Shown here piece by piece: positions 1-64,000 of a stretch of 64,000 nucleotides of DNA. Where the stretch lies: positions 85,393 to 149,392 of the forward strand of contig CAKQSV010000001.1 of assembly GCA_934273635.1 (NCBI GenBank), written 5' to 3'. Every line of letters begins with the position of its first letter. Positions within the stretch are counted from its first letter, which is position 1. This stretch comes from an uncultured Alphaproteobacteria bacterium (GTDB taxonomy: Bacteria; Pseudomonadota; Alphaproteobacteria; RF32; CAG-239). The notes beneath the pieces are model-generated. The model had not been told where the DNA came from. It did not search any database and saw nothing but the letters and a program-made list of their open reading frames with translations. The translations under genes and the position numbers were made by a program.

Positions 1-846
1 ACACGCTCGTTTGACCGCCGCGTGGTTAAGATTGACGGGCAAAAAATCACCTCGCAATCCGACCTTGGCAAATATATCTCGGCGATATGGCTGACCCCGC
101 AGATGGATAGGATGTTTCGGGGCGGCTCGCAACCTCGGCGCAGTTTTCTTGACCGTTTGGTTTATGCTTTTGATATTGAGCATGCAAAGCGAACGGCCAA
201 TTTTGAACATTTGTACCGCGAGTGGTTCCAGTTGATTAAGAGCGGACGTTCCGACGGGCATTGGCTGTCCTCGCTGGAAGAGAATATGGCCTCGGTCGGC
301 GTGGCGATTGCCGCGGCGCGGCGGGAGCTGATTGCGCGCCTCAACACCTTTATTTTGCACGAACCGGACGATGTGTTCCCTAATGTGGAGCTGTCGTTGG
401 AGGGCACCATTGAGCAAATGCTTGACAGTAAGCCGGCGATTGATGTGGAAGATTATTACATCGGGTTGCTGCAAAAACAGCGCAAAAATGTGTTGTACAG
501 CGAATATGTTGACGGCATCAACCGCACAGACTTTAAGGTTTTGTATAAGAAAAAGCGGATGCCGGCGGAGCTCTGCTCGACCGGCGAGCAGAAATCGCTG
601 TTGGTGGGAATTATTATGGCGCAAACCAAGTGCCAAACTTTGGATAAAGGTTTTGCGCCGGTTTTGTTGCTTGACGAGGTTGCCGCCCATTTGGATGACG
701 CCAAGCGCGAAGCCTTGCTCTCTAAAATCAGAGAACTTAACGTGCAGGCGTGGATTACGGCCACCGACCCGACCTTGTTTGCCTCTATGCGGGGATTTGC
801 CCAATTTTTAGAGGTTAAAAACAATACGGTTTGCCGCAATTATTAA
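1..846 (+). CDS. recF: DNA replication/repair protein RecF, C-terminal portion (5' end lies outside the window)
   Basis: The reading frame is open from position 1. The translation shows the RecF C-terminal signature (STGEQKSLLVGIIMAQ...LLLDEVAAHLD). Confidence 0.8.
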   Translation, partial: TRSFDRRVVKIDGQKITSQSDLGKYISAIWLTPQMDRMFRGGSQPRRSFLDRLVYAFDIEHAKRTANFEHLYREWFQLIKSGRSDGHWLSSLEENMASVGVAIAAARRELIARLNTFILHEPDDVFPNVELSLEGTIEQMLDSKPAIDVEDYYIGLLQKQRKNVLYSEYVDGINRTDFKVLYKKKRMPAELCSTGEQKSLLVGIIMAQTKCQTLDKGFAPVLLLDEVAAHLDDAKREALLSKIRELNVQAWITATDPTLFASMRGFAQFLEVKNNTVCRNY

Positions 847-892
847 CTCAAAATTGACACATTATTGTTATTGTTGTATCATCACATAATTA

Positions 893-1324
893 ATGACAAA
901 GGCAAAAGCAATGGAAAATCAATATTACACTTTGGTTGAAAAGCAGGATTTTTTTGAGATTATTGAGAACAAATTCGGCGAATTGGCCATTTTTATCGAC
1001 AGCCGCGAGGGTGCGCCGGTTAATCCGGTTTTGGAATTTGACGGCAAAAAAACCGCGGTTTTGAAAAGAGACGGTCGCCTTTCGGTGGTTTTGGACGGCA
1101 TTGATGAAGAAACCCGCGCGCCGTTAGCTGAAGCCGAATTTGTGCTGATTGTGGAATTGCAGGGCAAAATGGTGGAAAGAACTTACGGTGTGCCGGTTGA
1201 GAACGTTGAAGACGTGGTCATTGAAGGCAAAAAGACCCGCGCTGACGAGTTTATTAGAGCCAAAACCCGCGAAGAAGTTATTAAAAGTTTCGGCGCGGTT
1301 AAAGTTTGGCACAGCGGAAATTAA
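893..1324 (+). CDS. hypothetical protein (143 aa)
   Basis: Intact ORF between recF and the PTS EIIA gene. No recognisable motif, and no Walker A, so it is not HprK. Confidence 0.45.
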   Translation: MTKAKAMENQYYTLVEKQDFFEIIENKFGELAIFIDSREGAPVNPVLEFDGKKTAVLKRDGRLSVVLDGIDEETRAPLAEAEFVLIVELQGKMVERTYGVPVENVEDVVIEGKKTRADEFIRAKTREEVIKSFGAVKVWHSGN

Positions 1325-1345
1325 TATGGCAAAAGAGGACTGATT

Positions 1346-1744
1346 ATGATTGGTTTAGTTTTGGTAACGCACGGTAATTTGGCACAGGAATTTATTGCCG
1401 CCATGCAGCATGTGGTCGGCAAGCAAGAACAGGTTGAGGCGGTTTGTATCGGACCTGAGGACGATATGGAAATCCGTCGTTCTGAGATTTTGGAAAAAGC
1501 CAAAAAAGTCAACAGCGGCGACGGCACTATTATTTTGACCGATATGTTCGGCGGGACGCCGTCTAACTTGGCTTTGTCGTTAATGGAAACCGCCAATGTC
1601 GAGATTATTGCCGGTATTAATCTGCCGATGCTGATTAAGCTGTGTTCTCTGCGCAAAGACAAATCTATGAAAGAGGCTGTCAACGGCGCGCAAGATGCCG
1701 GCAAAAAATATATTACCGTCGCGTCACAACTTTTGGGATTATAA
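1346..1744 (+). CDS. PTS EIIA component, mannose/fructose family (PTS-Ntr type)
   Basis: N-terminus LVLVTHGNLAQEF matches EIIA-Man with the phospho-His. Size is 132 aa and it sits directly upstream of HPr. Confidence 0.8.
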   Translation: MIGLVLVTHGNLAQEFIAAMQHVVGKQEQVEAVCIGPEDDMEIRRSEILEKAKKVNSGDGTIILTDMFGGTPSNLALSLMETANVEIIAGINLPMLIKLCSLRKDKSMKEAVNGAQDAGKKYITVASQLLGL

Positions 1745-1746
1745 CA

Positions 1747-2025
1747 ATGAGTGAGAATAATATTTGCGCCGAGCTGACAATTCAAAACCGTAAAGGTTTA
1801 CACGCGCGCGCCGCCGCCGCTTTTGTGAAAGCGATTGAAAATTTGGATGCCGAAGTTACGGTTGAACGTATCGGACAAGAGGTTAGCGGCTGTTCAATTA
1901 TGGGCTTGATGATGTTGGCCGCCGCCAAAGGCACAACCATCAAAGTAACCTGCTCCGGCAAACAAGCGCAAGAGGCTATGGACGCACTCAGCACTCTTAT
2001 TAATAATAAATTCGGTGAAGAATAA
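1747..2025 (+). CDS. ptsH: phosphocarrier protein HPr
   Basis: GLHARAA (His15) and GCSIMGLM (Ser46) motifs. The ATG at 1747 is 2 nt after the EIIA stop. Confidence 0.85.
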   Translation: MSENNICAELTIQNRKGLHARAAAAFVKAIENLDAEVTVERIGQEVSGCSIMGLMMLAAAKGTTIKVTCSGKQAQEAMDALSTLINNKFGEE

Positions 2026-2030
2026 GCGGC

Positions 2031-2963
2031 ATGGTAACCTGCAAAGCGCCCCGCAACAAAACAATTCAATTATCGGAGGCTGAAATCAAGGCTTTAACCG
2101 CTCAGGCGTTGAGGCTTAATCATCGCACGCCGATAGAGGAACTTTGCGGTCATATTATTTGGCAAGACACTTTTCAGGTTTTGGATTATCTGCCCAAAGA
2201 CAGTATTGACCTGATGATTGTCGATCCGCCGTACAACCTCACAAAAAACTTTGGACACTCCACGTTTAAGGAAATGGGGTTGACTGACTATAAAAAGTGG
2301 TTGGATAAGTGGCTGAAGAAGACTATTCCGCTGCTGAAAGCCAATGCTTCGGTTTATATTTGCGCTGATTGGCGAACATCTATTGCAATTCCGGAAGTGG
2401 CAGGCAAATATCTGCTGTTGCAAAACCGCATTTCTTGGGAACGGGAAAAAGGTCGCGGCGCGCTGAACAACTGGAAAAACTGTTTGGAAGATATATGGTT
2501 TTTCAGCCGCTCTAAGGAATATACCTTTAACATTGACGACGTGAAAATTCAACGCAAGGTGATTGCGCCTTATCGTGACGAAAGCGGCAAGCCTAAAGAC
2601 TGGGAACAATCCGGCGACGGGCGCACGCGTTTTACTTATCCGTCTAATATTTGGACAGACATTTCTATTCCGTTTTGGTCAATGCCCGAGAACACCAATC
2701 ATCCGACGCAAAAACCCGAAAAACTGATTGCCAAGCTGATTTTGGCCTCCAGTAACAAGGGCGATGTGGTGTTTGACCCGTTTGTCGGCTCAGGCACAAC
2801 AGCGGTGACCGCCAAAAAGCTCGGACGCAGGTTTGTGGGCATTGAGAAAGAAAAAGAATATGTGGCGTTGGCGCTTAAGCGGTTGCTAATGGCTGATGAC
2901 AACGCTGAAATTCAAGGATATGAAAACGGCATTTTCAAAGCGCGCAACGGCGCATATTCTTAA
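2031..2963 (+). CDS. ccrM: N6-adenine DNA methyltransferase, CcrM/M.HinfI (beta-class, DPPY) family; lacks the CcrM C-terminal domain
   Basis: DLMIVDPPYNL motif, and HPTQKPEKLI...VVFDPFVGSGTT...GRRFVGIEKEKEY is colinear with CcrM. Length is 310 aa versus about 358 for CcrM. Starts 6 nt after the ptsH stop. Confidence 0.75.
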   Translation: MVTCKAPRNKTIQLSEAEIKALTAQALRLNHRTPIEELCGHIIWQDTFQVLDYLPKDSIDLMIVDPPYNLTKNFGHSTFKEMGLTDYKKWLDKWLKKTIPLLKANASVYICADWRTSIAIPEVAGKYLLLQNRISWEREKGRGALNNWKNCLEDIWFFSRSKEYTFNIDDVKIQRKVIAPYRDESGKPKDWEQSGDGRTRFTYPSNIWTDISIPFWSMPENTNHPTQKPEKLIAKLILASSNKGDVVFDPFVGSGTTAVTAKKLGRRFVGIEKEKEYVALALKRLLMADDNAEIQGYENGIFKARNGAYS

Positions 2964-3048
2964 GTTTTATAACTCTTGGAACAACGGTTTTTATCATTAT
3001 CTTTCTGTTCGTGACTAGCGATAATTTAACAAACAGGAGGATTTTTTG

Positions 3049-3204
3049 ATGAAAAACAACACATCAAGCAAATCGGCTAAATCTAATGAATCTTCAAAAA
3101 AGAGCGCCTCTCAGCCCGAAGTTGAGATTGAGGTGGACGAATATGACTTTGAACCGAGCAGCTCTTGCGGCTGCGGTTGTAACAGCAATAAGATTAAATA
3201 TTAA
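3049..3204 (+). CDS. small Ser/Lys-rich peptide (51 aa) with a Cys-rich C-terminus (SSSCGCGCNSNKIKY)
   Basis: AGGAGG sits 8 nt upstream of the ATG. It is paralogous to the following small ORF. Not in the ORF track because it is under 60 aa. Confidence 0.35.
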   Translation: MKNNTSSKSAKSNESSKKSASQPEVEIEVDEYDFEPSSSCGCGCNSNKIKY

Positions 3205-3220
3205 TTTTTAGGAGATTATA

Positions 3221-3316
3221 ATGATGACATGTAATAGCAGAAACACCAAATCAGCCTCATCTCAAAACTCAAAAGAATCGGAAATGAGCAAATCTTCATC
3301 CAAAGAAAGCAAATAG
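3221..3316 (+). CDS. small Ser/Lys-rich peptide (31 aa), paralogue of the preceding peptide
   Basis: AGGAG sits 6 nt upstream of the ATG. Shares a TSSKSAKSNESSKKSAS-like composition with its neighbour. Followed by a terminator. Confidence 0.3.
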   Translation: MMTCNSRNTKSASSQNSKESEMSKSSSKESK

Positions 3317-3338
3317 TTTTTGAGTAAGTGCTGACAAG

Positions 3339-3380
3339 TCACCTTTATGTTCTTGAGGAGAGCATAGAGGTGATTTTTTA
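3339..3380 (+). terminator. rho-independent terminator
   Basis: Stem tcacctttatg / catagaggtga (contains one G-U pair) followed by TTTTTT. Confidence 0.5.
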
Positions 3381-3440
3381 TTAGACTATTTACAGAATCA
3401 AGATTATATTGTCGATGTTATATCAGATAAGGATAATAAA

Positions 3441-4055
3441 ATGCGGATATTTGCTTTTTTGACAATGATGTTAGGTTGGGCGGTTTCGGCTCAGGCCGCT
3501 AATTATAACGCCGAGAAGGTTAAACAGATTGAAAACTACCTGAACAGCGTGAAGACGCTTAAGGCCGAGTTTGTGCAAACGGCCAGCAACGGCAACACCG
3601 CCGAGGGGACGTTATGGGTGGAAAAACCCAACAAAATCCGCATGGAATATAAAGAACCGACCAATGTTTTGATTGTGGGCAACGGCGATTATATTGTTTA
3701 TAATGACAAAGATTTGGAGCAGGTCACCAATATTGACTATGAGGATATTCCGGCCAGTCTGATTTTGGCAAACAATATTAAAATAGACGGCAAGCAAATT
3801 AAGGTCAGCAACTATTATGAAGACGCCGGCTCAACCGTGGTGACGTTGAGATACCCCGAAAAGCCCGAAATCGCGCCGATTACCCTCACCTTTACCAACA
3901 GTCCGTTTGCCTTGCGCCAGTGGTCGATTGTTGACCCGCAGAGCGTCGAGGTGGTGGTGTCGCTGTATAATACCGAGGCAGACACACCGCTGAATCAAGA
4001 TTTGTTCCGCTTCAAAAAAGCCAGGTCGCCGCTTAAGTACAAAGGCAAAAAATAA
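3441..4055 (+). CDS. lolA: outer-membrane lipoprotein carrier protein LolA
   Basis: Signal peptide MRIFAFLTMMLGWAVSAQA. The mature sequence and its ~200 aa size match LolA. Confidence 0.8.
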   Translation: MRIFAFLTMMLGWAVSAQAANYNAEKVKQIENYLNSVKTLKAEFVQTASNGNTAEGTLWVEKPNKIRMEYKEPTNVLIVGNGDYIVYNDKDLEQVTNIDYEDIPASLILANNIKIDGKQIKVSNYYEDAGSTVVTLRYPEKPEIAPITLTFTNSPFALRQWSIVDPQSVEVVVSLYNTEADTPLNQDLFRFKKARSPLKYKGKK

Positions 4056-4060
4056 GCAAA

Positions 4061-4687
4061 TCAGAACAGCAGGCGATAGCCACCCTCTTCGGCGCTGACG
4101 ATTTGCGCGCCCGCGGTCTCCTGCTCAACCTTTTTGCGCAAGCGATAAATATGGGTCTCAATGGTATGGGTGGTCACGTCGCCGCTGTATTCCCACACGT
4201 TTTGCAACAGCTCGTTTTTAGGCACCGCCTTGCCGCGCGATTTGTAAAGATATTGGATAATACTCACTTCACGCTCGGTGAGCTTGGCGGTTTTGCCGGT
4301 GGCGGTGTTGAGAATATCTTTATCGACCGGATGAAGCTCATATTCGCCAAAGTGCAAAAAACCATCCGCCGAGTTTTCAAACACATTTATTCCCGACTTG
4401 ATTTGATTGAGCAAATGAGACAGGCGCAGAGGCTTAAACACAAACATATCCAGTTTGTCCGAGGTGGTCTCATCACTATCTGACGGCTCCAAAATCAACG
4501 CCGGCACCTTAACGTGATTGATACGAAATTCAGATAAAAACTCTTTGCCGTCCAATAACGCAATGTCAAACACCGTTTGGTTATCGTCCCAAGTATAAAC
4601 CTTATAGTCTGGCAAGTTTTGCTCAATTTGGCTGACCAGGTCTTCCTGAAACGGACGATTGGCTGACAAAAATAAAATGTTCGGCAT
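4061..4687 (-). CDS. OmpR-family winged-helix transcriptional regulator with an atypical receiver-like N-terminus
   Basis: C-terminus LTEREVSIIQYL...TIETHIYRLRKK matches Trans_reg_C. The N-terminal domain lacks a clean acidic pocket. ATG at 4687 is preceded by AAGGAG. Lies 13 nt downstream of the porin gene. Confidence 0.65.
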   Translation of the reverse strand: MPNILFLSANRPFQEDLVSQIEQNLPDYKVYTWDDNQTVFDIALLDGKEFLSEFRINHVKVPALILEPSDSDETTSDKLDMFVFKPLRLSHLLNQIKSGINVFENSADGFLHFGEYELHPVDKDILNTATGKTAKLTEREVSIIQYLYKSRGKAVPKNELLQNVWEYSGDVTTHTIETHIYRLRKKVEQETAGAQIVSAEEGGYRLLF

Positions 4688-4699
4688 AAGCAAATCTCC

Positions 4700-5818
4700 T
4701 TAAAACCCGAGGCTGAAACCGGTTATCGCAGCATAGCCTTTGTTGGAATCTTCAGGCGTCTGACCTTTGAACTCGGCGCGAGCCCCCGCCAAATAAAGCG
4801 AAAGGTTGCGGTTGTATTGATAAGCGCCTGACAACAGCCAAATTTTGTCTTTGTTATCCGACTGCGCGGACTTGCTCTCAAAATAAGACAAAGCGGTTTT
4901 AAATGGTCCGATTTCATACCCGACGCCAACATCCCATGCCTCGCCCTCGCGGTAGCCGTCAAACCAATCGGCAAGGCGCGGATTGAGGCTATGCTTGGTC
5001 ACAGGATAATCGCCACCGTCAACATAGGTTTTGCGCCAACTGCCGCCGAGCGTCCAACCGGCGCGATACAGGCTCAAACCGGCGCTGAAATCTTTGTCAT
5101 CTTGATTGAAAATGCCATAACCGAGCGAGCTTACCAGTTCGGCAAAGCCTAAATCCGCGGTGTAATATGCGGCGGCAACATAACCATCATCAGCGGCATA
5201 GCGCGCGCGTTTGTTCACCAGACCGGTGCGATTGTAGGTGTCGGGAATATAGCTAAAACCCAAAGTCAGGTTGTGATATTCGGGAGTGATGTAACTGATT
5301 TTTGCCGCGGTGCCGTCGGTGTTTATTGAGGTGCTGTTTAGGGTTTGATAGGCAGTTTGACGCTTGGTTTTCACCCAGTTGGGATTGGCGATAAAGTTGA
5401 CAATATCGCTGTCGTTCAGCCCCAACTTTCCGGCAGACGGCGCTCCGACGTGAAACTGCGCGGCGGCGTTATAAGTTTCGCCAAACATTACCCGCCCCAA
5501 GGGATTGTCAAAAATACCATAGACCTCGTGCCCCCAAAGACCATTACTATAATTATATTGGCGCTTGTTCACCCCGACCATAATATCGGCAAACAGACCT
5601 AGGGAATAGTCGTCGTTAAAGTTTTTTTCGGCACTGAAATCAGCCTCAAAGGTATTGACAAAGAACTGGCGTTTGTCTTTGTGTTTGTCTCGGTGAGAGG
5701 GAAACGCATAACCGTAAAAGGAGCTCCACTCGCCGCTGAGGTTATATTCGGTATCGGACGCAAAAGCGAGGTTTGGCAGTATCAGACCCAATATGAACAG
5801 ATATTTTATTTTTTGCAA
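4700..5818 (-). CDS. outer-membrane porin (beta-barrel, C-terminal Phe)
   Basis: Ends ...ITGFSLGF and is rich in aromatic, Gly and Asn residues as beta-barrels are. The likely start is the TTG at 5816-5818, with GGAGG 6 nt upstream, giving signal peptide MQKIKYLFILGLILPNLAFA. The ORF-track start at 5881 would add a basic tail that is probably not translated. Confidence 0.7.
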   Translation of the reverse strand: MQKIKYLFILGLILPNLAFASDTEYNLSGEWSSFYGYAFPSHRDKHKDKRQFFVNTFEADFSAEKNFNDDYSLGLFADIMVGVNKRQYNYSNGLWGHEVYGIFDNPLGRVMFGETYNAAAQFHVGAPSAGKLGLNDSDIVNFIANPNWVKTKRQTAYQTLNSTSINTDGTAAKISYITPEYHNLTLGFSYIPDTYNRTGLVNKRARYAADDGYVAAAYYTADLGFAELVSSLGYGIFNQDDKDFSAGLSLYRAGWTLGGSWRKTYVDGGDYPVTKHSLNPRLADWFDGYREGEAWDVGVGYEIGPFKTALSYFESKSAQSDNKDKIWLLSGAYQYNRNLSLYLAGARAEFKGQTPEDSNKGYAAITGFSLGF

Positions 5819-5929
5819 CTTCTGCCTCCGTTTTGTTTTTTTCTCTCGCTCGTTATGACGGTTTCCCTGTCTGTTCGTCACTGCGAGTTTGGTGGCAAAC
5901 GAAGCAGTCCAGATTTAATAAGGATTCCT

Positions 5930-6066
5930 TGGTTTGACTGGATTGCTTCGGTGGCAAGCCACCTCGCAATGACGAGGGAGGGACGCCGACTGGATTGCCA
6001 CGACCGCAAGCGGTCTCGCAATGACGGTTTGGGTAACGCGCCCTATCGTCTTCGCAATGATGAGAA
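5930..6066. repeat. tandem REP-like palindromic units
   Basis: Two units, gactggattgc-[stem-AA-stem]-tcgcaatgacg, with stems GGTGGC/GCCACC versus GACCGC/GCGGTC (compensatory changes), plus a partial third copy, cgtcttcgcaatgatgag. Confidence 0.6.
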
Positions 6067-6353
6067 CATTATAATTATCACTTGAGGATAGTCAAGGGAT
6101 TATGTTTATCAGGGACTCGGCTGACAAGCTTATATGCAAAAATTAGAGAAAAATTTACTATTTTAGGAGTATAAAAATATTGTTTGTAGGTGTTTTCCAA
6201 CTGTGAATTTTTTGTTACAGGAATTTTTCTGTTGGAAAATCAATGTTTTATCTCATTTTTGGACTATCAGATTTATCTGGAAAAAAACTCCAAAATTAGG
6301 TATTCTAAAAGAGTAGATGAAGTTAATTTATAACATAGACAAGGAGAAAGACT

Positions 6354-6704
6354 ATGAAGTTCTTTAAGAAAAATATTTGGACAATCTGTTCATGGGTTGC
6401 CGTTTTTGCATTGGTAGCCGCAGATGCTTTTGCTGATCAGGGTTCTTCTTTGATGACCACCGCTCAGACCAAAGCTTCTAACGTGTTCCAATCAGTTAAA
6501 ACCATCACCTTTATTTTGGGTGGTTTCGGTTTAATCGGTATCGCATATCAGGCTATTATCGGTAAAGTTAAATGGTCTTGGTTTGCGGGTTTGGCCGTTG
6601 GTTTGGCTCTGTTGGCCGCTGCAGGTGCTATCGTTGAATACGCTACCGGCGCTTCTGTCAACGACAATTTTGCTGACTCGTTCTCTACCGGTGCTTCGTA
6701 CTAA
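6354..6704 (+). CDS. VirB2/TrbC-like type IV secretion pilin paralogue 1 (116 aa)
   Basis: Signal peptide MKFFKKNIWTICSWVAVFALVAADAFA, then two hydrophobic helices (ITFILGGFGLIGIAYQAIIGKVKWSWFAGLAVGLALLAAAGAIV). Size and architecture match VirB2 (compare Agrobacterium ILGPFGQSLAVLGIVAIGISWMFGRAS). Confidence 0.6.
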   Translation: MKFFKKNIWTICSWVAVFALVAADAFADQGSSLMTTAQTKASNVFQSVKTITFILGGFGLIGIAYQAIIGKVKWSWFAGLAVGLALLAAAGAIVEYATGASVNDNFADSFSTGASY

Positions 6705-6748
6705 TAGAGTTTGTTAAATTAGATAAAAAAAGGAAAGGAAGGTTTGTT

Positions 6749-7162
6749 ATGAAAAATTTGATTGAAAATAATTCACAACACCTTCCTTTTGCCTTTTTGA
6801 TTAAGGGAGCAAGGAAGATGTTGTGCGTAAATTTTAAGAAACTGATTGTCACGGCAGTGCTGATGTTTGTGTGTTCTTCAATTTTATTTGCAACAGATTC
6901 TTATGCACTGTTTGAAGATTTATCCAAACACGGCGGTAAAATTTTTACCGGTATGCGTGAGATTATTTATGCGGTTTCCGGTTTTGGTATTATCGCTATC
7001 GTCATCGGGGCGATTTTTGGTAATATTAACTGGAAATGGCTGACCGCTATTATTATCGGTCTGTTTGTGATTGCGGGTACGGCGACAATCATCAACTATA
7101 TGGTTGAGAGCGATGTTGTGACCCAAGATATGATTACCGACAGCCTGAAGTTTGGCGAATAG
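6749..7162 (+). CDS. VirB2/TrbC-like pilin paralogue 2 (137 aa)
   Basis: Core IIYAVSGFGIIAIVIGAIFGNINWKWLTAIIIGLFVIAG aligns with paralogue 1. There is an alternative in-frame start at 6818 (MLCVNFKK...) preceded by GGGAG. Confidence 0.55.
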   Translation: MKNLIENNSQHLPFAFLIKGARKMLCVNFKKLIVTAVLMFVCSSILFATDSYALFEDLSKHGGKIFTGMREIIYAVSGFGIIAIVIGAIFGNINWKWLTAIIIGLFVIAGTATIINYMVESDVVTQDMITDSLKFGE

Positions 7163-7220
7163 GTTAAAAAAGAAAAATTATTTTGTACTGCAAAAATCTT
7201 AAGGATTAAGGAGACGTGCC

Positions 7221-9704
7221 ATGATGAATGTTAAAAATATTGTAAAAGGTGTTTCATTCCTGTTATGCTTGGGATTTTTGGCATGTGCAACCAACGCCAT
7301 GGCGAAGAGCAGCTTTGATGACTATGAAACTCAGTACGAAGATGAGCAAGCGACCTATGGTAATTGCGAAAACGCCAAGAAATATATTGATGAAGGTAGA
7401 AAGTGTGACTCAAGCAGTAAGAAGGCAACTCTTGAAAAAGCTTGTCAGAAATATCAATCAGTCAAAGCAGAATATAAAACATGTATGAGCGGTGGCAAAT
7501 CAGAATCTAAAGCGGCTTATGACGCATTGACGACGGCAAATACTTGTGAATCTACTGCCATAAAAAACATTAAAGAGGCTTTTGCCAGCTGTAAAGCGGC
7601 TATAAAAGCATATAAAAAGGCAGACAAAGCAAATGACAAGAAGAAGGCAGCAGGTGAAGCTAATAAAGAGGCTCAAAAAGCCATGACTACTGCGAAAGCG
7701 GCTTATTATAGGGCTATAGCTGACTGTGAACAAGGGGAGACGTTTGGCGACTGCTCTAAGGCAAATGATTTATATAAAGATTATCAGAAAAAAGCCAAAG
7801 CCGCTGGTAAAACCGCTAAGGCTGCAACAAAAGCAGATACTGCAGCTGCCGCCCAAAATAAGGCTTTTCAGTCTGCTGCAAATGATTCCTGCGGCATTGG
7901 GAGACGGTATAATGCTGACACTGGCGCTTGTGAAGACATTAACCTTGACCTGAGTAGTGAAGACCCTGATATTGCAGGGGTTAAGGCGGACTCAGACGCG
8001 GCCAAAGCTGCCGCAACCGGTAGCTCATCCTTAACCTGTAGTAATGTCAGCAAAAAAGGTGAGGCTAACGGCACATTTGCAATCTTTGACTATCTTGCCT
8101 GCCGTATCACCTTGGTGGTGGCTGATGTTCGCGCTATCGTATACATCTTGGCCGGCTTTGGTATGATTGCCTTTGCTTATGGCGCAATCATCGGCAAAAT
8201 CAACTTTAAGCAGTTGGCAAACATTTTTATCGGATTGTTTATCTTGTCAATGACAACCGGATTAATTGAGGCTATTGTCTTTAATGACGGCACATCTCGC
8301 TTGACTTATCACAACTATTTACCGGACGGCAATCATGGGCAATATAGCTCTGTGAGCGCAGATTGTAGCAGTGACGCAAGCTTGTGTCCGGATGTTGAAT
8401 TGAATGGTATGAAAGCTGACGCAGACAATAGCTCTTGGAGCTTGAGCGACCTTAAAAATACTATTAAATCAGCCAAGAAAGCTGTTAAGACTGCGTCAAA
8501 TACCGTTAAGACCGTTAAAAACACAGTCGAAACTACGGTGAACGCTGCAAAGAACATCGGCAACGCCATCAAAAACGGTGGGGATATTACCGATGTGGTC
8601 AGCAACATTGCCGCCAATGTCAGCAATGTGGTTGGTACCGCGAATATGGCGGCTAACCAGTTGGCAAACAACTATGCCGACCTTGCTAATGATATTCGCG
8701 ATGCTCAGTCGACTGAGGAGCAACTTAAATATCGTGAAGAAGTCGAAAAACGCTATAACCTCTTGAAAGGTAAGTGCGATACCGGCAACTGTAGTGAGAA
8801 CGAAAAAGCCTCTTTGGCTAAAATGGCTGAGATGGTCGATGAAAACAAAACCAAAGCCGACAAATGGGTTGAGAACGACGGCAAAGGTGGCGGTTCGACT
8901 ATCTTGAGTGGTCTTGGTAAAGCAGCAAACATAGCAAGTTCAGCAAACAAAGTCACCTCAAACGTCGCTCAGGCACAAAATGACGGTTCGGCTTTGGCTG
9001 GTGGAGCATTAGGTGATGTTTTAGGCGTAGCTTTCGCCGCAGGAGAGGCTTACACCAGTGGCTCGGATGCTTATGATAAGGCTAAAAGCGATGGTTCTTT
9101 AGACTTCCGCAGCGGTCAGACCAAGAGCGCTGATGACGCCAGACATGCTCAACAAGCCGCTGAAGACGCTTGTATTAAAAAAGGCGGTAAGTTGGCTAAC
9201 GGCAAGTGCATGAGTGATAAAGGTGTTGAAATTGATATTACCACCGGCGCCCGCACTAAGACAGCGACTGACGATAAGGGTAACAAGACGACGGCTACTT
9301 CAACAACAGATAAAGCCACCGGTACAAAAACAACAACGGCTGTCGTAACCGATAAAGACGGTAAGAAGGTATCCGAGACCGTCACGGTTGAAAACAAAGA
9401 CGGCACCAAGACCGTTACGGTTAAAGAAAACGGTAAGAACAAGTCTGTAAGCTATGGCAAAGACGGCAAACTCACCTCCGTTGACGGGCAAAAGGCTGCC
9501 GACCAAAAAGCCACCTGCACCCAGCAAGGTAAAGTTTGGGACGACAAGTTGGGTTGCCGCACGCACGAAGCAGTTTGCCAAAGCGAGGGTAAAACCTATG
9601 ACAGCAATTCTAAAAAGTGCGTAGCAAAGAAAGAGGGAAAGAAAGCCGATACAAAGAAGGGAGCCGCTAAAAGTTCGGCAAAGTCAACAACCACTAAAAA
9701 ATAG
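7221..9704 (+). CDS. 827-aa secreted/membrane chimeric protein: signal peptide, Cys/Lys/Ala-rich domain, VirB2-like pilin core, then Thr/Lys/Gly/Asp-rich low-complexity tail
   Basis: GGAG sits 7 nt upstream of the ATG. Signal peptide MMNVKNIVKGVSFLLCLGFLACATNAMA. Residues ~295-350 (IVYILAGFGMIAFAYGAIIGKINFKQLANIFIGLFILSMTTGLIEAIVF) are paralogous to the two upstream pilins. The N-terminal domain is Cys-rich, with 14 Cys in residues 1-285 (two lie in the signal peptide), and the C-terminal region has a further 10 Cys. Confidence 0.6.
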   Translation: MMNVKNIVKGVSFLLCLGFLACATNAMAKSSFDDYETQYEDEQATYGNCENAKKYIDEGRKCDSSSKKATLEKACQKYQSVKAEYKTCMSGGKSESKAAYDALTTANTCESTAIKNIKEAFASCKAAIKAYKKADKANDKKKAAGEANKEAQKAMTTAKAAYYRAIADCEQGETFGDCSKANDLYKDYQKKAKAAGKTAKAATKADTAAAAQNKAFQSAANDSCGIGRRYNADTGACEDINLDLSSEDPDIAGVKADSDAAKAAATGSSSLTCSNVSKKGEANGTFAIFDYLACRITLVVADVRAIVYILAGFGMIAFAYGAIIGKINFKQLANIFIGLFILSMTTGLIEAIVFNDGTSRLTYHNYLPDGNHGQYSSVSADCSSDASLCPDVELNGMKADADNSSWSLSDLKNTIKSAKKAVKTASNTVKTVKNTVETTVNAAKNIGNAIKNGGDITDVVSNIAANVSNVVGTANMAANQLANNYADLANDIRDAQSTEEQLKYREEVEKRYNLLKGKCDTGNCSENEKASLAKMAEMVDENKTKADKWVENDGKGGGSTILSGLGKAANIASSANKVTSNVAQAQNDGSALAGGALGDVLGVAFAAGEAYTSGSDAYDKAKSDGSLDFRSGQTKSADDARHAQQAAEDACIKKGGKLANGKCMSDKGVEIDITTGARTKTATDDKGNKTTATSTTDKATGTKTTTAVVTDKDGKKVSETVTVENKDGTKTVTVKENGKNKSVSYGKDGKLTSVDGQKAADQKATCTQQGKVWDDKLGCRTHEAVCQSEGKTYDSNSKKCVAKKEGKKADTKKGAAKSSAKSTTTKK

Positions 9705-9723
9705 CTTCTTGTTCTATGGCTCA

Positions 9724-9762
9724 AAAACACCCCGTGTTGACTCTCTCCACGGGGTGTTTTTT
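9724..9762 (+). terminator. rho-independent terminator of the pilin-like operon
   Basis: Stem acaccccgtg / cacggggtgt followed by TTTTTT. Confidence 0.75.
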
Positions 9763-9935
9763 AATGACCAGAAACTCAGAATTGTCATTGCGATGACGTT
9801 AGGGGAAGGGAACGTGCCATTGCCGCTCTAATAATTTAGAGAGGGTATATAAAGACTTCTTCCCTAAATTTTTAGGGAAGACGGATTTCTTAAGAGGACA
9901 GGAGCTAACAGCGAACTGTACTCTTGTTGAAATCC

Positions 9936-10007
9936 TGATGAGTTTAAAGTTATGTTCGGAGTTTTAATTAAAAGGCTTTCCTTTACTATAAACTCACCTC
10001 CGACAGC
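9936..10007. repeat. MITE-like ~68-bp element, copy 1
   Basis: gagtttaaagttatgttcggagttttaattaa...ctttactataaactcacctcc. The 11-bp inverted ends GAGTTTAWAGT/ACTATAAACTC are present in both copies; the TIR is perfect in copy 2 and has a T/A mismatch here. Confidence 0.5.
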
Positions 10008-10186
10008 TAACGCTGCCACCTCCTCTCTAAATATTTAGCGAGGAGGTTTAAACTCACCTCAACCAATTCCGACTAAAAATTTAGAGAGGAAGGATATAGA
10101 AACCTTACCCTGCCTCTTTGAATTTTCAGAGAGGCAAGATTGCTCAGTAAATGCAACAGCATTTGCACTTAGCAATCTGGTGAGTT

Positions 10187-10253
10187 TATAGTTATGCTTG
10201 GAGTTTTAATTAAGTGTCTTTCCCTTACTATAAACTCATCTGGATTTCTAAAA
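10187..10253. repeat. MITE-like ~68-bp element, copy 2
   Basis: ctggtgagtttatagttatgcttggagttttaattaagtgtctttcccttactataaactcatctgg. About 85% identical to copy 1. Confidence 0.5.
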
Positions 10254-10527
10254 AAATACAATTCGTTTCACTCTTGTATTTTAAGAAATCCTGTCTTCCC
10301 TAAATATTTAAGGAAGACATTACCCCCCTCTAATAATTTAGAGAGGGAATAAGTAGCCACTTTACACTTGGATCGCCACGGACGTTGCCGTCCCCGCGAT
10401 GACGTTCGGGACAGAAGTTCTAAAAAAATAATATCAAAAAAAATCATCCTTTGTAAAAAAATTTATTTTGCGATTTTGGCAAAAAATGCTAATATAAGTA
10501 TTATATTATTGTTCTATGGAGGCTGCA

Positions 10528-11385
10528 ATGACTGGTAAGAGACCTATTGTTATTGGAATTGGCGAGCTGTTGTGGGATATGCTGCCGGCGGGAAAGAGAG
10601 CGGGCGGTGCTCCGATTAATGTGGTGTATCACGCCTCTAAGCAATGTGCCGACGGATATGCCGTGAGTGCGGTCGGTAAAGACGCGCTCGGCGATGAAAT
10701 TATCGGCGAGTTGGAAAAAAATCATATCAAATATATTCTTGACCGCAACAATTATCCGACCAGTGTGGTTGAGGTTCATTTGCAAGACGGTATTCCCTCT
10801 TATGAGATTATTGAAGATGTGGCGTGGGATCATATCCGCCTTTTGCCCGAGGCTGTCGCATTAGTACAAAAGGCCGACGCCGTATGTTTCGGCACCTTAG
10901 CCTTACGGCACACCGAGGCGAGGAAAACGATTATCAGTCTGATAAAGTCCGCGCCGGCGCATGCCATTAAGTTTTTGGATATTAACCTGCGGCAACATTA
11001 CTATTCTAAAGAACTATTGCAAGAGTTGCTCGGGTTGGCCACTATTTTGAAAATCAATGATGAGGAGATTGTGGCGGTGCGCAAGCTGTTAGACCTGTCC
11101 GGCACGGACGAGGAAGTTTGCAAGCATTTGATGAAGGTCTACAATCTGCAATATCTGGCTTTTACGGCCGGTGAAAATTACAGCATTATTTATTCCGAGA
11201 CCGAAAAATCTTATCTGCCGACCCCACGGGTGGTGGTAGAAGATACCGTTGGCGCCGGTGACGCGTTTTCGGGCACGTTTATTTGCGCCATACTTCACGG
11301 CAAAGATATGTTTCGCGCTCACAAAGCGGCGGTTGACACCGCGGCTTTTGTTTGCACCAAATCTGGCGCTTGGCCCCAATACTAA
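10528..11385 (+). CDS. PfkB-family carbohydrate kinase (fructokinase-like)
   Basis: DTVGAGDAF motif and an N-terminal GELLWDM pattern. GGAGG sits 5 nt upstream of the ATG at 10528. Confidence 0.75.
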   Translation: MTGKRPIVIGIGELLWDMLPAGKRAGGAPINVVYHASKQCADGYAVSAVGKDALGDEIIGELEKNHIKYILDRNNYPTSVVEVHLQDGIPSYEIIEDVAWDHIRLLPEAVALVQKADAVCFGTLALRHTEARKTIISLIKSAPAHAIKFLDINLRQHYYSKELLQELLGLATILKINDEEIVAVRKLLDLSGTDEEVCKHLMKVYNLQYLAFTAGENYSIIYSETEKSYLPTPRVVVEDTVGAGDAFSGTFICAILHGKDMFRAHKAAVDTAAFVCTKSGAWPQY

Positions 11386-11398
11386 AGGAGACTGAGAG

Positions 11399-12541
11399 AT
11401 GAACAAACGCTTTTTATTGCAACTGCTGCCTATTCTCATGACCTTTTTTGCCATGGGTTTTGTGGATTTGGCCGGTACCGCCACCAACTATTTGAAAGCC
11501 GATTTTAACCTGTCGGACACACTGGCGAACAGTTTTGCCTCGATGGTGTTCTTTTGGTTTTTGATTTGCTCGGTGCCCTCGGGTATGTTAATGAACAAAA
11601 TCGGGCGGCGCAAGACCGTGCTGCTCAGTTTGTATCTGACCTTGTTGGCTTTGGTTATGCCTTTGTTCAAATATAATTTGCCGGTTATGTTGGTCTCGTT
11701 GTCTTTGCTGGGTATCGGCAACGCTATTATGCAAGTGTCTCTTAATCCCCTGCTCTCAAACATTACCCCGCCGAGCAAACTTTCGAGTGCTTTAACTTTA
11801 GGGCAGTTTATTAAAGCCATTGCTGCGTTTATCGGTCCGATTGCCGTCGCTGCCTGCGCTTTGCACTTTGGCAACTGGGTTTTGCTGATGGGATTTTTTG
11901 CCATTGAAGGGTTGATTGCATTGTTATGGCTACGCAAAACCGAAATTCACGAGCAAGCTACCGACAAGGCATCTTCGTTCAAGGAGTGTTTCGGGCTGTT
12001 AAAAAATTGGTCGGTGCTGTTGTGCTTTTTGGGTATTATGTGCCATGTGGGCATTGATGTCGGCACCAATGTTTCGGCGCCGAAAATCGTTATGGAAAAA
12101 TTGCAAATTCCGCTCAGTCAGGCCGGTTTTGCCACCAGTGTTTATTTTATATTCCGCACATTTGGCAGCTTGTCCGGCGTGGCGATTTTGGCCAAATTTA
12201 ACGCCCGCCGCTTTTTCGGGCTGAGTGTGTTGTTTTTGCTCATCGGTATGGCGGGGCTGATTCCCGCCGAGACCAAGTGGCAACTGTTCGGGTGTTTGGC
12301 GCTCATCGGTTTTGGCAACGCCAATATCTTTCCGGTAGTGTTCGCGCAGGCCATGCGTATCCGCCCCGACAAGAAAAACGAAATCTCGGGTTTGATGATT
12401 ATGGGTATTTGCGGCGGCGCGCTGTTCCCCACCATTATGGGCGGTGTGACCGATGTTGTCGGCTCGCAGGTTGGCGCTGTTGCCGTGATGTTGTGCTGCA
12501 TTTTCTATCTGTTGGGATTTTGCAAAAAAATAAAATCTTAG
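11399..12541 (+). CDS. MFS sugar transporter (FucP/GluP-like)
   Basis: Multi-pass hydrophobic protein of 380 aa. AAGGAG precedes it, and it lies downstream of the sugar kinase. Confidence 0.65.
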   Translation: MNKRFLLQLLPILMTFFAMGFVDLAGTATNYLKADFNLSDTLANSFASMVFFWFLICSVPSGMLMNKIGRRKTVLLSLYLTLLALVMPLFKYNLPVMLVSLSLLGIGNAIMQVSLNPLLSNITPPSKLSSALTLGQFIKAIAAFIGPIAVAACALHFGNWVLLMGFFAIEGLIALLWLRKTEIHEQATDKASSFKECFGLLKNWSVLLCFLGIMCHVGIDVGTNVSAPKIVMEKLQIPLSQAGFATSVYFIFRTFGSLSGVAILAKFNARRFFGLSVLFLLIGMAGLIPAETKWQLFGCLALIGFGNANIFPVVFAQAMRIRPDKKNEISGLMIMGICGGALFPTIMGGVTDVVGSQVGAVAVMLCCIFYLLGFCKKIKS

Positions 12542-12636
12542 CCGTTGTGGAAAAAATTTTTTAGGGGTGTTCTCAAAGCGGTTTTGAGGTATTATATGTA
12601 TAATTTATTATTTCCTGACAAAAAAAGAGAACACTA

Positions 12637-13689
12637 ATGACAGAAGAGCAAAGCGAACTTTGGGAGCATTTCCTGAAGCAGGTTAAAATTCTTAAATTAA
12701 AATCTATTCGCGCCTGGCACCGTTTTGACAAACAGACCGGAACCACCCGTTTTTTGAAAAAGATGGCTTTGGCTGCGGCTCTGAAAACCATTACGATGAT
12801 TATGCCCAATGCGCAGATTAGCCTGCACGCGCAAACCGTGCACAAAAAAACACCAAGCAAAACTTTGATTGCCAGCGCCTCAATCCCGAGCGCTGAAGCG
12901 TCGTATGAGGCTTTTCAGGAGTACAGCCGCGAACGGATGCCCTTGCGTCAGGCCGACTTTGCCCGCGATTTGTATGAGACCCTGCGCGAAAACGTGGAGG
13001 AAGTGCAGGACGGCGCCAAGCACGGTCGCAAGACCAAAACCCTCAAAGACCTGTTCGGCAACGATATTGACCCCAAATATTATTGCGCTATTGCCGGTTT
13101 GCGCTCGTTGGAGCAAACCATTGACAAAAAGGGGTATTATGAATATGAGTTTTTGCTCAACTGTATTCAAAATCCACACGCTTGTCTGAGTGTTATCAGC
13201 AGTTTGGAAAAAAACTTCGGCACCGGTGCCAAAACCGCCAATATTCGCAACAAACTGCGCGACGAGCTGAAGAAAAATTCAAGCTCAGTGTGCATTGCGG
13301 TAGTCAACAGCCGTCAAAACACCAGTAGCGGCAAGCATTTTGTGTTTGTGTTGCCCAACAAGGTGGTGGTTGATTCGCTGATTCATGAAACCGACACGCT
13401 CAAAGGACGCGTGGTGTCGTTTAATGTTGATAAAATCGCCAAATCCGACGACTATTTTACCGGCACCCGCAACACCGGCTATTTGTTCAACATTACCGAC
13501 CTGTCGGAAAATGATTTGATGTTGATGTTTTATAACGCGTTCACCAAGCAAAAAATGCAAAAAACAAAAACCGCCTCAAAATCTGCGGAAGTTTCGGCAG
13601 TGACGGAAAAGCCCAAAACCACTCGTCGCAAAACGGCGGTTAAGCCCGAGGGCTTGTGGCGGGAGGTCAGCTCTAAAAGCAGAGGCTAA
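12637..13689 (+). CDS. hypothetical protein (350 aa) with a Lys/Thr-rich C-terminus
   Basis: Intact ORF. An internal segment MALAAALKTITMIMPNAQISLHA looks like a signal peptide. No recognisable domain. Confidence 0.45.
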   Translation: MTEEQSELWEHFLKQVKILKLKSIRAWHRFDKQTGTTRFLKKMALAAALKTITMIMPNAQISLHAQTVHKKTPSKTLIASASIPSAEASYEAFQEYSRERMPLRQADFARDLYETLRENVEEVQDGAKHGRKTKTLKDLFGNDIDPKYYCAIAGLRSLEQTIDKKGYYEYEFLLNCIQNPHACLSVISSLEKNFGTGAKTANIRNKLRDELKKNSSSVCIAVVNSRQNTSSGKHFVFVLPNKVVVDSLIHETDTLKGRVVSFNVDKIAKSDDYFTGTRNTGYLFNITDLSENDLMLMFYNAFTKQKMQKTKTASKSAEVSAVTEKPKTTRRKTAVKPEGLWREVSSKSRG

Positions 13690-14168
13690 ACCTAAATGGA
13701 CCAAGATTTTTGCGATTCTAATGAGGAGTCGCAAATTTTTTTAAAATAATTAAAACGACTCAAAACGAATCTGGAACAGCGTTTGGCGGGAATCGCCGAG
13801 AATCCTCATTTTTTTATAAAGATTTTATTAATATTTGCCGCATAGAATCCGCGTATGAATTCAAAAAAATACTCATAATTCCGGCACAGCTATAGATGTA
13901 TCGGCAAATATGAGTGACCGACAGCGCTGTAAAATATGACTGGGCAGAAGTCCTTTGATAATAACAGAAGTTATGACCATAAAAGACCGTTTTTGAAAAA
14001 AGCGACCGCGCGGGCAAAATCCCCATTGTGTCCGAGAGGCGCACTTTGAGAAGACAGGCGCTTGATATTGTTATGTTTTGGACATTTTCTTTCTTCACTT
14101 GCTTAGTGTCGGGGCAAGTGGGAGAGGCTCTCTTATTGATAGAATTATTGTAGTGTCATTTTGCTAAC

Positions 14169-14208
14169 CAAAAAAACTCCCAAGTTTGCGTAAACTTAGG
14201 AGTTTTGG
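14169..14208 (-). terminator. rho-independent terminator for the 14221-14736 gene
   Basis: Hairpin aactcccaagttt / aaacttaggagtt. A T-run follows on the minus strand. Confidence 0.5.
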
Positions 14209-14220
14209 GCTGTTTAAAAT

Positions 14221-14736
14221 CTACAACATCGGACGAACCCACAAATTACGGCGCTTTGGCAGCACAATGATTTTGCCGGTTGCCAAATTGACGGCCTTGG
14301 CGTTATACGAACTTGAAAGTTTGTCGCCGAGCCAGTAGAGTTCATCACGCAACGGGTTACCGCTGACGGTCTCAAGAACAGTGTTCAAATTGTCTCGCTG
14401 GTTGTTGAGCCATACGCAGTCCTCAGATGTCGGCAAGTGTCCACCCTGTTGGCGGCAGAACTTGACAGCATCTTCATATTGCAACATTATCGGCGCGTCA
14501 TGAAGAGAAACATCTCGACCTCCGAGGTGCACCGCCTTGACCGGCTTTTTGAACACAAAGGTTTTGGAAACCGTGTTATCGGCGTAACGCAACTCTAAAG
14601 GAAGTGATGTGCCGTTGTCAATCTCGGGAATAGTACCGTAAATTTCTAACAGGCTTAAAGCCTCTCTTATGTCCGCAACAGAAAGTTTCTGCTCGCGTAT
14701 AAAAGCGGACAACGCGATTTGCTGTGATTTGTTCAT
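14221..14736 (-). CDS. hypothetical protein (171 aa)
   Basis: Intact ORF with a terminator downstream. No recognisable motif. Confidence 0.45.
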   Translation of the reverse strand: MNKSQQIALSAFIREQKLSVADIREALSLLEIYGTIPEIDNGTSLPLELRYADNTVSKTFVFKKPVKAVHLGGRDVSLHDAPIMLQYEDAVKFCRQQGGHLPTSEDCVWLNNQRDNLNTVLETVSGNPLRDELYWLGDKLSSSYNAKAVNLATGKIIVLPKRRNLWVRPML

Positions 14737-14825
14737 AACTGATAATAAATAAAATAATTAATAAATCGGTTCTTAATTATCATATTTTTCAGTTTATGTA
14801 AATAGACAAAATGCACAAAAAGATT

Positions 14826-15389
14826 TTAGATGAACTCAATTTGCGATAAAACAGCCTCAAAGTCTGCGCTTTGCGGGCTGCAAATATAAGCACCGACCTT
14901 AACCTCGGGCATATCATTTAAGAGGTGGGTCATGCGTATGGATTTAAACTTTTCTCCGTCCAAAGAATAATAAAGCAGATAGTCACCGTTCAAGCGCTTG
15001 ACTTTAAACCAGATGTCATCAAAATCAGGGGGTATCGGTTGCGCCGCCCAATCAGAATAGCCGTTTTGGGTCACGCCGGTGCCGAGCATGGGCTTGTCGG
15101 GGGCGTCATACATCACGGTGGCTTTTATCCAGTTGTTTTCATCAACGCGCAACATAACCCCACACTGGGCATAGGGTATTTTTTGCGTGTAGCTCCATTT
15201 GGCAACAAGCGTGAAATTACCGTCTTTGCGACAATAAAAGAAATGACCGTTATCTTTGCTGACGCCATGGTGGCGGCTTTGCCAAAAATCGCTTCCCGCC
15301 GCGGCGGTCACAAACATCGATTTGTCTCGAAACACCACGTTTTCGGGTTCGTTATACCACTCAAAGTCTTGCAAAGCCCCCAAAAGCAT
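14826..15389 (-). CDS. DUF1349 (concanavalin-A-like) domain protein
   Basis: WQSRHHG...FTLVAKWSYTQKIPYAQCGVMLRVDENNWIKATV pattern matches DUF1349. Confidence 0.55.
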   Translation of the reverse strand: MLLGALQDFEWYNEPENVVFRDKSMFVTAAAGSDFWQSRHHGVSKDNGHFFYCRKDGNFTLVAKWSYTQKIPYAQCGVMLRVDENNWIKATVMYDAPDKPMLGTGVTQNGYSDWAAQPIPPDFDDIWFKVKRLNGDYLLYYSLDGEKFKSIRMTHLLNDMPEVKVGAYICSPQSADFEAVLSQIEFI

Positions 15390-16330
15390 TAAAACGTCCT
15401 TACCGTCTCATCAGGCATTGATGACAAAACCTTATCCAAATCGGCATTTTTTCGCGCCGGCATAACCACCTTAAGGGTTATTATCTCATCTCCTTGTCCC
15501 AGTTTGGTTTTAATGCCCTGCCCTTTCAGGCGCAATTTAGCACCGGAGCTGGAGTATGGCGGAATATTAACCGAAACTTTGCCGTTAATGGTCGGAACGG
15601 TGACTTTGGCGCCCAATACCGCCTCTTTGAGGCTGATAGGCAATTCCATATTGATGTTACGACCGTCGGCGCAAAAATAAGGGTGACTTCCGACCTTAAG
15701 CGTGATTAAAACATCGCCGTTTTCTCCGCCGTTGGGGCTGGCATAGCCCAAACCTTTCAGGCGCAGGGTTTGACCGTCTTCGGTTCCGGACGGAATTTTA
15801 ACATTAATGCTCTTGCCCTGAATTGAAACGGTCTTTTCGTCACCGCGGGCGGCGCTCAAAAAGTCTATCTGCATGGTATAGTTAATGTCTTCACCCTTGC
15901 GAGGACGGGCGCGACCGCCGCCAAAGCCCTGAAAACCACCGGCTCCGGCACTGCCACCGCCAAACTGAGAAAAAATATCGTCGCCAAAAATAGAAGAAAA
16001 GTCAAAGCCGCCGGCACTGCCACCACCAAACGGATTGCCGCCGGTGTAGGTATAGGTTCTGCCACCGGCTCCGGCACCGCCAAACCCCGCGCCAAAGCCT
16101 GTCGGTTTGCCCTCGGAGTCAATCTCTTTGTTGTCATATTTGCGGCGTTTCTCTTTGTCGCCCAAAATATCATAAGCGCAGGAAACCTCTTTGAAGTGGT
16201 CGGCCGCGGTCGGATCATCTTTGTTTAAGTCGGGGTGATATTTGCGCGCCAAACGGCGATACGCCGATTTTATTTCATCGTCAGACGCGGTTTTGCTAAC
16301 ACCCAATACACTGTATAAGTCTTTATTCAT
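15389..16330 (-). CDS. cbpA: J-domain co-chaperone, CbpA-like (J domain, Gly/Phe-rich linker, DnaJ C-terminal domains, no zinc finger)
   Basis: [34 protein letters not shown] carries the HPD motif. Has a [13 protein letters not shown] linker and no CxxCxGxG repeats. Confidence 0.7.
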
Positions 16331-16395
16331 TATTTTTGCCCATTATAAATCTTGCTTCTTATATAAAATATAGGCAGGAATTTTGGCGTTTGCAA

Positions 16396-16692
16396 CTATA
16401 TGCAATCAAAAGTCGCGCGGCGCGAAAAATTTTTGAACAACTGAGAGTCATGCAACACAGCTCGCTTGTCGCCCTGTTCATGGCAATATTCCGACGCCAT
16501 AAACGCAATCTCGTCAATACGAACATCTTTGTACTCGTAAGTTATACTGTATTCATCTTGCATTTTAATGCGGACATTGTCGGCAAAGCGCTCATAGTCA
16601 TTGCCGTAAGCCGGTTCAATCTCGGGGGGATTGGTGGCGCAAGCACTCAGCACCAATGCCGTTGCCAATGCGCTCAAAAGCGTTTTTATCAT
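16396..16692 (-). CDS. small lipoprotein (lipobox LSAC)
   Basis: N-terminus MIKTLLSALATALVLSAC. Its ATG overlaps the stop of an upstream small ORF (ATGA). Confidence 0.5.
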   Translation of the reverse strand: MIKTLLSALATALVLSACATNPPEIEPAYGNDYERFADNVRIKMQDEYSITYEYKDVRIDEIAFMASEYCHEQGDKRAVLHDSQLFKNFSRRATFDCI

Positions 16693-16850
16693 TTGCTGAG
16701 CTCCTGTCCTTTAACCAACAAATTAAGGTCTAAATTTTTTTCGGCCGCGACCAATTTTTTGGCGCTGACATAACCTTTGCAACGGCTGACCAACGCTCGC
16801 AACCGAGCAATCTCCGCCATAAAATATTTGCTGTCATAAACCTTTGGCAT
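16689..16850 (-). CDS. small protein (53 aa), translationally coupled to the lipoprotein
   Basis: GGAGGTG sits 5 nt upstream of the ATG. It has an ATGA overlap with the downstream gene. Not in the ORF track because it is under 60 aa. Confidence 0.3.
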   Translation of the reverse strand: MPKVYDSKYFMAEIARLRALVSRCKGYVSAKKLVAAEKNLDLNLLVKGQELSK

Positions 16851-16910
16851 TACCACACCTCCGCCTTGTTTATTTTGAGCCAGTTTAGCACAGTGGAGGT
16901 TAAGGCTTTA

Positions 16911-17210
16911 TTAATCCAAGAGTTTATAAATCTGCTCGCCGGCGTCTTCCAACACTTTCAAAACCTTGCGATTGGTGGTGTCTTTGGTGCGGCGGTTGCT
17001 CAATTTATTCAACATCTTTTGCAGTTTTTCATTAAACACACGATTTTGGCGCAATTTTTCAATATCGCGCTCAATTTCCTCATCCTCAATTTTATAATTT
17101 GTCACCGCTTTGAGCGTGGCCATATACTGCGCGTCTTTGGAAGCGCTGTATTGCGCCCGCGCCGGAGTTATACACATAACAAGTGCCAAAACAATTAAAA
17201 TTCTGTACAT
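16911..17210 (-). CDS. secreted hypothetical protein (signal peptide, charged helical region)
   Basis: N-terminus MYRILIVLALVMCITPARAQ. Confidence 0.45.
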   Translation of the reverse strand: MYRILIVLALVMCITPARAQYSASKDAQYMATLKAVTNYKIEDEEIERDIEKLRQNRVFNEKLQKMLNKLSNRRTKDTTNRKVLKVLEDAGEQIYKLLD

Positions 17211-17301
17211 TTATGCCCCTCCAAATAAAATTTGTTTGCTTTTAGGTGCTTTTTAGATTAACACATTAATTATTAAAAAACAATATATTGAGATTTTTAA
17301 A

Positions 17302-18273
17302 ATGAAGAGAACAATTTGGGTTTTGCTGGACAACCGCATGGGTAGCGTCGGACAGGCAAAAGGCATTATGCAGGAGCTTGACCCACAGCAATTTAATATT
17401 GTCGAAAAAAAATTGGAATATTCGCGTTGGGCGGCGTTACCAAATTTTTTGCGCCGCAGCACCCTGCTCGGAATTATTAACAAAGAGGTTTTAAGCGACG
17501 GTGTTCCCGATTTGATTATATCAACCAGTCGCAGAACCGCGCCGGCAGCCTTATACCTTAAGCGCAAGCACCCCAAAATTATTCTCACCCAACTGATGTT
17601 TGCCGGAAACTATGGGGCAGAACAATTTGCCCGCATTTTTCTGCCACAGCATGACGCCGGCAAAAAGCCGCGCAATAATTTTTATTTTACGGTCGGCTCG
17701 CCGCACCGCGTTAATCAATCCGCCCTGTCGGCGGCTGAAGCTAAATGGCGTGACAAATTTGCGCATTTGCCCAAGCCTTTAACCGCGGTTATTGTCGGCG
17801 GGTCTATCAAGGGCAAACCTTTTACAACCGAAAACGCAACAAACTTTGCTCTGGCGGTAAAAGCCCTCAAAGAGCGCATTGGCGGCAGTTTACTGATGAC
17901 AGATTCTCGGCGCACCGGCGTCGAACAAGAGAAAATTATAACCGATATTCTCAAAGATATTCCGGCGCACACGTTTTTGTGGGGAAGCAAAGATGAAAAC
18001 CCGATTATGGGATATTACGCCTGCGCCGATAATTTCGCGGTTAGCGGAGATTCTGTCTCAATGTGTTGCGAGGCTTGCGGCACAGGCAAACCGGTTTTTG
18101 TGTTTGAGGGCAAAGATTGGCTCACGCCCAAGCACCACCGCTTTGTCAAATCATTATACGACGGGGGTTATGCCGCGCCGTTAACCAATGGTTGCGAAAA
18201 ATTTGAGGGAGGCAAAATTCTTTATCCTTCCGCAGAAATCGCCGCCGAGATTACAGCCCTGCTTAATAAATAA
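17302..18273 (+). CDS. ELM1/DUF1022-family (mitochondrial fission ELM1-like) protein
   Basis: Size of ~323 aa and conserved blocks (WVLLDNRMGSVGQAKGI..., TAVIVGGS..., CADNFAVSGDSVSM) are typical of the alphaproteobacterial ELM1 family. Confidence 0.55.
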   Translation: MKRTIWVLLDNRMGSVGQAKGIMQELDPQQFNIVEKKLEYSRWAALPNFLRRSTLLGIINKEVLSDGVPDLIISTSRRTAPAALYLKRKHPKIILTQLMFAGNYGAEQFARIFLPQHDAGKKPRNNFYFTVGSPHRVNQSALSAAEAKWRDKFAHLPKPLTAVIVGGSIKGKPFTTENATNFALAVKALKERIGGSLLMTDSRRTGVEQEKIITDILKDIPAHTFLWGSKDENPIMGYYACADNFAVSGDSVSMCCEACGTGKPVFVFEGKDWLTPKHHRFVKSLYDGGYAAPLTNGCEKFEGGKILYPSAEIAAEITALLNK

Positions 18274-19039
18274 CCTGATCTTTGTCTTTGCGGGTGACGA
18301 CCACGCGTTGGTAAAGCCCACCCAAAAACTTTTGCTTTTTCCAGTTAAAGTCCAAATCCTTATCGGCATAGCTGGCGATTTCTCTGTCCCAAAGTTTTTC
18401 GGCAAAGGGTTGATACAGGCGGTTGAACATCCGCACCACATAAGCTAACGGATGCAATATGGAGGGGCGTCCGTAGTCCACAAAAATAACCCTTCCGCCT
18501 TCACGAATATGGTTGAGGGCATTGTTCACCACTTTCGTTTTGCTGACAATCGGCAGCTCGTGCAACAGCATATAGCAGATAATGGTATCATAATCCTCGG
18601 GCAGGTCGTCCTCGGCGTTATAGTGATAAAAATTTACCTGAGGGTAGCCGTCGCCAAGTTGCTCCCGCGCAAAAGTCAACTGCGCATGGTTGATGTCTAT
18701 CACATCAAAGCGACCTTTCAAGCCGACCTGCTCAGCCACCGCCTGAATCTCATCACCAAAGCTAACCCCCATTTGCAATACTTTTGACTTGGGATAAACC
18801 TCTTCAATAAACGAGTTGATGATTTTGTCACGGGTGAACAGGCTCAAAATATTGTTCACCAGCCGCGAGCCAAAAAACTTAAACCACTTTTCCTCGCCAT
18901 AAAGATTGGGGTATATGGCGGTGTGATAAATCGGCGTGGGAAAGTCTTTGGAGCACATAAAGGTTTTGCCCTCAAGCTCAAGTTTTTCCTGCTGCTCTTG
19001 CTGTTCTTCCTGTTCAATCTCGCTTATCAGTTTTATCAT
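18263..19039 (-). CDS. class I methyltransferase-fold protein with a degenerate SAM motif I
   Basis: VLQMGVSFGDEI stands in place of the canonical VLDxGCGxG. Has acidic-loop and motif II/III-like blocks. Similar in size to RquA. Confidence 0.45.
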   Translation of the reverse strand: MIKLISEIEQEEQQEQQEKLELEGKTFMCSKDFPTPIYHTAIYPNLYGEEKWFKFFGSRLVNNILSLFTRDKIINSFIEEVYPKSKVLQMGVSFGDEIQAVAEQVGLKGRFDVIDINHAQLTFAREQLGDGYPQVNFYHYNAEDDLPEDYDTIICYMLLHELPIVSKTKVVNNALNHIREGGRVIFVDYGRPSILHPLAYVVRMFNRLYQPFAEKLWDREIASYADKDLDFNWKKQKFLGGLYQRVVVTRKDKDQVIY

Positions 19040-19047
19040 GGCAACCT

Positions 19048-19716
19048 CTATTTGTTGGAATTTTCTTTAATCAGCCCGCGTTTGACCGCCTCAATCACCG
19101 CCGCGGTGCGGTTATAAACACCCAAAATTTTGAGTATGGCGGTCACATGGAGTTTGACAGTGCCTTCCGTCAGCCCCAGTTCATAAGCAATCTGCTTGTT
19201 GGATTTGCCCGATGCCACGCACTCAAGTACCGCCAGTTGACGCGGTGTTAAGTGGCACTCTTCTGACGGCTTGAGATTGACAACACTGTCAAACAGCTTT
19301 TCGCTTTCTGAAATTTTTTGAGTTTGCAAAAAATCACGCGGCAGATAAACACCACCCGAGAGCACCAAATTTAACGCCTCTAAAATTTCGGTATGCGACG
19401 CGGTTTTTGAAATATAACCGGAAACCCCGATTTCAATGGTTTTTTGCACAATCTCGCGGTCAAACACCGCTGACAAAATGATTATCGGCGTGTCAGGCAG
19501 AGTTTGGTGAATTTTTAAGATTGCATTATTCCACACATCTCCGGGCATGGCCAAATCGGTCATAATAACGTCAAAGTCATCTTGTTTGGCGATAATGTTG
19601 AAAATATCGTTGTAGTTGTGCGCCTCAACCAATTCGGCATTAGGATAACTGCCGGAGAGAATCAGGCTGACACCTTTCAAAAACAATTCGTGATCGTCCG
19701 CTATGAGTATTTTCAT
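19048..19716 (-). CDS. two-component response regulator, NarL/FixJ (LuxR-HTH) family
   Basis: MKILIADDHELF...DVIMTDLAMPG receiver domain plus a C-terminal LTPRQLAVLECVASGKSNKQIAYELGLTEGTVKLHV helix-turn-helix. Confidence 0.8.
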   Translation of the reverse strand: MKILIADDHELFLKGVSLILSGSYPNAELVEAHNYNDIFNIIAKQDDFDVIMTDLAMPGDVWNNAILKIHQTLPDTPIIILSAVFDREIVQKTIEIGVSGYISKTASHTEILEALNLVLSGGVYLPRDFLQTQKISESEKLFDSVVNLKPSEECHLTPRQLAVLECVASGKSNKQIAYELGLTEGTVKLHVTAILKILGVYNRTAAVIEAVKRGLIKENSNK

Positions 19717-20435
19717 TGCCAATCTCCACTTAAGGCTTGCCAACAAGACAGTGCCGCCGCCACCGCCGTTTCGGCGCGCAAAATGCGATTGCCGAGTTTA
19801 ACGCCGCGAGCGAAAGGCTCTTGCCGCAGGCGATTTAATTCCGCCTCTGAAAAACCACCTTCAGGTCCTACCAAAATGGCGCAAGGCGCAGGCGCGTGCG
19901 CAAAAACCTCCGCCACGGGACGACCGTTCAGGGTCTCGTCCATATAATACAACAGGCGAGTTTTATCCCACTCGTTGAGCAAGACATCAAACTTGACCGC
20001 GTCGGCAATTTCCGCCACATCGGTGCGACGGCACTGCTCGGCGGCCTCTATCGCATTGGCGACAAAACGCTCTTTTTTAATGCGCTCCGCCATGGTATAG
20101 CGGCTGATGACCGGAATAATTTTTTTAACACCCAACTCCACCGCCTTTTGCACGATAAAATCGGTATTGTCTTTTTTGACCGGCGCAAACAACAGCCAAA
20201 TATCCGGCACCGACTGCAAGGCTTTGTCGTGGCTGATGACCCGCAAAGAGCAATGCTTTTTGGAAACCTCGCACACCTCGCAACCGTATTCGCCGCTCAA
20301 GCCGTTAAAACACGACACCGTCTCGCCTTGTTTCACCTTCATCACATTGCAAAGGTAATGGCTTTGCTCTTCGGGCAAAACAAGCGTTTGATTCAAGCTC
20401 AGAGGTTGCGGCACATATAATCTGATTTTTCCCAT
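19713..20435 (-). CDS. rsmE: 16S rRNA (uracil1498-N3)-methyltransferase RsmE
   Basis: Has the RsmE fold and motifs (PEGGFSEAE). Its stop overlaps the response-regulator start. Confidence 0.7.
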   Translation of the reverse strand: MGKIRLYVPQPLSLNQTLVLPEEQSHYLCNVMKVKQGETVSCFNGLSGEYGCEVCEVSKKHCSLRVISHDKALQSVPDIWLLFAPVKKDNTDFIVQKAVELGVKKIIPVISRYTMAERIKKERFVANAIEAAEQCRRTDVAEIADAVKFDVLLNEWDKTRLLYYMDETLNGRPVAEVFAHAPAPCAILVGPEGGFSEAELNRLRQEPFARGVKLGNRILRAETAVAAALSCWQALSGDWQ

Positions 20436-20531
20436 TAACAAAAACTCTGTATAACTCTAAAAATATAATCTTATTTTAGATAATATGTGTTAAATTTTCG
20501 CTAAACGTGAATTTATATTTTGAGGATGGAA

Positions 20532-21197
20532 ATGATTATCACCATAGACGGACCGGCCGCCGCCGGAAAAGGAACTTTGGCCGCGGTGTTGGCGTCAACC
20601 TATCATCTGGCTTATTTTGACACCGGTATGATTTATCGCGCGGTCGGTTTGGATATGTTTTTGCACCATGACGACCCGTCTGATGAAAATTTGGCTGAAA
20701 AATACGCGCAAGCTCTGACTTTCGCTCACATGCACGAGCTGGCGAAAAACCCTGATTTTCGCTCGTCGGTGGGCGGCAAATATGCCTCAATCGTATCGGC
20801 TCACCCAAAAGTGAGAGCCGCATTGCTTAAAATGCAACAAGATTTTGCCCAAAAGCCGATTTTTGCCGACGGCACACCGGCAAAAGGCGCAATTTTTGAC
20901 GGACGAGACACCGGCACAGTGGTTTGCCCTAATGCCGATATTAAGTTTTTTATCACCGCGTCAACCGAAGTTCGGGCAATGCGGCGTTTTAAGGAATTTC
21001 AGGCCAAAGGAATTGACGCCGACTATCAGAAGGTTTTGCAAGACATGAAAGAGCGTGACGAGCGCGACGCCTCCCGCGCCACGGCGCCAATGACCGCCGC
21101 CGCAGACGCCGTGATTTTTGATACTTCTACGATGGCGATTGACGAGGTTTTGGCTTTTTCGCTTAAAATAATTGATAAAAAACTCAAAGCCTCTTAA
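20532..21197 (+). CDS. cmk: cytidylate kinase
   Basis: IITIDGPAAAGKGT P-loop. GAGGA sits 5 nt upstream of the ATG at 20532. cmk-rpsA synteny. Confidence 0.85.
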   Translation: MIITIDGPAAAGKGTLAAVLASTYHLAYFDTGMIYRAVGLDMFLHHDDPSDENLAEKYAQALTFAHMHELAKNPDFRSSVGGKYASIVSAHPKVRAALLKMQQDFAQKPIFADGTPAKGAIFDGRDTGTVVCPNADIKFFITASTEVRAMRRFKEFQAKGIDADYQKVLQDMKERDERDASRATAPMTAAADAVIFDTSTMAIDEVLAFSLKIIDKKLKAS

Positions 21198-21383
21198 AGA
21201 AAATACTTGAAAAATAATATATTGCTTGTATAAATAACGCAGTTTAGACGCGGGGTACGCCGGTTTAGACTGCGTTAATTTCGTACAAGTCCGCCCAGTG
21301 AAAAGACTTCGGTTTTATACCGGAGGACAAAACTTCGGTTTTATAATTGAAGGTCGGGTTGGCATTTTGAAAATATTTTATTT

Positions 21384-23069
21384 ATGACAAACACAGAATT
21401 TAAAATCCCTGAAACGACCGAAAACTTTGCTGAATTGTTGAACGAACAATTCGGTGAAAACTCTATTACCGGTTCTGTTGTTAAGGGTACTATTATCCGC
21501 TTGACCCCCGACTTCGCTATGGTTGACGTCGGATTGAAATCTGAAGGTCGTATTCCTTTGCGTGAATTCGGTCAAAATCCGGAACTCAAAGTCGGCGACA
21601 AAGTTGAAGTTTATGTTGACAGATATGAAGACAAAGACGGTCAAATTGTTTTGTCTCGTGAAAAAGCTCGTCGTGAAGAAGTTTGGCAAGACCTTGAGAA
21701 ATGTCTCAACTCCGGCGAAAGAGTCAACGGTGTTATTTTTGGTCGTGTTAAAGGCGGCTTTACGGTTGATTTGAACGGCGCTATCGCATTCTTGCCCGGC
21801 TCTCAAATCGACATCCGTCCTATCCGCGACATTACGCCTTTGATGGGTATTTCTCAGCCGTTCCAAATTTTGAAAATGGACAAGGTTAGAGGCAACATCG
21901 TTGTTTCTCGCCGCGTTGTTTTGGAAGAAACCCGCGCTGAAGCTCGCGCCGAACTCATCGGCGACCTCAAAGAAGGCTCTGTTTTGGAAGGTGTTGTTAA
22001 AAACATTACCGATTACGGCGCGTTCATTGATTTGGGCGGCGTTGACGGTTTGTTGCACGTTACCGATATTTCTTGGAAACGTATCAATCATCCGGCAGAA
22101 GTTTTGTCTGTTGGTCAGACCGTTAAAGTTCAGGTTATCAAGTTCAACGAAGACAACCAACGCATTTCTTTGGGTATGAAACAGCTTGAGAGCGACCCAT
22201 GGCAGAACGTTGCCGAGAAGTTCAAAGTCGGCGATATTTGCAAAGGTAAAGTCACAAATATTACCGATTATGGTGCTTTTGTTGAGCTCGAAGACGGCAT
22301 TGAAGGTTTGGTTCACGTTTCTGAAATGAGCTGGACTCGTAAAAACGTTCACCCGGGTAAAATCGTTTCTACTTCTCAGGAAGTTGAAGTTAAGGTTTTG
22401 GAAGTTGATGCTGACAAACGTCGTATCTCTCTGGGTATCAAACAATGCACTCCGAATCCTTGGGCTGCTTATATTGAAGAGCATCCGGTCGGATCCGTTA
22501 TCGAAGGTAAAATCAAAAACATTACCGAATTCGGTTTGTTTGTTGGTTTGTCTGACGAGATTGACGGTATGATTCACTTGTCCGATATTTCTTGGGACAA
22601 ATCAGGTGAAGAAGCCGTTAAAGACTATGCAAAAGGTCAAGATATTCAAGCTAAAATCATTGACGTTGATGTTGAAAAAGAACGTATCAGCCTTGGTATC
22701 AAACAGCTGACCGAAAGCACCGTTGCCGGCGCTTTGGAAGGCGTTAAGAAAGGTGATGTTGTTAAAGCAACCGTTACCGCTATTGAAGACAAAGGCGTTA
22801 CTGTTGACGTTAATGGCTTGACCGCAAGCATTAAAAAAGCTGACTTGTCAAAAGATAAGGCCGGTCAAAACCTCGACAACTACAAAGAAGGCGATGTTTT
22901 GGAAGCCAAAGTTACTTCTGTTGACAAGAAAAACGGTAAAATCGGCTTGTCTGTAAAAGCTTTGGAAATTGAAGAAGAGAAGAAAGCTTTGGAAGAATAT
23001 TCTAATACTTCTTCTTCAAATTCTGCCTTTGGCGATGCCTTGGGCGAGGCTTTGAAGAAAAATGCTTAA
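21384..23069 (+). CDS. rpsA: 30S ribosomal protein S1
   Basis: Six S1 domains, 561 aa. Confidence 0.95.
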   Translation: MTNTEFKIPETTENFAELLNEQFGENSITGSVVKGTIIRLTPDFAMVDVGLKSEGRIPLREFGQNPELKVGDKVEVYVDRYEDKDGQIVLSREKARREEVWQDLEKCLNSGERVNGVIFGRVKGGFTVDLNGAIAFLPGSQIDIRPIRDITPLMGISQPFQILKMDKVRGNIVVSRRVVLEETRAEARAELIGDLKEGSVLEGVVKNITDYGAFIDLGGVDGLLHVTDISWKRINHPAEVLSVGQTVKVQVIKFNEDNQRISLGMKQLESDPWQNVAEKFKVGDICKGKVTNITDYGAFVELEDGIEGLVHVSEMSWTRKNVHPGKIVSTSQEVEVKVLEVDADKRRISLGIKQCTPNPWAAYIEEHPVGSVIEGKIKNITEFGLFVGLSDEIDGMIHLSDISWDKSGEEAVKDYAKGQDIQAKIIDVDVEKERISLGIKQLTESTVAGALEGVKKGDVVKATVTAIEDKGVTVDVNGLTASIKKADLSKDKAGQNLDNYKEGDVLEAKVTSVDKKNGKIGLSVKALEIEEEKKALEEYSNTSSSNSAFGDALGEALKKNA

Positions 23070-23096
23070 TCTTTAGCATTTGAGCGAACTTAAAAA

Positions 23097-23132
23097 GATA
23101 CCTTCGGGAGCAATTCCGAAGGTATTTTTTTT
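23097..23132. terminator. bidirectional rho-independent terminator (rpsA and the convergent XRE gene)
   Basis: Stem ataccttcgg / ccgaaggtat followed by TTTTTTTT. Confidence 0.75.
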
Positions 23133-23138
23133 GGGGCT

Positions 23139-23534
23139 TTAGTGGGGATTATTCGTACTCAAAGCATTGAGCAGAGAGCGCATGGCGACGCTTACATCCT
23201 TATTTTTAACCTTTTGGCGGTACTGCAAAAACTCTAAGACATCCGGCTCGGCGGCAATACAGATATCCGAGGGCGAAACCGCGCGGTTATCTCCGTCTTC
23301 AAAAAAGAAACCAATGTCACTACCCAAAATTTGACTGATATGAAATAAGCGGGCGGCGGAAATGTTGCTCTGCCCTTTTTCATATTTTTGCACCTGCTGA
23401 AAAGAAATGCCGAGACTGCGCGCCAAATCGTTTTGGGTGCGCGCGGAAAGCTCTCGCAAAAGCTTAATGCGAAGACCGATGTTTTTATTAATCGTCAGCG
23501 CGTCTATTGTGTTGGTATGACCTAAATTTTCCAT
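23139..23534 (-). CDS. XRE-family (Cro/C1 HTH) transcriptional regulator
   Basis: LRELSARTQNDLARSLGISFQQVQKYEKGQSNIS helix-turn-helix. Confidence 0.7.
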   Translation of the reverse strand: MENLGHTNTIDALTINKNIGLRIKLLRELSARTQNDLARSLGISFQQVQKYEKGQSNISAARLFHISQILGSDIGFFFEDGDNRAVSPSDICIAAEPDVLEFLQYRQKVKNKDVSVAMRSLLNALSTNNPH

Positions 23535-23592
23535 AAAATGCCCTCCCTGTGTTTTAGATAGGGCGTTAAGGGCGGTTTTTCATCGCTAGACT

Positions 23593-24666
23593 TTAGATTT
23601 TATCAAAATTGATACGAGGGTCGACCAAAGAATAGGTTATATCGCTGATGAGTTTTAGAACCAAACCCAACAAGGCAAATATGTATAATGTTCCAAAAAC
23701 CACCGGATAGTCACGGGTCATAATTGACTCATAACCCAACAAGCCTAAACCGTTGAGGGAGAAAATCACCTCAATTAACAAAGAGCCGGTGAACAGCATT
23801 TTGAGCAACAAGGACGGAAAACCGGCAATAACAATCAGCATGGCGTTGCGGAAAATATGTCCATACAAGATTTTATGCTCACTCAAGCCTTTGGCGCGCG
23901 CTGTCAGTACGTAGGGTTTGTTGATTTCATCCAAAAACGAATTTTTGGTCAGCATGGTCAAGCCGGCAAAACCGCCGATAACCATGGCGACAACCGGCAA
24001 GGTGATATGCCAAAAATAGTCTATGATTTTGCCGCCTAAACTTAAGGTGTCCCAGTTGTCGGAGGTCAATCCACGCAGCGGAAACCACTGAAAATAAATG
24101 CCGCCGGCAAACACCACAATCAAAAACACCGCAAACAAAAACACCGGTATCGCCGCGCCGATAACCACTAAAAACGAGCTCCAAATGTCAAACGAGCTTC
24201 CGTCTTTGACCGCTTTTTTTATACCGAGCGGAATAGCTATCAGATAAATCAACAGGGTTGACCAAACACCCAGCGAGATTGAAACCGGCATACGCTCTTT
24301 TATCAACTGCCAAACCGTTTTATCGCGGTAAAAACTTTTGCCAAAGTCAAAAACCGCATAGTCTTTGAGCATTTTAACAAAGCGTTCGTGCGACGGTCGG
24401 TCAAATCCAAATTGTTTTTCCAGAGCTTTGACCAAATCTTCGGGCACACCCTGCGCGCCCTGATAGCGACTTTGCGCCTCGTGCATTTTGACTTGCGCCG
24501 AAGAGCTGACCGCCGAGGCGGCGTCGGTATTCATACCGCGATATTGCGCTAAAGTGTGTTCTATCGGTCCGCCGGGGGCAAGCTGAATAATCAAAAAATT
24601 AAGCGACAAAATACCCAACAGCGTGAGGGGAATCAGCAACAGGCGTTTGATAATATAATTTCTCAT
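23593..24666 (-). CDS. yejB: ABC transporter permease, DppB/OppB family (YejB-like)
   Basis: Polytopic permease of 357 aa. Has an ATGA overlap with the upstream substrate-binding-protein gene. Confidence 0.65.
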   Translation of the reverse strand: MRNYIIKRLLLIPLTLLGILSLNFLIIQLAPGGPIEHTLAQYRGMNTDAASAVSSSAQVKMHEAQSRYQGAQGVPEDLVKALEKQFGFDRPSHERFVKMLKDYAVFDFGKSFYRDKTVWQLIKERMPVSISLGVWSTLLIYLIAIPLGIKKAVKDGSSFDIWSSFLVVIGAAIPVFLFAVFLIVVFAGGIYFQWFPLRGLTSDNWDTLSLGGKIIDYFWHITLPVVAMVIGGFAGLTMLTKNSFLDEINKPYVLTARAKGLSEHKILYGHIFRNAMLIVIAGFPSLLLKMLFTGSLLIEVIFSLNGLGLLGYESIMTRDYPVVFGTLYIFALLGLVLKLISDITYSLVDPRINFDKI

Positions 24667-26477
24667 TTTGACAAGTCTTTCATCCACCATGTGTGTGGTA
24701 GAAATCCGGTTTTGACTTTGGTTTGCGGTTGGGCGAACTTATCCCAATAAGCCACGCGTTGGGTGGGCGAATACCAGTGCGGAATAAGGTAGCAACCGTG
24801 CAACAACACCCTGTCCAGAGCTTTAACGGCGGCTTCATAGTCATCTTTGGTTTGGGCTGTCACCACCGCCTTAATCAGAGCGTCAACCACCGGATTTTTA
24901 ACACCGATAATATTATAGCTGCCTTTTTGGTCTCCGGCTTGCGAGCCCCACATTTCAAATTGCTCGTTACCAGGCATACGACTAACACCAAAGCCGGCTA
25001 TCGCCACGTCAAAATCAAAATTATCCAGACGGTTTTTGAACACGCTCGGCTCAATATTGCGAAACTTGAGCTTGACGCCGATTTTTTTGAGGTTGGCAAT
25101 AAACGGCAACATAACCCGCGTGAAAGATGAGCCATTAGCAGAGTTACCCAAAACCTCAAATTCAAGCGGTTCTCCGGTTTGGAGGTTGGTCATTTTGCCG
25201 TTCACAAAATCATAGCCCGCGGCTTGTAGTAATTTAACCGCTTGGCGGAGATTTTGTCGGGTTGCGGACGGGGTGGGATGTTGGGGTTGGGTTGGCGGCG
25301 TGGTGAAAATATCACTATCCAACTGCGCACGATAGCGATTGAGCAAGGCTAACTCTTTTCCTTGCGGCAAGCCAGTCGCCTCCATGCCGGTATTGGGGAA
25401 AAAGCTGTTTATGCGGCGGTATTGCCCATAAAACAGGTTTTCGTTCGCCCACTCAAAATTAAATGCCAACGCAATTGCCTGACGCACACGGCGGTCTTTA
25501 AACTTGTCTTTGCGCAGGTTAAAGGCAAAATTTTGCAGCGGCGCGGCATTGTTGTGCAGAATATCCGCCTTGATAACTTTTCCGCTTTTAATTATATCGT
25601 TGTCGTAGCCGGTCGCCCAGATTTTGGCGATGTATTCCTCACGCGTGTCGATATTGCCGGCAAACAACGCCTGCAAAGTGACCGTGGTGTCTTGATAGTA
25701 GTCATAACGCAACTCATCAAAATTATACATCCCCTTGCGGCTCGGCAAGTCTTTCGCCCAATAATCGGGGTTGCGCTTGAAAACAATGTATTGATTGACC
25801 GAAAATTTATCAAGGTAATAAGGTCCGCTCCCGAGGGGCGGCGTTAAAGTCGGCGTGGCAAAATCTTTGCCCTGCCAATCGGCGGCGGAATAAATGCTCA
25901 TTTGCGCCAAAATCAACGGCAATTCACGGTTTTTGCTGTCTTTTTTGAAGTAAAAACGCACATGGCGGTCATTAAGTTTTTCCACTCGCTCCACATCGGC
26001 ATAATAAATTTTATACAGCGGCTGACCTTTTTCAACCAACGCGTTATAAGAAAAAATCACATCATCGGCCAAAACCGGCGTGCCGTCACGAAATTTGGCG
26101 CGTTCATCCAAAATAAAACCGACATAGCTTTTGTCCGCCGGATATTCAAAGGCTTTGGCCAACAACGGATAAATCGTGGAAATATCATCAACCGCCGTCA
26201 CGCCCAACGTATCTAATGTCAGCGACACGGTATAGCCGCCGTCGGCTATGCCCTTAAAGATAAAGGGGTTAAAATTGTCAAAAGTGCCATAGGTCGGGGC
26301 AACCATCCGTCCCCCTTTGGGCGCACAGGGATTGACATAAGAAAAATGCGAAAAATCAGCCGGATATTCGGCTCGGCCATAAAGCGCCAAATATGGCAGT
26401 GTTTTGGCGTGCGCCGCCGTGCAAAACAGCAGACACCCCACAAGCGCCGCCAATCTATTTGTTATAGTTGTCGGCAT
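24663..26477 (-). CDS. yejA: ABC transporter periplasmic substrate-binding protein, family 5 (YejA-like)
   Basis: Signal peptide MPTTITNRLAALVGCLLFCTAAHA. Has the ~600-aa SBP_bac_5 architecture. Confidence 0.65.
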   Translation of the reverse strand: MPTTITNRLAALVGCLLFCTAAHAKTLPYLALYGRAEYPADFSHFSYVNPCAPKGGRMVAPTYGTFDNFNPFIFKGIADGGYTVSLTLDTLGVTAVDDISTIYPLLAKAFEYPADKSYVGFILDERAKFRDGTPVLADDVIFSYNALVEKGQPLYKIYYADVERVEKLNDRHVRFYFKKDSKNRELPLILAQMSIYSAADWQGKDFATPTLTPPLGSGPYYLDKFSVNQYIVFKRNPDYWAKDLPSRKGMYNFDELRYDYYQDTTVTLQALFAGNIDTREEYIAKIWATGYDNDIIKSGKVIKADILHNNAAPLQNFAFNLRKDKFKDRRVRQAIALAFNFEWANENLFYGQYRRINSFFPNTGMEATGLPQGKELALLNRYRAQLDSDIFTTPPTQPQHPTPSATRQNLRQAVKLLQAAGYDFVNGKMTNLQTGEPLEFEVLGNSANGSSFTRVMLPFIANLKKIGVKLKFRNIEPSVFKNRLDNFDFDVAIAGFGVSRMPGNEQFEMWGSQAGDQKGSYNIIGVKNPVVDALIKAVVTAQTKDDYEAAVKALDRVLLHGCYLIPHWYSPTQRVAYWDKFAQPQTKVKTGFLPHTWWMKDLSK

Positions 26478-27915
26478 TTGTCCACCCGCCAAACGGATAA
26501 GAATAGTCGTCATCATTGCCCACTTTAGGCTCAGGCATACCTTCCTCCGGCGCGAAAGTCGGCTCTTTGCTAACGCTGATGTCTCGCTGTTTGGCGTTTT
26601 CCCACTCCTGACGGATGGCGTTGAGTTTTTCTCCGGAAGAGAAAAAGCCCTGCTCCAACTCCGGCGTAACCGCAGACACTGTCGGCGCTGCCGGTTCGGG
26701 CTCGGATTGAAGAGCAGAAACCGCGTCTAAGGACGGCGCGGCTGTTTCTTCCGCCTCGGTATGGTGATTGATAATAATTTCAGGCATAGCGACCGGCTCA
26801 GGCTCGGTGACTGCCGCCGGCTCAAACGTAAACTTATTCTCAACAGCAACGGTTGGTTCAGGTTCAGCGGGCGCGGGCGTTTCAAAATGAGGTTCAGCCT
26901 CAGCGGACTGCGGCGCGCCAAAGCTCTTGGCAAATGCCAAAGACAAAGGATCTGCCTCGGTCGCGGAGGACGGGCTCGTTTCCGGCTCGGGCTCGGACTT
27001 TTTGCGGCGGGTGAAGGTGTTTATAAACAGGCGGCGCGCATTTTCAGACAAGCGGTTTTCAGGCTCAGAAGTTGGCGTTGAAATTTGATAAGATTGTGGT
27101 TTAGCCGCCACAACCGGCTCAGGCTGTGGCTCAGGCTCGGTCATTTGCGCGCGAGCCAATGTCAAATCGCGGTTTTGACGGATAGAATCGGCAGGAGAGG
27201 CCAACAGAGAAAAGACTTTTCCCATAACGCCCGTTTCTAAAACATTTAGAAACAAGCGCTCGCGGTCGTGTTTTTCAAGCGAGCCTATCAAGGTTTGGTA
27301 ACGAGAGCAAAACTCAAGTATTGTTCCGCCCAACACCACATCACGCAGGGCTTTTTGCAATAATCTGTCAGGCAGATTGGGCTGCGTTTGGCTCAATTCA
27401 ATAATCACCTTGCCGAAAGCCCATTTTCCACCATTTTTAACCTTAACCCACAGGTGATCAATTTGTTCCGACGAGGACAAACCGCCGCGGGCAATAATTT
27501 CTGACAACAGCTCGTTCATATCTGCCACAAAAACATCAAACTTGCTTAATATGATATTGTCTTGAAGATTTTGGCGTGCCTCAAGCATTACTTTAGCGAT
27601 GACATCGGAATATTCCTGATTTTTTTTCATCTGTTTGAACAAAGAATACATATTTTTGTTCAAGACCGACGCGCTAAGATATTGATAAACATAGCCGAAA
27701 ATCGCCCAAAGGATAAAAACCGGCAACACGACCACCGCCGTGGTGACGGCAAACGCATTAGCGCCATCGCCCCCCAAATTGCCCAAAGCATAAAAAAACC
27801 AAATCACACTGGCAAAAACCGAAAAGAAAAATGCTGCTGACAACACGGTCGTACTCCTTAAATCTTCTGACTTATTGCCGCTTATTCTATTCCAAATCTG
27901 AATTTTTGCAAACAA
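26455..27915 (-). CDS. membrane protein (2 N-terminal TM helices) with a C-terminal Pro/Glu-rich (PEPEP) low-complexity region
   Basis: Contains VLSAAFFFSVFASVIWFFYAL and FAVTTAVVVLPVFILWAIFGYVY, plus multiple PEPEP/PEPQPEP tracts. Confidence 0.5.
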   Translation of the reverse strand: MFAKIQIWNRISGNKSEDLRSTTVLSAAFFFSVFASVIWFFYALGNLGGDGANAFAVTTAVVVLPVFILWAIFGYVYQYLSASVLNKNMYSLFKQMKKNQEYSDVIAKVMLEARQNLQDNIILSKFDVFVADMNELLSEIIARGGLSSSEQIDHLWVKVKNGGKWAFGKVIIELSQTQPNLPDRLLQKALRDVVLGGTILEFCSRYQTLIGSLEKHDRERLFLNVLETGVMGKVFSLLASPADSIRQNRDLTLARAQMTEPEPQPEPVVAAKPQSYQISTPTSEPENRLSENARRLFINTFTRRKKSEPEPETSPSSATEADPLSLAFAKSFGAPQSAEAEPHFETPAPAEPEPTVAVENKFTFEPAAVTEPEPVAMPEIIINHHTEAEETAAPSLDAVSALQSEPEPAAPTVSAVTPELEQGFFSSGEKLNAIRQEWENAKQRDISVSKEPTFAPEEGMPEPKVGNDDDYSYPFGGWTNADNYNK

Positions 27916-28036
27916 TTTCAGCGACTAATCAAGAGACTTATAGAAACAAAATCAACAACTTTTTAAAATAATAGTCGAAATTTGTTTTTTTTGTGATATA
28001 ACAGGGTCAGTTTTTTTAATTTTGAAGAGAAGAATA

Positions 28037-29008
28037 ATGAATCAGACGAATACGCAGATTTTGGATTTTGAAAAAAATATTGTGGAAATTGAGGCTAAAA
28101 TCGAAGGTTTGAAACTTTTGGCTAAAAATGAAGATGTTGATATTTCTCAAGAGACCAATCGTTTGACTCAAAAGCTCGAACGCCAAATGAAGTTGACTTA
28201 CGCCAACTTGACACCGTGGCAGAAATTGCAGGTTTCACGCCATCCGCAACGTCCGCATTGTTTGGACTATGTTCACGCTTTGATTGAAGACTTTACCCCG
28301 TTGTGCGGTGATCGCCTGTTCGGCGACGACGCGGCGATGATTGCGGGAATCGGACGGTTTCGCGACACGTCGGTCGTGGTTATCGGACAGGAAAAGGGGC
28401 ACGACCTAGAATCCAGAATGAAATATAATTTCGGTATGGCCAAACCCGAGGGATACCGCAAGGCGCAACGTTTGATGGATATGGCGGACAAATTTAATAT
28501 GCCGGTCATTTCGTTTGTGGACACGGACGGCGCGTTCCCAGGGATTGACGCCGAAGCCCGCGGACAAGCCGAGGCCATTGCCTCTTCTATTCAAAAATGT
28601 TTGCAAATTAAAACGCCGATTATCTCTATTGTTATCGGTATGGGCGGCTCGGGCGGCGCGATTGCCATCGCCACCGCAAACCGTATTCTAATGCTTGAGA
28701 ACTCAATTTATTCGGTTATTTCTCCGGAAGGTTGCGCCTCGATTTTGTGGCGTTCCGCCGACAAAGTGCAGGAAGCGACCGAGGCTTTGCGTCTGACGGC
28801 TCAAGACCTGCGTCAATTTGGCGTTATTGATGAGATTATCAAAGAACCGTTGGGCGGCGCGCACCGTGATCCGGCTATGACGATTGAAAAAGTGGGCGAT
28901 TGTATTGCCAAGCACTTGCGAGAACTTAAAAATATGAGCGGGGAAGAGCTGAAAAAACAACGCACGACCAAGTTTTTGGCTATGGGACGCAATCTGCCCG
29001 AGAACTAA
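28037..29008 (+). CDS. accA: acetyl-CoA carboxylase carboxyltransferase alpha subunit
   Basis: Conserved AccA sequence throughout. Confidence 0.9.
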   Translation: MNQTNTQILDFEKNIVEIEAKIEGLKLLAKNEDVDISQETNRLTQKLERQMKLTYANLTPWQKLQVSRHPQRPHCLDYVHALIEDFTPLCGDRLFGDDAAMIAGIGRFRDTSVVVIGQEKGHDLESRMKYNFGMAKPEGYRKAQRLMDMADKFNMPVISFVDTDGAFPGIDAEARGQAEAIASSIQKCLQIKTPIISIVIGMGGSGGAIAIATANRILMLENSIYSVISPEGCASILWRSADKVQEATEALRLTAQDLRQFGVIDEIIKEPLGGAHRDPAMTIEKVGDCIAKHLRELKNMSGEELKKQRTTKFLAMGRNLPEN

Positions 29009-29020
29009 GGACGGTTTTTA

Positions 29021-30139
29021 ATGAGCGAAATCTGGCTACAAATTTTGGGCATAGTCATTGTTGTTTTGCTGTGCGGTAATATGTTTTTGCTCTTTTCAAA
29101 AAAAGAAAATCGCGAGTTGCGCACCCTAGCAGACACTCTGTTTCGGGGGCAAGCGGAGTTGGCGGGGCGGATGTCGCAGCTTTCCGAATCCTCCGCGCGG
29201 CAGCAAGGGCATATTGCCGAGGCGATTAATGAACAAAAAATCTCGGTTCTTAAGCTGATGGATGAAAAATTGCTGGCTGTGACCAAAAGTGTGGGCGACG
29301 GTCTGCAACAATCAACCGACAAAACCGCCGAAACCATTAAAGATTTGCGTGAACGATTGGCCAAAATTGATGTCGCGCAACAAAAAATATCCCACCTTTC
29401 AGAGCAAGTTGTCTCGTTGCAGGAAGTGTTGTCAAACAAACAGGCGCGCGGCGCGTTTGGTGAAATTCAGCTCAATGATTTGGTCAAGTCTATTTTGCCG
29501 CCGTCGGCTTATGAGTTTCAATGCGTGTTGAGCAACCAAAAACGCGCCGACTGCGTGTTAAAGCTACCGAATCCTCCGGGGACAATCGTGATTGACTCCA
29601 AGTTTCCGCTCGAGAGCTATCAGGCTTTGCGCAACGCCGGTTCCGAGCGCGAAAAAATTGAGGCGGAGCGTTTTTTTAAGGCTTCGGTTCTTAAGCACAT
29701 TAAAGATATTGCCGAAAAATATATTATTGCCGGAGAGACGGCGGAATCGGCGTTGATGTTTTTGCCGGCAGAATCGATTTATGCCGAGCTATATACCAAT
29801 TTTACCGATGTGGTGGAAGTTTCTTATCGTTCAAAGGTGTGGATTGTGTCGCCGACCACGTTGATGGCCACGCTTAACACCGTGCGAGCCGTGTTGAAAG
29901 ACGCCACTATGCGCGAACAAGCCGGCGTTATTCAAAAAGAAGTCGGAACATTGGTGGAAGACATTTGCAGGCTTGACGACCGTGTCGAAAGTTTGTCGAA
30001 ACATTTTGAACAAGCCGCCAAAGATATTGGCGACATCAGAATCTCTTCGAGCAAAATATCGCGGCGTATTGATAAAATTGAAGACATTGAGCTGGGCGAA
30101 AACCATCATCCGTTGGCGGTGGAGCATATCGCGGAATAA
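29021..30139 (+). CDS. rmuC: DNA recombination protein RmuC
   Basis: N-terminal TM segment, coiled coil, and the RmuC C-terminal domain. Confidence 0.8.
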   Translation: MSEIWLQILGIVIVVLLCGNMFLLFSKKENRELRTLADTLFRGQAELAGRMSQLSESSARQQGHIAEAINEQKISVLKLMDEKLLAVTKSVGDGLQQSTDKTAETIKDLRERLAKIDVAQQKISHLSEQVVSLQEVLSNKQARGAFGEIQLNDLVKSILPPSAYEFQCVLSNQKRADCVLKLPNPPGTIVIDSKFPLESYQALRNAGSEREKIEAERFFKASVLKHIKDIAEKYIIAGETAESALMFLPAESIYAELYTNFTDVVEVSYRSKVWIVSPTTLMATLNTVRAVLKDATMREQAGVIQKEVGTLVEDICRLDDRVESLSKHFEQAAKDIGDIRISSSKISRRIDKIEDIELGENHHPLAVEHIAE

Positions 30140-30251
30140 AATATGGGATAACTTAGCGATATTTTTTTGTTTTTTATCAATTTGCGATATTGATTTATAA
30201 AATAAAAACAGGTAACTTATAGAAAACTAAATTATATTAAAGAGGTATATT

Positions 30252-30533
30252 GTGACAAAGTCTGAATTGATTGAAAAAATTTTGAATAAAAACCCGCACC
30301 TTACTTTGAAAGATGTTGATCGTATCGTCACGGTGGTTTTGGACAAGATTATATCTTCGTTGGCTGAAGGTAACCGTGTTGAGTTTCGCGGCTTTGGCGC
30401 ATTTTCAGTCAGAACCCGCACGCCGCGCACGGCTAAAAACCCTCGCACCGGCGCTAAGGTGGAAGTGGAAGAAAGAAGAATTCCGCACTTTAAAACCGGA
30501 AAACAACTGCACGAGATGTTGAACGCAAAATAA
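30252..30533 (+). CDS. ihfB: integration host factor beta subunit
   Basis: MTKSELIEK...RVEFRGFGAFSVRTRTPRTAKNPRTGAKVEVEERRIPHFKTGKQL matches IHF-beta. GTG start with AGAGG upstream. Confidence 0.85.
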   Translation: MTKSELIEKILNKNPHLTLKDVDRIVTVVLDKIISSLAEGNRVEFRGFGAFSVRTRTPRTAKNPRTGAKVEVEERRIPHFKTGKQLHEMLNAK

Positions 30534-30560
30534 TAAACCTATGAAAAAAGGGGCTACGCC

Positions 30561-30983
30561 ATGGGATTCATTAAAGCTATAATCGGACTGCCTTTGCTTG
30601 TTATCATTTTGATTTTTGCCTTTGTTAATAACGATTTGGCAACTTTCAGTTTGTGGCCTTTTTCGATTGAGATTACCGTTTCCCTGAGTGTGGCTGTGCT
30701 GTTTTTTATTATATTCGGCTTTTTGCTCGGAAACTTTTTCTCTTGGATGTCTTACGCTCCGGTACGCAAAGATTTGCGCAAACAGAAGAAAAAGAATAAG
30801 AAATTGAGCAAACAGCAGAAAATTTTGGCGGATACTGTCTCTGACCTGCAAGGCAATTTGGAGCAGATTAAGGCCGAGAAAGAGGCGCAAAAGCCCGAAA
30901 AACGCAAACTGTTCGGTTGGTTCGGCAAAAAGCCAGAGGAAGAGGCCGAACCTGTTGAAAATAAAGAAAATGGAACTAACTAA
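30561..30983 (+). CDS. LapA-like (DUF1049) inner-membrane protein
   Basis: Two N-terminal TM helices followed by a basic coiled tail. ihfB-lapA synteny. Confidence 0.6.
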   Translation: MGFIKAIIGLPLLVIILIFAFVNNDLATFSLWPFSIEITVSLSVAVLFFIIFGFLLGNFFSWMSYAPVRKDLRKQKKKNKKLSKQQKILADTVSDLQGNLEQIKAEKEAQKPEKRKLFGWFGKKPEEEAEPVENKENGTN

Positions 30984-31868
30984 ATGAACTGGATTACAGA
31001 TTTTGTTCGTCCGAAAGTGAAAAAAGTTACGGTAAAGGACGAGGATATTGCCGATAATTTGTGGATTAAGTGTCCGGTATGCGGCAAAATGCTTTTCTCT
31101 AAAGAGCTGAAAAAGAGTATGTATGTTTGCACCGGTTGCGGACATCACCTGCGCTTGTTTGTGGACAAGCGTTTGAAAATGCTGTTTGACGGCGATTATG
31201 AAGAGATTGCCTTGCCACACACCAAAGAAGACCCGTTGAAGTTTAAGGACTCTAAAAAATATATTGACCGTTTGCGCTCTTATCGCAAGGCAACGGGGGT
31301 TAATGACGCTATTCGCGTGGCGCATGGTGAAATCGGCGGAATCCCTTGTGTGGTTGCCGCTATGGATTTTGCGTTTATGGGCGGTTCTATGGGTATGGCT
31401 GTCGGTGAGGGCATTGTTAAAGCGGCTGAATTGTCCGCCCGCAACAACTATCCGCTGATTATTGTCACAGCCTCGGGCGGAGCCAGAATGCAGGAAGGTA
31501 TTTTGTCGTTGATGCAGATGGCGCGTACGACCGCGGCAATTAATCAGGTGAAGGAAAAAGGTATTCCTTATATCTCAATCTTAACCGACCCAACCACCGG
31601 CGGCGTGTCGGCATCGTTTGCCATGCTCGGTGATGTGCATATTGCCGAAAAAGGGTGTATTATCGGTTTTGCAGGCGCCAGAGTGATTGAACAGACTATT
31701 CGTGAAAAGTTACCGGAAGGTTTTCAACGCGCGGAATATCTGTTGGAGCACGGCATGGTCGATATTGTGGTAACTCGTTCGGAAATGAAAGAGCAACTGG
31801 TTAAGGTTATTAGTATTCTGACCCACAAAAAACCGGCAATCTGCCGCGCCTTGCTTGAGAAAAAATAA
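30984..31868 (+). CDS. accD: acetyl-CoA carboxylase carboxyltransferase beta subunit
   Basis: CPVCGKMLF...CTGCGHHLRL zinc ribbon plus the carboxyltransferase domain. Confidence 0.9.
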   Translation: MNWITDFVRPKVKKVTVKDEDIADNLWIKCPVCGKMLFSKELKKSMYVCTGCGHHLRLFVDKRLKMLFDGDYEEIALPHTKEDPLKFKDSKKYIDRLRSYRKATGVNDAIRVAHGEIGGIPCVVAAMDFAFMGGSMGMAVGEGIVKAAELSARNNYPLIIVTASGGARMQEGILSLMQMARTTAAINQVKEKGIPYISILTDPTTGGVSASFAMLGDVHIAEKGCIIGFAGARVIEQTIREKLPEGFQRAEYLLEHGMVDIVVTRSEMKEQLVKVISILTHKKPAICRALLEKK

Positions 31869-31894
31869 TCGCCTAAACCGCAACGGAGGGTTAA

Positions 31895-33379
31895 ATGCTT
31901 TCGTTAAAACACATTAACATCAAGTCTTTTAATGAAAATTTGGCTTATCTGAACAAAAACTGCTTGGAATATGCGGTTGATGATATTTCGGCGTTGTCGC
32001 AGGTGGAAATTCAGACCGAAAACCGCAAGATTTACGCGTTTTTGCAAATTGTGGAAGACGACGCTTTTGTCGCGCCCAATCAGTTGGGGTTGAACGACGA
32101 GGCTTTTGCTGATTTGGGCGAGCCGAGCGGCACTGAAGTTTCCATCAGTCTGGCGGCGCCGGCGCCGAGCCGTATGGCATTAAAGCGGAAAATAGCCGGT
32201 AATATTTTATCGCCGCAAGACTATAAATTTATTGTCAAAGACATTATCAACCACCGTTACTCTAATGTGGACATCGCCTCGTTTATCGTGGCGGGAGGCA
32301 CGTTTATCAGCGCTAACGAAGTGTTGGGGCTGACTGAGGCGCTCATCAACAACAATCGTATCAGTTGGGATTATGAAAATATTGTGACCGACTACCACTG
32401 TATGGGTGGAGTTCCGGGAAACAAAACCGACATTATCATCGCTGCGATTGTCGGCGCTTATGGTTTGGCTATGCCGCGGACGGTGGCAAAATCGACAACT
32501 TCTTGCGCCAGTGTTGCCGACACGATGAACGTGTTATGCGACGTAAATCTGAATCAAGAAAAATTTAAGGCGTTGGTGGCCAGCAACCGCGCGGTTATTG
32601 CCAATTATGAGCATTTGGGCATTGTGGAGGCAGTCAAGTCGATTGCCAGCGTGGAGCGCCATATGAGCCTGACGCAACAAGAGTTTTTGCTGACCTCAAT
32701 TTTGGCAATTAAGGCGGCGTCCGGTGTTACGCATTTGTTGCTTGATTTACCGGTGGGCGAAAAATCGCGCGTGAAAACCGCTTATGAGGCGATTAAACTG
32801 CGCAAATTGGCCGAATTTACGGGCGACCGACTGGGTATTGACATTGAGGTTGTGATTACGGACGGACGCGAGCCAATCGGCAACGGCGTGGGCGCGGTGT
32901 TGGAAGCGCGCGACGTGGTTCAAGTATTGAAAAATAAACCTCACGCGCCGCAAGATTTGATGGAAAAATCATTGTTTTTGGCCGGTCGAATTTTGGAATT
33001 TGACCCACAGTTGCGCGGCGGACAAGGATACACCACCGCCGAGGATATTTTAAAATCCGGCAAGGCCTTAGAAAAACTCAATGACATTATTAAAGCGCAA
33101 GGCAAAAAAGAACCCGCGGTTTTGGGCTCGTCTTATCGCGATGTGTTGGCACCCGAAAGCGGTGAAGTGGCGGCGATTGACAATCAACAGATTAACCGTA
33201 TCGGTATTTGGGCAGGCGCGCGGCAATATGCGGGCGCGGGGCTCGACCTGTTCAAAAAAGTCGGCGACACGGTTGAAGCCGGCGAACCGCTGTATCGTAT
33301 TTATGCCACCAATGACGACGATCTGTCGTTGGCGGAATCGGTGGTTGAGAGCGGCAACGCATACACCATTACGGATTAA
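31895..33379 (+). CDS. thymidine phosphorylase-family protein (putative thymidine phosphorylase, ~500-aa type)
   Basis: Glycosyl-transferase family 3 fold with an HCMGGVPGNKT motif and a C-terminal pyrimidine-nucleoside-phosphorylase-like domain. Confidence 0.6.
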   Translation: MLSLKHINIKSFNENLAYLNKNCLEYAVDDISALSQVEIQTENRKIYAFLQIVEDDAFVAPNQLGLNDEAFADLGEPSGTEVSISLAAPAPSRMALKRKIAGNILSPQDYKFIVKDIINHRYSNVDIASFIVAGGTFISANEVLGLTEALINNNRISWDYENIVTDYHCMGGVPGNKTDIIIAAIVGAYGLAMPRTVAKSTTSCASVADTMNVLCDVNLNQEKFKALVASNRAVIANYEHLGIVEAVKSIASVERHMSLTQQEFLLTSILAIKAASGVTHLLLDLPVGEKSRVKTAYEAIKLRKLAEFTGDRLGIDIEVVITDGREPIGNGVGAVLEARDVVQVLKNKPHAPQDLMEKSLFLAGRILEFDPQLRGGQGYTTAEDILKSGKALEKLNDIIKAQGKKEPAVLGSSYRDVLAPESGEVAAIDNQQINRIGIWAGARQYAGAGLDLFKKVGDTVEAGEPLYRIYATNDDDLSLAESVVESGNAYTITD

Positions 33380-33511
33380 GCTAATTTTTCTGATTTTTAT
33401 AATTAAAATATGCAAAATTTTTTGCATATACCCTTGCGGATGCAAAAATCGCTCCCTATATAGCCTATTAGAAAGATTGATAAATGTTAATTTTATTAGA
33501 GGAAACAAATT

Positions 33512-35422
33512 ATGAGCAATAAAGTTATTGGTATCGACTTGGGTACGACAAACTCCTGCTTTGCTGTTATGGACGGTAAAGATCCAAAAGTTTTGGAAAA
33601 CAGCGAAGGTGCCAGAACAACCCCTTCTATGGTTGCTTTTACGGACACGGAACGTTTGGTCGGCTTTCCGGCAAAACGTCAAGCTGTGACTAACCCTGAA
33701 AACACCTTGTTCGCCATCAAACGTTTAATCGGACGTCGTTTTAACTCTCCGGAAGTTGAAAAAGACAAGGCTTTGGTACCGTTCAAAATTATCAACGGTG
33801 ACAACGGCGATGCTTGGGTTGAAGTTAAGGGTCAGAAATACGCCCCTTCTCAGATTTCGGCTATCGTGTTGCAGAAAATTAAGGAATACGCCGAGAGCTA
33901 TTTGGGTGAAAAAGTAGAAAAAGCGGTTATTACCGTTCCGGCATATTTTAACGACTCTCAACGTCAGGCAACCAAAGACGCCGGTAAAATTGCAGGCTTG
34001 GATGTGTTGCGTATTATCAACGAGCCGACAGCCGCAGCTTTGGCTTATGGTATGGACAAGAAGGCTAACGGCACAATCGCGGTTTATGACCTTGGTGGCG
34101 GTACCTTTGATATTTCTATTTTGGAAATCGGCGACGGCGTGTTTGAAGTAAAATCAACCAACGGCGATACGTTCCTTGGCGGTGAAGACTTTGACCAACG
34201 TTTGGTAACTTATTTGACTGACGAGTTCAAAAAAGAAACCGGTATCGACCTCAAAAACGATCGTTTGGCTTTGCAACGCTTGAAAGAGGCCGCTGAAAAA
34301 GCTAAAATCGAGTTGTCTTCGGTTACACAGACAGATATTAACCTGCCGTTTATTACCGCGGACGCAACAGGGCCGAAACACCTGAACATTAAGTTGACCC
34401 GCGCTAAATTGGAATCTTTGGTTGAAGATTTGATTGACCGCACGGTTGCTCCTTGCCAAAAAGCTTTGGCTGACGCCGGTATTAAAGCCAGCGACATCAG
34501 TGAGGTTATTCTGGTCGGCGGTATGACTCGTATGCCGAAAGTTCAGGAAAAAGTAAAAGAAATCTTCGGTAAAGAGCCTCATAAAGGTGTTAACCCCGAT
34601 GAGGTTGTGGCTGTGGGCGCTGCTATTCAGGGCGGTGTTTTGATGGGTGACGTTAAAGACGTGTTGCTGCTTGATGTGACCCCGTTGTCTTTGGGTATTG
34701 AAACTTTGGGCGGCGTGTTCACTCGTTTGATTGACCGCAACACCACAATTCCGACCCGTAAATCTCAGGTATTTTCTACCGCAGAAGACGGTCAGACCGC
34801 TGTTACTATTCGCGTCTTTCAAGGTGAGCGCGAGATGGCGCAAGACAACAAACTGCTTGGTCAGTTTGATTTGGTTGGTATTCCGCCTGCTCCGCGCGGT
34901 ATGCCGCAAATCGAAGTTACTTTTGATATTGATGCTAACGGTATTGTTAATGTTTCGGCTAAAGATAAGGCTACAAACAAAGAACAGGCTATTCGTATTC
35001 AGGCCAGCGGTGGTTTGAGCGACGCCGATATTGAAAAAATGGTTAAAGACGCCGAGGCTAACGCACAGGCTGATAAGCAGAAAAAAGAGTTGGTCGAGGC
35101 TAAGAACCAAGCTGAAGGTTTGATTCATGCCACGGAAAAAACTTTGAAGGAAAATGGCGACAAAATCAGCGCCGCCGAGAAAGAGGCTATTGAAAACGCC
35201 ATGAACGCTTTGAAGACAGCCGCCGAGGGCGATGATTTGAACTCTATCAAAGAAAAAACCGAGGCTTTGATGCAGGCTTCTTTGAAACTGGGCGAGGCAA
35301 TGTATAAACAAGCCGCTCCTGAAGCCGGCGCTACCGGCGCTCAGGGTGCTGAAGCTGGAGCTCAAGCTCAGGAAAGCAAAGACGAAAAAGTTGTCGATGC
35401 TGACTTTGAAGAAGTAAAATAA
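33512..35422 (+). CDS. dnaK: molecular chaperone DnaK (Hsp70)
   Basis: [11 protein letters not shown]..., DLGGGTFD and a C-terminal EEVK. Confidence 0.97.
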
Positions 35423-35440
35423 GCTCATAAACTCCTAAAA

Positions 35441-35476
35441 AAATGTCTATTTTGCAAAAAATAGACATTTTTTTGT
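35441..35476 (+). terminator. rho-independent terminator after dnaK
   Basis: Stem aaatgtctatttt / aaaatagacattt followed by TTTTTTT. Confidence 0.7.
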
Positions 35477-35827
35477 TGCTTATTCAAACGCAAAAGATTA
35501 TCTTGGCAACATCAAATTTATTATTAATCTTTTAAAATACATTATTATGATTTCAAGACATTATGTTGTTTATGTTATCGGAACCTTTTTGTGTTTTCCG
35601 ATACGTTGCATTCACACTGTGATTGAGGAGGATATTAAGCCTGCGTTTAAGCGTAAGTTTAATCACCGTCCTCAGCCGAAGTTCTCTGACGGTAAGACGC
35701 AGAAACTTACCTCTCAGAAGGGTGTTAAACGTGTTTGCGGTCAGTCTCAGAAGAGTATTCGCTTTGACCACACGCACAAGCCACAAAAAGTGGTTGGCTG
35801 AGAGAGAAAAACGACATTAAGTTAAAC

Positions 35828-35872
35828 AAAACGCCGAGCTTTATAAAAATGCTCGGCGTTTTTTTGTATTAT
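35828..35872. terminator. rho-independent terminator downstream of dnaJ (bidirectional)
   Basis: Stem aacgccgagc / gctcggcgtt with a T-run. Confidence 0.65.
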
Positions 35873-35882
35873 AATATCAACC

Positions 35883-37034
35883 TTAAGCAACAGATTTGAA
35901 CAGATCTTTAACCTTGTCGACAAAGCCTTTGCTTTGCGGTTGGCACTTATTGTCTTCTTCCAGTTTTTGAAACTCCGCCAACAGTTCTTTTTGGCGAGAT
36001 GATAAATTAACCGGCGTTTCAACCATAAAGCGGACAAACAAATCGCCTTTATATTTGGAGCGGATGGTCGGCATACCCTCGCCGCCAACCTTAATTTGCT
36101 GGTTGGTCTGAGTGCCGGCGGGGATAGAAATTTCTATCGAACGGCCATCAATGCTTGGGATTGTCATTTTGCCGCCCAACGCCGCGCAGGTCATTGAAAC
36201 CGGCACTGTGGTATAAAGATTTGCCCCCTCACGAGCATAAAGTTTGTGTCCGGTGATGCTGATAAAAACATATAAATCGCCATCCTGACCACCGCGTAAA
36301 CCCGCCTCACCGGCGCCGGCAACGCGCATACGCGTGTCGTTTTCAATACCGGCGGGAATTTTGACTTTGATTTGTTTTTCACTATGGATTAAACCCTCGC
36401 CATGGCATTTTTTGCAAGCGGATTTAATAACACGTCCCTGCCCTTTACAAGTGGGGCAAGTCGTTTCAACAATAAAAAAGCCGCCTTTTTGCGAGTGAAC
36501 TTTGCCGTGTCCGTGACAGGTGGGGCAAATCGGCGCCTCTTTGCCGTCTTCGGTGCCGTAGCCGTGGCAATCTTCACAGACCTCTGAGTGTGGCACGGTG
36601 ATTTCTTTTTCAACACCGGAAAAAGCCTCTTCCAACGAAATTTCAAGGTTGTAACGCAAATCGGCGCCGTCTTGCGCCGCGGTGCGATTATAGCCTCGCT
36701 GACCACCACCCATAAACTCGGAGAAAATATCGCCAAAGATATCACTAAAACCACCGGCGCCGTTAAAGTCAAAGCCAAATCCGCCAAACGGATTGCCACC
36801 CTGCCCATTTTGAAAAGCCTGCTTGCCGTAGCGGTCATAAGCCGCGCGTTTTTGCTCGTCTTTCAAAACGTCATAAGCCTCGTTTATCTCCTTAAAACGA
36901 TTTTCAGCTTCCGGATTGTCCGGATTGCGATCCGGATGGTATTTCATCGCCTGACTACGATAAGCGCGTTTAAGTTCGTCCGAAGTTGCTGTTTTGGACA
37001 CGCCAAGAACTTCGTAATAATCCAATTCACTCAT
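35883..37034 (-). CDS. dnaJ: molecular chaperone DnaJ
   Basis: J domain with HPD, a Gly/Phe linker, and four CxxCxGxG zinc-finger repeats. Confidence 0.95.
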
Positions 37035-37171
37035 GATTACTCTACTAAAAATGTTTTTTATTAACGTATTATTTATTTAAGGCGTTTATCATCAAAAGGC
37101 AAGTAAATTGTGGTATTTTGCGGTGAAAAGCGGCAATAATTTTGTATCGGCGATTCTGTTTAGACAAAATA

Positions 37172-37200
37172 TTGACAAGTTGTCGGAAATCTGGTAAAAT
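37172..37200 (+). promoter_or_regulatory. sigma-70-like promoter for the 1272-aa ORF
   Basis: TTGACA (37172-37177), a 17-nt spacer, TAAAAT (37195-37200), then AAGGAG 8 nt before the ATG at 37241. Confidence 0.5.
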
Positions 37201-37240
37201 TGAGGTAATTTAAGGTTGTTACAAGGCAAGGAGTGTTATC

Positions 37241-40200
37241 ATGGCTGATATGAGCGATGCTGAAATGAACGAACTGTTTGAGCGTGAGTATTTGGGTAAT
37301 CCGGTTCTCAGAGCGCGCTATGACAGCTATAATGAAGAGCGAAAGGCAGAAACACGAAGAGCATGGATTGCAAGAAGAAGAGAGGGGATTGCCGAGGAAG
37401 ACGCTCGGGCTCAGGCGCAAGCTGATACCAATGCGCAAACCGAGCAAAATACCGACACCGCCACCCGTGAAGATATGCCGACCGGCGGTGACAATCAGGA
37501 AAATGTTGACAATGCTCCCGCACCGACCGAACAGCCGCGTGAAAATGCCGCCGAAACTCCGACAAGCAACTATAACTCCGATGAGTGGCAACAACTGCTC
37601 AGCGGCGAAAATACCGAGTTTTTAAGCACAGCACCTATGCAAAAAGGTATTGACCGTGAGGTGTTGCGCGGTATGAACAAACTGCCGCAGAACTTTGATT
37701 CTCTTGATTTTGAACATCAGCAATCCGCTATTAATACCGCTAAAGCCGACCTTAAACCCGAAGAAATTCAGCAGTTTAATGAAAAAGAAGTTGAGCTGAA
37801 AAAGGCTATCGCCGAACAATATCCGCCCAAACGTTTGGTTGACACCTCAAAACAGTTGGAAGAGGCCGAAAAGCACGTTCGTGACGACAATGTTAAGCAA
37901 TCTATGACCAACACCCGCGCCGCGATTATGGAGACAATGATCGGCAACATCAATCGTTTTGCCAACGGCGAGACGGTGGTTGACCAATCCAACATTGCCG
38001 ATGTTTATGACGGTTCAATGGAAATGTATCAGTACGTTGAGGAGAAAAACCCCAAAGACGAAGAGCTGAAACAAAAATTGGAAACCTGCCGCGGCAAAAT
38101 GAACGCCGAAATTGAAAAGTATGATGAGGCAAATGGTTTTCAAAGTCTTTCGCCTAAAGACGCGGCGGAAATTAATGCAACATATCTACGCGCACAAAAA
38201 CAGTGCAAAGATGATGAAAAATTCAACCCAATTAAAACAAAGAGCGATGATGGCAAACTTGTATCCACCGAAAGTTTGTGGTTAGCGTTTGAGTTTAGCG
38301 ATGAGGCTAAGCGTGAGGAGTTGATTGGCTCATTTAATGAAGCGGTCAAAGAAAAAGCCGCCAGAAGCGTTGCTGTTAGAAACAAAGGCGCCAAGGGTGA
38401 AAAGTTAGACGAAGCTCTTCAAGATGAGATTGACGTAGCGTTCAAAGAAGAATTTGAGCGTATGATTGTCACCAATGAGACGGCTAAATTTGCGGAGGCT
38501 GAAGCGCAAAAGCACCAGAAAGACCCGTCTTATGAGCCGCAACCTTATCCGGCTGACCGTGCCGGCGCCGATGTGCAAAATGCTGTTAACACAATTCTGT
38601 CCGGCACAAAATATAAGGTTGATAATAAAGCTGTTGTGACCGGTTTTGCTCATCACACCAATGAAGGTTTTGGTTACTTGAACCGCTTGGGATCTAAAAT
38701 CGGCAAAGAAACCAACGCCGTCGGGCACATGGCCGAAGGTCTCCGCAAGCTCGACAATACTTGCATTAAGCGTTTTGACCCGTATTACACTATTGCCAAA
38801 ACCCAAGCCAAAGCTATTAGAGGGAATATCGGTCGGCAGGCTCTTAATCAGCTTGCACGTTACGGCTCAAGTTTTATCCCCGGAGGCAATTTGCTTTACG
38901 CCGGTTATGTCGGCGGACAAGCGGCATGGCGTTTGGGCACAAAGTACAGACGTTTGAAAAAAGAAGCCAAAGCCAACAATCGGGCATTTAGCGGATGGAA
39001 GTTTTTGAAAGATCATGCCGGTGAAATTGCAACCAGCGCTGCGGCAACCGTTGCCGCAGGTTTGGGCGGCGGGATGGCCGCAGGCTTGCTTGGAAAAGCC
39101 TCGATGGCTATCGGCAGCGCCACCAACTTTATTAAAACTTTCAAAAGACAAAGAGAAAAAGGCGAGACCTGGAAAAAGTCTTTGGGTGTGGCGGCGTTTT
39201 CCGTTGCCTGCTCCGCCGCCTCGGCTATTGGCACAAGCTCGGCTTTGGGATATGGCATGCACGAAACCGGACTGGATGTTCAAGGTCATCATAACGAGAC
39301 GATAACCGATCATAACAGAATTGAAGAGTTGAAAAACACCGCTCCTGAAAAACTTGAGGAAATGGGTATTGTTCGCGAACATGGCGTTGACCCCAATGCT
39401 GAAGGCGCTTTCAAAGTATCTGACGGCAAAGCCGGTTTTGAAACGCGAGACTATTCTGCCGAGGAACTGAAATATGCCGAAATGCGCAATGACGGCGTTC
39501 GTTACAGCGAATATCTTGATAAACAATGGGTTCATCATGACTATCAAGACCCCAACTCATCAGACCCGTTGGCACACAGCGAAGATGCTCACCAAAACGC
39601 TATTCAGGCTCTGGACAAGCTTGCCGAAACTCACAAGGATATGAGCAGCTATGTTGACGGCAAGTTTGAATCAAACAGCGAAATGTTGCTCTATAAACTT
39701 TATCAAGCCAATGTCTTGGCGCCAAATCCCGATGCGGTTTCTGACAGTGGTCAGCCTATCGGCGAGGTTTTGAGTGCTACCGATAAAGACGGCAATGTCG
39801 TCAACTATCAAGATGTGTTCCAAAAAGCGTTGCGTGGTGAAGAGTTGACTGAAACCGATTATCAGGTTATTCATAAGGTTGAAGACCATGTCGGTGGTCA
39901 GTTAAGCGTGGATGAAAACGGCAACACCACGCTCAATGATGTGGGTAAAATTAAAGACTTTGACCACACCGGTGACGGCTCAAGACCCGTGGACTCTTAC
40001 AATAAAGATGCCGACCCCGGGTATGAGCCCAATCAACACCCCGCAGAAGACCCGATTTATGACCGTTTTGTTGAAAACAAGACTGACTATCGTGAGGTTT
40101 TGCCGTTTGTTGTGGTTCATGACAATCAGGGTGAAAATCGCTCGTTGGCTCAACGAATTGGCGCAAACCCGCATGACTTGGCGGAACAGGCTAAAAAACG

Positions 40201-41059
40201 CGTGAAAGACAAACAAAAAGACCAAGCGCCGACACCCGTTCCGGTTCCGGTTAAACAAGAAAATCAGGACAAAGTGCCGGTGGCAACTCCTGTCACAAAA
40301 CAGGAAGAAAAGTCCGGTTACGGCAAGTTGTTGGCTGATGAATACAAAATTATGTATGGTGTTGAACCGAAAGTTGTTGACAGCAAAGACCCGAGCGAAC
40401 ACCGCCAATATCAGCACTGGATTAATTATAACAACCGCGTTGATGAAGAGCGCAAAGCCAAATATCCCAATAACAACGTTGATATGTATGACTTTTTGAC
40501 GGAGCGCCGCCAAAAGCTCGACAAGACGATTGAGGACGCTAAAGCCGCTAAAATTAATGTGGCAGGCAGGTCGCTTGAGGGTTCGGAAGTGGCCAAAGAC
40601 TATGCCAAGCATCAGGATAATCCGGGGATGTCCGCCGTTATCTGCGGCGCCCGTGAAAGCCTGATGCAAAGCAATCTGACCTCGCAAAACTATAACAACA
40701 AGCTGACGCTCAGTCACTTTACGGAATATGTCGGACACTATGCGCAGTCGGATGAATTTGTGAGTGACGGCACGCGGGATATTCAGCAAAATCCGCAAAA
40801 GAATATGAAGCGTGATATTGTTGATGAAAAGACCAATCCGAACAAGTCTTATCTGGTTTTGGACTTGAACGACTATTATCTGGGCTCAAAAGACCGCAAG
40901 CCTTATGAGTGCTTTAACGTTGACCCGAAAAAGGCTGAGGGTCAGGGCGTTAAGACTGACCGTTGCACCGTGAAAGATGTTTTGAAAAAGATGAGATTTA
41001 TCAGCATGAAACATCCGAAAAATCCGTCTATGGTCCAAAAAGAGCAGAAGACGCTCTAA
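37241..41059 (+). CDS. large hydrophilic protein (1272 aa) of unknown function, with central glycine-zipper hydrophobic segments; candidate secreted effector or translocator
   Basis: No signal peptide. Residues ~545-660 (GSSFIPGGNLLYAGYVGGQAAW, IATSAAATVAAGLGGGMAAGLLGKASMAIGSATNF, LGVAAFSVACSAASAIGTSSALGYG) are flanked by charged coiled regions. Own promoter and terminator. Confidence 0.6.
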   Translation: MADMSDAEMNELFEREYLGNPVLRARYDSYNEERKAETRRAWIARRREGIAEEDARAQAQADTNAQTEQNTDTATREDMPTGGDNQENVDNAPAPTEQPRENAAETPTSNYNSDEWQQLLSGENTEFLSTAPMQKGIDREVLRGMNKLPQNFDSLDFEHQQSAINTAKADLKPEEIQQFNEKEVELKKAIAEQYPPKRLVDTSKQLEEAEKHVRDDNVKQSMTNTRAAIMETMIGNINRFANGETVVDQSNIADVYDGSMEMYQYVEEKNPKDEELKQKLETCRGKMNAEIEKYDEANGFQSLSPKDAAEINATYLRAQKQCKDDEKFNPIKTKSDDGKLVSTESLWLAFEFSDEAKREELIGSFNEAVKEKAARSVAVRNKGAKGEKLDEALQDEIDVAFKEEFERMIVTNETAKFAEAEAQKHQKDPSYEPQPYPADRAGADVQNAVNTILSGTKYKVDNKAVVTGFAHHTNEGFGYLNRLGSKIGKETNAVGHMAEGLRKLDNTCIKRFDPYYTIAKTQAKAIRGNIGRQALNQLARYGSSFIPGGNLLYAGYVGGQAAWRLGTKYRRLKKEAKANNRAFSGWKFLKDHAGEIATSAAATVAAGLGGGMAAGLLGKASMAIGSATNFIKTFKRQREKGETWKKSLGVAAFSVACSAASAIGTSSALGYGMHETGLDVQGHHNETITDHNRIEELKNTAPEKLEEMGIVREHGVDPNAEGAFKVSDGKAGFETRDYSAEELKYAEMRNDGVRYSEYLDKQWVHHDYQDPNSSDPLAHSEDAHQNAIQALDKLAETHKDMSSYVDGKFESNSEMLLYKLYQANVLAPNPDAVSDSGQPIGEVLSATDKDGNVVNYQDVFQKALRGEELTETDYQVIHKVEDHVGGQLSVDENGNTTLNDVGKIKDFDHTGDGSRPVDSYNKDADPGYEPNQHPAEDPIYDRFVENKTDYREVLPFVVVHDNQGENRSLAQRIGANPHDLAEQAKKRVKDKQKDQAPTPVPVPVKQENQDKVPVATPVTKQEEKSGYGKLLADEYKIMYGVEPKVVDSKDPSEHRQYQHWINYNNRVDEERKAKYPNNNVDMYDFLTERRQKLDKTIEDAKAAKINVAGRSLEGSEVAKDYAKHQDNPGMSAVICGARESLMQSNLTSQNYNNKLTLSHFTEYVGHYAQSDEFVSDGTRDIQQNPQKNMKRDIVDEKTNPNKSYLVLDLNDYYLGSKDRKPYECFNVDPKKAEGQGVKTDRCTVKDVLKKMRFISMKHPKNPSMVQKEQKTL

Positions 41060-41081
41060 GGCAAGGTCTTAAACAAACAAG

Positions 41082-41116
41082 AAATCCCGAAGATTTTTAC
41101 ATCTTCGGGATTTTTT
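41082..41116 (+). terminator. rho-independent terminator
   Basis: Stem aatcccgaagat / atcttcgggatt followed by TTTTTT. Confidence 0.75.
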
Positions 41117-41262
41117 AGAGATTAAAAACGGTTATTTGCCGTTAAGATTTACCATAGGAACGCTATTGCCAAACATATACTGCGGATTTATCGCTTGATA
41201 TTGCGCGAAAAATAGAATACTCTTATCTCCGTGGTTGTAACTCATTAACAAAAGGACGATTT

Positions 41263-42012
41263 ATGATGGCTATTAATATTATCATCACACTGGTTTTGCT
41301 GATTATTTTACTGGTTCTGCCGGGGTTTAGAATTGTTATGCAATATGAAAAAGGCATTGTCTTTACCCTCGGACGCTATTCCGACACCCGCGACGCCGGT
41401 TTGCGGTGGTTTATTCCTTATATTCAGACGATGGAAAAAATTGATATGCGTATTGAGACTGCCGATGTCCCCAAGCAAGAAGTTATGACCAAAGATAATA
41501 TTCCGGTCAACATCAACGCCGTGGTTTATTTTAAGGTCAAAAACCCCGAAAAAGCCGTTATTCAAATCAGCGATTATGTGTTCGCGGTGGTTCAACAGAG
41601 CCAATCGGCGCTCAAAGACGTTATCGGCACCAATGATTTGGACACCATTTTGTCTGAGCGTAAGCGCATTGGCGAAGAAATTAAAAACATTGTGGATATG
41701 ACAACCGACAAGTGGGGTATTGATATTGAGGCTATCAATATGCAAGAGATTGAGCTGCCGGAAGATATGAAACGCGCTATGGCTAAACAAGCCGAGGCCG
41801 AGCGTAATCGCCGCGCTATGATTATTGCCGCAACGGGAGAAGTCGAATCAGCCAAAAAGATGTTGGAGGCCGCCAGTACCTTAGAGAAAAGTCCGGTCAC
41901 CATGCAACTTAAAACTTTGCAGACAATTAAAGACATTTCTTCTTCACAAGCTCAGACAATTGTGTTGTTTCCGGCCGAAATAGCCAAACTGTTGGGCGAG
42001 AAAAAGAAATAA
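41263..42012 (+). CDS. SPFH/band-7 (stomatin-like) domain protein
   Basis: N-terminal TM helix plus an SPFH core (IVMQYEKGIVFTLGRY...DNIPVNINAVVYFKV). Confidence 0.8.
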   Translation: MMAINIIITLVLLIILLVLPGFRIVMQYEKGIVFTLGRYSDTRDAGLRWFIPYIQTMEKIDMRIETADVPKQEVMTKDNIPVNINAVVYFKVKNPEKAVIQISDYVFAVVQQSQSALKDVIGTNDLDTILSERKRIGEEIKNIVDMTTDKWGIDIEAINMQEIELPEDMKRAMAKQAEAERNRRAMIIAATGEVESAKKMLEAASTLEKSPVTMQLKTLQTIKDISSSQAQTIVLFPAEIAKLLGEKKK

Positions 42013-42167
42013 AGGTTTGAAACCTTAATTATTTTTCAATTTTTATATGACAGAATAAGCCTGTTGGACGGTGGTCTGAAATTTGTGTTTTGTTTTCGTT
42101 GACAAAAAGAACTTATCCTTATACCATACTCTGACGATTAATAGTAAAGAGGTAATGATTTTAACTG

Positions 42168-43508
42168 ATGACGCCGATATATATTTATGTAATGAACCTC
42201 GGGCTTGTTCTGTTTTTGGTTTTTGCAAACGCTTTTTTTGTTGTTTCTGAATTTTCTATTGTAAAAATACGTCGTACCAAACTTGAAGAGTTGGCTCATT
42301 TTGGCAATAAACGCGCCAAAATCGCTCTTAAGATTAACGACCATCTTAACACCTATCTCAGCGCTATCCAGTTGGGTATTACCATTGCCTCGCTTGGCTT
42401 GGGTTGGATTGGTGAACCGGCAGTCTCCAAACTTTTGGAGGCGTTGTTCGGCGCGTTTTTGACCGATAATCCGGTTTTGTTGCACTCGTTGAGCTTTGGT
42501 ATTGCCTTTTCGTTCATCACTTTGCTCCACGTGGTTTTGGGCGAATTGGTGCCAAAATCTTTGGCTATTCAGGCTACGGAACGTTATGTTTTGGCGGTAG
42601 CGCCGACTTTGTATGCCTTTAACCGTTTGTTTGCGCCGTTTATTTGGATTTTTGACCATGTTTCAATTTGGATTTTGAAACTGATGGGCACTAAAATGGC
42701 CAGTGAAAACGATGACGCGCACTCAGAAGAAGAAATTAAGATTATTATCGACGCCTCACAAAAAGGCGGCATTATTGACGAGACTGAAGGCGAAATTATT
42801 CAGAACGCTATCGACTTTTCGGAAATTTGCGCTCATGAGATTATGATTCCGAGACAGGATATTAAATGTTTGTATTTAAATTCGAGTTTTGAAGAGGCTT
42901 TGGATTTTATCAAACAGCACAATCACACCCGTTTTCCGCTATGCAATAAAGACCGCGACCATATTATCGGCATGATTCATATTCGCGACTTTTTGGAGCA
43001 CAGCAGCGAAAAAGACGAAAAAGATTTCTTAACTAAAATCTCACGCAAGATTTTGTTTGTGCCCGAAAATAAATCAATCTCGGATATTTTACACCAAATG
43101 ATGCTCAAACACACGCATTTGGCGATTGTGGTTGACGAATACGGCGGAACGGCCGGTATGCTCTCTATGGAAGATATTTTGGAAGAGTTGGTCGGTGATA
43201 TTTTAGACGAGCATGATGGCGCTCGCAGCGAGCCGGTGAAAAAAATTAATGACAAGGTTTGCGAGTTTGACGGCATTGTGTTGGTTGAAGACGCCTTTGA
43301 GTGTATGGGGCTGCCGGATGTTGAGCATGACGAGAGCACCATGGGCGGTTATGTGTTCGGGTTGTTGGGGCGCGAGCCTAAGGCCGGCGACAAGGCTGAG
43401 GACGAGTTCTGCACCTATGAGGTGATGAGCGTTGATAATATGCGCATTACTAAAATTAAGGTTCAACTTAAGGATCAGCCTTTAGAGGAGGTATCCGAGG
43501 AGGAATAA
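42168..43508 (+). CDS. CNNM/TlyC-family transporter (DUF21 + CBS pair + CorC_HlyC)
   Basis: N-terminal DUF21 TM domain, CBS pair, and a C-terminal transporter-associated domain. Confidence 0.8.
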   Translation: MTPIYIYVMNLGLVLFLVFANAFFVVSEFSIVKIRRTKLEELAHFGNKRAKIALKINDHLNTYLSAIQLGITIASLGLGWIGEPAVSKLLEALFGAFLTDNPVLLHSLSFGIAFSFITLLHVVLGELVPKSLAIQATERYVLAVAPTLYAFNRLFAPFIWIFDHVSIWILKLMGTKMASENDDAHSEEEIKIIIDASQKGGIIDETEGEIIQNAIDFSEICAHEIMIPRQDIKCLYLNSSFEEALDFIKQHNHTRFPLCNKDRDHIIGMIHIRDFLEHSSEKDEKDFLTKISRKILFVPENKSISDILHQMMLKHTHLAIVVDEYGGTAGMLSMEDILEELVGDILDEHDGARSEPVKKINDKVCEFDGIVLVEDAFECMGLPDVEHDESTMGGYVFGLLGREPKAGDKAEDEFCTYEVMSVDNMRITKIKVQLKDQPLEEVSEEE

Positions 43509-43936
43509 TGAAAAACTTTTGGCTTGTCGGTTCTTTTTGCGCCTTTGTCTTGAGTGCGGGCGTGGCGATTGCCGGTGATATTCGCTATGGTTATAATGCG
43601 CAAGGCGAATATGTGCCGGTGGAAATTGACGGCCAAAAGGTTTCTTACGGATACAATGCTCAGGGGCAATATGTGCCCACCGCCGTCGGTAATAACAAAA
43701 TATCTTACGGCTACAATGCCCAAGGGCAATATGCGCCCAAGTCTATCGGCAATGAAGACATCAACTACGGTTATAACGCTCAGGGCGATTACGCGGTTAA
43801 ATCCATCGGCGACAATGATGTTTCATACGGCTACAACGCTCAAGGACAATATGTGCCGACCCAAGTTGGCAACAACCGTATCGGTTATGGCTATAATGCC
43901 CAAGGGCAATATGTTCCCGTTAAAACCGGTTTTTAA
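43508..43936 (+). CDS. secreted tandem-repeat protein (6 x 21-aa YGYNAQGQYVPxxxGNNxIS repeats)
   Basis: Signal peptide MKNFWLVGSFCAFVLSAGVAIAG. Six 63-bp repeats. Its ATG overlaps the TAA of the upstream gene (TAATG) with GAGGAGGAA upstream. Confidence 0.6.
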   Translation: MKNFWLVGSFCAFVLSAGVAIAGDIRYGYNAQGEYVPVEIDGQKVSYGYNAQGQYVPTAVGNNKISYGYNAQGQYAPKSIGNEDINYGYNAQGDYAVKSIGDNDVSYGYNAQGQYVPTQVGNNRIGYGYNAQGQYVPVKTGF

Positions 43937-45966
43937 TCTATCTGCAAAATTTTTGACAATGACGCGTTTTGCAAAATGCGCGGGCTATACAGCAAATACA
44001 TTTCTTCGTCTTTGCTAAAGTCCGGCGTTTTGCCATAAGTTATATAGTTATCCAGCTTTATGGCGGCGTCTTGGCGCACTTCTTTGGCAAATTCGGGCGC
44101 AGGACCGTTGACCTCAAGCATAGAGGCGTGGAGCGCCTGCAAAGCGTTGTCATAAACAAGTCGTATAACGCCGCTATACTCCCTCGGCGAATCGAGCTTT
44201 TGCTCAAAATCAGCGGCTGTGGCGGCGATTGGCGGCAAGTTATTCTCCTCCGGAATCACAAACCACTTGTGTTTGAAGAACCACTGCCCGACTTTGGCCT
44301 GCGACGACCACACCGACAACGGAATTGAAAGCATTAAACCCGTCGTGACCGGCAAAATCCAATAAAACAGCTGCGGCACATATTGCCAAATGACAAACGT
44401 GGTCACAAAGCCCAAAACCATGTGCCCGAAGTGGCGATGAGCGGCCTCGCGCCACGAGGTGCTGCCGCCGCGGTTTTGGGTTTTCCACCCCGCGTCTTGT
44501 CCGGTGAAAATCTCCCACACAAAGCGGCTTTGAAAAACCATCATAATCGGCGCAATCAATGCCGAGAAAAAGATTTCGGCAAACAGGCTTTTTATCACTC
44601 CGAAAAAGCCGCCGATGTTTTTGAGCTTATTGTCTTTGATATAAATTATCGTGCCTAAAAACTTGGGGAATATCAGCATAAACATGGAAATGGCAAACAA
44701 AATAATCGTGCCCACCTTGTCAAATATCGGCCAAACCGGAAACAGGGTTTGCTCTTTTTCAAAATAAAGCGGCGGAAAATACTCGTGTCCGAGCGCCACC
44801 AACGTTCCCACAATCAAAAAGCTCAACCACAACGGCGATGACAGATAAGACATGATACCAATAATAAAATGGATGCGGCTGACGGGGTGCAAGTGTTTGG
44901 AAAACAAAATTTTAATATGCTGCATATTACCCTGACACCAACGGCGGTCGCGGATGGCAAAATCTATCATTGTCGGCGGGCATTCTTCATAACTGCCGCT
45001 CAACTCGGGCAACAGCCATGCTTGCCAACCGCCGCGGCGAATCAACGCCGCCTCAACAAAATCGTGACTCAAAATATGACCGCCGAAAGGTTTGCGCCCG
45101 TGCAACACCGGCAAGCCGCAACATTTGATAAACGCATTAACCCGAATAATGGCATTGTGTCCCCAATAGTTGCTGTCGCCAATTTGCCAATAAGCCAGAC
45201 CGGCGGAGACTATCGGACCATAAACTTTGCCGGCAAACTGTTGGATACGGGCAAACAATGAGTGACTGTTAATGCACTGCGGCGGCGCCTGAATAATTCC
45301 GGTTTGGGGGTTGACTTCCATCAGGCGGCTCATTTGCACAATGGTAGAGCCATTGAGCAGACTATCGGCGTCTAACACCACCATAAAGTCATACAACGCG
45401 CCCCATTTGTGGCAAAAATCTTCGATATTGCCGCTTTTGCGCGCCGTGTTTTGCGCCCGACGGCGATAATATAAATTAATTTCCGTCGGCAACAACCGTT
45501 TGGTGCGTGACCAAACGTCTTCTTCCTCTACCCAGCGTTTGGGGTCGGTCGTATCGCTCAAAACAAAAATATCATAATGTTTGCCCTGCCCTGTTTGGTG
45601 CAGACTTTGAGCGATTGCCGCCAGATTGGCAAAAACCTGAGCCGCGTTTTCGTTATAAACAGGCATTAACACCGCAGTTTTTGACTGCAAGTCGCCTTGT
45701 TTTTCAGGCCAAATAATCGACGGAACATTTTTGTGAAACAACAGCTCAAAAAAACCAAAGACAGACGACCAGAAAAACAGCGATATCCATCCCGAAGTCA
45801 GCAAAAACAAAACCGTCATCACAATTTGAGCCGCCAAATTGGCCTCACTGGGCATGGACACGACCCATTTTATCCCCAACAAAAAGGTGGTTAGAAAAGT
45901 CAGACCAAAAATTAAAAAACGACGGTAATAAATTTGGGTTGCGGAAATAGCTTTAGTCTTTGGCAA
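43933..45966 (-). CDS. opgH: glucans biosynthesis glucosyltransferase H
   Basis: Family-2 glycosyltransferase core (DADS...QxxRW-like RDRRWCQGN) with flanking TM domains, ~680 aa. Confidence 0.85.
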   Translation of the reverse strand: MPKTKAISATQIYYRRFLIFGLTFLTTFLLGIKWVVSMPSEANLAAQIVMTVLFLLTSGWISLFFWSSVFGFFELLFHKNVPSIIWPEKQGDLQSKTAVLMPVYNENAAQVFANLAAIAQSLHQTGQGKHYDIFVLSDTTDPKRWVEEEDVWSRTKRLLPTEINLYYRRRAQNTARKSGNIEDFCHKWGALYDFMVVLDADSLLNGSTIVQMSRLMEVNPQTGIIQAPPQCINSHSLFARIQQFAGKVYGPIVSAGLAYWQIGDSNYWGHNAIIRVNAFIKCCGLPVLHGRKPFGGHILSHDFVEAALIRRGGWQAWLLPELSGSYEECPPTMIDFAIRDRRWCQGNMQHIKILFSKHLHPVSRIHFIIGIMSYLSSPLWLSFLIVGTLVALGHEYFPPLYFEKEQTLFPVWPIFDKVGTIILFAISMFMLIFPKFLGTIIYIKDNKLKNIGGFFGVIKSLFAEIFFSALIAPIMMVFQSRFVWEIFTGQDAGWKTQNRGGSTSWREAAHRHFGHMVLGFVTTFVIWQYVPQLFYWILPVTTGLMLSIPLSVWSSQAKVGQWFFKHKWFVIPEENNLPPIAATAADFEQKLDSPREYSGVIRLVYDNALQALHASMLEVNGPAPEFAKEVRQDAAIKLDNYITYGKTPDFSKDEEMYLLYSPRILQNASLSKILQID

Positions 45967-45982
45967 TTTATTCTCCGTTCAG

Positions 45983-46399
45983 TTAAATGTGTTTATGAAA
46001 ACTCAAGGGTTCAATCGTTTGCACCGGAACATCCGACCAACAATAAGCGGGCGCGGACTCAAAACGCTCTTGACGCAGCTCGGCAAACAACTTTTGATTA
46101 TTAAAATCAGGCAAAAGGCTTTCCACGCCGTATTTTTGCGCCAAACCCAGCGTAATGAACAAATAGCGGAAAGCCGCGCTCAAGTGCTCGGAGGCGCTTT
46201 TTTGTCCTAAAAATTTGGCGGCGCAGCCTGAGATAATCTCATTGAGTTCGGCAACAACATCTTCGGCCTTGAGCAAAGAGGGATAAGCCTCGATGAATTT
46301 GCGACTATTCACATTGGTAGTAAAACCCAAACTCTGCAGATAGGCTTTGACAATATCTTCGGCATTTTGAATTTTTATCGCAACCATTGATAGCTCCAA
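45983..46399 (-). CDS. hypothetical protein (138 aa) between opgG and opgH
   Basis: Intact ORF. Overlaps the opgG 3' end by 25 nt. Confidence 0.4.
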   Translation of the reverse strand: MELSMVAIKIQNAEDIVKAYLQSLGFTTNVNSRKFIEAYPSLLKAEDVVAELNEIISGCAAKFLGQKSASEHLSAAFRYLFITLGLAQKYGVESLLPDFNNQKLFAELRQERFESAPAYCWSDVPVQTIEPLSFHKHI

Positions 46400-47934
46400 A
46401 CCTCTGATATAACCTCGTTGTTTTGACGCAGGGCAATGCGGATTTCATCATTGTCATCGGCGGGCAGATAGTCGGCATAAACAGTCACGCCCTTGGTGAC
46501 AGGGTTATAAACGCTGCTGACGTTGGTAATTTGCCCCTTTTGCACCGAAACATCGGGGATAATGCCTTTATCGGCGTATTGGTTATCCAGCGCCTTGCCA
46601 ACAAAATCAATCACAAACTTACGTTCATCGGTTTTTTCCTGTACGCCGGAGACTCCGCCCATACCGGTGCGGGTGGCAACGATTTTGGCAAGGCTCTTGT
46701 CTTTGATAACCTCATTAAGCCATATCAGACGATAAGAAAACGCATATTGTTGACCGGCTTTAATTTTTTGCTCCGGTACCCAATAAGCCACAATGTTGTC
46801 GTGAATTTCTTGACGGGACGGAATTTCAACCAACTGCACAAAGCCCCTACCCCAGTCTTCAAGCGGCTCGACCCATGCGCTGGGGCGATCTTGGTAGTTG
46901 GCTTCAAAATCAAGATAATGTTCTATATTGCGGTCGCGTTGCAACAGACCGAACCCTTTTGGCGAGCTGTCAACAAACGAACTGACGCGCAAATATTTTG
47001 AATTATCAAGCGGACGCCACAACCACTCGTCATTGCCGTTGTGAATCAGCAAACCATCGCTGTCGTGAACCTCCGGTCGATAGTCGTCAAACTGATTTTT
47101 GTTGTTTTCGCCAAACAAAAACATTGAGGTCAGCGGCGCAACGCCGAGTTTTTTAATGTCGTTACGCGGGAACAAAACCGACTTGATGTCCATAACGGTA
47201 TTAGTGCCAGGGGTAATTTTAAAGGCATAAGCTCCGCTCACGCTTTTGCTGTCCAGCAAGGCATAAAGTTTGATAAAACGGTCGCCGGTTTGCGGTTTTT
47301 CAATCCAAAATTCTTTAAAAACCGGAAACTCCTCGCCGCTCAGCTCCGCGGTATCAACCGCCAGACCGCGCGCCGACAAACCATATTTTTGATTTTTGGC
47401 CAGACCGCGAAAATAACTAGCTCCCAAAAAAGCCACCAACTCATCAAAGTAGCTTTCTGTATTGAGTTGACTATGAAGGCGGAAACCGGCATAGCCCAAG
47501 TGTTTGAACTTGTCGGTGTGCAGTTGGTTGCGACCATAGTCGAAAAAGTCGGCAGAGTATTTTATAGGCGTGGAAACACCGTTCACAACCTCGTTTATCG
47601 GCACCGAGATATTAAAAATATTACCTAAGTGGAAGAACTGCAATTCATAAGGGAGCTTTTGATTGTACCACGGACCGTGCTCGCGCACAAAGCGGATGTC
47701 GCGGTGTTCGTCATACGATAGATTTTTAAGTTCGTCGGGCAAAATATTTTCAGGCGCGGCATAAGGTTTGGCACCCAAAGCCTGCGCTTTTTGAATCACG
47801 CTGTTAAAGCTAAAGTCTTTTTCTATTTTGGTTTTCGGCTCGGAAAAATACGGATTTACAAAATTGTTATAAGCCAAATAGCCGCCAACCGCGACCAAAG
47901 CAACCGTCAAGCTCCAAAATATTTTTTTATTCAT
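46375..47934 (-). CDS. opgG: glucans biosynthesis protein G (periplasmic)
   Basis: Signal peptide plus an MdoG-like sequence, ~520 aa. Confidence 0.8.
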   Translation of the reverse strand: MNKKIFWSLTVALVAVGGYLAYNNFVNPYFSEPKTKIEKDFSFNSVIQKAQALGAKPYAAPENILPDELKNLSYDEHRDIRFVREHGPWYNQKLPYELQFFHLGNIFNISVPINEVVNGVSTPIKYSADFFDYGRNQLHTDKFKHLGYAGFRLHSQLNTESYFDELVAFLGASYFRGLAKNQKYGLSARGLAVDTAELSGEEFPVFKEFWIEKPQTGDRFIKLYALLDSKSVSGAYAFKITPGTNTVMDIKSVLFPRNDIKKLGVAPLTSMFLFGENNKNQFDDYRPEVHDSDGLLIHNGNDEWLWRPLDNSKYLRVSSFVDSSPKGFGLLQRDRNIEHYLDFEANYQDRPSAWVEPLEDWGRGFVQLVEIPSRQEIHDNIVAYWVPEQKIKAGQQYAFSYRLIWLNEVIKDKSLAKIVATRTGMGGVSGVQEKTDERKFVIDFVGKALDNQYADKGIIPDVSVQKGQITNVSSVYNPVTKGVTVYADYLPADDNDEIRIALRQNNEVISEVWSYQWLR

Positions 47935-48012
47935 AAGTCCCTCTCATTTTATGTCAGGTCGATATTGTTTTGTATCTATTCCGCTGTAAAGTCAAGATAT
48001 AAAAAATTATCT

Positions 48013-48696
48013 TTATTTACAACCCGCTACAATCGCTTTAATCAGCGCGCTGTTGCCTTGATAAATCTCTTTAATTGACTTGGCCAACATATAGCACGGC
48101 GTGGTGGCGATGTGATGTTTTTCATCAACGCAAGCCTCGGTCGCCGTGCGGTTTTCATGCACAGCGCCAAAAGATTCGATCTCTGCCGCAACTTTAGAAT
48201 CGTTGCCGATGGTCACATGTATGCCGTGACGTCCCAAAACCTTGGCAACCACAACCGGCGCAATACACATCGCGCCAATCCATTTTTGTTTGGCGTAGGC
48301 TTGCCTCAAGACTTGCGAAATTTCAGAATCGACCTCAAAATCAGCGCCTTGGGAAGCGTAATTGCTCCAATTATTGATAGCGCCCTGTCCGCCGACAAAA
48401 ACCACCGCGTCAAACTTATCCAAATCAAGCTCAGACAGAGGTAAAATGTTTCCCCTCGCAATACGGGCGCTCTCTGACAACACGCGCCGATTACCGCTCT
48501 CGCCTTTGACCGCGACAACCTGTTTGCGATAGGCGTCAATGGTGCGACCTTGTTCGATGTCAGGCGCAAAGCACTGATATTGACCACCCTGTTCATCAAT
48601 CGCCAACAAACCTAGTGTCGCTTCGTGAATTTCCGAACCGTCAAAGTTGCCGCAACCCGATAAAACGACCGCAAATTTTGGTGAGTTTTCGCTCAT
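48013..48696 (-). CDS. elbB: ElbB (DJ-1/PfpI superfamily) glyoxalase-like protein
   Basis: FAVVLSGCGNFDGSEIHEATL...IGAMCIAP is colinear with E. coli ElbB. Confidence 0.75.
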   Translation of the reverse strand: MSENSPKFAVVLSGCGNFDGSEIHEATLGLLAIDEQGGQYQCFAPDIEQGRTIDAYRKQVVAVKGESGNRRVLSESARIARGNILPLSELDLDKFDAVVFVGGQGAINNWSNYASQGADFEVDSEISQVLRQAYAKQKWIGAMCIAPVVVAKVLGRHGIHVTIGNDSKVAAEIESFGAVHENRTATEACVDEKHHIATTPCYMLAKSIKEIYQGNSALIKAIVAGCK

Positions 48697-48843
48697 GGTA
48701 TTCTCCTTTTCTCTCTTGCACTTGGGACTAATTTAGCGATTAATGATTAATATCGGTTTAAGATTTTTCAATGTTATGCAGGCGCAAAAAAAACGCCCGC
48801 GGTTTGCGCTCAAACTCACGGACGTTAGCGATTTTGCTTTTTT

Positions 48844-51303
<2,460 letters not shown>

Positions 51304-51477
51304 TTAGCTTATTTTACTTTGAGGGAATAGTATATCATTTTAGCAAAATCACCAAGTAATAAATGCAATAAATGCCCTTTTTTGTGGACAATTCGCCTTA
51401 AAAATCAGCCTTATTATTCTATGGACAGAATATTTATTTTATGGTATATTTGTCTAAGTTTTAAGGTTGAGGTTGAG

Positions 51478-52764
51478 ATGAAAAAAATTGTTATCGCCAG
51501 TCAGGACGGCACGCCGCCGCAGTGCAAAAAATGGGCAAAAGACGCCGTGGTTGAGTTTTTGGCGGTGTTTCCCGAATATAAAAACTCTTTTAGTATTGAA
51601 TTTAGAGACGACGCGCACGCCACGCACAAAAAAATATCGCAGGCGGAATATGACAACCTCCCCGACGACACATACAAATTGCAGTTTGTGAAAGACGATG
51701 ACGGCAACTGGCTAGTGCCTTATGAATCAATGGCGTGGTATTTGGCTCAGGCTAAAAAGCCCAACCAACGCCTTGGCAGTGACACCGTTGACCTGTCAAT
51801 TCTTAATGGTTTGAACTGCGCTTATATCAACAACAAAGCTCCTGATGAGATTATTTGCAACCTTATCGGCGACCGGTTCTCAAGTAGTTGTTACGGCTAT
51901 GGCGCAGAAGGCAAAATGATGGCGATTTCAACCTCTAACCCCGCTTGTCAGGATGAAGAATTTTTTAAGACCATTATGATGCACGAACTGGGGCATATTT
52001 TCAGAGCCACACACCGTGGCCGTGAACACACTGTTTATGACAATACTGCCGGCAACCACTGCACCAACAGCGACTGCATTATGGGCGACAGAGATTATGA
52101 CCGCCTTTCTCATGAGCGTTTGGCACGCAAAGCCCGTGGCAATCCGCCGTTTTGCAACGAGTGTATTGCCTCGATGCGCGAATATATGGAAAATATGCCG
52201 GAACTGACCAAAGAAATGGATGTTCAACAAATTTCTCAACCCAACCGTCCGGAATTTGTATCTCAATTACCGGAATTGCCACATAATGACGACAGTTGGA
52301 AAGACGGGTTTAGAGCTTTTTATCGCGACGTGTCAACTCGAGAAGGCAGTGTTTATAAAGAGACGGAAGATAAAGTCAACTATCTGGCTAAACTAGAGCG
52401 TCAAGACGGCTCTGTGCTTGAGATTGAGGCCAACAACGAATATAATGTGGCGTTGGGCGCTAAAAACAAAGACGGGCAAGATGAGATTCCGTCTTTGGAA
52501 GATATGTGCGATTTGGTTAAATTGGCGCAATCTAAGAACAGCGGTATGAATTTTGCCGAAGATAACGAGCCGGAGTTTGACGGACGGTTGCTGATTGCGT
52601 GTCTTGAGGCTAAACCACAGCCTTTGGATATGAAAAACAAGCCGGAGCTGACGCCCGAGTTTTTGAGCCAATTAACTCCCGCAACCAAAAACAAGTTACA
52701 AACTCTGACGCAAAGCGGTAATAGTTTTGCAATGATTGCGCGGCACCGAGACGGCGGACGTTAG
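51478..52764 (+). CDS. archaemetzincin-like zinc metallopeptidase with a ~170-aa C-terminal extension
   Basis: HELGHIFRATH...HCTNSDCIM...23 aa...CNEC follows the archaemetzincin pattern HExxHxxGxxH-Cx4CxM-X17-CxxC, with an insertion in the GxxH segment. No signal peptide. GAGG sits 5 nt upstream of the ATG at 51478; the ORF-track start at 51382 is a TTG. Confidence 0.5.
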   Translation: MKKIVIASQDGTPPQCKKWAKDAVVEFLAVFPEYKNSFSIEFRDDAHATHKKISQAEYDNLPDDTYKLQFVKDDDGNWLVPYESMAWYLAQAKKPNQRLGSDTVDLSILNGLNCAYINNKAPDEIICNLIGDRFSSSCYGYGAEGKMMAISTSNPACQDEEFFKTIMMHELGHIFRATHRGREHTVYDNTAGNHCTNSDCIMGDRDYDRLSHERLARKARGNPPFCNECIASMREYMENMPELTKEMDVQQISQPNRPEFVSQLPELPHNDDSWKDGFRAFYRDVSTREGSVYKETEDKVNYLAKLERQDGSVLEIEANNEYNVALGAKNKDGQDEIPSLEDMCDLVKLAQSKNSGMNFAEDNEPEFDGRLLIACLEAKPQPLDMKNKPELTPEFLSQLTPATKNKLQTLTQSGNSFAMIARHRDGGR

Positions 52765-53513
52765 TCGACCATGTCAATCAGTCTTTCGAGGTTTTCACGC
52801 TCGTGATTATTATAACCGCTAAAGTCTTCGTGGACGGCGGGTTTGTCTTTTGCATCCTTTGATTTGGTGGCTTTTTCTTCAGACTTTTTGCTCTCGATTT
52901 TGGGTTGCGCTAAGCGATTAAACAGCTCATCGGCGTCACTGGAATTTGACTGCTTTTCAGCTTTGCTTTGCTCGGCTTTTTGCTCTTTTTCGGCAATATA
53001 AGCATCAGTCTTAGACTTGATGACATCTAAGGTTTCTTGCGGAATCAGGCTTTCTATCGGTTTGGCAAAACTGCCCGCGATTTGAAAATATTTGGACTTT
53101 TGCATAAACTCGGGCTGGCTCTTCTCGGGCATGCACCAACTGATGAGAATATAAATCAAAACAATCAGCAAAAAAGCACGCATAATGCCAAAAAACAGTC
53201 CTAAAATTCGGTCTAAGCCGCTCAGCTTGCTGTTGCGGATTTTGCTGACAACGTTGTCGGTGACAATAATCCAGATAACCATAAACAAAATGAGGATAAA
53301 CACCGCGCTGACAATGCCTGAAATTAAGCCACTGTTGATATACTGACGGGTTATTTTGGTGAAAACCGGCAACAACCAGACCACGGCAAAACCACTCAAG
53401 ACCCAACCGATTATGCTCAGAACCTCTTTAATCAAACCACGGCTTAAGGCTATTAAACCTGAAATACCAACCATAATGAGGATAACAATATCCAAATTGT
53501 TCAATTCAGTCAT
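52761..53513 (-). CDS. cvpA: CvpA-family membrane protein with a Lys/Glu-rich C-terminal extension
   Basis: CvpA TM core. Confidence 0.7.
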   Translation of the reverse strand: MTELNNLDIVILIMVGISGLIALSRGLIKEVLSIIGWVLSGFAVVWLLPVFTKITRQYINSGLISGIVSAVFILILFMVIWIIVTDNVVSKIRNSKLSGLDRILGLFFGIMRAFLLIVLIYILISWCMPEKSQPEFMQKSKYFQIAGSFAKPIESLIPQETLDVIKSKTDAYIAEKEQKAEQSKAEKQSNSSDADELFNRLAQPKIESKKSEEKATKSKDAKDKPAVHEDFSGYNNHERENLERLIDMVD

Positions 53514-53523
53514 ATTTTTGTTC

Positions 53524-54897
53524 CTAGTTAAACCAATTTATCAGGCGTTGAACATTGCCGATTTCATAAATATTCATATCGTAAGTGTTGTTCTTTTTCT
53601 CGTTGCCGTGAGTGGACGGAATAATAGCGTTGGCAAAGCCCAGTTTGTGCGCCTCTTTCAAGCGTGAGTTCGGCTGACTGACCGAGCGGATTTCACCGGA
53701 CAGACCTATCTCGCCAAAAATAACGGCGTCGGCCGGTAACGGTTTATTGGTCAATGATGAAATGACCGCCATAGCCACCGCCAAATCTGCCGCCGGCTCC
53801 GAGATTTTAAGCCCGCCGGCGATGTTCAAATAAACATCCTGCGAGCAAAGGTTGATACCGCAACGCGCCTCAAGCACTGCCAAAACCATTGCTAAGCGGT
53901 TGTTGTCCCACCCGACGACGGCGCGTTTGGGACTGGCGTATCCGGTCGGACTGACCAGTGCCTGAATCTCCACCAACACCGGACGAGAACCCTCAATCCC
54001 CGCAAACACGCACGAGCCGGAGACATTGCCCTGTCTTTCGGCCAAAAACAGCGCCGAGGGGTTTTCAACCTCCACAAGACCTTTATCCTGCATTTCAAAA
54101 ACGCCGATCTCATCCGTAGCGCCATAGCGGTTTTTGACCGCTCGCAAAATTCTAAAATGGTGACCGCGTTCGCCTTCAAAATAAAGCACAGTGTCAACCA
54201 TGTGCTCCAAAACTCGAGGACCGGCGATTGAGCCTTGTTTGGTCACATGCCCCACCAAAAACAGCACAAAACCTTTTTTCTTGGCTAATTTTATCAGCTC
54301 ATAAGCGCAGGCTCGCACCTGAGCCACGCTTCCAGGGGTGGATTCAACCTCTTCAAGATACATCGTTTGGATAGAATCGATAATCACCACCGCCGCATTT
54401 GATTTGTCGAGCGTAGCGATAATATCTTTAACATCGGTGGCGCTGGCCAAATTGACCGGAGACTGTTCCAATCCCAAACGGCGCGCTCTGATTCTAACCT
54501 GATCAATCGCCTCTTCTCCGGAGATATAATAACACTCATATCCCTCCGGTTTGTCGGCGATTTTGGCGCAGGTTTGCAACAATAACGTAGATTTTCCAAT
54601 CCCCGGATCGCCGCCGACCAAAATGACCGAACCCGAGACCAAGCCGCCGCCACTGACGCGGTCAAGCTCTTTGATGCCGGTTTCGAGCCTTTCGAGTTTT
54701 TCCAACGCGCCGCTGAGCGGGACAAAATCAAGCATTTTACCCTTGTGTTTGGGCGCAAAATTGGAAAAACCCTCGCCTCCGGATTTTTCCTCAACAATCG
54801 TATTCCACTCGCCGCAGGAATCACACTTGCCCTGCCATTTGGGATACATTGCGCCGCAACTTTGGCAAACAAACTCTGTCACACTCTTTTTAGGCAC
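53524..54897 (-). CDS. radA: DNA repair protein RadA/Sms
   Basis: CxxC zinc finger, RecA-like P-loop (GDPGIGKST), and a Lon-like C-terminal domain. Confidence 0.95.
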   Translation of the reverse strand: MPKKSVTEFVCQSCGAMYPKWQGKCDSCGEWNTIVEEKSGGEGFSNFAPKHKGKMLDFVPLSGALEKLERLETGIKELDRVSGGGLVSGSVILVGGDPGIGKSTLLLQTCAKIADKPEGYECYYISGEEAIDQVRIRARRLGLEQSPVNLASATDVKDIIATLDKSNAAVVIIDSIQTMYLEEVESTPGSVAQVRACAYELIKLAKKKGFVLFLVGHVTKQGSIAGPRVLEHMVDTVLYFEGERGHHFRILRAVKNRYGATDEIGVFEMQDKGLVEVENPSALFLAERQGNVSGSCVFAGIEGSRPVLVEIQALVSPTGYASPKRAVVGWDNNRLAMVLAVLEARCGINLCSQDVYLNIAGGLKISEPAADLAVAMAVISSLTNKPLPADAVIFGEIGLSGEIRSVSQPNSRLKEAHKLGFANAIIPSTHGNEKKNNTYDMNIYEIGNVQRLINWFN

Positions 54898-54898
54898 A

Positions 54899-55663
54899 TT
54901 ACACCTCTACTTTAATCGGACCTTGAGAACAACCGTTAATAAACTGGCGAACATAAGGGTTATCGGTTTTATCCATCTCTTTAACCGTGCCCTGCCAAAT
55001 AATTTTTCCCTTATACAGCATAGCTATTTTATCGGCAATTTTACGAGCAGACGCCATATCGTGGGTAATGGTCAACGCCGTCGCGCCCAAGCCTTTAACC
55101 GACTCAATAATCAAGTCATTAATCACGTCAGACATAATCGGGTCAAGGCCGGTGGTCGGCTCGTCAAAAAAGATAATCTCCGGACGGGTGGCAATCGCAC
55201 GAGCCAAGCCAACGCGTTTTTGCATACCGCCAGAAAGCTCAGAGGGCGACAAATCTGCCACATCAGGCGCTAAACCAACTTGACGCAACACGCGAACAGC
55301 CTCGGTTTTAGCCTCCTTTTTCGGCATTTTTTGATTTTCTATCAGCCCGAAAGCCACGTTCTCCCACACGCTCAAACTATCAAACAAAGCCGCCCCCTGA
55401 AACAGCATACCCATTTTGGCATAGCTCTTCTCAGCCTCTTTGCGCGGCAGCTGCGTCACATCCTGTCCATCAATTTCAATCGAGCCCTCATCGGGGGTTA
55501 AAATGCCTTGAATACATTTAATCAAAACGGACTTTCCGGTGCCTGAACCACCAATAACCACCAATGATTCACCTTTTTTGATGTCAACATCAACACCGTC
55601 AAGCACCACTTTTTTACCAAACGCTTTGCGGAGGTTGCGAATTTGTATTTTATTTTCACTCAT
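54899..55663 (-). CDS. mlaF: ABC transporter ATP-binding protein MlaF-like
   Basis: Walker A (GGSGTGKS), signature LSGGMQKR, and a downstream mlaE. Confidence 0.8.
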   Translation of the reverse strand: MSENKIQIRNLRKAFGKKVVLDGVDVDIKKGESLVVIGGSGTGKSVLIKCIQGILTPDEGSIEIDGQDVTQLPRKEAEKSYAKMGMLFQGAALFDSLSVWENVAFGLIENQKMPKKEAKTEAVRVLRQVGLAPDVADLSPSELSGGMQKRVGLARAIATRPEIIFFDEPTTGLDPIMSDVINDLIIESVKGLGATALTITHDMASARKIADKIAMLYKGKIIWQGTVKEMDKTDNPYVRQFINGCSQGPIKVEV

Positions 55664-55675
55664 AATTATTGCTCC

Positions 55676-56464
55676 TTATTTGGTAAACAGCATACCGGTA
55701 ATGATGTAGTTGAAGATGAGGATTAAGATGGAAGAAGAAACAACCGCGTTGGTTGTGGCCTCGCCCACACCCTGCGCACCGCCTCTTGACTTGTAGCCGT
55801 TATAACAACCCATTAACGAGATGATAAAACCAAAAACCGCACCCTTAATCAAACCGGTAATAATGTCAATGCTTTGCAACTCGTTAATGGTTGAATTGAT
55901 ATAGTTGGCGGGGTTGAAGTCCAGCTGATAAATACTGACAACATAGCCACCAAAAATACCGATAATATCACCGACAATCACCAACATCGGCAAAACCAAA
56001 ACACCCGACAAAATACGCGGGGTTACCAAATACTTAAACGGATTGGTCGACAAAGTGGTTAGCGCGTCAATTTGTTCGGTCACGCGCATGGTACCGATTT
56101 CGGCAGCCATCGCCGCACCGATACGCCCCGCAACCATAAGACCGCAAAACACCGGCGCCAGTTCACGCGTAACGGAAATTAAAACCACCGAGGCAACCGC
56201 GCTTTCTGCGCCATAGCTTGAAAAACCCGAGTAGGTTTGCAAGGCAATAACCATACCGGCAAAAATGGTCGTCAACGCCACAACCGGCAAAGAATAAAAG
56301 CCAATATCAAGAAACTGACGCCCCAAAAGTTTGAAGTAAAACGGCGGGGTCACACAGTTGTATAACGCACGGGCAATAAACAGCGACAGCTCGCCCAAAC
56401 GGCAGATAAACGTGACCAAAGTTTTGCCTAAGCGGCGCAAAAATCTTTCAAAAAAATCTATCAT
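55676..56464 (-). CDS. mlaE: ABC transporter permease MlaE-like
   Basis: MlaE/YrbE topology, 262 aa. Confidence 0.8.
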   Translation of the reverse strand: MIDFFERFLRRLGKTLVTFICRLGELSLFIARALYNCVTPPFYFKLLGRQFLDIGFYSLPVVALTTIFAGMVIALQTYSGFSSYGAESAVASVVLISVTRELAPVFCGLMVAGRIGAAMAAEIGTMRVTEQIDALTTLSTNPFKYLVTPRILSGVLVLPMLVIVGDIIGIFGGYVVSIYQLDFNPANYINSTINELQSIDIITGLIKGAVFGFIISLMGCYNGYKSRGGAQGVGEATTNAVVSSSILILIFNYIITGMLFTK

Positions 56465-56533
56465 TATATTTGCTTTCGGTAGGTGGATACGAATAAAACA
56501 GTTGGTTGTATATTAATGTAATTCTAAAAAAAA

Positions 56534-56962
56534 TCAACTGACTTGTAAATTTTCATCACAAGCCAATTTTATTTTAAAAACAGCGGACGGCTCAAAGGGA
56601 TAAAGCCGAATTTTTTTGATTTTGAGATTGTCATACTCCCAAAATTCAGGCAAGGGCAGACGCTCAACCGCCTGCGGCGAAGACACCAGTTCAACCACCA
56701 AACCAACCTCTGCTTCCGCTTGGCTCGGAAGTTTGATAATTCCCAAACCACGAACCTCCAACATATTTTGCAAATTGGCAGGGCAGGCGGCAATCAGGCG
56801 ATTTTGTCGGACAGATAAGTCCGTGCGGTCGTCAGCCACCAAAGCCGCGCCCAATTGTTCTATCAAACGCAGCGCCAAATCCGACTTGCCGCCACCGGAT
56901 GCGCCAAGAAGTAAAATTCCTTTATTATTCAAAGCGATACAGGTGGCGTGAATATTATTCAT
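56534..56962 (-). CDS. hprK: HPr kinase/phosphorylase, short alphaproteobacterial form
   Basis: GASGGGKSDLALRLIEQLGAALVADDRTDL matches the HprK catalytic-domain signature. At 142 aa it lacks the N-terminal domain. Confidence 0.7.
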   Translation of the reverse strand: MNNIHATCIALNNKGILLLGASGGGKSDLALRLIEQLGAALVADDRTDLSVRQNRLIAACPANLQNMLEVRGLGIIKLPSQAEAEVGLVVELVSSPQAVERLPLPEFWEYDNLKIKKIRLYPFEPSAVFKIKLACDENLQVS

Positions 56963-56968
56963 CGGCTT

Positions 56969-57433
56969 TTATCCTTTGAGCGAAGCAAAACGTTGATAAG
57001 CTTGTTCTGAGGCAAAAGTAAAAATGATTTTGCGTCCGTTTTCGGTCGGCTCAATATTGATTTTAACCGCAGAGCGGGGCAGGTAGCCCCCCATTTTGTC
57101 AGGCCACTCAATCAGGCAAACACCCTCATACATCGCCTCTTCCATCCCCAGTTCAAAAATCTCTTCCGGAGACTTGAGGCGGTAAAGGTCGTAGTGATAA
57201 ACCTCAAAGTTCGGCGCGTCATACATCTGCACCAACGTAAAAGTCGGGCTCGGCACCTCGGTTTTGCCACACAGGCTTTGAATAAAACCACGCGCAAAAA
57301 CGCTTTTGCCCATCCCCAGCGTGCCGATGAGGGCGAAAACATCTCCGGCACGGCAGAGTTTGGACAACTCGACCGCCAGATGTTCGGTTTCTGCCTCGGT
57401 GGCGCAGATGAAAGTTTGCTCAAAATTACTCAT
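56969..57433 (-). CDS. tsaE: tRNA threonylcarbamoyladenosine biosynthesis protein TsaE
   Basis: LIGTLGMGKSVFARG P-loop. Size and YjeE motifs. Confidence 0.8.
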   Translation of the reverse strand: MSNFEQTFICATEAETEHLAVELSKLCRAGDVFALIGTLGMGKSVFARGFIQSLCGKTEVPSPTFTLVQMYDAPNFEVYHYDLYRLKSPEEIFELGMEEAMYEGVCLIEWPDKMGGYLPRSAVKINIEPTENGRKIIFTFASEQAYQRFASLKG

Positions 57434-58425
57434 TACTTAAAAAAACTTCTACGGTTGGGATCTTTGGGTTTGATAACCTTATACTGCGGTTTGCGTTTTT
57501 GCAAAGCCTGCCAGTCCCATGGTTTGTAAAACTTGCCTTGCCACAAGCCGTTGCGCTGACTTTGCGCGTTTTCTTCATAAGGAACATAAATTGAGGCCTC
57601 TCGCGTGTCGGCCACAGCCCAACCGGCATTAACCAACGCGGCGCCGATGTCGTATTGTCCCAAAAAACAAACCGCGACCATACTGCCGTCTTCTGCCTCA
57701 GACATAACGCGACAGGTTATCGGATTGGTCGTGAGCCAACTGCTGAGCCACAAAGCCGCCTGCTGACCGCAATTATAAGACGCTCCATTGCGATTGGCAC
57801 AGGTTTGGTCTAAGGACGGCGCGGCAATGCCATAAAGTTTAACATTATAGCCTTGCGCGTTCAAAGTATCGGCCGTTACAATAGACACCGCACTGGTAAA
57901 ACTTGGCAACGCATTGATATCAAACTGTTTTTGCTGATGATTTCCGGTCAGGCTGTTAATTAATCCGCTCAGACCTTCAGAATTTTTTTGTTGTGGAGCA
58001 GGAGCTTGCTCCTCGGCTGTTGCTGTTTGATGATTGGCGTTTGACGGCTCTGAGAAATTTTCACCCAATTTAAGCGTTGGCGAATCGTTGTTTTGGGCGC
58101 TGTCGGACAACTGCGGGGCAACCATGGTGCTGCGACCACCGATAAAAGTTTGGAGGTTTTCAATCACACCGCCCAAGCCGTTATTAAAACCGCCGATAGC
58201 ATAAATCACAAAGCAGACAATGCTCATGATGACAATAAAAGAGGGAAGGCACCCCATGGCGCGCCATGCCATTTTTGTAAAGATATACAGCGCCACAAGC
58301 CCGATTATTAATCCGACAAAGCCGCCGCCCTGCAAAAACATATTGGAGCTTTGCGTGCCGCTACCGCCAAGCAGAATAAAACCAAGCGCGAAACTGCCCA
58401 GAAATAACTTTTTGAAAAATCCCAT
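57433..58425 (-). CDS. membrane-anchored thermonuclease (SNase-like) family protein
   Basis: N-terminal TM segments, then VTADTLNAQGYNVKLYGIAAP...DGSMVAVCFLGQYDIGAALVNAGWAVA SNase-like domain. Confidence 0.65.
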   Translation of the reverse strand: MGFFKKLFLGSFALGFILLGGSGTQSSNMFLQGGGFVGLIIGLVALYIFTKMAWRAMGCLPSFIVIMSIVCFVIYAIGGFNNGLGGVIENLQTFIGGRSTMVAPQLSDSAQNNDSPTLKLGENFSEPSNANHQTATAEEQAPAPQQKNSEGLSGLINSLTGNHQQKQFDINALPSFTSAVSIVTADTLNAQGYNVKLYGIAAPSLDQTCANRNGASYNCGQQAALWLSSWLTTNPITCRVMSEAEDGSMVAVCFLGQYDIGAALVNAGWAVADTREASIYVPYEENAQSQRNGLWQGKFYKPWDWQALQKRKPQYKVIKPKDPNRRSFFK

Positions 58426-58507
58426 TATCTCACCTCTTTTTATTATTGGTCGTGCCGCTTTTAATATAGCCTAATTATACGCATATACAAACAAATTAAG
58501 CAACAAA

Positions 58508-58545
58508 AAAACCGCCTGAGGTTATACTAGGCGGTTTTTATGAAT
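58508..58545 (-). terminator. rho-independent terminator
   Basis: Stem accgcct / aggcggt. T-run on the minus strand. Confidence 0.6.
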
Positions 58546-58557
58546 AAAAAGTGAAGA

Positions 58558-58815
58558 TTATTGCGCTTTTTTGACTTCTTGCTCAGAGGTCTTTGAATAG
58601 CAGTTGCAATGGCAAATGCCTTTGCTTTCAATATCACTGCGGCAAAGCTCTGAAATGCAATAACGAGCCGAGTTGTTGCCGTCGCACGGACATCTCTGCC
58701 ACTCGCTGTCGCCAAACATCATGGTTTTGGCACGCGCGATTTTCTCGATATTAGCGGTCGGTGTATAACCTGCTTGCGCACATTTTTCTTTCATTTTTTC
58801 TAAGATGGTTGTCAT
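58558..58815 (-). CDS. small Cys-rich protein, ferredoxin-thioredoxin-reductase catalytic-subunit-like (CPC...CHC)
   Basis: WQRCPCDGNNSARYCISELCRSDIESKGICHCNCYS resembles the CPC-X-C-X-CHC cluster of FTR catalytic subunits. Confidence 0.4.
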   Translation of the reverse strand: MTTILEKMKEKCAQAGYTPTANIEKIARAKTMMFGDSEWQRCPCDGNNSARYCISELCRSDIESKGICHCNCYSKTSEQEVKKAQ

Positions 58816-58828
58816 CGTTTTTGTCCTT

Positions 58829-59860
58829 TTAATCTATTATTTTAATTGAAAATTTTTCATTTGTCATTGACGGGGCAGGGGTTGCAACAGCCGGCGTCGG
58901 CATTGGCTCGGGCATAACACCGCGGCGTTTTTGCTCCAGAATATCAACAATCATATCAAGTTCGGCCGGTGAGGCGTATTGCAACACAACTTTGCCGCCG
59001 CCCTGCTTGCTTTGGCTGATTTTAATTCGTAAACCAAGGCTTTCCTTAAGGCTGTTTTCGATATCCGCAATATCTGAATTTGTTTCTTCCTTAGCCGGTT
59101 TAGCGGCTTTTTTATCAGATTTGAGTTTGGCAACAAGTTCTTCAACCTGTCGGACGCTCATATCTTTTTTTATGATTTTTTCCGCCAATTCCTCAGCGTT
59201 GTCCAAACCTATTAATTGACGAGCATGGCCGGCGCTCAGTTTGCCTTCTTTTACCAACTGTTTGACAGCAGCCGGAAGATTAAGCAATCTGAGCGTGTTT
59301 GCTATGTAGCTGCGCGATTTGCCGATTATTTGCGACAGCGCCTCTTGGGTGTGGGCAAATTCATCAATCAATCGCTGCAGCGCCTCGGCCTCTTCAATCG
59401 CGGATAAATTCTCTCTCAGCAAGTTTTCAACTAAGGCTACTTCTAAAACTTCTTTATCATCAAAGTTTTTTTCAATAACCGGAACTTTGCCAAGCCCCGC
59501 GATTTGGGAGGCGCGCCACCTTCTTTCTCCGGCAATCAGCTCATATCCCAAGTCTGATTTGCGCACCAATAACGGCTGCAAAACGCCTTTTTCTTTGATG
59601 GACTGCGCCAGAGCGTTTAACGAATCTTCATCAAACTCGGTTCGAGGTTGAAAATGGCTCGGCTTTATCAGACTAATGTCAACTAAAGTCGGCGCCTCTA
59701 AATTTTTGTTTTCAACTGAAGGTTCGTCTAATGCTTCTAAATTAAAATCATCATCGTCACCAAGCAATGCGCCCAGACCACGACCCAGACTCTTGCGTTT
59801 GTGTGACTGCGGCTCATCGTGCGACGCGCCGATAATATCTTCAAGTTCGTTGTCTAGCAT
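58829..59860 (-). CDS. parB: chromosome partitioning protein ParB
   Basis: ParB box (LVENLLRENL) and HTH. Lies downstream of parA. Confidence 0.9.
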   Translation of the reverse strand: MLDNELEDIIGASHDEPQSHKRKSLGRGLGALLGDDDDFNLEALDEPSVENKNLEAPTLVDISLIKPSHFQPRTEFDEDSLNALAQSIKEKGVLQPLLVRKSDLGYELIAGERRWRASQIAGLGKVPVIEKNFDDKEVLEVALVENLLRENLSAIEEAEALQRLIDEFAHTQEALSQIIGKSRSYIANTLRLLNLPAAVKQLVKEGKLSAGHARQLIGLDNAEELAEKIIKKDMSVRQVEELVAKLKSDKKAAKPAKEETNSDIADIENSLKESLGLRIKISQSKQGGGKVVLQYASPAELDMIVDILEQKRRGVMPEPMPTPAVATPAPSMTNEKFSIKIID

Positions 59861-60633
59861 GCTTGTAATTCCTTTTCTCTTTTCAAAACTTCGCCGGTGA
59901 GGCTGATATAAGCCTGTGAGCCGGAGCATTTGAAGTCATATAACAAAACCGGTTTGCCGTGTGACGGCGCTTCTGAAATTCTGACGTTTCTCGGAATAAC
60001 GGTTTGATAAACTTTTTTACCGAAATAATTGCGGACATCGTCTTCAACCATTTGCGACAAGTTGTTGCGGCGGTCATACATGGTGAGCACCACACCTTGC
60101 AGTTCAAGCGTCGGGTTAAAACGTTTTTTAATCTGATTGATATTGCGAATCAAATCGGTCACGCCTTCAAGCGCCAAAAACTCGCACTGCAAAGGCACAA
60201 TCACGGCATTGGCGGCCACAAGCGCGTTGATGGTCACAAGACTCAAAGACGGCGGGCAGTCAATTAAAACATAGTCATAATTCATCGCGCCTTTATTTAA
60301 TGCCTGCTTGAGCATATATTCACGGTGCTCAACATCTATCAATTCAACTTCGGCACCGGCCAAGTCTGGCGAGGAAGGAATAATTGAAAAATTAGGAACC
60401 TCTGTCCAAACGACTGCCTCAGACAAAGTTTTTTCTCCAAGCAAAACCTCATAAGCTGAAGACATACGTCCTCTTTTGTTGATTCCCATTGAGGTCGAGG
60501 CGTTGCCTTGCGGGTCTAAATCGACAACCAAAACCTTTTTACCGGTGGCGGCCATTGCTGTGGCAATATTCACCGTGGTTGTGGTTTTTCCAACACCGCC
60601 TTTGCGGTTGGCAATCGCAATTATTCTTGGCAT
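59854..60633 (-). CDS. parA: chromosome partitioning ATPase ParA
   Basis: KGGVGKTTT deviant Walker A. Confidence 0.93.
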   Translation of the reverse strand: MPRIIAIANRKGGVGKTTTTVNIATAMAATGKKVLVVDLDPQGNASTSMGINKRGRMSSAYEVLLGEKTLSEAVVWTEVPNFSIIPSSPDLAGAEVELIDVEHREYMLKQALNKGAMNYDYVLIDCPPSLSLVTINALVAANAVIVPLQCEFLALEGVTDLIRNINQIKKRFNPTLELQGVVLTMYDRRNNLSQMVEDDVRNYFGKKVYQTVIPRNVRISEAPSHGKPVLLYDFKCSGSQAYISLTGEVLKREKELQAC

Positions 60634-61260
60634 TTATTTAACTCCTTTAATTGATGACAGATGATTAATCAGCAAAATGACGCCGTCGTCACTAACTTCA
60701 TTTTTTTCAATACGGCAGTCAAATTTCCAGTTGCGGCGAGCCTCATCCAATTCTTCTTGATAGCTGCGTCCTTTGGGGAAAATCATTAAGGTTTGTTTGG
60801 TTATAAACCTTAATGAATATTTTAACAAATCGTTCAAGTTGCACATGGCGCGCGAGGTTATCACATCGACTTTTTGCGCCGGAAGATTTTCAATTCTATC
60901 ATTGACAACATCAACATTAAGTTGGCAAAGCTCTTTAACAGTGTTTAAATACAGTGTTTTCTTTTTAATACTTTCAATCAATTTTACTTTCAGCTGCGGT
61001 AATTTTTCTTGAGCCATAATTGCCAATACCAAAGCCGGAAATCCAGCCCCAGAGCCAAAGTCAAGCATTATCCGCGCAGACGTCGGAATAAATTTGAACA
61101 ACTGAACAGAGTCTTCAAAATGACGTTGCCATGCGTTTTCAAGAGAAGCATTGCTCACCAAATTAAACTTATTTTGCCACTTATGCAAACTGGCTTCATA
61201 AGTTTTTAATTTGAGAAATGTTTCACGTGAAACATTATATTTTTCTATAAATCTTTCCAT
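60634..61260 (-). CDS. rsmG: 16S rRNA (guanine527-N7)-methyltransferase RsmG (GidB)
   Basis: GSGAGFP SAM motif. Synteny with parA. Confidence 0.85.
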   Translation of the reverse strand: MERFIEKYNVSRETFLKLKTYEASLHKWQNKFNLVSNASLENAWQRHFEDSVQLFKFIPTSARIMLDFGSGAGFPALVLAIMAQEKLPQLKVKLIESIKKKTLYLNTVKELCQLNVDVVNDRIENLPAQKVDVITSRAMCNLNDLLKYSLRFITKQTLMIFPKGRSYQEELDEARRNWKFDCRIEKNEVSDDGVILLINHLSSIKGVK

Positions 61261-61409
61261 AGAAAAATTTATACAATTTTTATAAAAAATTTAAAATATA
61301 TTTTTATGACTTATAAACATCTTTATAAGACTTTTTTCGACATTATTTTAAGCAAATGCAATTTTATTTTAAATTCAGCGACTTAAACAATGTTTATTGA
61401 ATCAAAATA

Positions 61410-62234
61410 TTAAAATTCAGGACAAAAGCGATTCGTATAATTTAACTCTGAGAGCAGAGATTCGGCTCGTTCAAAATACTGTGCCAACATTTGCGTGGCG
61501 TGCGCGTCGTCACTGATGATTATCGGGACGTTTCTTTTAGCTAATTCTGCCAATACCCATTTTTCAGGATGTTGTTCGCCGACCTTTGTCCAGCCACTGG
61601 TATTTAACTCACATGGCTGATGATAGTGTGCCAAAGTTTCAACGACCTCAAGTTTGCGATCGTTCCACTCAGGCGTCATACAATAACCAAACAGTTTGCA
61701 AACATCTAAGTGCGCAATAAAACTAAAGTAGCCGCTTTTGATTGCAGCAATGATATTATCCCAATAGTTGTTTAAATACACCGTTAAATATTCTTCATCA
61801 ATACGAGCTACCGGAGACCGATGCAGATAGTAAAGATTCATAAGATATTGTTCAGACTTATTGCGTAAAAAATGTGTTGCGCCGATATAGTAATCGGCAC
61901 CGATTTCTTTTTGCAACTTTTCAAACAAATCGCGCCATTGCCGAGAGGGAAAGAAGTCAACCTCAAAACCGACTTTCACATCAACCTTAAAGTTTAAAGA
62001 CGCTGTTCTAATTTCATCTACCGTACGCTTGTAACAATCAGCCGCTTTTTGGAAATCGGCAAAAAACATCTGTGATTGCTCCAAAACAATGTTGGGATGA
62101 AAACATAAATGATTACTGATTCCCATTTTAACATAGCCGATATTTTCGGCTTGTTGAATCATTTCAGCCGCGGTATTGCGACCATCATAAATACCTAGCG
62201 TGTTGGTGTGCGTGTGATAGGAAAAGTTTTGCAT
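61410..62234 (-). CDS. PHP-family histidinol-phosphatase-like protein
   Basis: MQNFSYHTHT and later His/Asp PHP motifs. ATG at 62234. Confidence 0.65.
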   Translation of the reverse strand: MQNFSYHTHTNTLGIYDGRNTAAEMIQQAENIGYVKMGISNHLCFHPNIVLEQSQMFFADFQKAADCYKRTVDEIRTASLNFKVDVKVGFEVDFFPSRQWRDLFEKLQKEIGADYYIGATHFLRNKSEQYLMNLYYLHRSPVARIDEEYLTVYLNNYWDNIIAAIKSGYFSFIAHLDVCKLFGYCMTPEWNDRKLEVVETLAHYHQPCELNTSGWTKVGEQHPEKWVLAELAKRNVPIIISDDAHATQMLAQYFERAESLLSELNYTNRFCPEF

Positions 62235-62235
62235 T

Positions 62236-64000
62236 TTATTTCTTATCCACAAAGCCTAAAATTGCAGTGACGGCGGCAGGTGTCACACCGGAAATTCGCG
62301 ATGCCTCGCCGATTGTCTGCGGTTTTATTTTGGTAAGTTTTTGCACCATCTCTCGCGACAAACCACCGATTTTACTATAATCAATATCATCACGAATTTT
62401 GAGGTTTTCGTCTTTTTTGAAAACTTCAATATCCGCCAACTGGCGTTTGAGGTAGCCCGAATATTTGGCGTCAATTTCTATTTGTTCATAAACATCATTA
62501 GTCATATCAGCCAACTGCGGCCAAATGGTGTTTATTGTTTCACGTGAAACACCTTCATAAGACATCACATTAAATGCGGTGCGCAGAGTGCCGTCCTTTT
62601 TAGTCTTGATTCCAAAGGTCTCGAGCTTGTTCGGAGAGATTGAAAGTTTGTCACAGAGGTCTTTATATTTTTCTATTTGCGCATATTTGTCCTTAAACAC
62701 ATTGTAGCGATATTTGCCAACGCAACCGATATTATAACCATCTTCCGTCAGGCGAGCGTCGGCATTGTCCGCGCGCAACAAAAGGCGATATTCAGAACGC
62801 GAGGTAAACATACGATAAGGTTCATCGACACCTTTGGTGATAAGGTCGTCAATCATCACGCCGATATAGCCCTTGCTTCTATCTATGACAAATTCACGAT
62901 TTTGTCCCTCGGCGCATAACGCGGCATTGACACCGGCAATCAAACCTTGCGCCGCCGCTTCTTCGTATCCGGTCGTACCGTTGATTTGACCGGCAAGGTA
63001 AAGCCCTTTGATTTTTTTAACGCCTAAGCAATGATTGAGCTCTTGCGGGTCTACATAGTCATATTCAATCGCATAGGCATAGCGTAAAATTTCAACATCT
63101 TCCAAGCCTTCCATGGTGTGAATAAATTGGTCTTGCACATCAGCCGGCAGAGAAGTGGAAATGCCGTTAGGATAAACAACATCTGTATCCAAACCTTCGG
63201 GTTCAAGAAAAATCTGATGACTGGTACGGTCGGCAAACTTAACCAATTTATCTTCAATACTCGGGCAATAGCGCGGACCGACACCGGTAATCAAACCAGA
63301 AAACAGCGCGCATTTGGAAAAATTATCACGAATAATCTTGTGCGTGTTTTCGTTGGTATGGGTGACATAACACTGTATTTGCGGATTGGTAATCTGTTTG
63401 GTGAGATAAGAAAACGGCTGCGGCGGATTATCACCGTCTTGCGTTTCTAACTTTTCCCAATGAATTGTTTTACCGTTCAGACGGGCAGGGGTTCCGGTTT
63501 TTAGGCGACCGGTTTTTATGCCTTTAGAGTTTAAATACGGTGTTATACCCGTACAACTGACATCATCAACGCGACCACCAATACTGGTTTGGTGACCAAT
63601 GAACATAACACCGTTAAGAAATGTTCCGGTTGTGAGCACAACCGCTTTAGCTTTAATCTCTGTTTTGTCGGCAAGAATAACACCGATTATCGTATCGTTA
63701 TCAAAAATCAAGCCTTCAACCGCCGCTTCGATAATTTCTAAATTAGGCTGATTGTTCAGTGCCTCAAGCATATATTTTTTGTAGAGTTTGCGGTCAGCTT
63801 GCGCACGAGGACCGCGAACCGCCGGTCCTTTTGACAGATTAAGCATACGGAACTGAATACCGGCTTTATCAATCACTCTGCCCATTAAACCGTCAAGAGC
63901 GTCAACCTCACGCACCAAGTGACCTTTACCCAAACCACCGATTGCGGGGTTGCAAGACATTTCGCCAATCGTGGCAATTTTGTGTGTGATTAAAGCGGTT
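62236..64000 (-). CDS. mnmG: tRNA uridine 5-carboxymethylaminomethyl modification enzyme MnmG (GidA); N-terminus lies beyond the window end
   Basis: MSCNPAIGGLGKGHLVREVDALDG... is colinear with MnmG from about residue 45. The frame is open to the window edge. Confidence 0.93.
   Translation of the reverse strand, partial: TALITHKIATIGEMSCNPAIGGLGKGHLVREVDALDGLMGRVIDKAGIQFRMLNLSKGPAVRGPRAQADRKLYKKYMLEALNNQPNLEIIEAAVEGLIFDNDTIIGVILADKTEIKAKAVVLTTGTFLNGVMFIGHQTSIGGRVDDVSCTGITPYLNSKGIKTGRLKTGTPARLNGKTIHWEKLETQDGDNPPQPFSYLTKQITNPQIQCYVTHTNENTHKIIRDNFSKCALFSGLITGVGPRYCPSIEDKLVKFADRTSHQIFLEPEGLDTDVVYPNGISTSLPADVQDQFIHTMEGLEDVEILRYAYAIEYDYVDPQELNHCLGVKKIKGLYLAGQINGTTGYEEAAAQGLIAGVNAALCAEGQNREFVIDRSKGYIGVMIDDLITKGVDEPYRMFTSRSEYRLLLRADNADARLTEDGYNIGCVGKYRYNVFKDKYAQIEKYKDLCDKLSISPNKLETFGIKTKKDGTLRTAFNVMSYEGVSRETINTIWPQLADMTNDVYEQIEIDAKYSGYLKRQLADIEVFKKDENLKIRDDIDYSKIGGLSREMVQKLTKIKPQTIGEASRISGVTPAAVTAILGFVDKK

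Follow-up and report, generated by a model that had tools for sequence, protein, structure and literature searches.

Three pilin genes close to dnaA

The DNA analysed here (the window, a stretch of 64 kb) is part of the core chromosome of a human-gut Alphaproteobacteria MAG. The genes rpsA, dnaK, gyrB, gidAB and parAB all lie inside it, with dnaA, dnaN and recF just upstream of it, ~8 kb from the pilin locus. The locus itself encodes three VirB2 paralogues on the forward strand, termed P1 (virB2a), P2 (virB2b) and P3 (the third paralogue, 'X') (Table 1). An earlier note on this DNA had described two small genes of 116 and 137 amino acids, each with its own ribosome-binding site, and both are present with a Shine-Dalgarno sequence ahead of the start codon (AAGGAG at 6341-6346 before the ATG of P1 at 6354, and GGAAAGGAAGG before the ATG of P2 at 6749). 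The note counted two copies, however, and missed the 827-residue P3 gene directly downstream. A search of all six frames of the window with an HMM of the VirB2 core found exactly three cores, one each in P1, P2 and P3.

Table 1. Features of the pilin locus and its divergent neighbours (positions in the window).
Feature	Position	Strand	Description
Protein with C-terminal winged-helix domain	4061-4693	-	PF00486; divergent neighbour of the pilin genes
Porin	4700-5881	-	PF13609; divergent neighbour of the pilin genes
Candidate regulatory motif TGTGAATTTTTTGTTACA	6202..6219	+	~135 nt 5' of the P1 start codon; upstream conservation
virB2a (P1)	6354..6704	+	116 aa; signal peptide ~27 aa, predicted cleavage between AFA and D; 2 TM helices; GKVKW loop
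virB2b (P2)	6749..7162	+	137 aa; signal peptide ~53 aa, predicted cleavage between SYA and L; 2 TM helices; GNINWK loop
Third VirB2 paralogue 'X' (P3)	7221..9704	+	827 aa; signal peptide, N-terminal domain, VirB2 core, C-terminal region
P3 N-terminal domain (aa 29-281)	7305..8063	+	253 aa; Ala/Lys-rich, helical, 11 Cys, hypervariable between strains
P3 VirB2-like core (aa 282-360)	8064..8300	+	2 TM helices, GKINFK loop
P3 conserved C-terminal domain (aa 361-640)	8301..9140	+	Specific to P3 family; conserved blocks in 49-sequence alignment
P3 C-terminal tail (aa 641-827)	9141..9701	+	Thr/Lys-rich beta-hairpin repeats, short disulfide loops
Perfect hairpin AAAAACACCCCGTG ... CACGGGGTGTTTTT	9723..9761	+	19 nt past the P3 stop; 14-nt arms, 100% complementary

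Each of the three genes has its own ribosome-binding site, the intergenic spacers are 44 and 58 nt, P3 is followed by a perfect hairpin that is likely the terminator, and a conserved motif lies upstream of P1. This is the anatomy of an operon, and on these features positions 6354-9704 constitute a three-gene operon. Alignment of the 300 nt 5' of virB2a at 62 loci shows hardly any variation in the upstream motif. The 64-kb window contains it a single time, it was not found at the virB3-virB4 locus L111, and we regard it as a candidate regulatory site. The GC3 of the three pilin genes (0.44) matches that of rpsA and dnaK, and judged by this value the composition of the locus is native to the genome. 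The order regulator, porin, three pilin genes is identical at eight loci (L001-L006, L010 and L030) and the genes downstream of the pilins vary. The porin and the winged-helix protein are kept beside the three pilin genes within this subclade, and a functional link between them is putative.

P1 (E = 4.7e-10, 40.0 bits) and P2 (E = 5.3e-08, 33.4 bits) both score above the gathering cut-off of the TrbC/VirB2 family PF04956 (27.9 bits), and by this profile they are TrbC/VirB2 family members, as the earlier note had proposed. They align to each other with 29% identity over 113 amino acids (E = 7e-16), which bears out their description as paralogues, at an identity lower than the ~35% given before. 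A search of NCBIfam with P1-P3 gave nothing, and PDB sequence searches with P1 alone or with a 53-sequence profile gave chance matches only. Solved VirB2, TraA and TrbC pilins were retrieved neither by sequence nor by fold search, the two-helix hairpin being too simple for an informative fold comparison. It is thus the Pfam profile and the gene context that support membership of the family.

Hydropathy profiles of P1 and P2 each show an N-terminal signal segment and two hydrophobic helices, which are joined by the loops GKVKWSW (P1) and GNINWKW (P2), so the topology put forward in the earlier note holds. An AlphaFold2 model of P1, computed with 53 homologues, contains helices at residues 2-25 (the signal), 33-68 and 74-98 with a mean pLDDT of 72. 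Across 698 P1 homologues the mature part is nearly invariant. The first 23 residues of P2, including an LPF motif, are conserved in the orthologues of 17 species, which shows that the 137-residue gene model is right and implies a signal peptide of ~53 residues. Taken from hydropathy, the P1 model and conservation of the P2 leader, a signal peptide followed by two helices with a short positively charged loop between them (GKVKW, GNINWK or GKINFK) is common to P1, P2 and P3.

A third paralogue with large, strain-variable domains

P3 carries a VirB2-like core between an N-terminal domain and a C-terminal region of 467 amino acids, behind a signal peptide with a predicted cleavage site between AMA and K. 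The core shares 40% identity with P1 and 35% with P2. Taken singly, P3 scores 10.2 bits against PF04956, below the cut-off, but its relationship to VirB2 is clear at the level of the family, as judged by profile comparison. Alignment of the X-core family (23 orthologous cores) to the P1 family with hhalign gave a probability of 99.1% (E = 1.9e-18), and 15 of the 23 orthologous cores match PF04956 individually with E below 0.01.

Homologues of P3 (n=49) range from 512 to 1389 amino acids. AlphaFold2 models the N-terminal domain with pLDDT mostly of 75-93, dipping to 65-70, and with long helices at 94-170 and 176-224, and it models the tail with pLDDT of 75-91 and beta strands at 657-802. The 11 cysteines of the N-terminal domain are accompanied by 10 in the C-terminal part, where most form closely spaced pairs, those of the tail being 651/663, 766/779 and 786/800. 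Among 1.84 billion representative proteins, just 48 match the domain at residues 361-640; these are long, bar a few short fragments, and carry the match at a comparable internal position. P3 has no sequence or fold similarity to VirB5. A relationship of its extensions to other proteins of the virB cluster was also considered and ruled out, since neither blastp nor phmmer gave a match.

The window was compared with four other strains of the same species. Every strain retains the three genes with intact reading frames. For P1, dN is 0 with dS of up to 0.18, P2 has a dN of 0-0.017 with dN/dS of 0-0.2, and P3 has a dN/dS of 0.17-0.36 compared with 0.02-0.08 for the flanking genes. In three of the four strains the N-terminal domain of P3 is only 58-64% identical to that of the window. 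The flanking genes are 98-99.7% identical in two of these three strains and 94-97% in the third, and the remainder of P3 is likewise conserved (signal peptide 100%, core 95-100%, C-terminal part 82-99%). Such a pattern, read from these identities, is one of mosaic allele replacement. The earlier note had likened the locus to rvh-type T4SS loci, in which it credited additional virB2 copies with surface variation. Because P1 and P2 are near-invariant and the N-terminal domain of P3 is not, the variation sits in P3, and the variable surface component would be residues 29-281 of P3 rather than either small pilin, provided that P3 is exposed at the surface as we infer.

Secretion machinery at a distance and its arrangement in relatives

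No T4SS Pfam domain besides those of the pilins is present among the called genes of the 64-kb window (precomputed Pfam annotation), and a tblastn search of the window with the VirB3, VirB4, VirB8 and large cluster proteins of the clade itself gave no match. The absence of virB3-virB11 from the 64 kb, stated in the earlier note, was thus confirmed. A 1272-residue ORF at 37241-41059, which has no Pfam match, was considered as a large protein of the T4SS cluster and ruled out for lack of tblastn similarity.

The machinery is encoded elsewhere in the same genome. Over 16.7 kb, a metagenome contig of 360,640 bp (ENA ERZ27287379:k141_438620) is 99.994% identical to the window, and on it lie virB3, virB4, two virB8 genes and four large genes that match no family; scaffold_69 of ERZ28614883 is 100% identical to the window. 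The VirB4 protein of the window species (P0319, 811 aa, of VirB4 cluster P0220) is encoded at ~44-46.5 kb on k141_438620. The three pilin genes lie at ~91.7-95 kb, across dnaA from virB4 and on the opposite strand. A distance of ~45 kb separates them from virB3-virB4-virB8, which places the machinery ~39 kb past the left edge of the window. The virB cluster was covered for 10 kb to each side of VirB4, and within this range there is no VirB2 core and no VirB5 family match among the ORFs in view; neither VirB5 nor VirB6 was recognised there, nor were VirB9, VirB10, VirB11 or a coupling protein (VirD4) seen in that stretch. T4SS genes are thus distributed over several chromosomal loci, the scattering that the earlier note had anticipated by comparison with rvh-type systems. 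That note had also named what would count against its reading, namely a topology other than a signal peptide and two helices, or the lack of both a TrbC/VirB2 match and T4SS machinery elsewhere in the genome; the match, the machinery and the topology were all found.

GTDB species genomes were scanned with a chimeric query that joined P3 to a consensus VirB4, which yielded 80 loci from gut and rumen MAGs. In 64 of the 80 species, one to four VirB2 cores (three in most) lie directly upstream of virB3-virB4. Eight loci with a complete upstream flank have no pilin cores, and the other eight end at a contig end. In distant relatives the order is three pilin genes, a gene for a 96-residue VirB3-like protein, an 810-residue VirB4 (PF03135), four large genes that match no Pfam family, a pair of VirB8 genes flanking a small gene for a VirB7-like lipoprotein, and VirB9/CagX. 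A divergent type IVb (Tcp-like) pilus cluster precedes the pilin genes. The MAGs are labelled Alphaproteobacteria, Azospirillum sp., Rhodospirillales or Ca. Scatocola (filed under Rhodospirillales), and one of the 80 is labelled Rickettsiales. The alphaproteobacterial affiliation suggested in the earlier note therefore stands, and by these labels membership of the Rickettsiales is not established.

Because the pilin genes directly precede virB3-virB4 in most relatives, the split arrangement of the window species is, from this comparison of gene orders, a derived rearrangement within one subclade. Among relatives with both loci in view, the closest shows the two halves of the split on one contig of 135,834 bp, where pilin genes standing alone (L010) and a virB3-virB4 locus without upstream pilins (L110) are ~55 kb apart. 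The window species and four relatives, whose VirB4 proteins are 91-92% identical, have the type IVb pilus cluster in inverted orientation and reading directly into virB3. From the gene orientations we infer that this order could stem from an inversion, one breakpoint of which would lie between P3 and virB3.

This separation raises the question of whether the three genes are stranded remnants that have lost their role in the T4SS and are either decaying or serving a new membrane function beside the porin. The 45 kb between them and the machinery, with dnaA in the interval, would agree with such a history, as would the constant presence of the porin and the winged-helix protein next to them in the subclade. 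In two split-locus relatives, furthermore, a VirB2a-like core fused into a protein of the virB4 cluster could replace the lost pilins. The virB4 cluster of the window species, however, has no VirB2 core of its own and so would need the P1-P3 genes. The intact frames in every strain and the low rates of amino acid change (dN = 0 for P1 in spite of dS up to 0.18; dN/dS of at most 0.2 for P2) do not suggest decay, the upstream motif common to species with the linked arrangement is still present, and the split has persisted with intact genes in at least five species with VirB4 91-92% identical. We therefore consider it very improbable that the genes are remnants.

Sequences of VirB4 from more than 100 protein clusters share 83-96% identity, and synteny with the type IVb pilus cluster is kept across the relatives examined (by called genes or tblastn); both fit vertical inheritance of the system. 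This bears on the possibility that the genes belong to a conjugative element, with a T4SS derived from an ICE or a plasmid and P1-P3 forming a mating pilus for DNA transfer. TrbC/VirB2 pilins are indeed typical of conjugation systems. On the other hand, the locus lies in the core chromosome near dnaA-dnaN-recF and has native composition, no integrase, relaxase, coupling protein, repeat boundary or other element boundary was found within 10 kb of either locus, nor was a relaxase, coupling protein, integrase or element boundary found in the 64-kb window, and the conservation of VirB4 and of the type IVb synteny points to vertical descent. That the genes belong to a conjugative element is, on this evidence, quite unlikely.

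The third gene takes several forms among the relatives. In the most distant group it encodes plain pilins of 118-137 amino acids. Other forms have the core right after the signal peptide and a C-terminal extension (245-570 aa) or an N-terminal extension alone (256-272 aa), and those with both extensions, the type to which the P3 of the window belongs, reach 634-1801 aa. This range suggests that the third paralogue was elaborated stepwise from a plain pilin of ~120 residues to proteins of up to 1801 residues.

Further variations on the VirB2 core occur within the clade. Some species have P2 orthologues with added N-terminal extensions, and some ORFs contain two cores. Two relatives with split loci have a P1-like core joined to the C-terminus of a secreted coiled-coil protein that is encoded within the virB4 cluster.

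Proposed role and comparison with known systems

We propose that the P1-P3 operon is probably the pilin module of a vertically inherited chromosomal T4SS of an uncultured human-gut alphaproteobacterium, the machinery of which is encoded ~45 kb away as a result of a rearrangement in the subclade that would have parted it from the pilin genes. VirB2 and TraA pilins reside in the inner membrane, their termini periplasmic and their loop cytoplasmic, and in assembled F and T pili the termini face outward. By analogy, P1, P2 and P3 would be exported by Sec, cleaved by signal peptidase I and inserted in the inner membrane as helical hairpins that expose the short basic loop to the cytoplasm and both ends to the periplasm. 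The invariant P1 may then serve as the major pilin and P2 as a second structural pilin. Extraction and polymerisation of the pilins would fall to VirB3, the VirB4 ATPase, the two VirB8 proteins, the VirB7-like lipoprotein and, in relatives, VirB9.

In P3 the pilin hairpin would act as an anchor for two large domains rich in cysteines able to form disulfides. If the VirB2/TraA topology applies, these extensions would be periplasmic at first and would lie outside the pilus after assembly, making P3 a pilin-anchored surface or tip protein, and its many paired cysteines would fit a periplasmic or external location. VirB5 was not recognised among the cluster ORFs in view, and P3 may take its place. 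Extensions of 250 and 470 residues may nonetheless be difficult to accommodate in a tightly packed pilus, and P3 might instead remain in the inner membrane. It would then be an anchored periplasmic component, such as a pilus base, a stalk or a VirB5/VirB6-like assembly factor, that reuses the pilin hairpin. Besides the possible clash with pilus packing, this would account for the failure to recognise VirB5 and VirB6 among the cluster ORFs in view and for the conservation of residues 361-640, as expected of a part in contact with the machine. An N-terminal domain that is hypervariable between strains and shows mosaic allele replacement is, however, characteristic of a surface-exposed antigen rather than of a periplasmic machine component, and the gradual growth of the third paralogue from a plain pilin of 118 residues to 1801 residues suggests additions to a working pilin. 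We accordingly think a periplasmic role for P3 unlikely.

Display of P3 on the pilus leads to a broader proposal, which we advance tentatively and with somewhat less than even confidence. P3 would represent an undescribed class of VirB2 pilin-fusion proteins of 245-1801 aa with Cys-rich domains that are swapped between strains. Such a protein could act as a natural pilin-display adhesin, located at the tip of the pilus or along its side and replacing VirB5, in a vertically inherited T4SS shared as a core system by a widespread clade of uncultured gut and rumen Alphaproteobacteria. Neither VirB2 fusion proteins nor the T4SS of this clade are described in the literature covered by a limited search. 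If the adhesin reading is true, it would imply a contact-dependent lifestyle involving host cells, protists or other bacteria. Should P3 be displayed on the pilus, it would constitute a new way of building a variable T4SS adhesin and would provide a handle on the attachment targets of these uncultured bacteria in the gut. Taken by themselves, the two small genes are ordinary, being T4SS pilins set apart by a genome rearrangement. They nevertheless lead to a chromosomal T4SS of high conservation that occurs, together with a type IVb pilus cluster, in many poorly known gut and rumen species of Alphaproteobacteria.

Like VirB2, the Agrobacterium T-pilin, and TrbC of RP4, the small pilins have a signal peptide predicted to be cleaved (a long one in P2), a hydrophobic hairpin and a short basic loop, and in most relatives their genes are likewise directly upstream of virB3-virB4. 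They differ in that there are three paralogues per operon, one with extensions of hundreds of residues, and in that no match to the solved pilins was detected by sequence or fold.

Hallmarks of the rvh T4SS are duplicated virB4, virB6, virB8 and virB9 genes and the absence of virB5. The system described here resembles it in being an alphaproteobacterial chromosomal T4SS in split loci with several virB2 genes (three cores here) and duplicated virB8. In Anaplasma phagocytophilum the rvh loci are split and include 8-15 virB2 copies, and VirB2 and VirB6 are the most variable components and presumably exposed (PMC3556328). The small VirB2 copies studied here are, in contrast, invariant and not the most diverse subunits. 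Large extensions on membrane components are found in both, but those of rvh are on VirB6 (VirB6-4) and those here are on a VirB2 paralogue. The split is also recent here and limited to a subclade, and the hosts, judged by their labels, are gut and rumen MAGs and not established Rickettsiales.

In the Trw system of Bartonella, tandem copies of trwL, a virB2 homologue, give rise to variant surface-exposed pilus components that are thought to adapt binding to host-specific receptors (PMC2610397). Tandem duplication of a pilin gene is shared with the present locus. The Trw copies, however, are all small pilins, trwJ (virB5) is co-amplified with them and the system derives from a plasmid conjugation system, whereas the variation here is in the fused domains of a single paralogue and VirB5 was not recognised. 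VirB5 proteins are soluble periplasmic helical bundles. P3 and the VirB5-type minor pilins or tip adhesins are alike in proposed role alone, as minor, exposed, binding components of a pilus, and P3 differs from them in its predicted anchoring in the membrane through a VirB2 hairpin. Both the pilin family and the split T4SS are thus of known kinds, and what is new is the large, strain-variable pilin fusion P3.

Surroundings of the pilin operon

The region upstream of virB2a, the first gene of the VirB2-core pilin operon, carries the 18-nt motif TGTGAATTTTTTGTTACA, which is almost unchanged in the 62 loci whose virB2a upstream regions were compared. The window holds a single copy of the motif, and none was found when the virB3–virB4 locus was searched. 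The motif may be a regulator-binding site. The sole domain of the nearby 210-aa protein is a C-terminal winged helix, a receiver domain being absent, and in the window's subclade this protein and the porin are always found together beside the pilin operon. The 1272-aa ORF had no match in Pfam or NCBIfam, and the large virB-cluster proteins showed no similarity to it. In two related loci (L010 and L030), the orthologue of this ORF is found immediately 5' of the regulator–porin–pilin block.

The spacer behind the operon contains at least five palindromic units of the type CTCTCTAAATATTTAGAGAGG together with two 65-nt direct repeats. Its content is strain-dependent, with a DUF3800 gene in locus L001 and a 71-aa ORF in L003.

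Features of the window and of related loci (L-numbers)
Feature	Position	Detail
210-aa protein	4061-4693	- strand; Trans_reg_C winged-helix, aa 133-208
18-nt motif	6202-6219	~135 nt 5' of virB2a
P3 C-x(11-13)-C module 1	7890-7931	aa 224-237
P3 module 2	9171-9209	aa 651-663
P3 module 3	9516-9557	aa 766-779
P3 module 4	9576-9620	aa 786-800
Post-operon spacer	9705-10515	~800 nt; dense in palindromic repeat units
65-nt direct repeats	9935-9999; 10177-10241
1272-aa ORF	37241-41059	adjoins dnaJ
Type IVb (Tcp/Bfp-like) pilus cluster	L111:1-9621	window's contig, ~46.5-56.5 kb
Secreted coiled-coil protein with C-terminal VirB2a-like core	L110:16190-17764; L052:15520-17169	virB4 cluster
Second/third VirB2 genes with extension or double core	L049, L050, L051, L107, L090, L093, L096

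Extensions and fusions of VirB2 cores

Both extensions of P3, the 827-aa third product of the operon, contain C-x(11-13)-C modules with putative disulfides, each of which has a Gly-containing turn and is modelled as a β-hairpin (for example, CGIGRRYNADTGAC). The VirB2a-like core fused to a coiled-coil protein in two split-arrangement relatives is ∼52% identical to mature P1, the virB2a product; the window species' orthologue of this coiled-coil protein has 476 residues and lacks a VirB2 core. An N-terminal extension is also present on the second pilin paralogue of some species (226–418 aa), and in some cases two VirB2 cores stand in tandem within one ORF.

A type IVb pilus cluster beside the T4SS

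A type IVb pilus cluster, encoding TcpQ, a secretin, PilO, T2SSE, T2SSF and a PilS-like pilin, adjoins the T4SS in those members of the clade that were examined. Species with the linked arrangement have this cluster and the pilin genes in divergent orientation, and in the window's subclade this Tcp/Bfp-like cluster is inverted and reads into virB3.

Follow-up and report, generated by a model that had tools for sequence, protein, structure and literature searches.

The window, that is, the whole 64-kb stretch of DNA analysed, contained a same-strand array of three open reading frames (ORF). The first gene, pilA (6354..6704, + strand), encoded a short TrbC/VirB2 pilin of 116 aa with a signal peptide and a hairpin, and the second, pilB (6749..7162, +), encoded a second TrbC/VirB2 pilin of 137 aa with a long leader. 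Both scored above the gathering score of Pfam PF04956 (pilA: E 4.7e-10, 40 bits, cutoff 27.9; pilB: E 5.3e-8), and a RefSeq-annotated Microvirga TrbC/VirB2 pilin matched pilA at 1.9e-17 and pilB at 2.4e-15. The third gene, pilC (7221..9704, +), encoded an extended third pilin paralogue of 827 aa. Its ORF was uninterrupted from the ATG start and was preceded by the two Pfam-positive pilins, in agreement with the initial annotation.

An AGGAG-type ribosome-binding site lay ahead of each of pilA, pilB and pilC. The genes were separated by 44 and 58 nt, and no terminator was found in the pilA-pilB or pilB-pilC gaps. The operon ended in an intrinsic terminator (9723..9766, +), whose arms (9723-9736 and 9748-9761) were complementary at 14/14 positions around an 11-nt loop and were followed by a T-run. 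This perfect 14-bp inverted repeat bore out the strong terminator reported at the outset. No virB3, virB4 or other type IV secretion system (T4SS) gene was present among the window ORFs scanned, and the trio was detached from virB3/virB4.

Hydropathy gave only three hydrophobic segments in pilC, at about residues 8-25, 301-318 and 340-346. The type I signal peptide (aa 1-28; 7221..7304, +) ended in A-M-A and was 100 % identical among close strains. Its A-x-A motif was kept across the family and C22 was not; a lipoprotein signal at C22 was ruled out because the cysteine was not conserved. The additional sequence comprised ~255 aa that followed the signal peptide and preceded the hairpin, and ~470 aa beyond the hairpin. 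There were 24 cysteines, 22 of them in the mature protein: 13 in residues 1-285 (two in the signal peptide), then C294, and 10 after the core. The earlier cysteine count was right for the signal peptide and for the region after the core, but the 14th cysteine it assigned to residues 1-285 was C294.

Searches with whole pilC and with its N-, core and C-pieces against Pfam and NCBIfam returned only a sub-threshold TrbC match on the core. No recognisable adhesin domain was found in the extensions (Pfam, NCBIfam, PDB profile search, Foldseek); the PDB sequence-profile search gave coiled-coil noise only, and Foldseek of the full AF2 model against the PDB gave nothing below E 0.001. As directly implied by the sequence, the type I signal peptide would take the N-terminus of pilC across the inner membrane and the pilin hairpin would anchor it like any VirB2 propilin. 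The single signal peptide, the two TM helices with a Lys-rich loop of 5 residues, and the presence of cysteines in each extension likewise imply that both extensions lie on the same side, periplasmic or external.

The pilin core and the pilC family

The VirB2/TrbC-type pilin core of pilC (aa 282-356; 8064..8288, +) was paralogous to the two upstream pilins, as had been claimed. BLASTP aligned residues 282-356 with pilB at 39 % identity over 75 aa without gaps (E 4e-10) and with pilA at E 6e-8, and hhalign aligned the C-core profile with the A+B profile at 99.8 % (E 5.7e-28, 74/75 columns). The helix-loop-helix proposed for the core was recovered in both AF2 runs (DSSP: helix 287-323, 5-residue loop, helix 329-353), but with pLDDT <50 for core and stalk. 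Like TrbC/VirB2 pilins, pilC had a signal peptide and then two hydrophobic helices with a short positively charged loop, although its 827 aa exceeded the small size of propilins (~70-150 aa). The hairpin retained the GFG/K-loop signature of the pilin family; the loop read GKINFKQ, with K326 and K330 invariant. The core was the best-conserved portion across the pilC family, and was 94-100 % identical among close strains.

Full-length pilC had no match to PF04956, and its core alone scored below the cutoff (E 0.051, 14.2 bits; cutoff 27.9). Direct PF04956 matches were obtained by 15 of 105 pilC-family representatives (best 6.6e-9), and a 530-aa pilC orthologue had a precomputed TrbC match. The RefSeq-annotated Microvirga pilin matched the window pilC at 2.8e-3 and proteins of clade C with E values as low as 3.7e-13. 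Taken with the core alignments, pilC is almost certainly an extended VirB2 paralogue. The sub-threshold Pfam score of the window core could speak for an artefact, either genes fused by a frameshift or an unrelated TM hairpin resembling a pilin. The probability of such an origin is negligible, given the profile-profile match over nearly every column, the many orthologues that matched Pfam TrbC directly, the purifying selection on the whole pilC gene, and the identical architecture in independent assemblies from different hosts.

There were 49 pilC homologues, all long and without annotation, and 32 pilC genome loci. Orthologues occurred in >30 uncultured gut and rumen Alphaproteobacteria, and near-identical intact copies were present in independent pig and other metagenomes. 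The early concern about a frameshift or assembly fusion fell away with these copies, and the large extensions stood as genuine and conserved. The usual gene order in orthologous loci was pilA-pilB-pilC-virB3-virB4…virB8-virB8-virB9, and pilA-pilB-pilC-virB3-virB4 recurred in ~25 species. The 96-aa gene of these loci was VirB3, and their VirB4 matched TIGR00929 at 4.5e-111, with a conservation of 76-99 %. pilC is the third orthologously conserved member of a VirB2/TrbC pilin triplet of a chromosomal VirB-type T4SS. A limited literature search turned up neither extended VirB2 pilins nor a pilC-linked T4SS, and pilins of the pilC type appear to be undescribed.

In the clade closest to the window the trio was likewise detached from virB3/virB4, and three VirB4 look-ups landed in clades other than that of the window. 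At the corresponding site, the relatives L047 and L048 had pilA-pilB-virB3-virB4 and lacked pilC, which is thus dispensable there. tblastn of pilC against plasmids gave no match. No polytopic VirB6-like protein was present between VirB4 and VirB8 in the operons of relatives. The downstream genes were considered as a Rickettsiales rvh-type set (virB6 ×4), but this was dropped because their products had only N-terminal signal or anchor segments. Downstream of VirB4, relatives also had a weak VirB5-like candidate (d1), and unknown secreted proteins encoded there evolved as fast as pilC.

The core tree gave three clean clades, with pilA in A, pilB in B and pilC in C, which indicates that the pilin triplication is old. 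Among the orthologues examined, pilC lengths ran from 209 to 1752 aa, and the family as a whole spanned 138 to 2138 aa (median 812); the C-extension exceeded 150 aa in 179 of 183 family members. A profile search with pilC returned 981 clusters (50 % identity), whose extensions were almost without known domains. In short pilC forms the core came directly after the signal peptide. The initial description of pilC as chimeric is misleading: it is an ancient orthologous pilin paralogue that gained extensions, and the short forms are of 209-270 aa.

The short ancestral forms would also suit a pro-protein, in which export is followed by cleavage of one or both extensions, leaving the core as an ordinary pilin, while the extensions are set free or serve solely as chaperone-like pro-domains. 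Processing at both ends is established for TrbC and VirB2 propilins, and RP4 TrbC has its C-terminus trimmed before it is cyclised, which counts in the same direction. Cleavage of this kind is nevertheless improbable for pilC. No peptidase-type site was kept at either extension boundary in the family alignment, the position aligned with the pilA/pilB cleavage site was not A-x-A, and the post-core region with C382 and C389 was strongly conserved right up to the hairpin. Moreover, two ordinary pilins are already encoded upstream, and balanced allelic cassettes of the kind described below are unexpected in pro-domains.

The post-core region and the variable N-domain

Conserved columns and models delimited a conserved post-core region (aa 357-653; 8289..9179, +), common to 94 of 190 family proteins. 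Its motifs were LxYxxYLPxGNH, an 'LCPD' motif with C382/C389, and an invariant DGKGGG(S/A)TIL. This stalk was Asn/Ala/Val-rich and all-helical; both AF2 models made it helical with low confidence, and an AF2 rerun of aa 270-640 with 49 sequences brought no gain (mean pLDDT 51). A β-rich C-terminal module followed (aa 654-802; 9180..9626, +), modelled by AF2 as a β-meander of short strands at 657-802 (pLDDT 80-90), bracketed by Cys hairpins and present in only 13 of 190 family proteins. The tail had been called low-complexity on account of a T/K/G/D-rich run. That run is present, but the tail was not a disordered low-complexity stretch, and no DNA tandem repeats were found in the pilC gene. The predicted fold of the tail is a helical stalk and then a confident β-meander with disulfide hairpins.

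A disulfide-closed β-hairpin mini-module, CGIGRRYNADTGAC (aa 224-237; 7890..7931, +), was recognised by its Cys motif and in the AF2 model, with further copies at aa 766-779 and 786-800; AF2 modelled these sites as β-hairpins. The motif C-x2-5-G-x1-4-[WYF]-x3-9-C occurred in 103 of 183 family proteins, compared with 18 of 183 shuffled controls.

The N-domain (aa 29-245) was helical and Cys/Lys/Ala-rich, and AF2 placed long helices at 94-170 and 175-224 (pLDDT ~80). Inside it lay a hypervariable allelic cassette (aa ~36-235; 7326..7925, +), delimited by nucleotide and aa identity and by dS. Against strain L039, nucleotide identity was 54-72 % in the cassette (600 bp) and 92-100 % across the remainder of the aligned locus, repeat-rich non-coding stretches apart. 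Among seven near-identical gut strains, aa identity was 48-80 % in the cassette, compared with 85-98 % elsewhere in pilC, and there were six cassette alleles. Cassette dS was 1.0-2.6 (saturated), and that of the rest of the gene was ~0.1-0.2 for the four closest strains. The Cys and Tyr scaffold positions were invariant across alleles. Among close strains the polymorphism lay in the N-domain and not in the tail, where the initial annotation had proposed to look for length polymorphism. In another clade the pilC core was 89-99 % identical and the extensions 56-78 %.

The dN/dS ratio was 0.1-0.3 throughout pilC, and thus below 1 in the cassette. As synonymous sites were also saturated, both a diversity-generating retroelement and simple positive selection were ruled out as the source of N-domain variation. 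No silent N-domain copies were found by tblastn in the 64-kb window. The cassette looks like an allelic segment that is exchanged by recombination while its cysteine scaffold stays conserved. Sharply delimited, far more diverged than its flanks and with a conserved scaffold, it fits the sequence pattern of antigenically variable surface proteins with allelic cassettes; the case for diversifying selection rests on allele depth and mosaicism and not on an excess of replacements. The initial annotation had offered three readings, namely a pilus-tip or adhesin fusion, a variable surface antigen, and a pseudo-pilin anchored by the pilin fold. The sharply bounded N-cassette lends real support to a variable surface antigen or adhesin.

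In the pseudo-pilin reading, the hairpin would dock to the T4SS while the extensions stay in the periplasm as a stalk, scaffold or assembly or regulatory factor, and are never surface-exposed. The sole membrane element of pilC is a hairpin of inner-membrane type, and the passage of large disulfide-bonded extensions through the outer-membrane core complex would be awkward. An oligomeric periplasmic coiled coil would be expected to give the low monomer confidence seen for the helical stalk, and the platform function of the VirB6-like protein lacking between VirB4 and VirB8 in relatives may have been reassigned. It is nonetheless difficult to account for a sharply bounded cassette, with six deeply diverged alleles among seven near-identical strains, in a protein confined to the periplasm. 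The range of pilC length among orthologues and its varying domain content also ill suit a fixed machine part, compared with the conserved VirB4. A membrane-anchored, wholly periplasmic pilC is accordingly considered rather unlikely, with more in its favour than cleavage of the extensions.

Possible role on the T4SS pilus

The best reading of these sequence features is that pilC may be a minor or tip pilin that presents a variable adhesin or antigen. The chance that it is displayed on the T4SS pilus is judged to be about even. As the hairpin was the best-conserved part and kept the GFG/K-loop signature, we infer that the pilus-assembly machinery would handle pilC as a pilin. It could then be built in small numbers into a fibre of pilA and/or pilB. 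The first layer at the tip would be its most plausible place, since the shaft has no room for ~730 additional residues on every subunit. The fibre would carry the helical stalk, the β/Cys-hairpin module and the helical N-domain, the last with many deeply diverged alleles that homologous recombination may exchange between strains that are otherwise almost identical. Such an allele pattern would be expected of an exposed adhesin or antigen on which host immunity, phage or target specificity exerts frequency-dependent selection.

A more specific version of display on the pilus is offered tentatively and is possible though doubtful. pilC would represent a new class of T4SS subunit, a minor pilin of VirB2 fold of which five copies form the tip layer. 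Its post-core helices would form an oligomeric stalk that presents a recombination-shuffled, disulfide-stapled recognition domain. The result would be a strain-specific, T4SS-borne device for adhesion or target selection in abundant gut commensal Alphaproteobacteria, possibly without a classical VirB6/VirB5 platform.

VirB2-type pilins are treated as uniformly tiny, and adhesion or target recognition is assigned to the unrelated VirB5, CagL and outer-membrane adhesins. The pilC family, which has neither a name nor a Pfam annotation, breaks the tiny-pilin picture: across its 981 clusters, the VirB2 hairpin carries from hundreds to thousands of additional extracytoplasmic residues. If pilC is on the pilus, it would give a direct handle on how a T4SS fibre presents variable ligands, account for the hypervariation between strains of common but uncultured Alphaproteobacteria of the gut and rumen, and provide a natural scaffold with which conjugative-type pili could display large domains. 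In metagenomes, the N-cassette could also be used as a marker for strain typing.

Comparison with known systems

The VirB2/TrbC/TrwL pilins (PF04956) share with pilC a homologous core, with a signal peptide, two hydrophobic helices and a short basic loop, and in orthologous loci pilC likewise takes the pilin position upstream of virB3-virB4. Their propilins are ~70-130 aa with at most short trimmed ends, whereas pilC has two large Cys-rich extensions, one of them allelically hypervariable. The nearest annotated T4SSs, on Microvirga and Erythrobacter plasmids, have a VirB4 35-38 % identical and a single short pilin.

In type IV pili and the type II secretion system (T2SS), CofB, TcpB and GspK join a pilin-fold anchor to big C-terminal domains, occur once per tip, prime assembly and bind targets. 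They share this design principle with pilC, but their fold and machinery are unrelated: they have a class III signal, an N-terminal α1 helix and a prepilin peptidase, and pilC has a type I signal peptide and a VirB2 hairpin.

In the established model, a VirB5 pentamer sits at the pilus tip (PMC12857230). A minor adhesive tip subunit that initiates the fibre, as VirB5, TraC and CagL are, is the role proposed here for pilC. There is no sequence relationship between them and pilC (no Pfam/NCBIfam match), and VirB5 lacks a VirB2-type hairpin. The extended VirB6 of the Rickettsiales rvh system is a core T4SS membrane component with big hydrophilic domains of unknown function (PMC12857230). It is, like pilC, an enlarged T4SS component of host-associated Alphaproteobacteria, but it is polytopic with five or more TM helices, compared with the two-helix pilin hairpin of pilC.

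Tandem pilin arrays are found in Bartonella Trw (multiple trwL/trwJ), among the virB2 paralogues of Anaplasmataceae and in a six-pilin cluster of Patescibacteria (PMC12857230), and tandem VirB2 paralogue arrays of host-associated bacteria have been proposed to build variant surface fibres (PMC12857230). Like pilA-pilB-pilC, these arrays place several sequence-diverged VirB2 paralogues side by side. All of their paralogues are short, with none reported to have large globular extensions, in contrast to pilC. The tandem arrays vary by the number of paralogues, and pilC varies by an allelic cassette inside one gene.

The third gene of the pilin trio

The gene pilC (7221-9704, + strand) was an intact ORF encoding 827 aa. 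It was the last of the trio, after pilA (6354-6704) and pilB (6749-7162), both on the same strand and both matching the Pfam TrbC/VirB2 family (PF04956) above the gathering score. The three genes had AGGAG ribosome-binding sites and were separated by 44 and then 58 nt; the terminator of the trio was a perfect 14-bp hairpin with a T-run (9723-9766). DNA tandem repeats were absent within pilC. Hydropathy identified three hydrophobic segments only: a signal peptide with A-M-A at its end, and two helices whose centres lie near aa 301-318 and 340-346. In this topology both disulfide-rich extensions lie outside the cytoplasm. The Cys-rich character described in the initial annotation was essentially borne out, with 13 cysteines in aa 1-285 plus C294, 10 after the core, and 22 in the mature protein.

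The core (aa 282-356) gave gap-free alignments with pilB (75 aa, 39 % identity, E 4e-10) and pilA (E 6e-8). Alone it fell below the Pfam threshold (E 0.051), which was made good by the wider family: a profile of 34 third-gene cores matched one built from 57 first- and second-gene cores (99.8 % probability, E 5.7e-28, 74/75 columns), PF04956 was matched directly by 15 of 105 pilC-family representatives, one 530-aa orthologue had a precomputed TrbC match, and a RefSeq-annotated TrbC/VirB2 pilin from a Microvirga plasmid matched third-gene proteins down to 3.7e-13. These pairwise and profile-profile matches upheld the proposed paralogy of the core with the two upstream pilins, and the identity of pilC as a VirB2-family paralogue is solid. 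Both AF2 runs modelled the core as helix, five-residue Lys-rich loop and helix (pLDDT < 50).

Mean pLDDT of the whole AF2 model (25 sequences) was 61.5. The N-domain ahead of the core was confidently predicted as a long helical hairpin (helices 94-170 and 175-224) with a Cys β-hairpin cap. The post-core region 390-653 was helical at low confidence, compatible with an oligomeric coiled coil. The supposed low-complexity tail was instead a confident meander of short β-strands with two further Cys hairpins (aa 657-802; pLDDT 80-90). No solved structure resembled the model in a PDB sequence-profile search or with Foldseek against the PDB.

Type IV secretion setting and family

A protein search found 49 homologues (512-1389 aa), none with a name or Pfam domain, and a scan with a single genome for each species found 32 loci, nearly all with titles naming uncultured Alphaproteobacteria, Rhodospirillales or 'Azospirillaceae' MAGs; sampled sources included roe deer and yak as well as other gut or rumen material, and one short contig was binned as Lactobacillus. 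About 25 of the 32 loci had the order pilA-pilB-pilC-virB3-virB4 followed by several uncharacterised secreted proteins. The 96-aa downstream gene was VirB3 (annotated VirB3 matches at 8e-11) and the 810-aa gene VirB4 (TIGR00929, 4.5e-111); longer contigs extended the operon with virB8, a 62-aa gene, a second virB8 and virB9/CagX. The pilC orthologues belong to a T4SS operon. Occurrence of the same gene in independent homologues and loci, in conserved order, excluded an artefact, and pilC was not the chimera initially described.

In the window clade (window, L001-L003 and L007) the trio was detached and adjoined an OmpR-like regulator, a porin and LolA. With dnaA-dnaN-recF a few kilobases away (window 1-6000 with longer contig L033), the trio adjoins the replication origin region of the chromosome. 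In L036, L037 and L045-L049, the opposite strand upstream carried a Tcp-like type IVb pilus cluster (T2SSE, T2SSF, PilO, secretin, TcpQ), always head-to-head with pilA where the trio adjoined virB3-virB4; porin and regulator occupied its position in the window clade. In L047 and L048 (9195-10011), virB3-virB4 came directly after pilA-pilB and the 130-nt pilB-virB3 gap contained no third pilin gene, so that pilC can be missing from the operon or sited elsewhere.

Between VirB4 and the duplicated VirB8, relatives L045 (12516-20888), L047 (12520-20097) and L049 (12450-19366) had 4-6 genes, one of 1206-1413 aa, with N-terminal signal or anchor segments as their only hydrophobic parts. These genes had no Pfam or NCBIfam match and evolved at the speed of the pilC extensions; no polytopic VirB6-like gene was seen in this interval.

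In a neighbour-joining tree, the 75-aa cores fell into three clean clades corresponding to gene position, and the triplication thus took place before these bacteria radiated. In the loci examined, proteins of clade C were 209 to 1752 aa long, all with a C-terminal extension; in many the core directly followed the signal peptide (aa about 22-98), like in a normal pilin, and in others 250-680 residues were inserted ahead of it. A family profile run against 1.84 billion cluster representatives returned 981 proteins at E ≤ 1e-3, 364 at E ≤ 1e-10 and 119 at E ≤ 1e-30. More than 150 residues followed the core in 179 of 183 core-containing proteins. Module distribution was nested: pilin core in 183/190 family proteins, post-core stalk in 94/190, N-domain in 28/190 and β-rich tail in 13/190. 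Known Pfam domains were almost absent from the extensions, and this large family has no annotation. The disulfide-closed β-hairpin motif C-x2-5-G-x1-4-[WYF]-x3-9-C occurred in 103/183 family proteins compared with 18/183 shuffled controls, and three times in the window protein. A DGKGGG(S/A)TIL motif in the stalk (8868-8897; aa 550-559) was kept in most closer family members, many with other N- and C-modules.

Hypervariable N-domain cassette

Among seven near-identical variants (the window protein and P0002-P0007), amino acid identity was 100 % in the signal peptide, 94-100 % in the core and 85-98 % in the rest of pilC, but 48-80 % in aa 36-235, with six distinct alleles of this cassette across the seven strains. 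Nucleotide identity to the pig-metagenome strain L039 was 93-100 % over 2235-5834 and 6026-7325, dropped to 54-72 % over the cassette (7326-7925), and returned through a transition (7926-8025; 88 %) to 89-100 % over 8026-9725. Nei-Gojobori estimates for the cassette were dS 1.0-2.6 and dN 0.23-0.43, against about 0.1-0.2 and 0.02-0.04, respectively, for the rest of pilC (four closest strains). With dN/dS of 0.1-0.3 everywhere, pilC is under purifying selection. Cys and Tyr scaffold positions within the cassette were invariant, which makes alignment error an unlikely source of the divergence. The N-domain is an allelic cassette subject to recombination. Its pattern is what is expected of alleles of old, deep divergence that homologous recombination, acting at the conserved flanks, has moved among strains; neither a recent burst of replacement changes nor a retroelement origin matched it. 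Silent N-domain copies were absent from the 64-kb window. In a second clade, the contrast between pilC core (89-99 % identity) and extensions (56-78 %) also held at species level, with VirB4 at 96-99 %, pilA at 89-100 % and the uncharacterised secreted proteins downstream of VirB4 at 54-76 %.

We infer that pilC is displayed on the pilus. Its hairpin would be handled as a pilin by the T4SS and built in at low copy, most plausibly at the tip of the pilA/pilB fibre, where the extensions would be exposed; cassette diversity would then reflect selection acting on that surface. The main rival, a hairpin-anchored periplasmic component never leaving the inner membrane, is in keeping with the relatives' operons, which lack a VirB6-like polytopic protein, but accounts poorly for the allelic cassette and for length variation this extreme. 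pilC might also be processed into an ordinary pilin, but no conserved cleavage site supports this. The hypervariable cassette provides a concrete lead that can be tested.

Neighbouring features and known systems

Downstream of the operon, a non-coding gap of ~750 bp (9760-10515), in which identity to L039 collapsed, was dense in short palindromic elements and looks REP- or MITE-like: it had TCTTCCCTAAAnnTTTAGGGAAGA-type hairpins at 9858, 10021 and 10294, copies of CTAATAATTTAGAGAGG, a 65-nt direct repeat (9935-9999/10177-10241; 86 %) and a large imperfect inverted repeat (9912-9998/10179-10265). Between the porin gene and pilA, a segment of ~100 bp (5926-6025) with two 39-nt direct repeats (GACTGGATTGC…CTCGCAATGACG) was missing in the otherwise 97-100 % identical L039; the related motif GCGATGACGTT recurred at 9790 and 10396. 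A 1272-aa ORF (37241-41059, + strand) with a Gly/Ala-rich hydrophobic patch around aa 590-670, no Pfam match and no signal peptide could encode a putative T4SS substrate. In L034, a 1304-aa uncharacterised protein directly adjoined the OmpR-like regulator next to the trio. ORFs 26455-27915 (-) and 12637-13689 (+) had no Pfam match.

Literature searches found nothing on extended VirB2 pilins. Passages of the review PMC12857230 describe tandem pilin arrays (Bartonella Trw, Anaplasmataceae, Patescibacteria) and, for Rickettsiales, extended VirB6 proteins, with no mention there of extended VirB2 pilins. The nearest annotated T4SSs, on Microvirga and Erythrobacter plasmids (VirB4 35-38 % identical), have a single short pilin and a standard VirB3-VirB11/VirD4 set beside a MobA/MobL relaxase.

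Follow-up and report, generated by a model that had tools for sequence, protein, structure and literature searches.

The 811-nt intergenic region at positions 9705 to 10515 of the window (the whole 64,000-nt stretch of alphaproteobacterial chromosome analyzed here) contains a field of hairpins whose reality we confirm, and which belongs to a dispersed, modular, strain-variable family of palindromes nested in the spacer of a REP dimer at an intergenic hotspot. The field consists of two units placed head-to-head and bracketed by a duplicated 20-nt hairpin (hairpin A), and it is lodged inside a REP dimer of the CGTC type, in the spacer separating the two REPs, with a terminator on one side and a PfkB promoter on the other; some strains have the block and others lack it, and further modules have been gained or lost at hairpin cores. 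We consider it probable (roughly 0.7) that the field is selfish or neutral DNA in which non-coding palindromic modules are nested, their family being one that occurs in Alphaproteobacteria of the gut and rumen, an estimate that includes the mechanism of module gain and loss proposed below.

The window derives from the origin-proximal part of the chromosome; it opens in recF, with dnaA and dnaN just upstream of its start, and it also encodes gyrB, parB, and mnmG. No DnaA box was found in the field, which leaves a replication-origin reading without support. The left neighbor of the field is an 827-aa open reading frame (ORF) with no Pfam match, the right neighbor is a PfkB kinase-MFS operon, and the two genes upstream of the 827-aa ORF, which an earlier note on this DNA had taken for pilins, actually encode TrbC/VirB2-family proteins according to a domain scan. 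The same note had described about 800 bp without an ORF, and the intergenic region is indeed non-coding: the hairpin field holds no ORF longer than 59 aa, an exact look-up of that 59-aa pseudo-ORF matched the same contig alone, and a protein search with the concatenated pseudo-ORFs of the field returned no matches, not even to the ORF called in contig L001. The conserved left boundary of the variable intergenic segment is the Rho-independent terminator of the 827-aa ORF (9723..9766, + strand), a 14-bp perfect stem followed by a T-run that is kept in all strain alleles. On the right, the conserved promoter and leader of the PfkB operon (10435..10527, + strand) include a predicted TTGGCA-17-TATTAT promoter at 10476-10504, which is retained across alleles; position 10435 is the right limit of the strain-variable segment. 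A search of the field against Rfam 15 recovered JA01 alone, which scored 24.5 bits where the gathering score is 111 (E = 0.36), and the loci of relatives gave no Rfam match. The regular spacing and near-identical direct repeats of a CRISPR-like array were likewise not seen in the field.

All seven hairpins described in the earlier note could be located, but one of them (D) is palindromic only in its core and is not a true hairpin; the note had overlooked five larger hairpins (two D3, two x, and y) as well as a global palindrome. With at most one mismatch allowed, CTAAAWWTTTAG matches seven times in the 64 kb, six of the seven inside 9828-10341, versus an expectation of 1.47 per 64 kb in shuffled sequence, and 0 of 100 shuffles reached seven. 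Strong hairpins (stem of at least 9) number 61 in the window, and 7 of these lie within the field's ~530 bp. Neither self-alignment nor a profile of the unit revealed a second field-like copy in the other 63 kb of the window.

The unit, as defined from copies at other loci, is ~190 nt long (~175 to 190 nt), and its hairpins come in the order A-type, D3, x, and B-type; its consensus comprises the A-type hairpin CCCTCTCTAAAWWTTTAGAGAGGG, the D3 arms GGGTGAGTTTAA/TTAAACTCAYC, and the B-type hairpin CTTCCCTAAAWWTTYAGGGAAG. In the field, two such units stand head-to-head with their B ends outward, an exact 20-nt direct repeat of hairpin A (CTCTAATAATTTAGAGAGGG) brackets the pair, and the whole lies in the spacer of the CGTC-tagged REP dimer. 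The CGTC superfamily is characterized by its tag, a stem that starts with an A-T pair, and a CCA tail, occurs mostly as dimers, and is found mainly in Alphaproteobacteria (Di Nocera et al., PMC3733652); the flanking REPs show these features, and a second cluster with a like pattern lies at 5876-6026. The left dimer member (9783..9825, + strand; TGTC-ATTGC...) is CGTC/TGTC-tagged by the same definition (PMC3733652) and degenerate, with an intact counterpart in L111, and homology to the L105 and L111 alleles stops inside it at 9797 and 9814. The right member (10367..10404, - strand) reads CGTC-ATCGC-(loop)-GCGAT-CCA, again matching the published features (PMC3733652).

Between the REPs, hairpin A (9823-9845, + strand; 20-nt repeat copy at 9826..9845) is followed by a 482-nt palindromic insert (9846..10327, delimited by self-inverted alignment) and then by hairpin A' (10324-10347, + strand; 20-nt repeat copy at 10328..10347). 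The insert and one A copy together make up a 502-nt indel, and the insert has inverted ends of ~47 nt (B plus the start of x) that are 74% complementary. The left unit, on the - strand, comprises hairpin B at the outer end (B-type, hp2; 9856..9883), the x hairpin (9883..9935; GGATTTC...GAAATCC), the D3 hairpin (9939..9996; TGAGTTTA...TAAACTCA, 86% identical to the second copy), and hairpin C (A-type, hp1; 10018..10047). The right unit, on the + strand, comprises hairpin E (an A-type variant, hp1; 10111..10136), an additional y hairpin (10137..10178; AGATTGCT...AGCAATCT), the D3' hairpin (10181..10238, found by inverted-repeat search and unit comparison), the x' hairpin (10242..10291, found by inverted-repeat search), and hairpin B' at the outer end (B-type, hp2; 10292..10319). 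Pseudo-hairpin D (10063..10090, + strand; core 10073-10084) was compared with L111 at the second hotspot described below and with L112/L117 at the present one; it consists of a module 5' end, CCAATTCCGACTAA (the first 14 nt), joined to the right half of an A-type hairpin, and it is therefore a microhomology (CTAA) deletion scar. Direct alignment of the two units (U1 and U2) gives 76% identity, and the segment 9819-10350 aligns to its own reverse complement with an E value of 2e-42. The folding check that had been proposed showed the field to be one giant hairpin: 641 nt fold into a single hairpin on either strand, at -249 and -251 kcal/mol (z = -16.5).

The stems had been described as differing between copies while remaining self-complementary. 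Compensatory differences do exist, but the implied free variation is wrong, as the stems, variants aside, belong to one of two conserved classes, A-type (CCCTCTCTAAA) or B-type (CTTCCCTAAA). Across 12 units and three alignable stems, 93.8% of cells are paired, and double-sided changes occur at seven pairs versus 2.8 ± 1.2 in shuffles (reached in 0 of 500); in slid controls, pairing drops to 38 to 56%. Three versions of the x stem, each fully compensated, were found (GGATTTC/GAAATCC, GAAATTC/GAATTTC, and GAAAACC/GGTTTTC), and a G-U pair on one strand is conserved in 11 of 12 D3 stems. Most stem positions are invariant across genera, and the hairpins therefore represent sequence classes rather than free covariation. 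Invariant stems are what would be expected of DNA palindromes that are spread by copying and recognized by a protein, and an RNA role is also compatible with them.

Alleles of the hotspot were taken from metagenome contigs that encode the same TrbC or PfkB proteins, and these strain contigs come from Hadza and other human-gut metagenome samples. Conspecific contigs yielded seven length alleles (314, 474, 583, 823, 919, 941, and 2138 nt) between flanks that are 93 to 98% identical, which bears out the suggestion of a recombination or insertion hotspot, and the proposed comparison between strains showed that the field varies with breakpoints on hairpins. The left limit of the variable segment falls between 9797 and 9814, and its right limit is 10435. 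In the 314-nt allele (L113, L115, and L118), window positions 9706-9849 are fused to 10325-10527, so that a REP dimer remains with one hairpin A in its spacer, without exactly the 502 nt between the A copies. The L114 allele is identical to the window, and L112 and L117 have, in addition to the whole field, a 105-nt module that stands in place of CTCT at 10023-10026 within the left arm of hairpin C; all three thus share the 482-nt insert with the window. The 105-nt module also adjoins an A-type hairpin at another locus of L111 and is inverted in L105; in all, it borders hairpin cores in three contexts, with both orientations represented. In L105 and L111 the field's place is taken by CGTC REPs, and in L099/L110 by CGTC REPs and a DUF3800 gene. 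Breakpoints fall at hairpins, in that the A copies bound the 502-nt block and the 105-nt module abuts the core of C; in two metagenome samples (contigs L002 and L145), the assemblies themselves break inside hairpin B. Variants in the flanks do not track presence or absence of the block, the other differences at the hotspot are replacements rather than clean insertions, and the "empty" allele is equally well explained by deletion between pre-existing repeats.

The unit also recurs at other loci. The porin-TrbC intergenic region (5849..6062), which holds only CGTC REPs in the window, is a second hotspot that additionally carries one or two hairpin units in L111, L112, L113, L115, and L117, including a B-x-D3-A unit ~90% identical to window positions 9856-9999; L112, L113, and L115 have a second, inverted unit across the REP dimer there. 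The unit is seen at one locus in the 64-kb window and at two loci in other strains. Full units are present in rumen Alphaproteobacteria metagenome-assembled genomes (MAGs) RUG12396 (L007, L045, and two in L048) and RGIG4908 (L025), with three of the RUG12396 units in 16 kb of one contig and the fourth on another. These rumen units occupy four independent intergenic regions, right after the terminator or stop codon of the upstream gene and in the same direction; over the whole left 2 kb, L007 and L025 are ~96% identical, unit and flanks alike. Full-length matches to the unit profile were confined to the window species, RUG12396, and RGIG4908 (E values of 1e-25 to 1e-48) and, later, contigs L148-150 (E = 3e-30), and in other phyla the profile matched the A-type hairpin only, with no full unit. 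The scan of genome collections with CTCTAAWWWWTTAGAGAGG used a loose pattern, and among the matches listed were generic hairpins of many phyla together with the rumen MAGs. A D3 pattern found no match in IMG/VR and two chance matches only in JGI metagenomes, two further unit patterns gave no matches or chance matches in IMG/VR, and literature searches on the sequence motifs returned primers only. The idea of a dispersed palindrome family of the REP or RPE kind, put forward in the earlier note, is thus borne out by a second locus in the species and at least four loci in rumen Alphaproteobacteria, and neither of the two observations that the note had named against it holds: the motif is found elsewhere, and TRF contradicts a simple tandem duplication.

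We infer that modules are gained and lost in events anchored on extruded hairpins. An element could enter at a hairpin and duplicate it in the process, or slipped mispairing between the flanking A copies could delete the long palindrome. The nest would stay one giant hairpin through such events because each insert is itself palindromic. Against selfish or neutral modules as the explanation, a 20-nt flanking duplication is atypical of characterized transposases, and the four single units in rumen MAGs are co-oriented with their upstream gene, as an RNA role would likewise predict.

On a weaker footing, the modules may be non-autonomous relatives of DUF559-bearing elements of related genomes; more speculatively, they might be mobilized in trans by an enzyme encoded elsewhere, either a DUF559 nuclease or a tyrosine transposase of the RAYT-like kind. 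In L025 and L007, a gene for a DUF559 protein (PF04480; Vsr-like, PD-(D/E)XK) begins ~10 nt past the last hairpin of the unit. The homolog P0154 (L148-150), which is 73% identical and was retrieved without reference to hairpins, has a full unit directly 3' of its stop codon (E = 3e-30), and in both cases the B-type end of the unit faces the DUF559 gene. Related hairpins and arms of GGGTGAG or GGGGAGAG, or else a directly repeated 20-nt hairpin, stand on both sides of the DUF559 genes of L076, L151, L161, and L162. The L076 gene (Kryptonia) is flanked by AACTCACCCC-hairpin-GGGGGTGAGT in two directly repeated copies; in L161, hairpins of the form CCCTCTCC...GGAGAGGG lie outside a perfect inverted repeat of 17 bp (TCGGGTGAGGGGGCGTG/CACGCCCCCTCACCCGA); L151-160 have a hairpin and GGGGAGAGGG arms; and in L162 one 20-nt hairpin is directly repeated on either side of the gene. 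Of 70 hairpin sites among the matches listed in the loose genome scan, 8 have GGTGAGT no more than 16 nt past the hairpin, versus 0.09 expected, and these sites belong to Bacteroidota, Kryptonia, and Alphaproteobacteria. The D3 arm GGGGTGAG, present in the units of L007, L025, and L113 and degenerate in the window (GGAGGTGAG and CTGGTGAG), fits GGGGWSAS, a motif in the inverted repeats that flank RAYT-like transposase genes (Di Nocera et al., PMC3733652).

The DUF559 link is drawn from a handful of independent loci, and most DUF559 homologs lie on contigs shorter than 3 kb. Neither the ~38 window ORFs scanned nor ~90 kb of strain loci yielded a transposase, recombinase, or DUF559 gene or relic; the window ORFs scanned likewise contained no RAYT (Y1) gene, Y1_Tnp was absent among the first 25 of 107 families listed in a 71-ORF scan of repeat-bearing loci, and no RAYT-like or TIRYT gene was found in these scans. 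Among the papers listed for DUF559, none had palindromic repeats as the subject of its title or abstract. We offer only tentatively the reading that the hairpin units are non-autonomous partners of cross-phylum selfish elements built on a DUF559 gene in a composite palindrome. Possibly, though we lean against it, a CCCTCTC...GAGAGGG hairpin and GGGTGAG/CTCACCC arms around DUF559 would constitute an element that enters and duplicates extruded hairpins, such as terminators and REP spacers. Repeated entry might conceivably build nested palindromes, comparable to the relation of RAYT to REPINs but with a different enzyme; one grammar would be shared by Alphaproteobacteria, Bacteroidota, and Kryptonia, in a class of element absent from the literature searched.

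Other explanations have to be weighed against the selfish or neutral palindromic modules that we prefer. The unit, ~180 nt with four hairpins, could act as a structured RNA, whether a non-coding transcript or an element of a 3' UTR, the field being duplicated gene copies and the role that of an mRNA stabilizer, a terminator-insulator, or an sRNA. Retention of hairpin structure through compensatory changes and the one-strand G-U pair of the D3 stems agree with this, as do the position of all four independent single units in rumen MAGs just past an upstream 3' end in the sense direction and the T-rich tracts that follow the B hairpins, which make them resemble inward-facing terminators. However, no Rfam family was matched, the block is dispensable between near-identical strains, both orientations occur in the species as inverted pairs, and a strong terminator precedes the field; sequence classes are kept on both arms, as for copied DNA palindromes, and strand-specific insertion predicts the orientation bias equally well. 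We regard an RNA element as unlikely, and put at about the same low level the proposal of a site-specific recombinase that uses the hairpins as its core sites and exchanges the modules between them as mini-cassettes (NIME/dRS3-like or integron/Xer-like), promoting variation at the adjacent TrbC-like surface locus. A comparable recombination idea has been proposed for NIMEs (PMC1797815), and the identical 20-nt core, inverted arms, and asymmetric TAAT center are as would be left by Campbell-type integration; modules are shuffled across sites and orientations, and the hotspots flank the TrbC/827-aa locus, which is divergent between strains (86% identity to L099; 825 to 860 aa). Yet the scan of window ORFs revealed no recombinase, hairpin arms are not the same from site to site, several of the breakpoints are CTAA microhomology deletions and not exact exchanges, and the rumen-MAG units also adjoin housekeeping genes.

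Far less probable is that the field arose by local duplication and inverted duplication of an ancestral segment with no dispersed family behind it. The 76% direct identity of the two units and the lack of a copy in the remainder of the window fit such a history, but TRF finds no tandem array in the field, the best overall symmetry is inverted rather than direct, and the unit is present at a second conspecific locus and at several loci of other genera. Least credible of all, in our view, is the idea that a dimeric regulator uses the palindromes as operators to control the PfkB-MFS sugar operon downstream: although AT-rich, perfect palindromic cores do lie upstream of that operon, its promoter region (10435-10527) is unchanged in alleles with zero, one, or seven hairpins, like hairpins adjoin unrelated genes, and the nearest hairpin is ~130 nt upstream of the predicted -35 element.

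A nest of palindromic modules at a hotspot would have several implications. The strains supply a natural series of alleles, from an empty site to a filled site to a filled site with a further insert, in which palindromes can be seen nesting at hairpins. The field explains breaks in the metagenome assemblies of this organism and provides a strain marker. If the DUF559 link is true, a very common nuclease family whose function is not known would be the engine of a palindromic repeat family, a proposition that could be tested in vitro on hairpin or cruciform substrates.

Cyanobacterial small dispersed repeats reportedly insert inside other repeats, as Elhai et al. are said to have described in 2008. 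The likeness lies in tiny palindromes nested in hairpins with the host hairpin preserved, whereas the sequences and the hosts are different. Modular MITE-like repeats include the pneumococcal BOX, Correia/NEMIS, and ERIC elements. The field resembles them in being non-coding, shorter than 600 bp, strongly structured, intergenic, modular, and polymorphic for presence or absence, with inverted ends. Families of this MITE-like type are named in the background of the REP survey (PMC3733652). The 482-nt insert has terminal inverted repeats of 47 nt and fits the MITE size limit of ~600 bp; in place of a 2- to 10-bp target-site duplication the whole 20-nt hairpin A is duplicated, and no parent IS was seen. 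In sequence, the comparison with BOX, Correia, and ERIC covered Rfam, where the search was negative.

The field is closer to REPs and their BIME and REPIN derivatives, as it is made of short, extragenic, imperfect palindromes that follow 3' ends and of inverted dimers nested in larger palindromes, and like BIMEs it forms mosaic clusters in which hairpin types alternate. Imperfect extragenic palindromes of 20 to 40 nt, mostly after gene 3' ends, were found here as in REPs, and the arm GGGGTGAG matches the GGGGWSAS repeats that accompany a RAYT-like gene in TIRtrons (PMC3733652). The differences are that the GTAG or CGTC tag beside the stem is absent from hairpins A to E and from the rumen-MAG copies, that the unit is ~190 nt long with four hairpins and apparently low in copy number, and that the neighboring selfish gene in relatives is a DUF559 nuclease rather than a tyrosine transposase.

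[quoted passage not shown] Neisseria dRS3 belongs to the CGTC superfamily, being the CGTC-1 REP (PMC3733652), and the field has the 50- to 150-bp units and strain-variable length at syntenic sites of a NIME array. NIMEs have been stated not to be observed outside Neisseria (PMC1797815), whereas the host here is a gut alphaproteobacterium. The field hairpins do not conform to the dRS3 consensus ATTCCCNNNNNNNNGGGAAT, with CTTCCC-N10-GGGAAG in the B-type and CCCTCTCTAAA-N-TTTAGAGAGGG in the A-type versus ATTCCC-N8-GGGAAT in dRS3; they are untagged by CGTC, the modules here consist of hairpins that follow a fixed order, and two loci have been seen. Because both the dRS3 consensus and the GTAG/CGTC tag are missing from its hairpins, the field stands apart from NIMEs and from BIMEs/REPINs, and we class it as a new REP/BIME/NIME-like mosaic repeat family, which extends NIME/BIME-type mosaic arrays, previously described as Neisseria-specific, to an uncultured alphaproteobacterium of the human gut.

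The DUF559 (Vsr-like PD-(D/E)XK) endonuclease gene that adjoins the hairpin unit in two rumen MAGs from different hosts, L007 (RUG12396) and L025 (RGIG4908), lies in a tract of 2 kb that includes both gene and unit and is ~96% identical between them (L007 positions 1 to 2045 and L025 positions 1382 to 3416), whereas the gene adjoining this tract is only 73% identical; this disparity in sequence identity suggests that the tract has undergone recent recombination or transfer. Most homologues of the DUF559 protein (P0153 to P0206) are carried on contigs of <3 kb, suggesting that their flanks routinely break metagenome assemblies. In another lineage (L151 to L160) a DUF559 gene is found between purE and purK, bracketed by GC-rich hairpins, and this position is constant across all contigs recovered (about 4001 to 4396 in L151).

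The porin-TrbC intergenic region (window positions 5849 to 6062) is a second hypervariable hotspot, which in the window holds clustered REPs with a CGTC tag (CGTCAYTGCGAG...GCAATCCAG) and in other strains of the species (L111 to L117) has 1 to 2 extra hairpin units around the REP dimer. The two hotspots flank a locus of two small TrbC/VirB2-family genes followed by an 827-amino-acid open reading frame (ORF) (6354 to 9704), near which no further type IV secretion genes were seen. The ORF has no Pfam match and a lysine-rich C terminus, its length varies from 825 to 860 amino acids across strains, and the region has only ~86% identity to L099, a member of a related lineage (86 to 90% identical). 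At the first hotspot, the intergenic region downstream of the ORF, the hairpin field is replaced in L099 (8531 to 9259) and at the same site in L110 (14126 to 14854) by a DUF3800 gene and a 51-amino-acid ORF amid CGTC REPs.

A candidate promoter on the minus strand (10428 to 10457; TTTACA-18-TATTAT with an upstream TG, identified by a 10/12 consensus match only) is directed into the field of hairpins and stands back-to-back with the promoter of pfkB. Elsewhere in the window, an N6/N4 DNA methyltransferase gene (2031 to 2963) is located between the HPr gene and lolA, and no restriction partner is evident in its vicinity.

Dense arrays of TTAACTCACCCCC-hairpin(CCCCCTCTCTAAA..TTTAGAGAGGGGG)-GGGGGTGAGTTAA are present on Kryptonia contigs (L013, 2650 to 3650; L071, 1400 to 1927; also L064, L075, L076, and L088), some in tandem with a period of ~48 nt, and their grammar matches that of hairpin A together with the D3 arms in Alphaproteobacteria.

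Follow-up and report, generated by a model that had tools for sequence, protein, structure and literature searches.

The 64-kb window analysed here, by which we mean the whole stretch of DNA, contains next to dnaJ a gene for a 1272-aa protein that the first-pass annotation had described as an orphan and as a candidate translocated effector or pore-former. This locus raises the question of what such a giant protein is and whether it is made to leave the cell. This gene and its orthologues are hereafter called BIG.

A native gene with its own expression signals

The BIG coding sequence is a genuine and strongly signalled gene. Comparison with a 92%-identical relative gives a dN/dS of 0.145 (0.02-0.05 in the centre). 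Its GC content and codon usage are typical of the 64-kb window, i.e. native. The signals found around it are:

37075..37103, minus strand: sigma-32-like promoter of dnaJ, CTTG-N17-CCTTAAAT, in an intergenic block conserved in the five intergenic regions compared (5/5)
37161..37168, plus strand: TAGACAAA box directly 5′ of the -35 hexamer, conserved in relatives' loci
37172..37200, plus strand: sigma-70 promoter, TTGACA-17 nt-TAAAAT with a TG extended -10 (11/12 matches)
37228..37233, plus strand: ribosome-binding site AAGGAG, 7 nt 5′ of the ATG, read from the sequence
37241..41059, plus strand: BIG coding sequence, 1272 aa plus stop, its start aligned with the MA(D/E)I(S/T) of the homologues
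41079..41119, plus strand: intrinsic terminator, 16-bp stem followed by a U run (hairpin at 41079-41116; fold of -22.1 kcal/mol, z = -6.0)

The sigma-70 promoter, apparently strong and constitutive, keeps its position in relatives, across genera. The TAGACAAA box stands beside TTGAC in the window and in the loci of four relatives (L001, L002, L004 and L007) and is not enriched elsewhere in the 64-kb window (3 matches vs 1.9 expected). The gene is monocistronic because dnaJ lies upstream in divergent orientation and the next downstream gene has its own ribosome-binding site. The open reading frame, near-consensus promoter, ribosome-binding site, terminator and monocistronic organization announced by the first-pass annotation are all present. 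The promoter of dnaK has the same form as that of dnaJ (CTTG-N17-CCCTATAT, around 33433-33461).

A conserved pair with dnaJ, a rapidly evolving protein

In 11 of 14 loci (the window, L001, L002, L004, L007, L009, L011, L012, L014, L015 and L016), BIG and dnaJ form a divergent pair, and this arrangement survives even where BIG is only 27% and DnaJ 62% identical. The gene is often antisense between dnaK and dnaJ, and where dnaJ and BIG are inverted relative to dnaK, they have moved together as one unit. Each locus carries a single copy, whose neighbours in the window are dnaJ, dnaK, SPFH and corC. Conserved synteny in relatives had been named beforehand as evidence that would speak against an effector, and the retention of BIG at dnaK-dnaJ in these 11 of 14 loci goes part of the way in that direction. 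Speculatively, BIG and dnaJ could be linked through shared regulation or because a huge, partly disordered and hairpin-bearing protein needs chaperoning.

BIG evolves faster than its neighbours (dN/dS of 0.145 vs 0.01-0.06), with identities of 36-52% where DnaK is 94% identical. Its modules are shuffled, its N terminus is hypervariable, and both the module copy number and the low-complexity PT-rich linkers vary.

Architecture of the protein

The protein is made, in this order, of an acidic N-terminal peptide, a variable linker, modules N1-N2, H and M, a Pro-rich spacer, module C and a basic tail:

37241..37306, plus strand: acidic N-terminal peptide (aa 1-22) of the MAxISxxELxxWFxExYL type, conserved in homologues
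37307..37555, plus strand: hypervariable acidic low-confidence linker (aa 23-105), column identity 0.1-0.3
37556..38212, plus strand: module N1 (aa 106-324), helical, with SDEW, YPPK, the hallmark VVDQSNIADVYDG and YDExNGF; pLDDT 70-90
38267..38800, plus strand: module N2 (aa 343-520), helical, with GYLNRLG and DxTCIKRFDP
38801..39304, plus strand: module H (aa 521-688), a pair of helix-Pro/Gly turn-helix hairpins with two polybasic loops, plus a fifth helix rich in Ala/Ser/Gly
39308..40120, plus strand: module M (aa 690-960), mixed alpha/beta, with SNSEMLLYKLYQANVLAP and KVEDHVGGQ
40121..40297, plus strand: Pro/Lys/Glu-rich spacer (aa 961-1019), seen in the sequence; pLDDT <35
40298..40936, plus strand: module C (aa 1020-1232), compact helical with a beta-hairpin, in up to four copies in relatives
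40937..41056, plus strand: basic C-terminal tail, a short amphipathic helix of the KMxxIxxxNPKN type, net +6 in the last 25 aa

Across 110 family members, the net charge of the first 25 aa averages -1.85. The linker that follows shows a dN of 0.28 for a dS of 1.0 against the 92%-identical relative; the structural model starts at aa 101 and has a pLDDT <50 at its beginning. Module M reaches a pLDDT of 83 in parts and has a dN/dS of 0.025-0.05; a profile search found no PDB relative of it. The spacer has as counterpart in relatives longer linkers of the PTPKP type. Module C has a confident fold (AF2 model with a mean pLDDT of 83.5 and a pTM of 0.82), for which neither a neighbour among PDB structures (best E of 0.11, TM ≤0.28) nor a PDB sequence relative was found. 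The structural search proposed by the first-pass annotation delivered a confident fold without solved neighbour for C and a model of low confidence for H. The protein ends in KMRFISMKHPKNPSMVQKEQKTL.

As had been noted before, no catalytic motif was found in the window protein and it lacks a signal peptide. It also has no curated domain (Pfam, NCBIfam) and no N-terminal hydrophobic segment, and its N terminus is acidic. It has no relative in PHROG, PADLOC or PDB and no paired cysteines.

A family of giant proteins

The protein is not the orphan first supposed: its relatives form 18 clusters at 29-98% identity, and a profile search retrieved 146 cluster representatives, all unannotated and nearly all of 1000-2245 aa. 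Every named representative is a hypothetical protein of an Alphaproteobacteria MAG. BIG is an undescribed family of giant modular proteins limited to uncultured gut and rumen Alphaproteobacteria. Their architecture comprises a variable N extension, N1, N2, H, an optional M, a Pro-rich linker and zero to four C modules. We define the family by: (i) N-[IVA]-A-D-x-Y-D-G, then YDxxNxL, then two Pro/Gly-turn hairpins with polybasic loops, (ii) a length of at least about 1000 aa, and (iii) an N-terminal peptide that is acidic and a C-terminal tail that is basic. All these features are present in the window protein. The N-[IVA]-A-D-x-Y-D-G hallmark was also found in nine of the 14 checked distant members whose N domains had been missed by the module HMMs. 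Five distant members gave nothing above the Pfam threshold.

Nine distant members end in an amphipathic FFxxLF..K motif, absent from the window protein; in its longer form (..FFxxLFxK(R)GxDxK), it bears a resemblance, and only that, to the C-terminal membrane-targeting tail of MinD (..GFLKRLFGG). This ending suggests that the C terminus of these members may contact the membrane on its cytoplasmic face.

The hydrophobic region

The Gly/Ala-rich central stretch pointed out by the first-pass annotation does exist: aa ~540-675, rich in Gly/Ala/Ser and lying in the net basic module H, form the sole hydrophobic stretch of the window protein. However, it is only marginally hydrophobic (maximum KD19 of 1.48). 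In a re-implemented ΔGapp scan, validated solely on window controls, the best values of the protein were +1.91 (aa 596-620) and +2.40 kcal/mol (aa 648-671), close to that of the best segment of the soluble DnaK (+2.0). Transmembrane effectors are recognized by a ΔGapp < 1.5 kcal/mol in one or more segments of 18-35 aa (PMC12981334); the window protein has no such segment, whereas 46% of 61 family representatives have one. H can be read as a pair of helical hairpins of marginal hydrophobicity, with polybasic loops and a non-transmembrane score.

These two helix-Pro/Gly turn-helix units are conserved, their pLDDT in the AF2 model being <50. With a dN/dS of 0.02-0.04 and many invariant residues, H is constrained as tightly as housekeeping genes; this invariance argues for specific packing rather than for a generic anchor. 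A glycine-zipper channel was rejected: the GxxxGxxxG pattern (G607/G611/G615) is not conserved and falls on an I-P-G-G-N turn in relatives, and only G610, G618 and G625 are nearly invariant. Nor did the pore-former proposal receive any specific support. Library matches of H (P13 porin, ABZJ_00895) were sub-threshold and compositional only. The window protein probably associates with a membrane.

Comparison with large scaffold proteins

HubP/FimV and PodJ/TipN are large, very acidic, fast-evolving membrane-anchored recruitment platforms with variable repeats and low-complexity linkers, and they have an unambiguous TM helix together with LysM, TPR or PG-binding domains in the periplasm. BIG shares with them its size, strong acidity, rapid evolution, variable repeats and linkers. 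However, no such domain was found in the window protein or in five distant members, no segment of the window protein has a ΔGapp below 1.5, and the sequences are unrelated.

A second comparison concerns the growth pole ring protein GPR (Atu1348) of Agrobacterium tumefaciens and its Rhizobiales homologues, a 2115-aa helical scaffold with a two-TM hairpin anchor, a cytoplasmic bulk, a Pro-rich region and an essential C terminus (PMC8262873). Like BIG, GPR is giant, lineage-specific, mostly alpha-helical and alphaproteobacterial; in both, a short hairpin-type attachment is proposed to leave the bulk of the protein cytoplasmic, a low-complexity region rich in Pro lies towards the C terminus, and the C terminus itself is functionally important. 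However, GPR has two bona fide N-terminal TM helices and about 75% of it matches the Pfam apolipoprotein family PF01442, whereas the window protein has no Pfam match, its hydrophobic region is central and marginal, and its N1, N2, M and C modules are unrelated to GPR. No homology between the two was detected.

Resident scaffold or exported protein

We tentatively regard BIG as a hub or scaffold protein that resides in the cell rather than being secreted and that associates with a membrane in an amphitropic manner. This fits the core-genome dnaJ-BIG pair, the single copy, the native GC content and codons and the conserved promoter. It is also supported by the housekeeping-like purifying selection on H and M (omega of 0.02-0.05) by the many invariant residues of H and by two Pro/Gly-turn hairpins that conserved polybasic loops separate, with a marginal ΔGapp (+1.9/+2.4). 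The MinD-like ending of nine distant members and the precedent of GPR speak for it too. Against it, the family-wide basic tail on acidic proteins would equally fit a VirB/D4 signal; rapid evolution and a variable N terminus, modules and linkers are traits common in secreted or surface proteins; VirB2 paralogues are present in the window; the MinD-like tail is missing from the window protein; and H is modelled by AF2 at low confidence.

This reading is slightly favoured over that of a type IV secretion substrate, which we hold to be possible, if rather unlikely. BIG would then be synthesized in the cytoplasm and stay soluble owing to the merely moderate hydrophobicity of its hairpins, its basic tail would be read by the coupling protein, and the T4SS would export it to a host or target membrane, into which the hairpins would insert as a transmembrane effector or pore-former. 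The tail is indeed basic across the family, with a mean of +3.4 in the last 25 aa (n = 113) and +6 in the window protein, compared to a whole-protein family average of -0.8 per 25 aa and to +0.47 in background ORFs; it reaches at least +3 in 67% of the members vs 29% of background ORFs. In the window, two TrbC/VirB2 pilin ORFs (6354-6704 and 6749-7162, both over the Pfam cut-off) are followed by an 827-aa ORF (7221-9704) that contains a VirB2-like hairpin; this array ends 27.5 kb upstream of BIG, in agreement with the distance of about 27 kb given by the first-pass annotation. Transmembrane effectors of T4SSs and T3SSs (Legionella, Coxiella and Brucella TMEs; reviewed in PMC12981334 and PMC6110835) likewise lack a signal peptide, have a hydrophobicity near or below the inner-membrane targeting threshold, are flanked by long hydrophilic stretches and end in a basic tail like an export signal; the very short turns of their hairpins would also be matched by those predicted for H. 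The missing signal peptide, basic tail, intermediate hydrophobicity (46% of the family having a segment with ΔGapp < 1.5), rapid evolution with a hypervariable N terminus and shuffled modules, and VirB2 paralogues would fit a membrane-targeted substrate exported post-translationally.

However, the window protein, at +1.9, misses the 1.5 kcal/mol cut-off. Furthermore, VirB3-B11 and VirD4 were found neither in a Pfam scan of the larger ORFs in the 64-kb window, where the other large ORFs are housekeeping genes, nor in 17 related loci. BIG occupies a core housekeeping position at dnaK-dnaJ with a strong promoter of apparently constitutive type, and H is far more constrained than a generic membrane anchor. 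No effector described so far matches the window protein in size (1272 aa) and five-module architecture, and it shows no homology to effector families and no effector or eukaryote-like domain (BID, Ank, Fic) in Pfam or NCBIfam. The bacteria that host BIG are not known to be intracellular, and among the genes of the window are those for a normal diderm envelope and for transporters. Of the translocated effector first proposed, the tail, the hydrophobicity and the pilin genes still fit, whereas the core locus, the ΔGapp and the lack of machinery genes among the ORFs scanned argue otherwise.

It is improbable that BIG is an envelope-spanning or surface tether or adhesin, N-in/C-out in the manner of TonB, FimV or PodJ, in which the inner membrane would be crossed by H helices odd in number, placing the spacer, M and C in the periplasm or at the surface. 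A five-helix reading of H is possible, the C-terminal half is quick-evolving with a variable module content, and relatives have PTPKP-type Pro-rich linkers between repeated C modules. However, the H segments are too weakly hydrophobic for Sec/YidC translocation of a C-terminal half of ~600 aa, peptidoglycan-binding, LysM, OmpA and TPR domains are absent from every member tested, there are no paired cysteines, and the MinD-like helix of a subset points to a C terminus in the cytoplasm.

Finally, a mobile-element remnant, either a phage tape-measure/ejection protein or a colicin-like pore-forming toxin, is very improbable and effectively refuted by genomic context: the protein is long and helical with a central Gly/Ala-rich hydrophobic stretch, and its top BFVD Foldseek matches are tape-measure proteins (not significant, E of 0.02 and TM of 0.07), but no phage, immunity or lysis genes lie nearby, PHROG and PADLOC gave no matches, the C module (the one module tested) has no IMG/VR relative, the base composition is native and the chromosomal position is kept across genera. 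A tape-measure protein was rejected for lack of a relevant PHROG match and of a tail-gene neighbourhood, the neighbours being dnaJ, dnaK, SPFH and corC. Colicin pore domains, Bcl-2 and the diphtheria toxin T domain are made soluble and have Ala/Gly-rich, moderately hydrophobic hairpins amid amphipathic helices. BIG can be likened to them by its Ala/Gly-rich hairpins among amphipathic helices, but it has no fold match and no immunity gene, is far larger and has conserved polybasic loops. Such a pore domain was rejected since neither model gave a Foldseek PDB match with E <0.1, a weak test for H given its low-confidence model.

If BIG is a resident scaffold, the H hairpins would be embedded in the cytoplasmic leaflet of the inner membrane of the producing cell itself, with an N-in/C-in topology, and the polybasic loops would grip anionic lipids, so that both large arms would be cytoplasmic. 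There, the conserved terminal peptides and the N1-N2, M and C domains may recruit partners or self-associate. By analogy, BIG would work like the giant helical scaffolds GPR and HubP/FimV, without kinship to them.

The giant gene and its expression signals

The ORF of the 1272-aa giant protein is a real gene, and its promoter, ribosome-binding site and terminator are among the strongest such sets in the window:

35883..37034, strand opposite to the giant gene: dnaJ
37172-37200, +: sigma-70 promoter TTGACA-17 nt-TAAAAT (11/12 matches, TG extended -10)
7 nt before the ATG of the giant gene, +: ribosome-binding site AAGGAG, read in the sequence
37241..41059, +: ORF of the giant protein, 1272 aa
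41079-41119, +: terminator, a 16-bp hairpin followed by a U run (-22.1 kcal/mol, z = -6.0 compared to shuffles)
41263-42012, +: SPFH/Band-7 gene directly downstream of the giant gene, with its own ribosome-binding site

Since dnaJ is carried by the opposite strand and the downstream SPFH gene has its own ribosome-binding site, the giant gene is monocistronic. The description of this gene in the first-pass annotation was largely correct, and the limits that it gave (37172-41116) are those of the promoter and of the terminator. Comparison with L012, a 92%-identical relative, gave a dN/dS of 0.145 for the whole giant gene and of 0.02-0.05 for codons 506-905. The GC content, GC3 and codon adaptation (CAI) of the gene match those of the rest of the window, and a recent horizontal transfer was rejected on this basis.

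The intergenic region shared by dnaJ and the giant gene contains two phylogenetic footprints: (i) a sigma-32-like dnaJ promoter, CTTG-N17-CCTTAAAT, that matches the form of the dnaK promoter, CTTG-N17-CCCTATAT, and (ii) the sigma-70 promoter of the giant gene, immediately preceded by a TAGACAAA box. This box is not enriched in the window and was thus rejected as a general promoter element. The sigma-32-type promoters of dnaK (33433-33461, +) and dnaJ (37075-37103, -) are separate, the usual dnaK-dnaJ operon being split by the giant gene in this clade.

Genomic context

The 64-kb window is an ordinary chromosomal region carrying accA/accD, rmuC, dnaK, dnaJ, corC, mdoGH, gyrB, radA, mlaE, parB, mnmG, rpsA, lolA and a porin gene. 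The key result of the context analysis is the synteny with dnaJ: the giant gene is divergently paired with dnaJ not only in the window but also in loci from other genomes or metagenomes (L001, L002, L004, L007, L009, L011, L012, L014, L015 and L016). In L007, L014, L015 and L016, dnaK and dnaJ flank the giant gene, which is in antisense orientation; the window, L004 and L012 show an inversion of the whole pair relative to dnaK. The pairing is kept even where the giant proteins share only 27% identity and the DnaJ proteins 62%. Three distant members of the family are located elsewhere, P0092 and P0110 in a common different synteny and P0056. No paralogue was found in the window or in the related loci. 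In the core genome, the giant gene and dnaJ form a stable pair. A functional coupling to the downstream SPFH gene was rejected, since the latter is absent from L012, where corC directly follows the giant gene, a strain-level insertion or deletion.

Several other features were observed in these loci. A small ORF of 84 aa without family assignment, located between dnaK and dnaJ (35547-35801, +), is kept in L012 (84 aa, dN/dS 0.17), and a 76-aa gene is called at this place in L004 and L005. The metagenome loci L015 (10450-12444) and L016 (10625-12334) carry, after the giant ORF and before dnaK, a second long ORF (664 and 569 aa, respectively) in the same orientation and after a gap of only 3-5 nt; a frameshift, a read-through or splitting of the gene could account for this. 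The orthologue of L009 (10001-13002, GCA_948487605.1) was called as two genes (564 + 414 aa) broken inside the hydrophobic region H, probably because of a frameshift or an assembly error since a cluster-mate is 1000 aa long. Two ORFs of the window, of 350 aa (12637-13689, +) and 460 aa (51382-52764, +), have no Pfam match. The cumulative GC skew climbs until about 44 kb of the window and then drops, and at this position gene orientation changes from mostly + to mostly -; gyrB, parB, a parA-like gene and mnmG are located just past this point.

A TrbC/VirB2 pilin array is located at 6354-9704 of the window. It comprises two pilin ORFs in tandem, of 116 and 137 aa and both above the Pfam cut-off, and then an 827-aa ORF devoid of Pfam match, whose product has an N terminus resembling a signal peptide, regions rich in Cys and in Ala/Lys and, internally, a VirB2-like hydrophobic hairpin. 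No other T4SS gene was found near this array, its neighbours being porin and response regulator genes upstream and PfkB and MFS genes downstream.

A family without known relatives

The giant protein had been described as an orphan, a label that needs to be revised since homologues were found, all of them belonging to an unannotated family. A word-indexed search of 5.8 billion proteins retrieved 18 clusters sharing 29-98% identity with it, and a seven-member profile compared to 1.84 billion cluster representatives retrieved 146 proteins at E ≤ 1e-3 (110 at E ≤ 1e-10), nearly all 1000-2245 aa long. A second word-indexed search, this time with a profile of 16 divergent sequences, gave only 6 close proteins and was thus uninformative. 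All named members are called "MAG: hypothetical protein [Alphaproteobacteria bacterium]", and a MAG from roe-deer rumen provides the sole match in the GTDB species representatives.

The giant protein has no match in Pfam, PHROG or PADLOC and only sub-threshold, compositional ones in NCBIfam (P13 porin, ABZJ_00895). Searches of PDB sequences with the whole protein and with the N1N2, M and C profiles were negative, and five giant distant members gave no Pfam match above threshold. The giant protein is a member of no known family.

Modular architecture and predicted structure

Local module HMMs revealed a plan common to the family: [variable N extension]-N1-N2-H-[M]-[Pro-rich linker]-[C, zero to four copies]. 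The window protein is organized as follows:

aa 1-22: N-terminal peptide, conserved and acidic
aa 23-105: linker, hypervariable
aa 106-324: N1, with SDEW, YPPK, VVDQSNIADVYDG and YDExNGF
aa 343-520: N2, with GYLNRLG and DxTCIKRFDP
aa 521-688: H, sole hydrophobic region
aa 690-960: M, mixed alpha/beta
aa 961-1019: spacer, Pro/Lys/Glu-rich
aa 1020-1232: C, compact domain
aa 1233-1272: tail, basic

The hallmark N-[IVA]-A-D-x-Y-D-G is also found in distant members whose N domains are not detected by the module HMMs. One relative has four C modules separated by PTPKP-type linkers. Three distant members (P0017, P0018 and P0046; loci L006 and L007) carry N extensions with about three tandem units of ~90 aa (..VPDLSQLILHMRGRNDSMTVSILQERLDDIRANRPND..) that are absent from the window protein.

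The AF2 model of the giant protein (7-sequence alignment) predicts helical N1-N2 with a pLDDT of 70-90, the other parts having low confidence. The model of the C module and tail (27-sequence alignment) has a mean pLDDT of 83.5 and a pTM of 0.82. Foldseek found no PDB neighbour at E < 0.1 for either the 1172-aa or the C-module model, and nothing below E 0.02 in BFVD, searched with the full-length model only; the tape-measure matches from the latter were rejected as noise (TM ~0.07). Given its high-confidence model and the lack of a Foldseek neighbour in PDB, C is a confidently folding domain without solved relative. Ribosomal uS7 matches (E 0.1-2, TM 0.2-0.28) were rejected as insignificant; they share with the C-module model a topology of three helices, a beta-hairpin and then helices. 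The C module displays many invariant polar residues.

A marginally hydrophobic region of putative hairpins

In every family member, H is the sole hydrophobic part and is consistently marginal: the median KD19 of the family is 1.48 in H compared to 0.9 outside, and the maximum for the window protein is 1.48. Hessa ΔGapp was scanned with our own re-implementation, validated on controls of this window only (known membrane proteins, -3.8 to +1.8 kcal/mol; no soluble protein below +2.0). The best segments of the window protein reach +1.91 (aa 596-620) and +2.40 kcal/mol (aa 648-671). Across 61 representatives, the median of the minimum ΔGapp is +1.6, with 46% below 1.5 kcal/mol, the cut-off applied to secreted transmembrane effectors (PMC12981334), and 11% below 0. 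The dnaJ-linked subfamily has the lowest hydrophobicity of the family; distant subfamilies have two segments of 28-34 aa with ΔGapp of -0.9 to +1.1.

In the alignment, H can be read as two helix-Pro/Gly turn-helix hairpins, separated by conserved polybasic loops and followed by a fifth, Ala/Ser/Gly-rich helix. Both turns correspond to I-P-G-G-N, the first at aa 546-550 and the second at about aa 607-611. The GxxxGxxxG motif (G607/611/615), previously interpreted as a glycine zipper, coincides with the second of these turns and lacks conservation, so that this term needs to be revised. H has many invariant residues and is net basic; the rest of the protein is acidic. This single conserved, basic and marginally hydrophobic hairpin region is the obvious candidate for membrane contact.

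Evolutionary tempo and termini

The giant protein is only 36-52% identical where DnaK is 94% and DnaJ 81% identical. Compared to L012, its gene shows a dN of 0.041, versus 0.002-0.010 for twelve neighbours. Gene-wide dS is 0.28, but codons 1-105 (37241-37555) are hypervariable (dN 0.28, dS 1.0) and codons 1006-1105 (40256-40555) show almost no synonymous change (dS 0.018, omega 0.69). The gene looks mosaic, which suggests recombination between strains.

The first 25 aa of family members are acidic (mean charge -1.85), the N-terminal peptide recurring as MAxFTxEQLEEI..SEEY..YL or MAxISxxELxxWFxExYL. The last 25 aa are basic (mean +3.4 in 113 members, 67% at +3 or more, +6 in the window protein) compared to -0.8 per 25 aa for whole proteins and +0.47 for background ORFs. 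Nine distant members end with a MinD-like FFxxLF..K(R)G..K helix.

Possible functions

The giant protein is cytoplasmically synthesised, strongly signalled, fast-evolving yet constrained, and modular. Two readings, a scaffold and a T4SS substrate, both fit the computed results, from which neither secretion, topology nor localisation follows.

We tentatively favour a resident amphitropic hub or scaffold. Through its hairpins and polybasic loops, H would contact the inner membrane of the producing cell from the cytoplasmic side, and the two arms would remain cytoplasmic. This is suggested by the core-locus behaviour and the conserved constitutive-type promoter of the gene, by the tight constraint, many invariant residues and sub-TM hydrophobicity of H, and by the MinD-like tails. 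A precedent is GPR, a giant Pro-rich helical scaffold of Rhizobiales that is anchored by a hairpin (PMC8262873).

It is possible, if somewhat unlikely, that the protein is instead a T4SS substrate inserting into the membrane of another cell. This would agree with the lack of signal peptide, the basic C-terminal tail and the niche of intermediate hydrophobicity (PMC6110835, PMC12981334), as well as with the VirB2 pilin array (6354-9704) and an evolution that is both fast and modular. The conserved housekeeping synteny weakens this reading, and the role of translocated effector put forward in the first-pass annotation is possible but unproven. Our literature search combining RF32-type gut Alphaproteobacteria with T4SS found nothing relevant.

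A broader proposal, which we consider doubtful, is that the family represents a novel class of giant, secreted hairpin proteins, delivered by T4SS or otherwise non-classically exported and inserting into membranes. Such proteins, found in the core genome throughout a clade of gut Alphaproteobacteria that are uncultured, would be kept export-competent by their sub-threshold hydrophobicity and the adjacent DnaK/DnaJ system, and would carry a novel-fold C domain in up to four copies. An N-in/C-out envelope protein is improbable, and a mobile-element remnant highly improbable.

The comparison with known systems revealed mostly differences. Known effector domains are absent from the giant protein; as the exception, it shares with T4SS effectors the basic C-terminal tail. 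Its ΔGapp sets it apart from TMEs, and it lacks the defining feature tested for each of glycine-zipper channels, tape-measure proteins, GPR/apolipoprotein and HubP/FimV/PodJ. The fold of colicin/Bcl-2 pores was not found either, a weak test given the low confidence of the H model. Whichever its job, scaffold-like or hairpin-effector-like, it would be an unrelated new family with a known kind of function.

Significance

Alphaproteobacteria of this lineage are widespread in human and ruminant guts; to our knowledge, none of them has been cultured, and very little is known of their biology. Three points stand out: a dark giant family, the unusual and conserved insertion of its gene into the dnaK-dnaJ locus in an uncultured gut clade, and the C domain, which has a confident model but no solved neighbour and thus lends itself to structure determination. 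The dnaK-BIG-dnaJ arrangement (BIG being the giant gene) is a simple synteny marker of this clade.

A strongly signalled gene of 3.8 kb is a large investment for a small genome. Given this investment, the partnership with dnaJ across genera and the absence of relatives in Pfam, NCBIfam, PHROG, PADLOC and PDB, the family is probably the mark of a cell-biological function that defines the lineage. As a scaffold, it would join the few giant membrane organisers known in bacteria, to which it is unrelated. As an exported protein, it would indicate a contact-dependent lifestyle and, should the class of secreted hairpin proteins be real, these abundant uncultured gut bacteria would have contact-dependent interactions with host, protist or bacterial cells.
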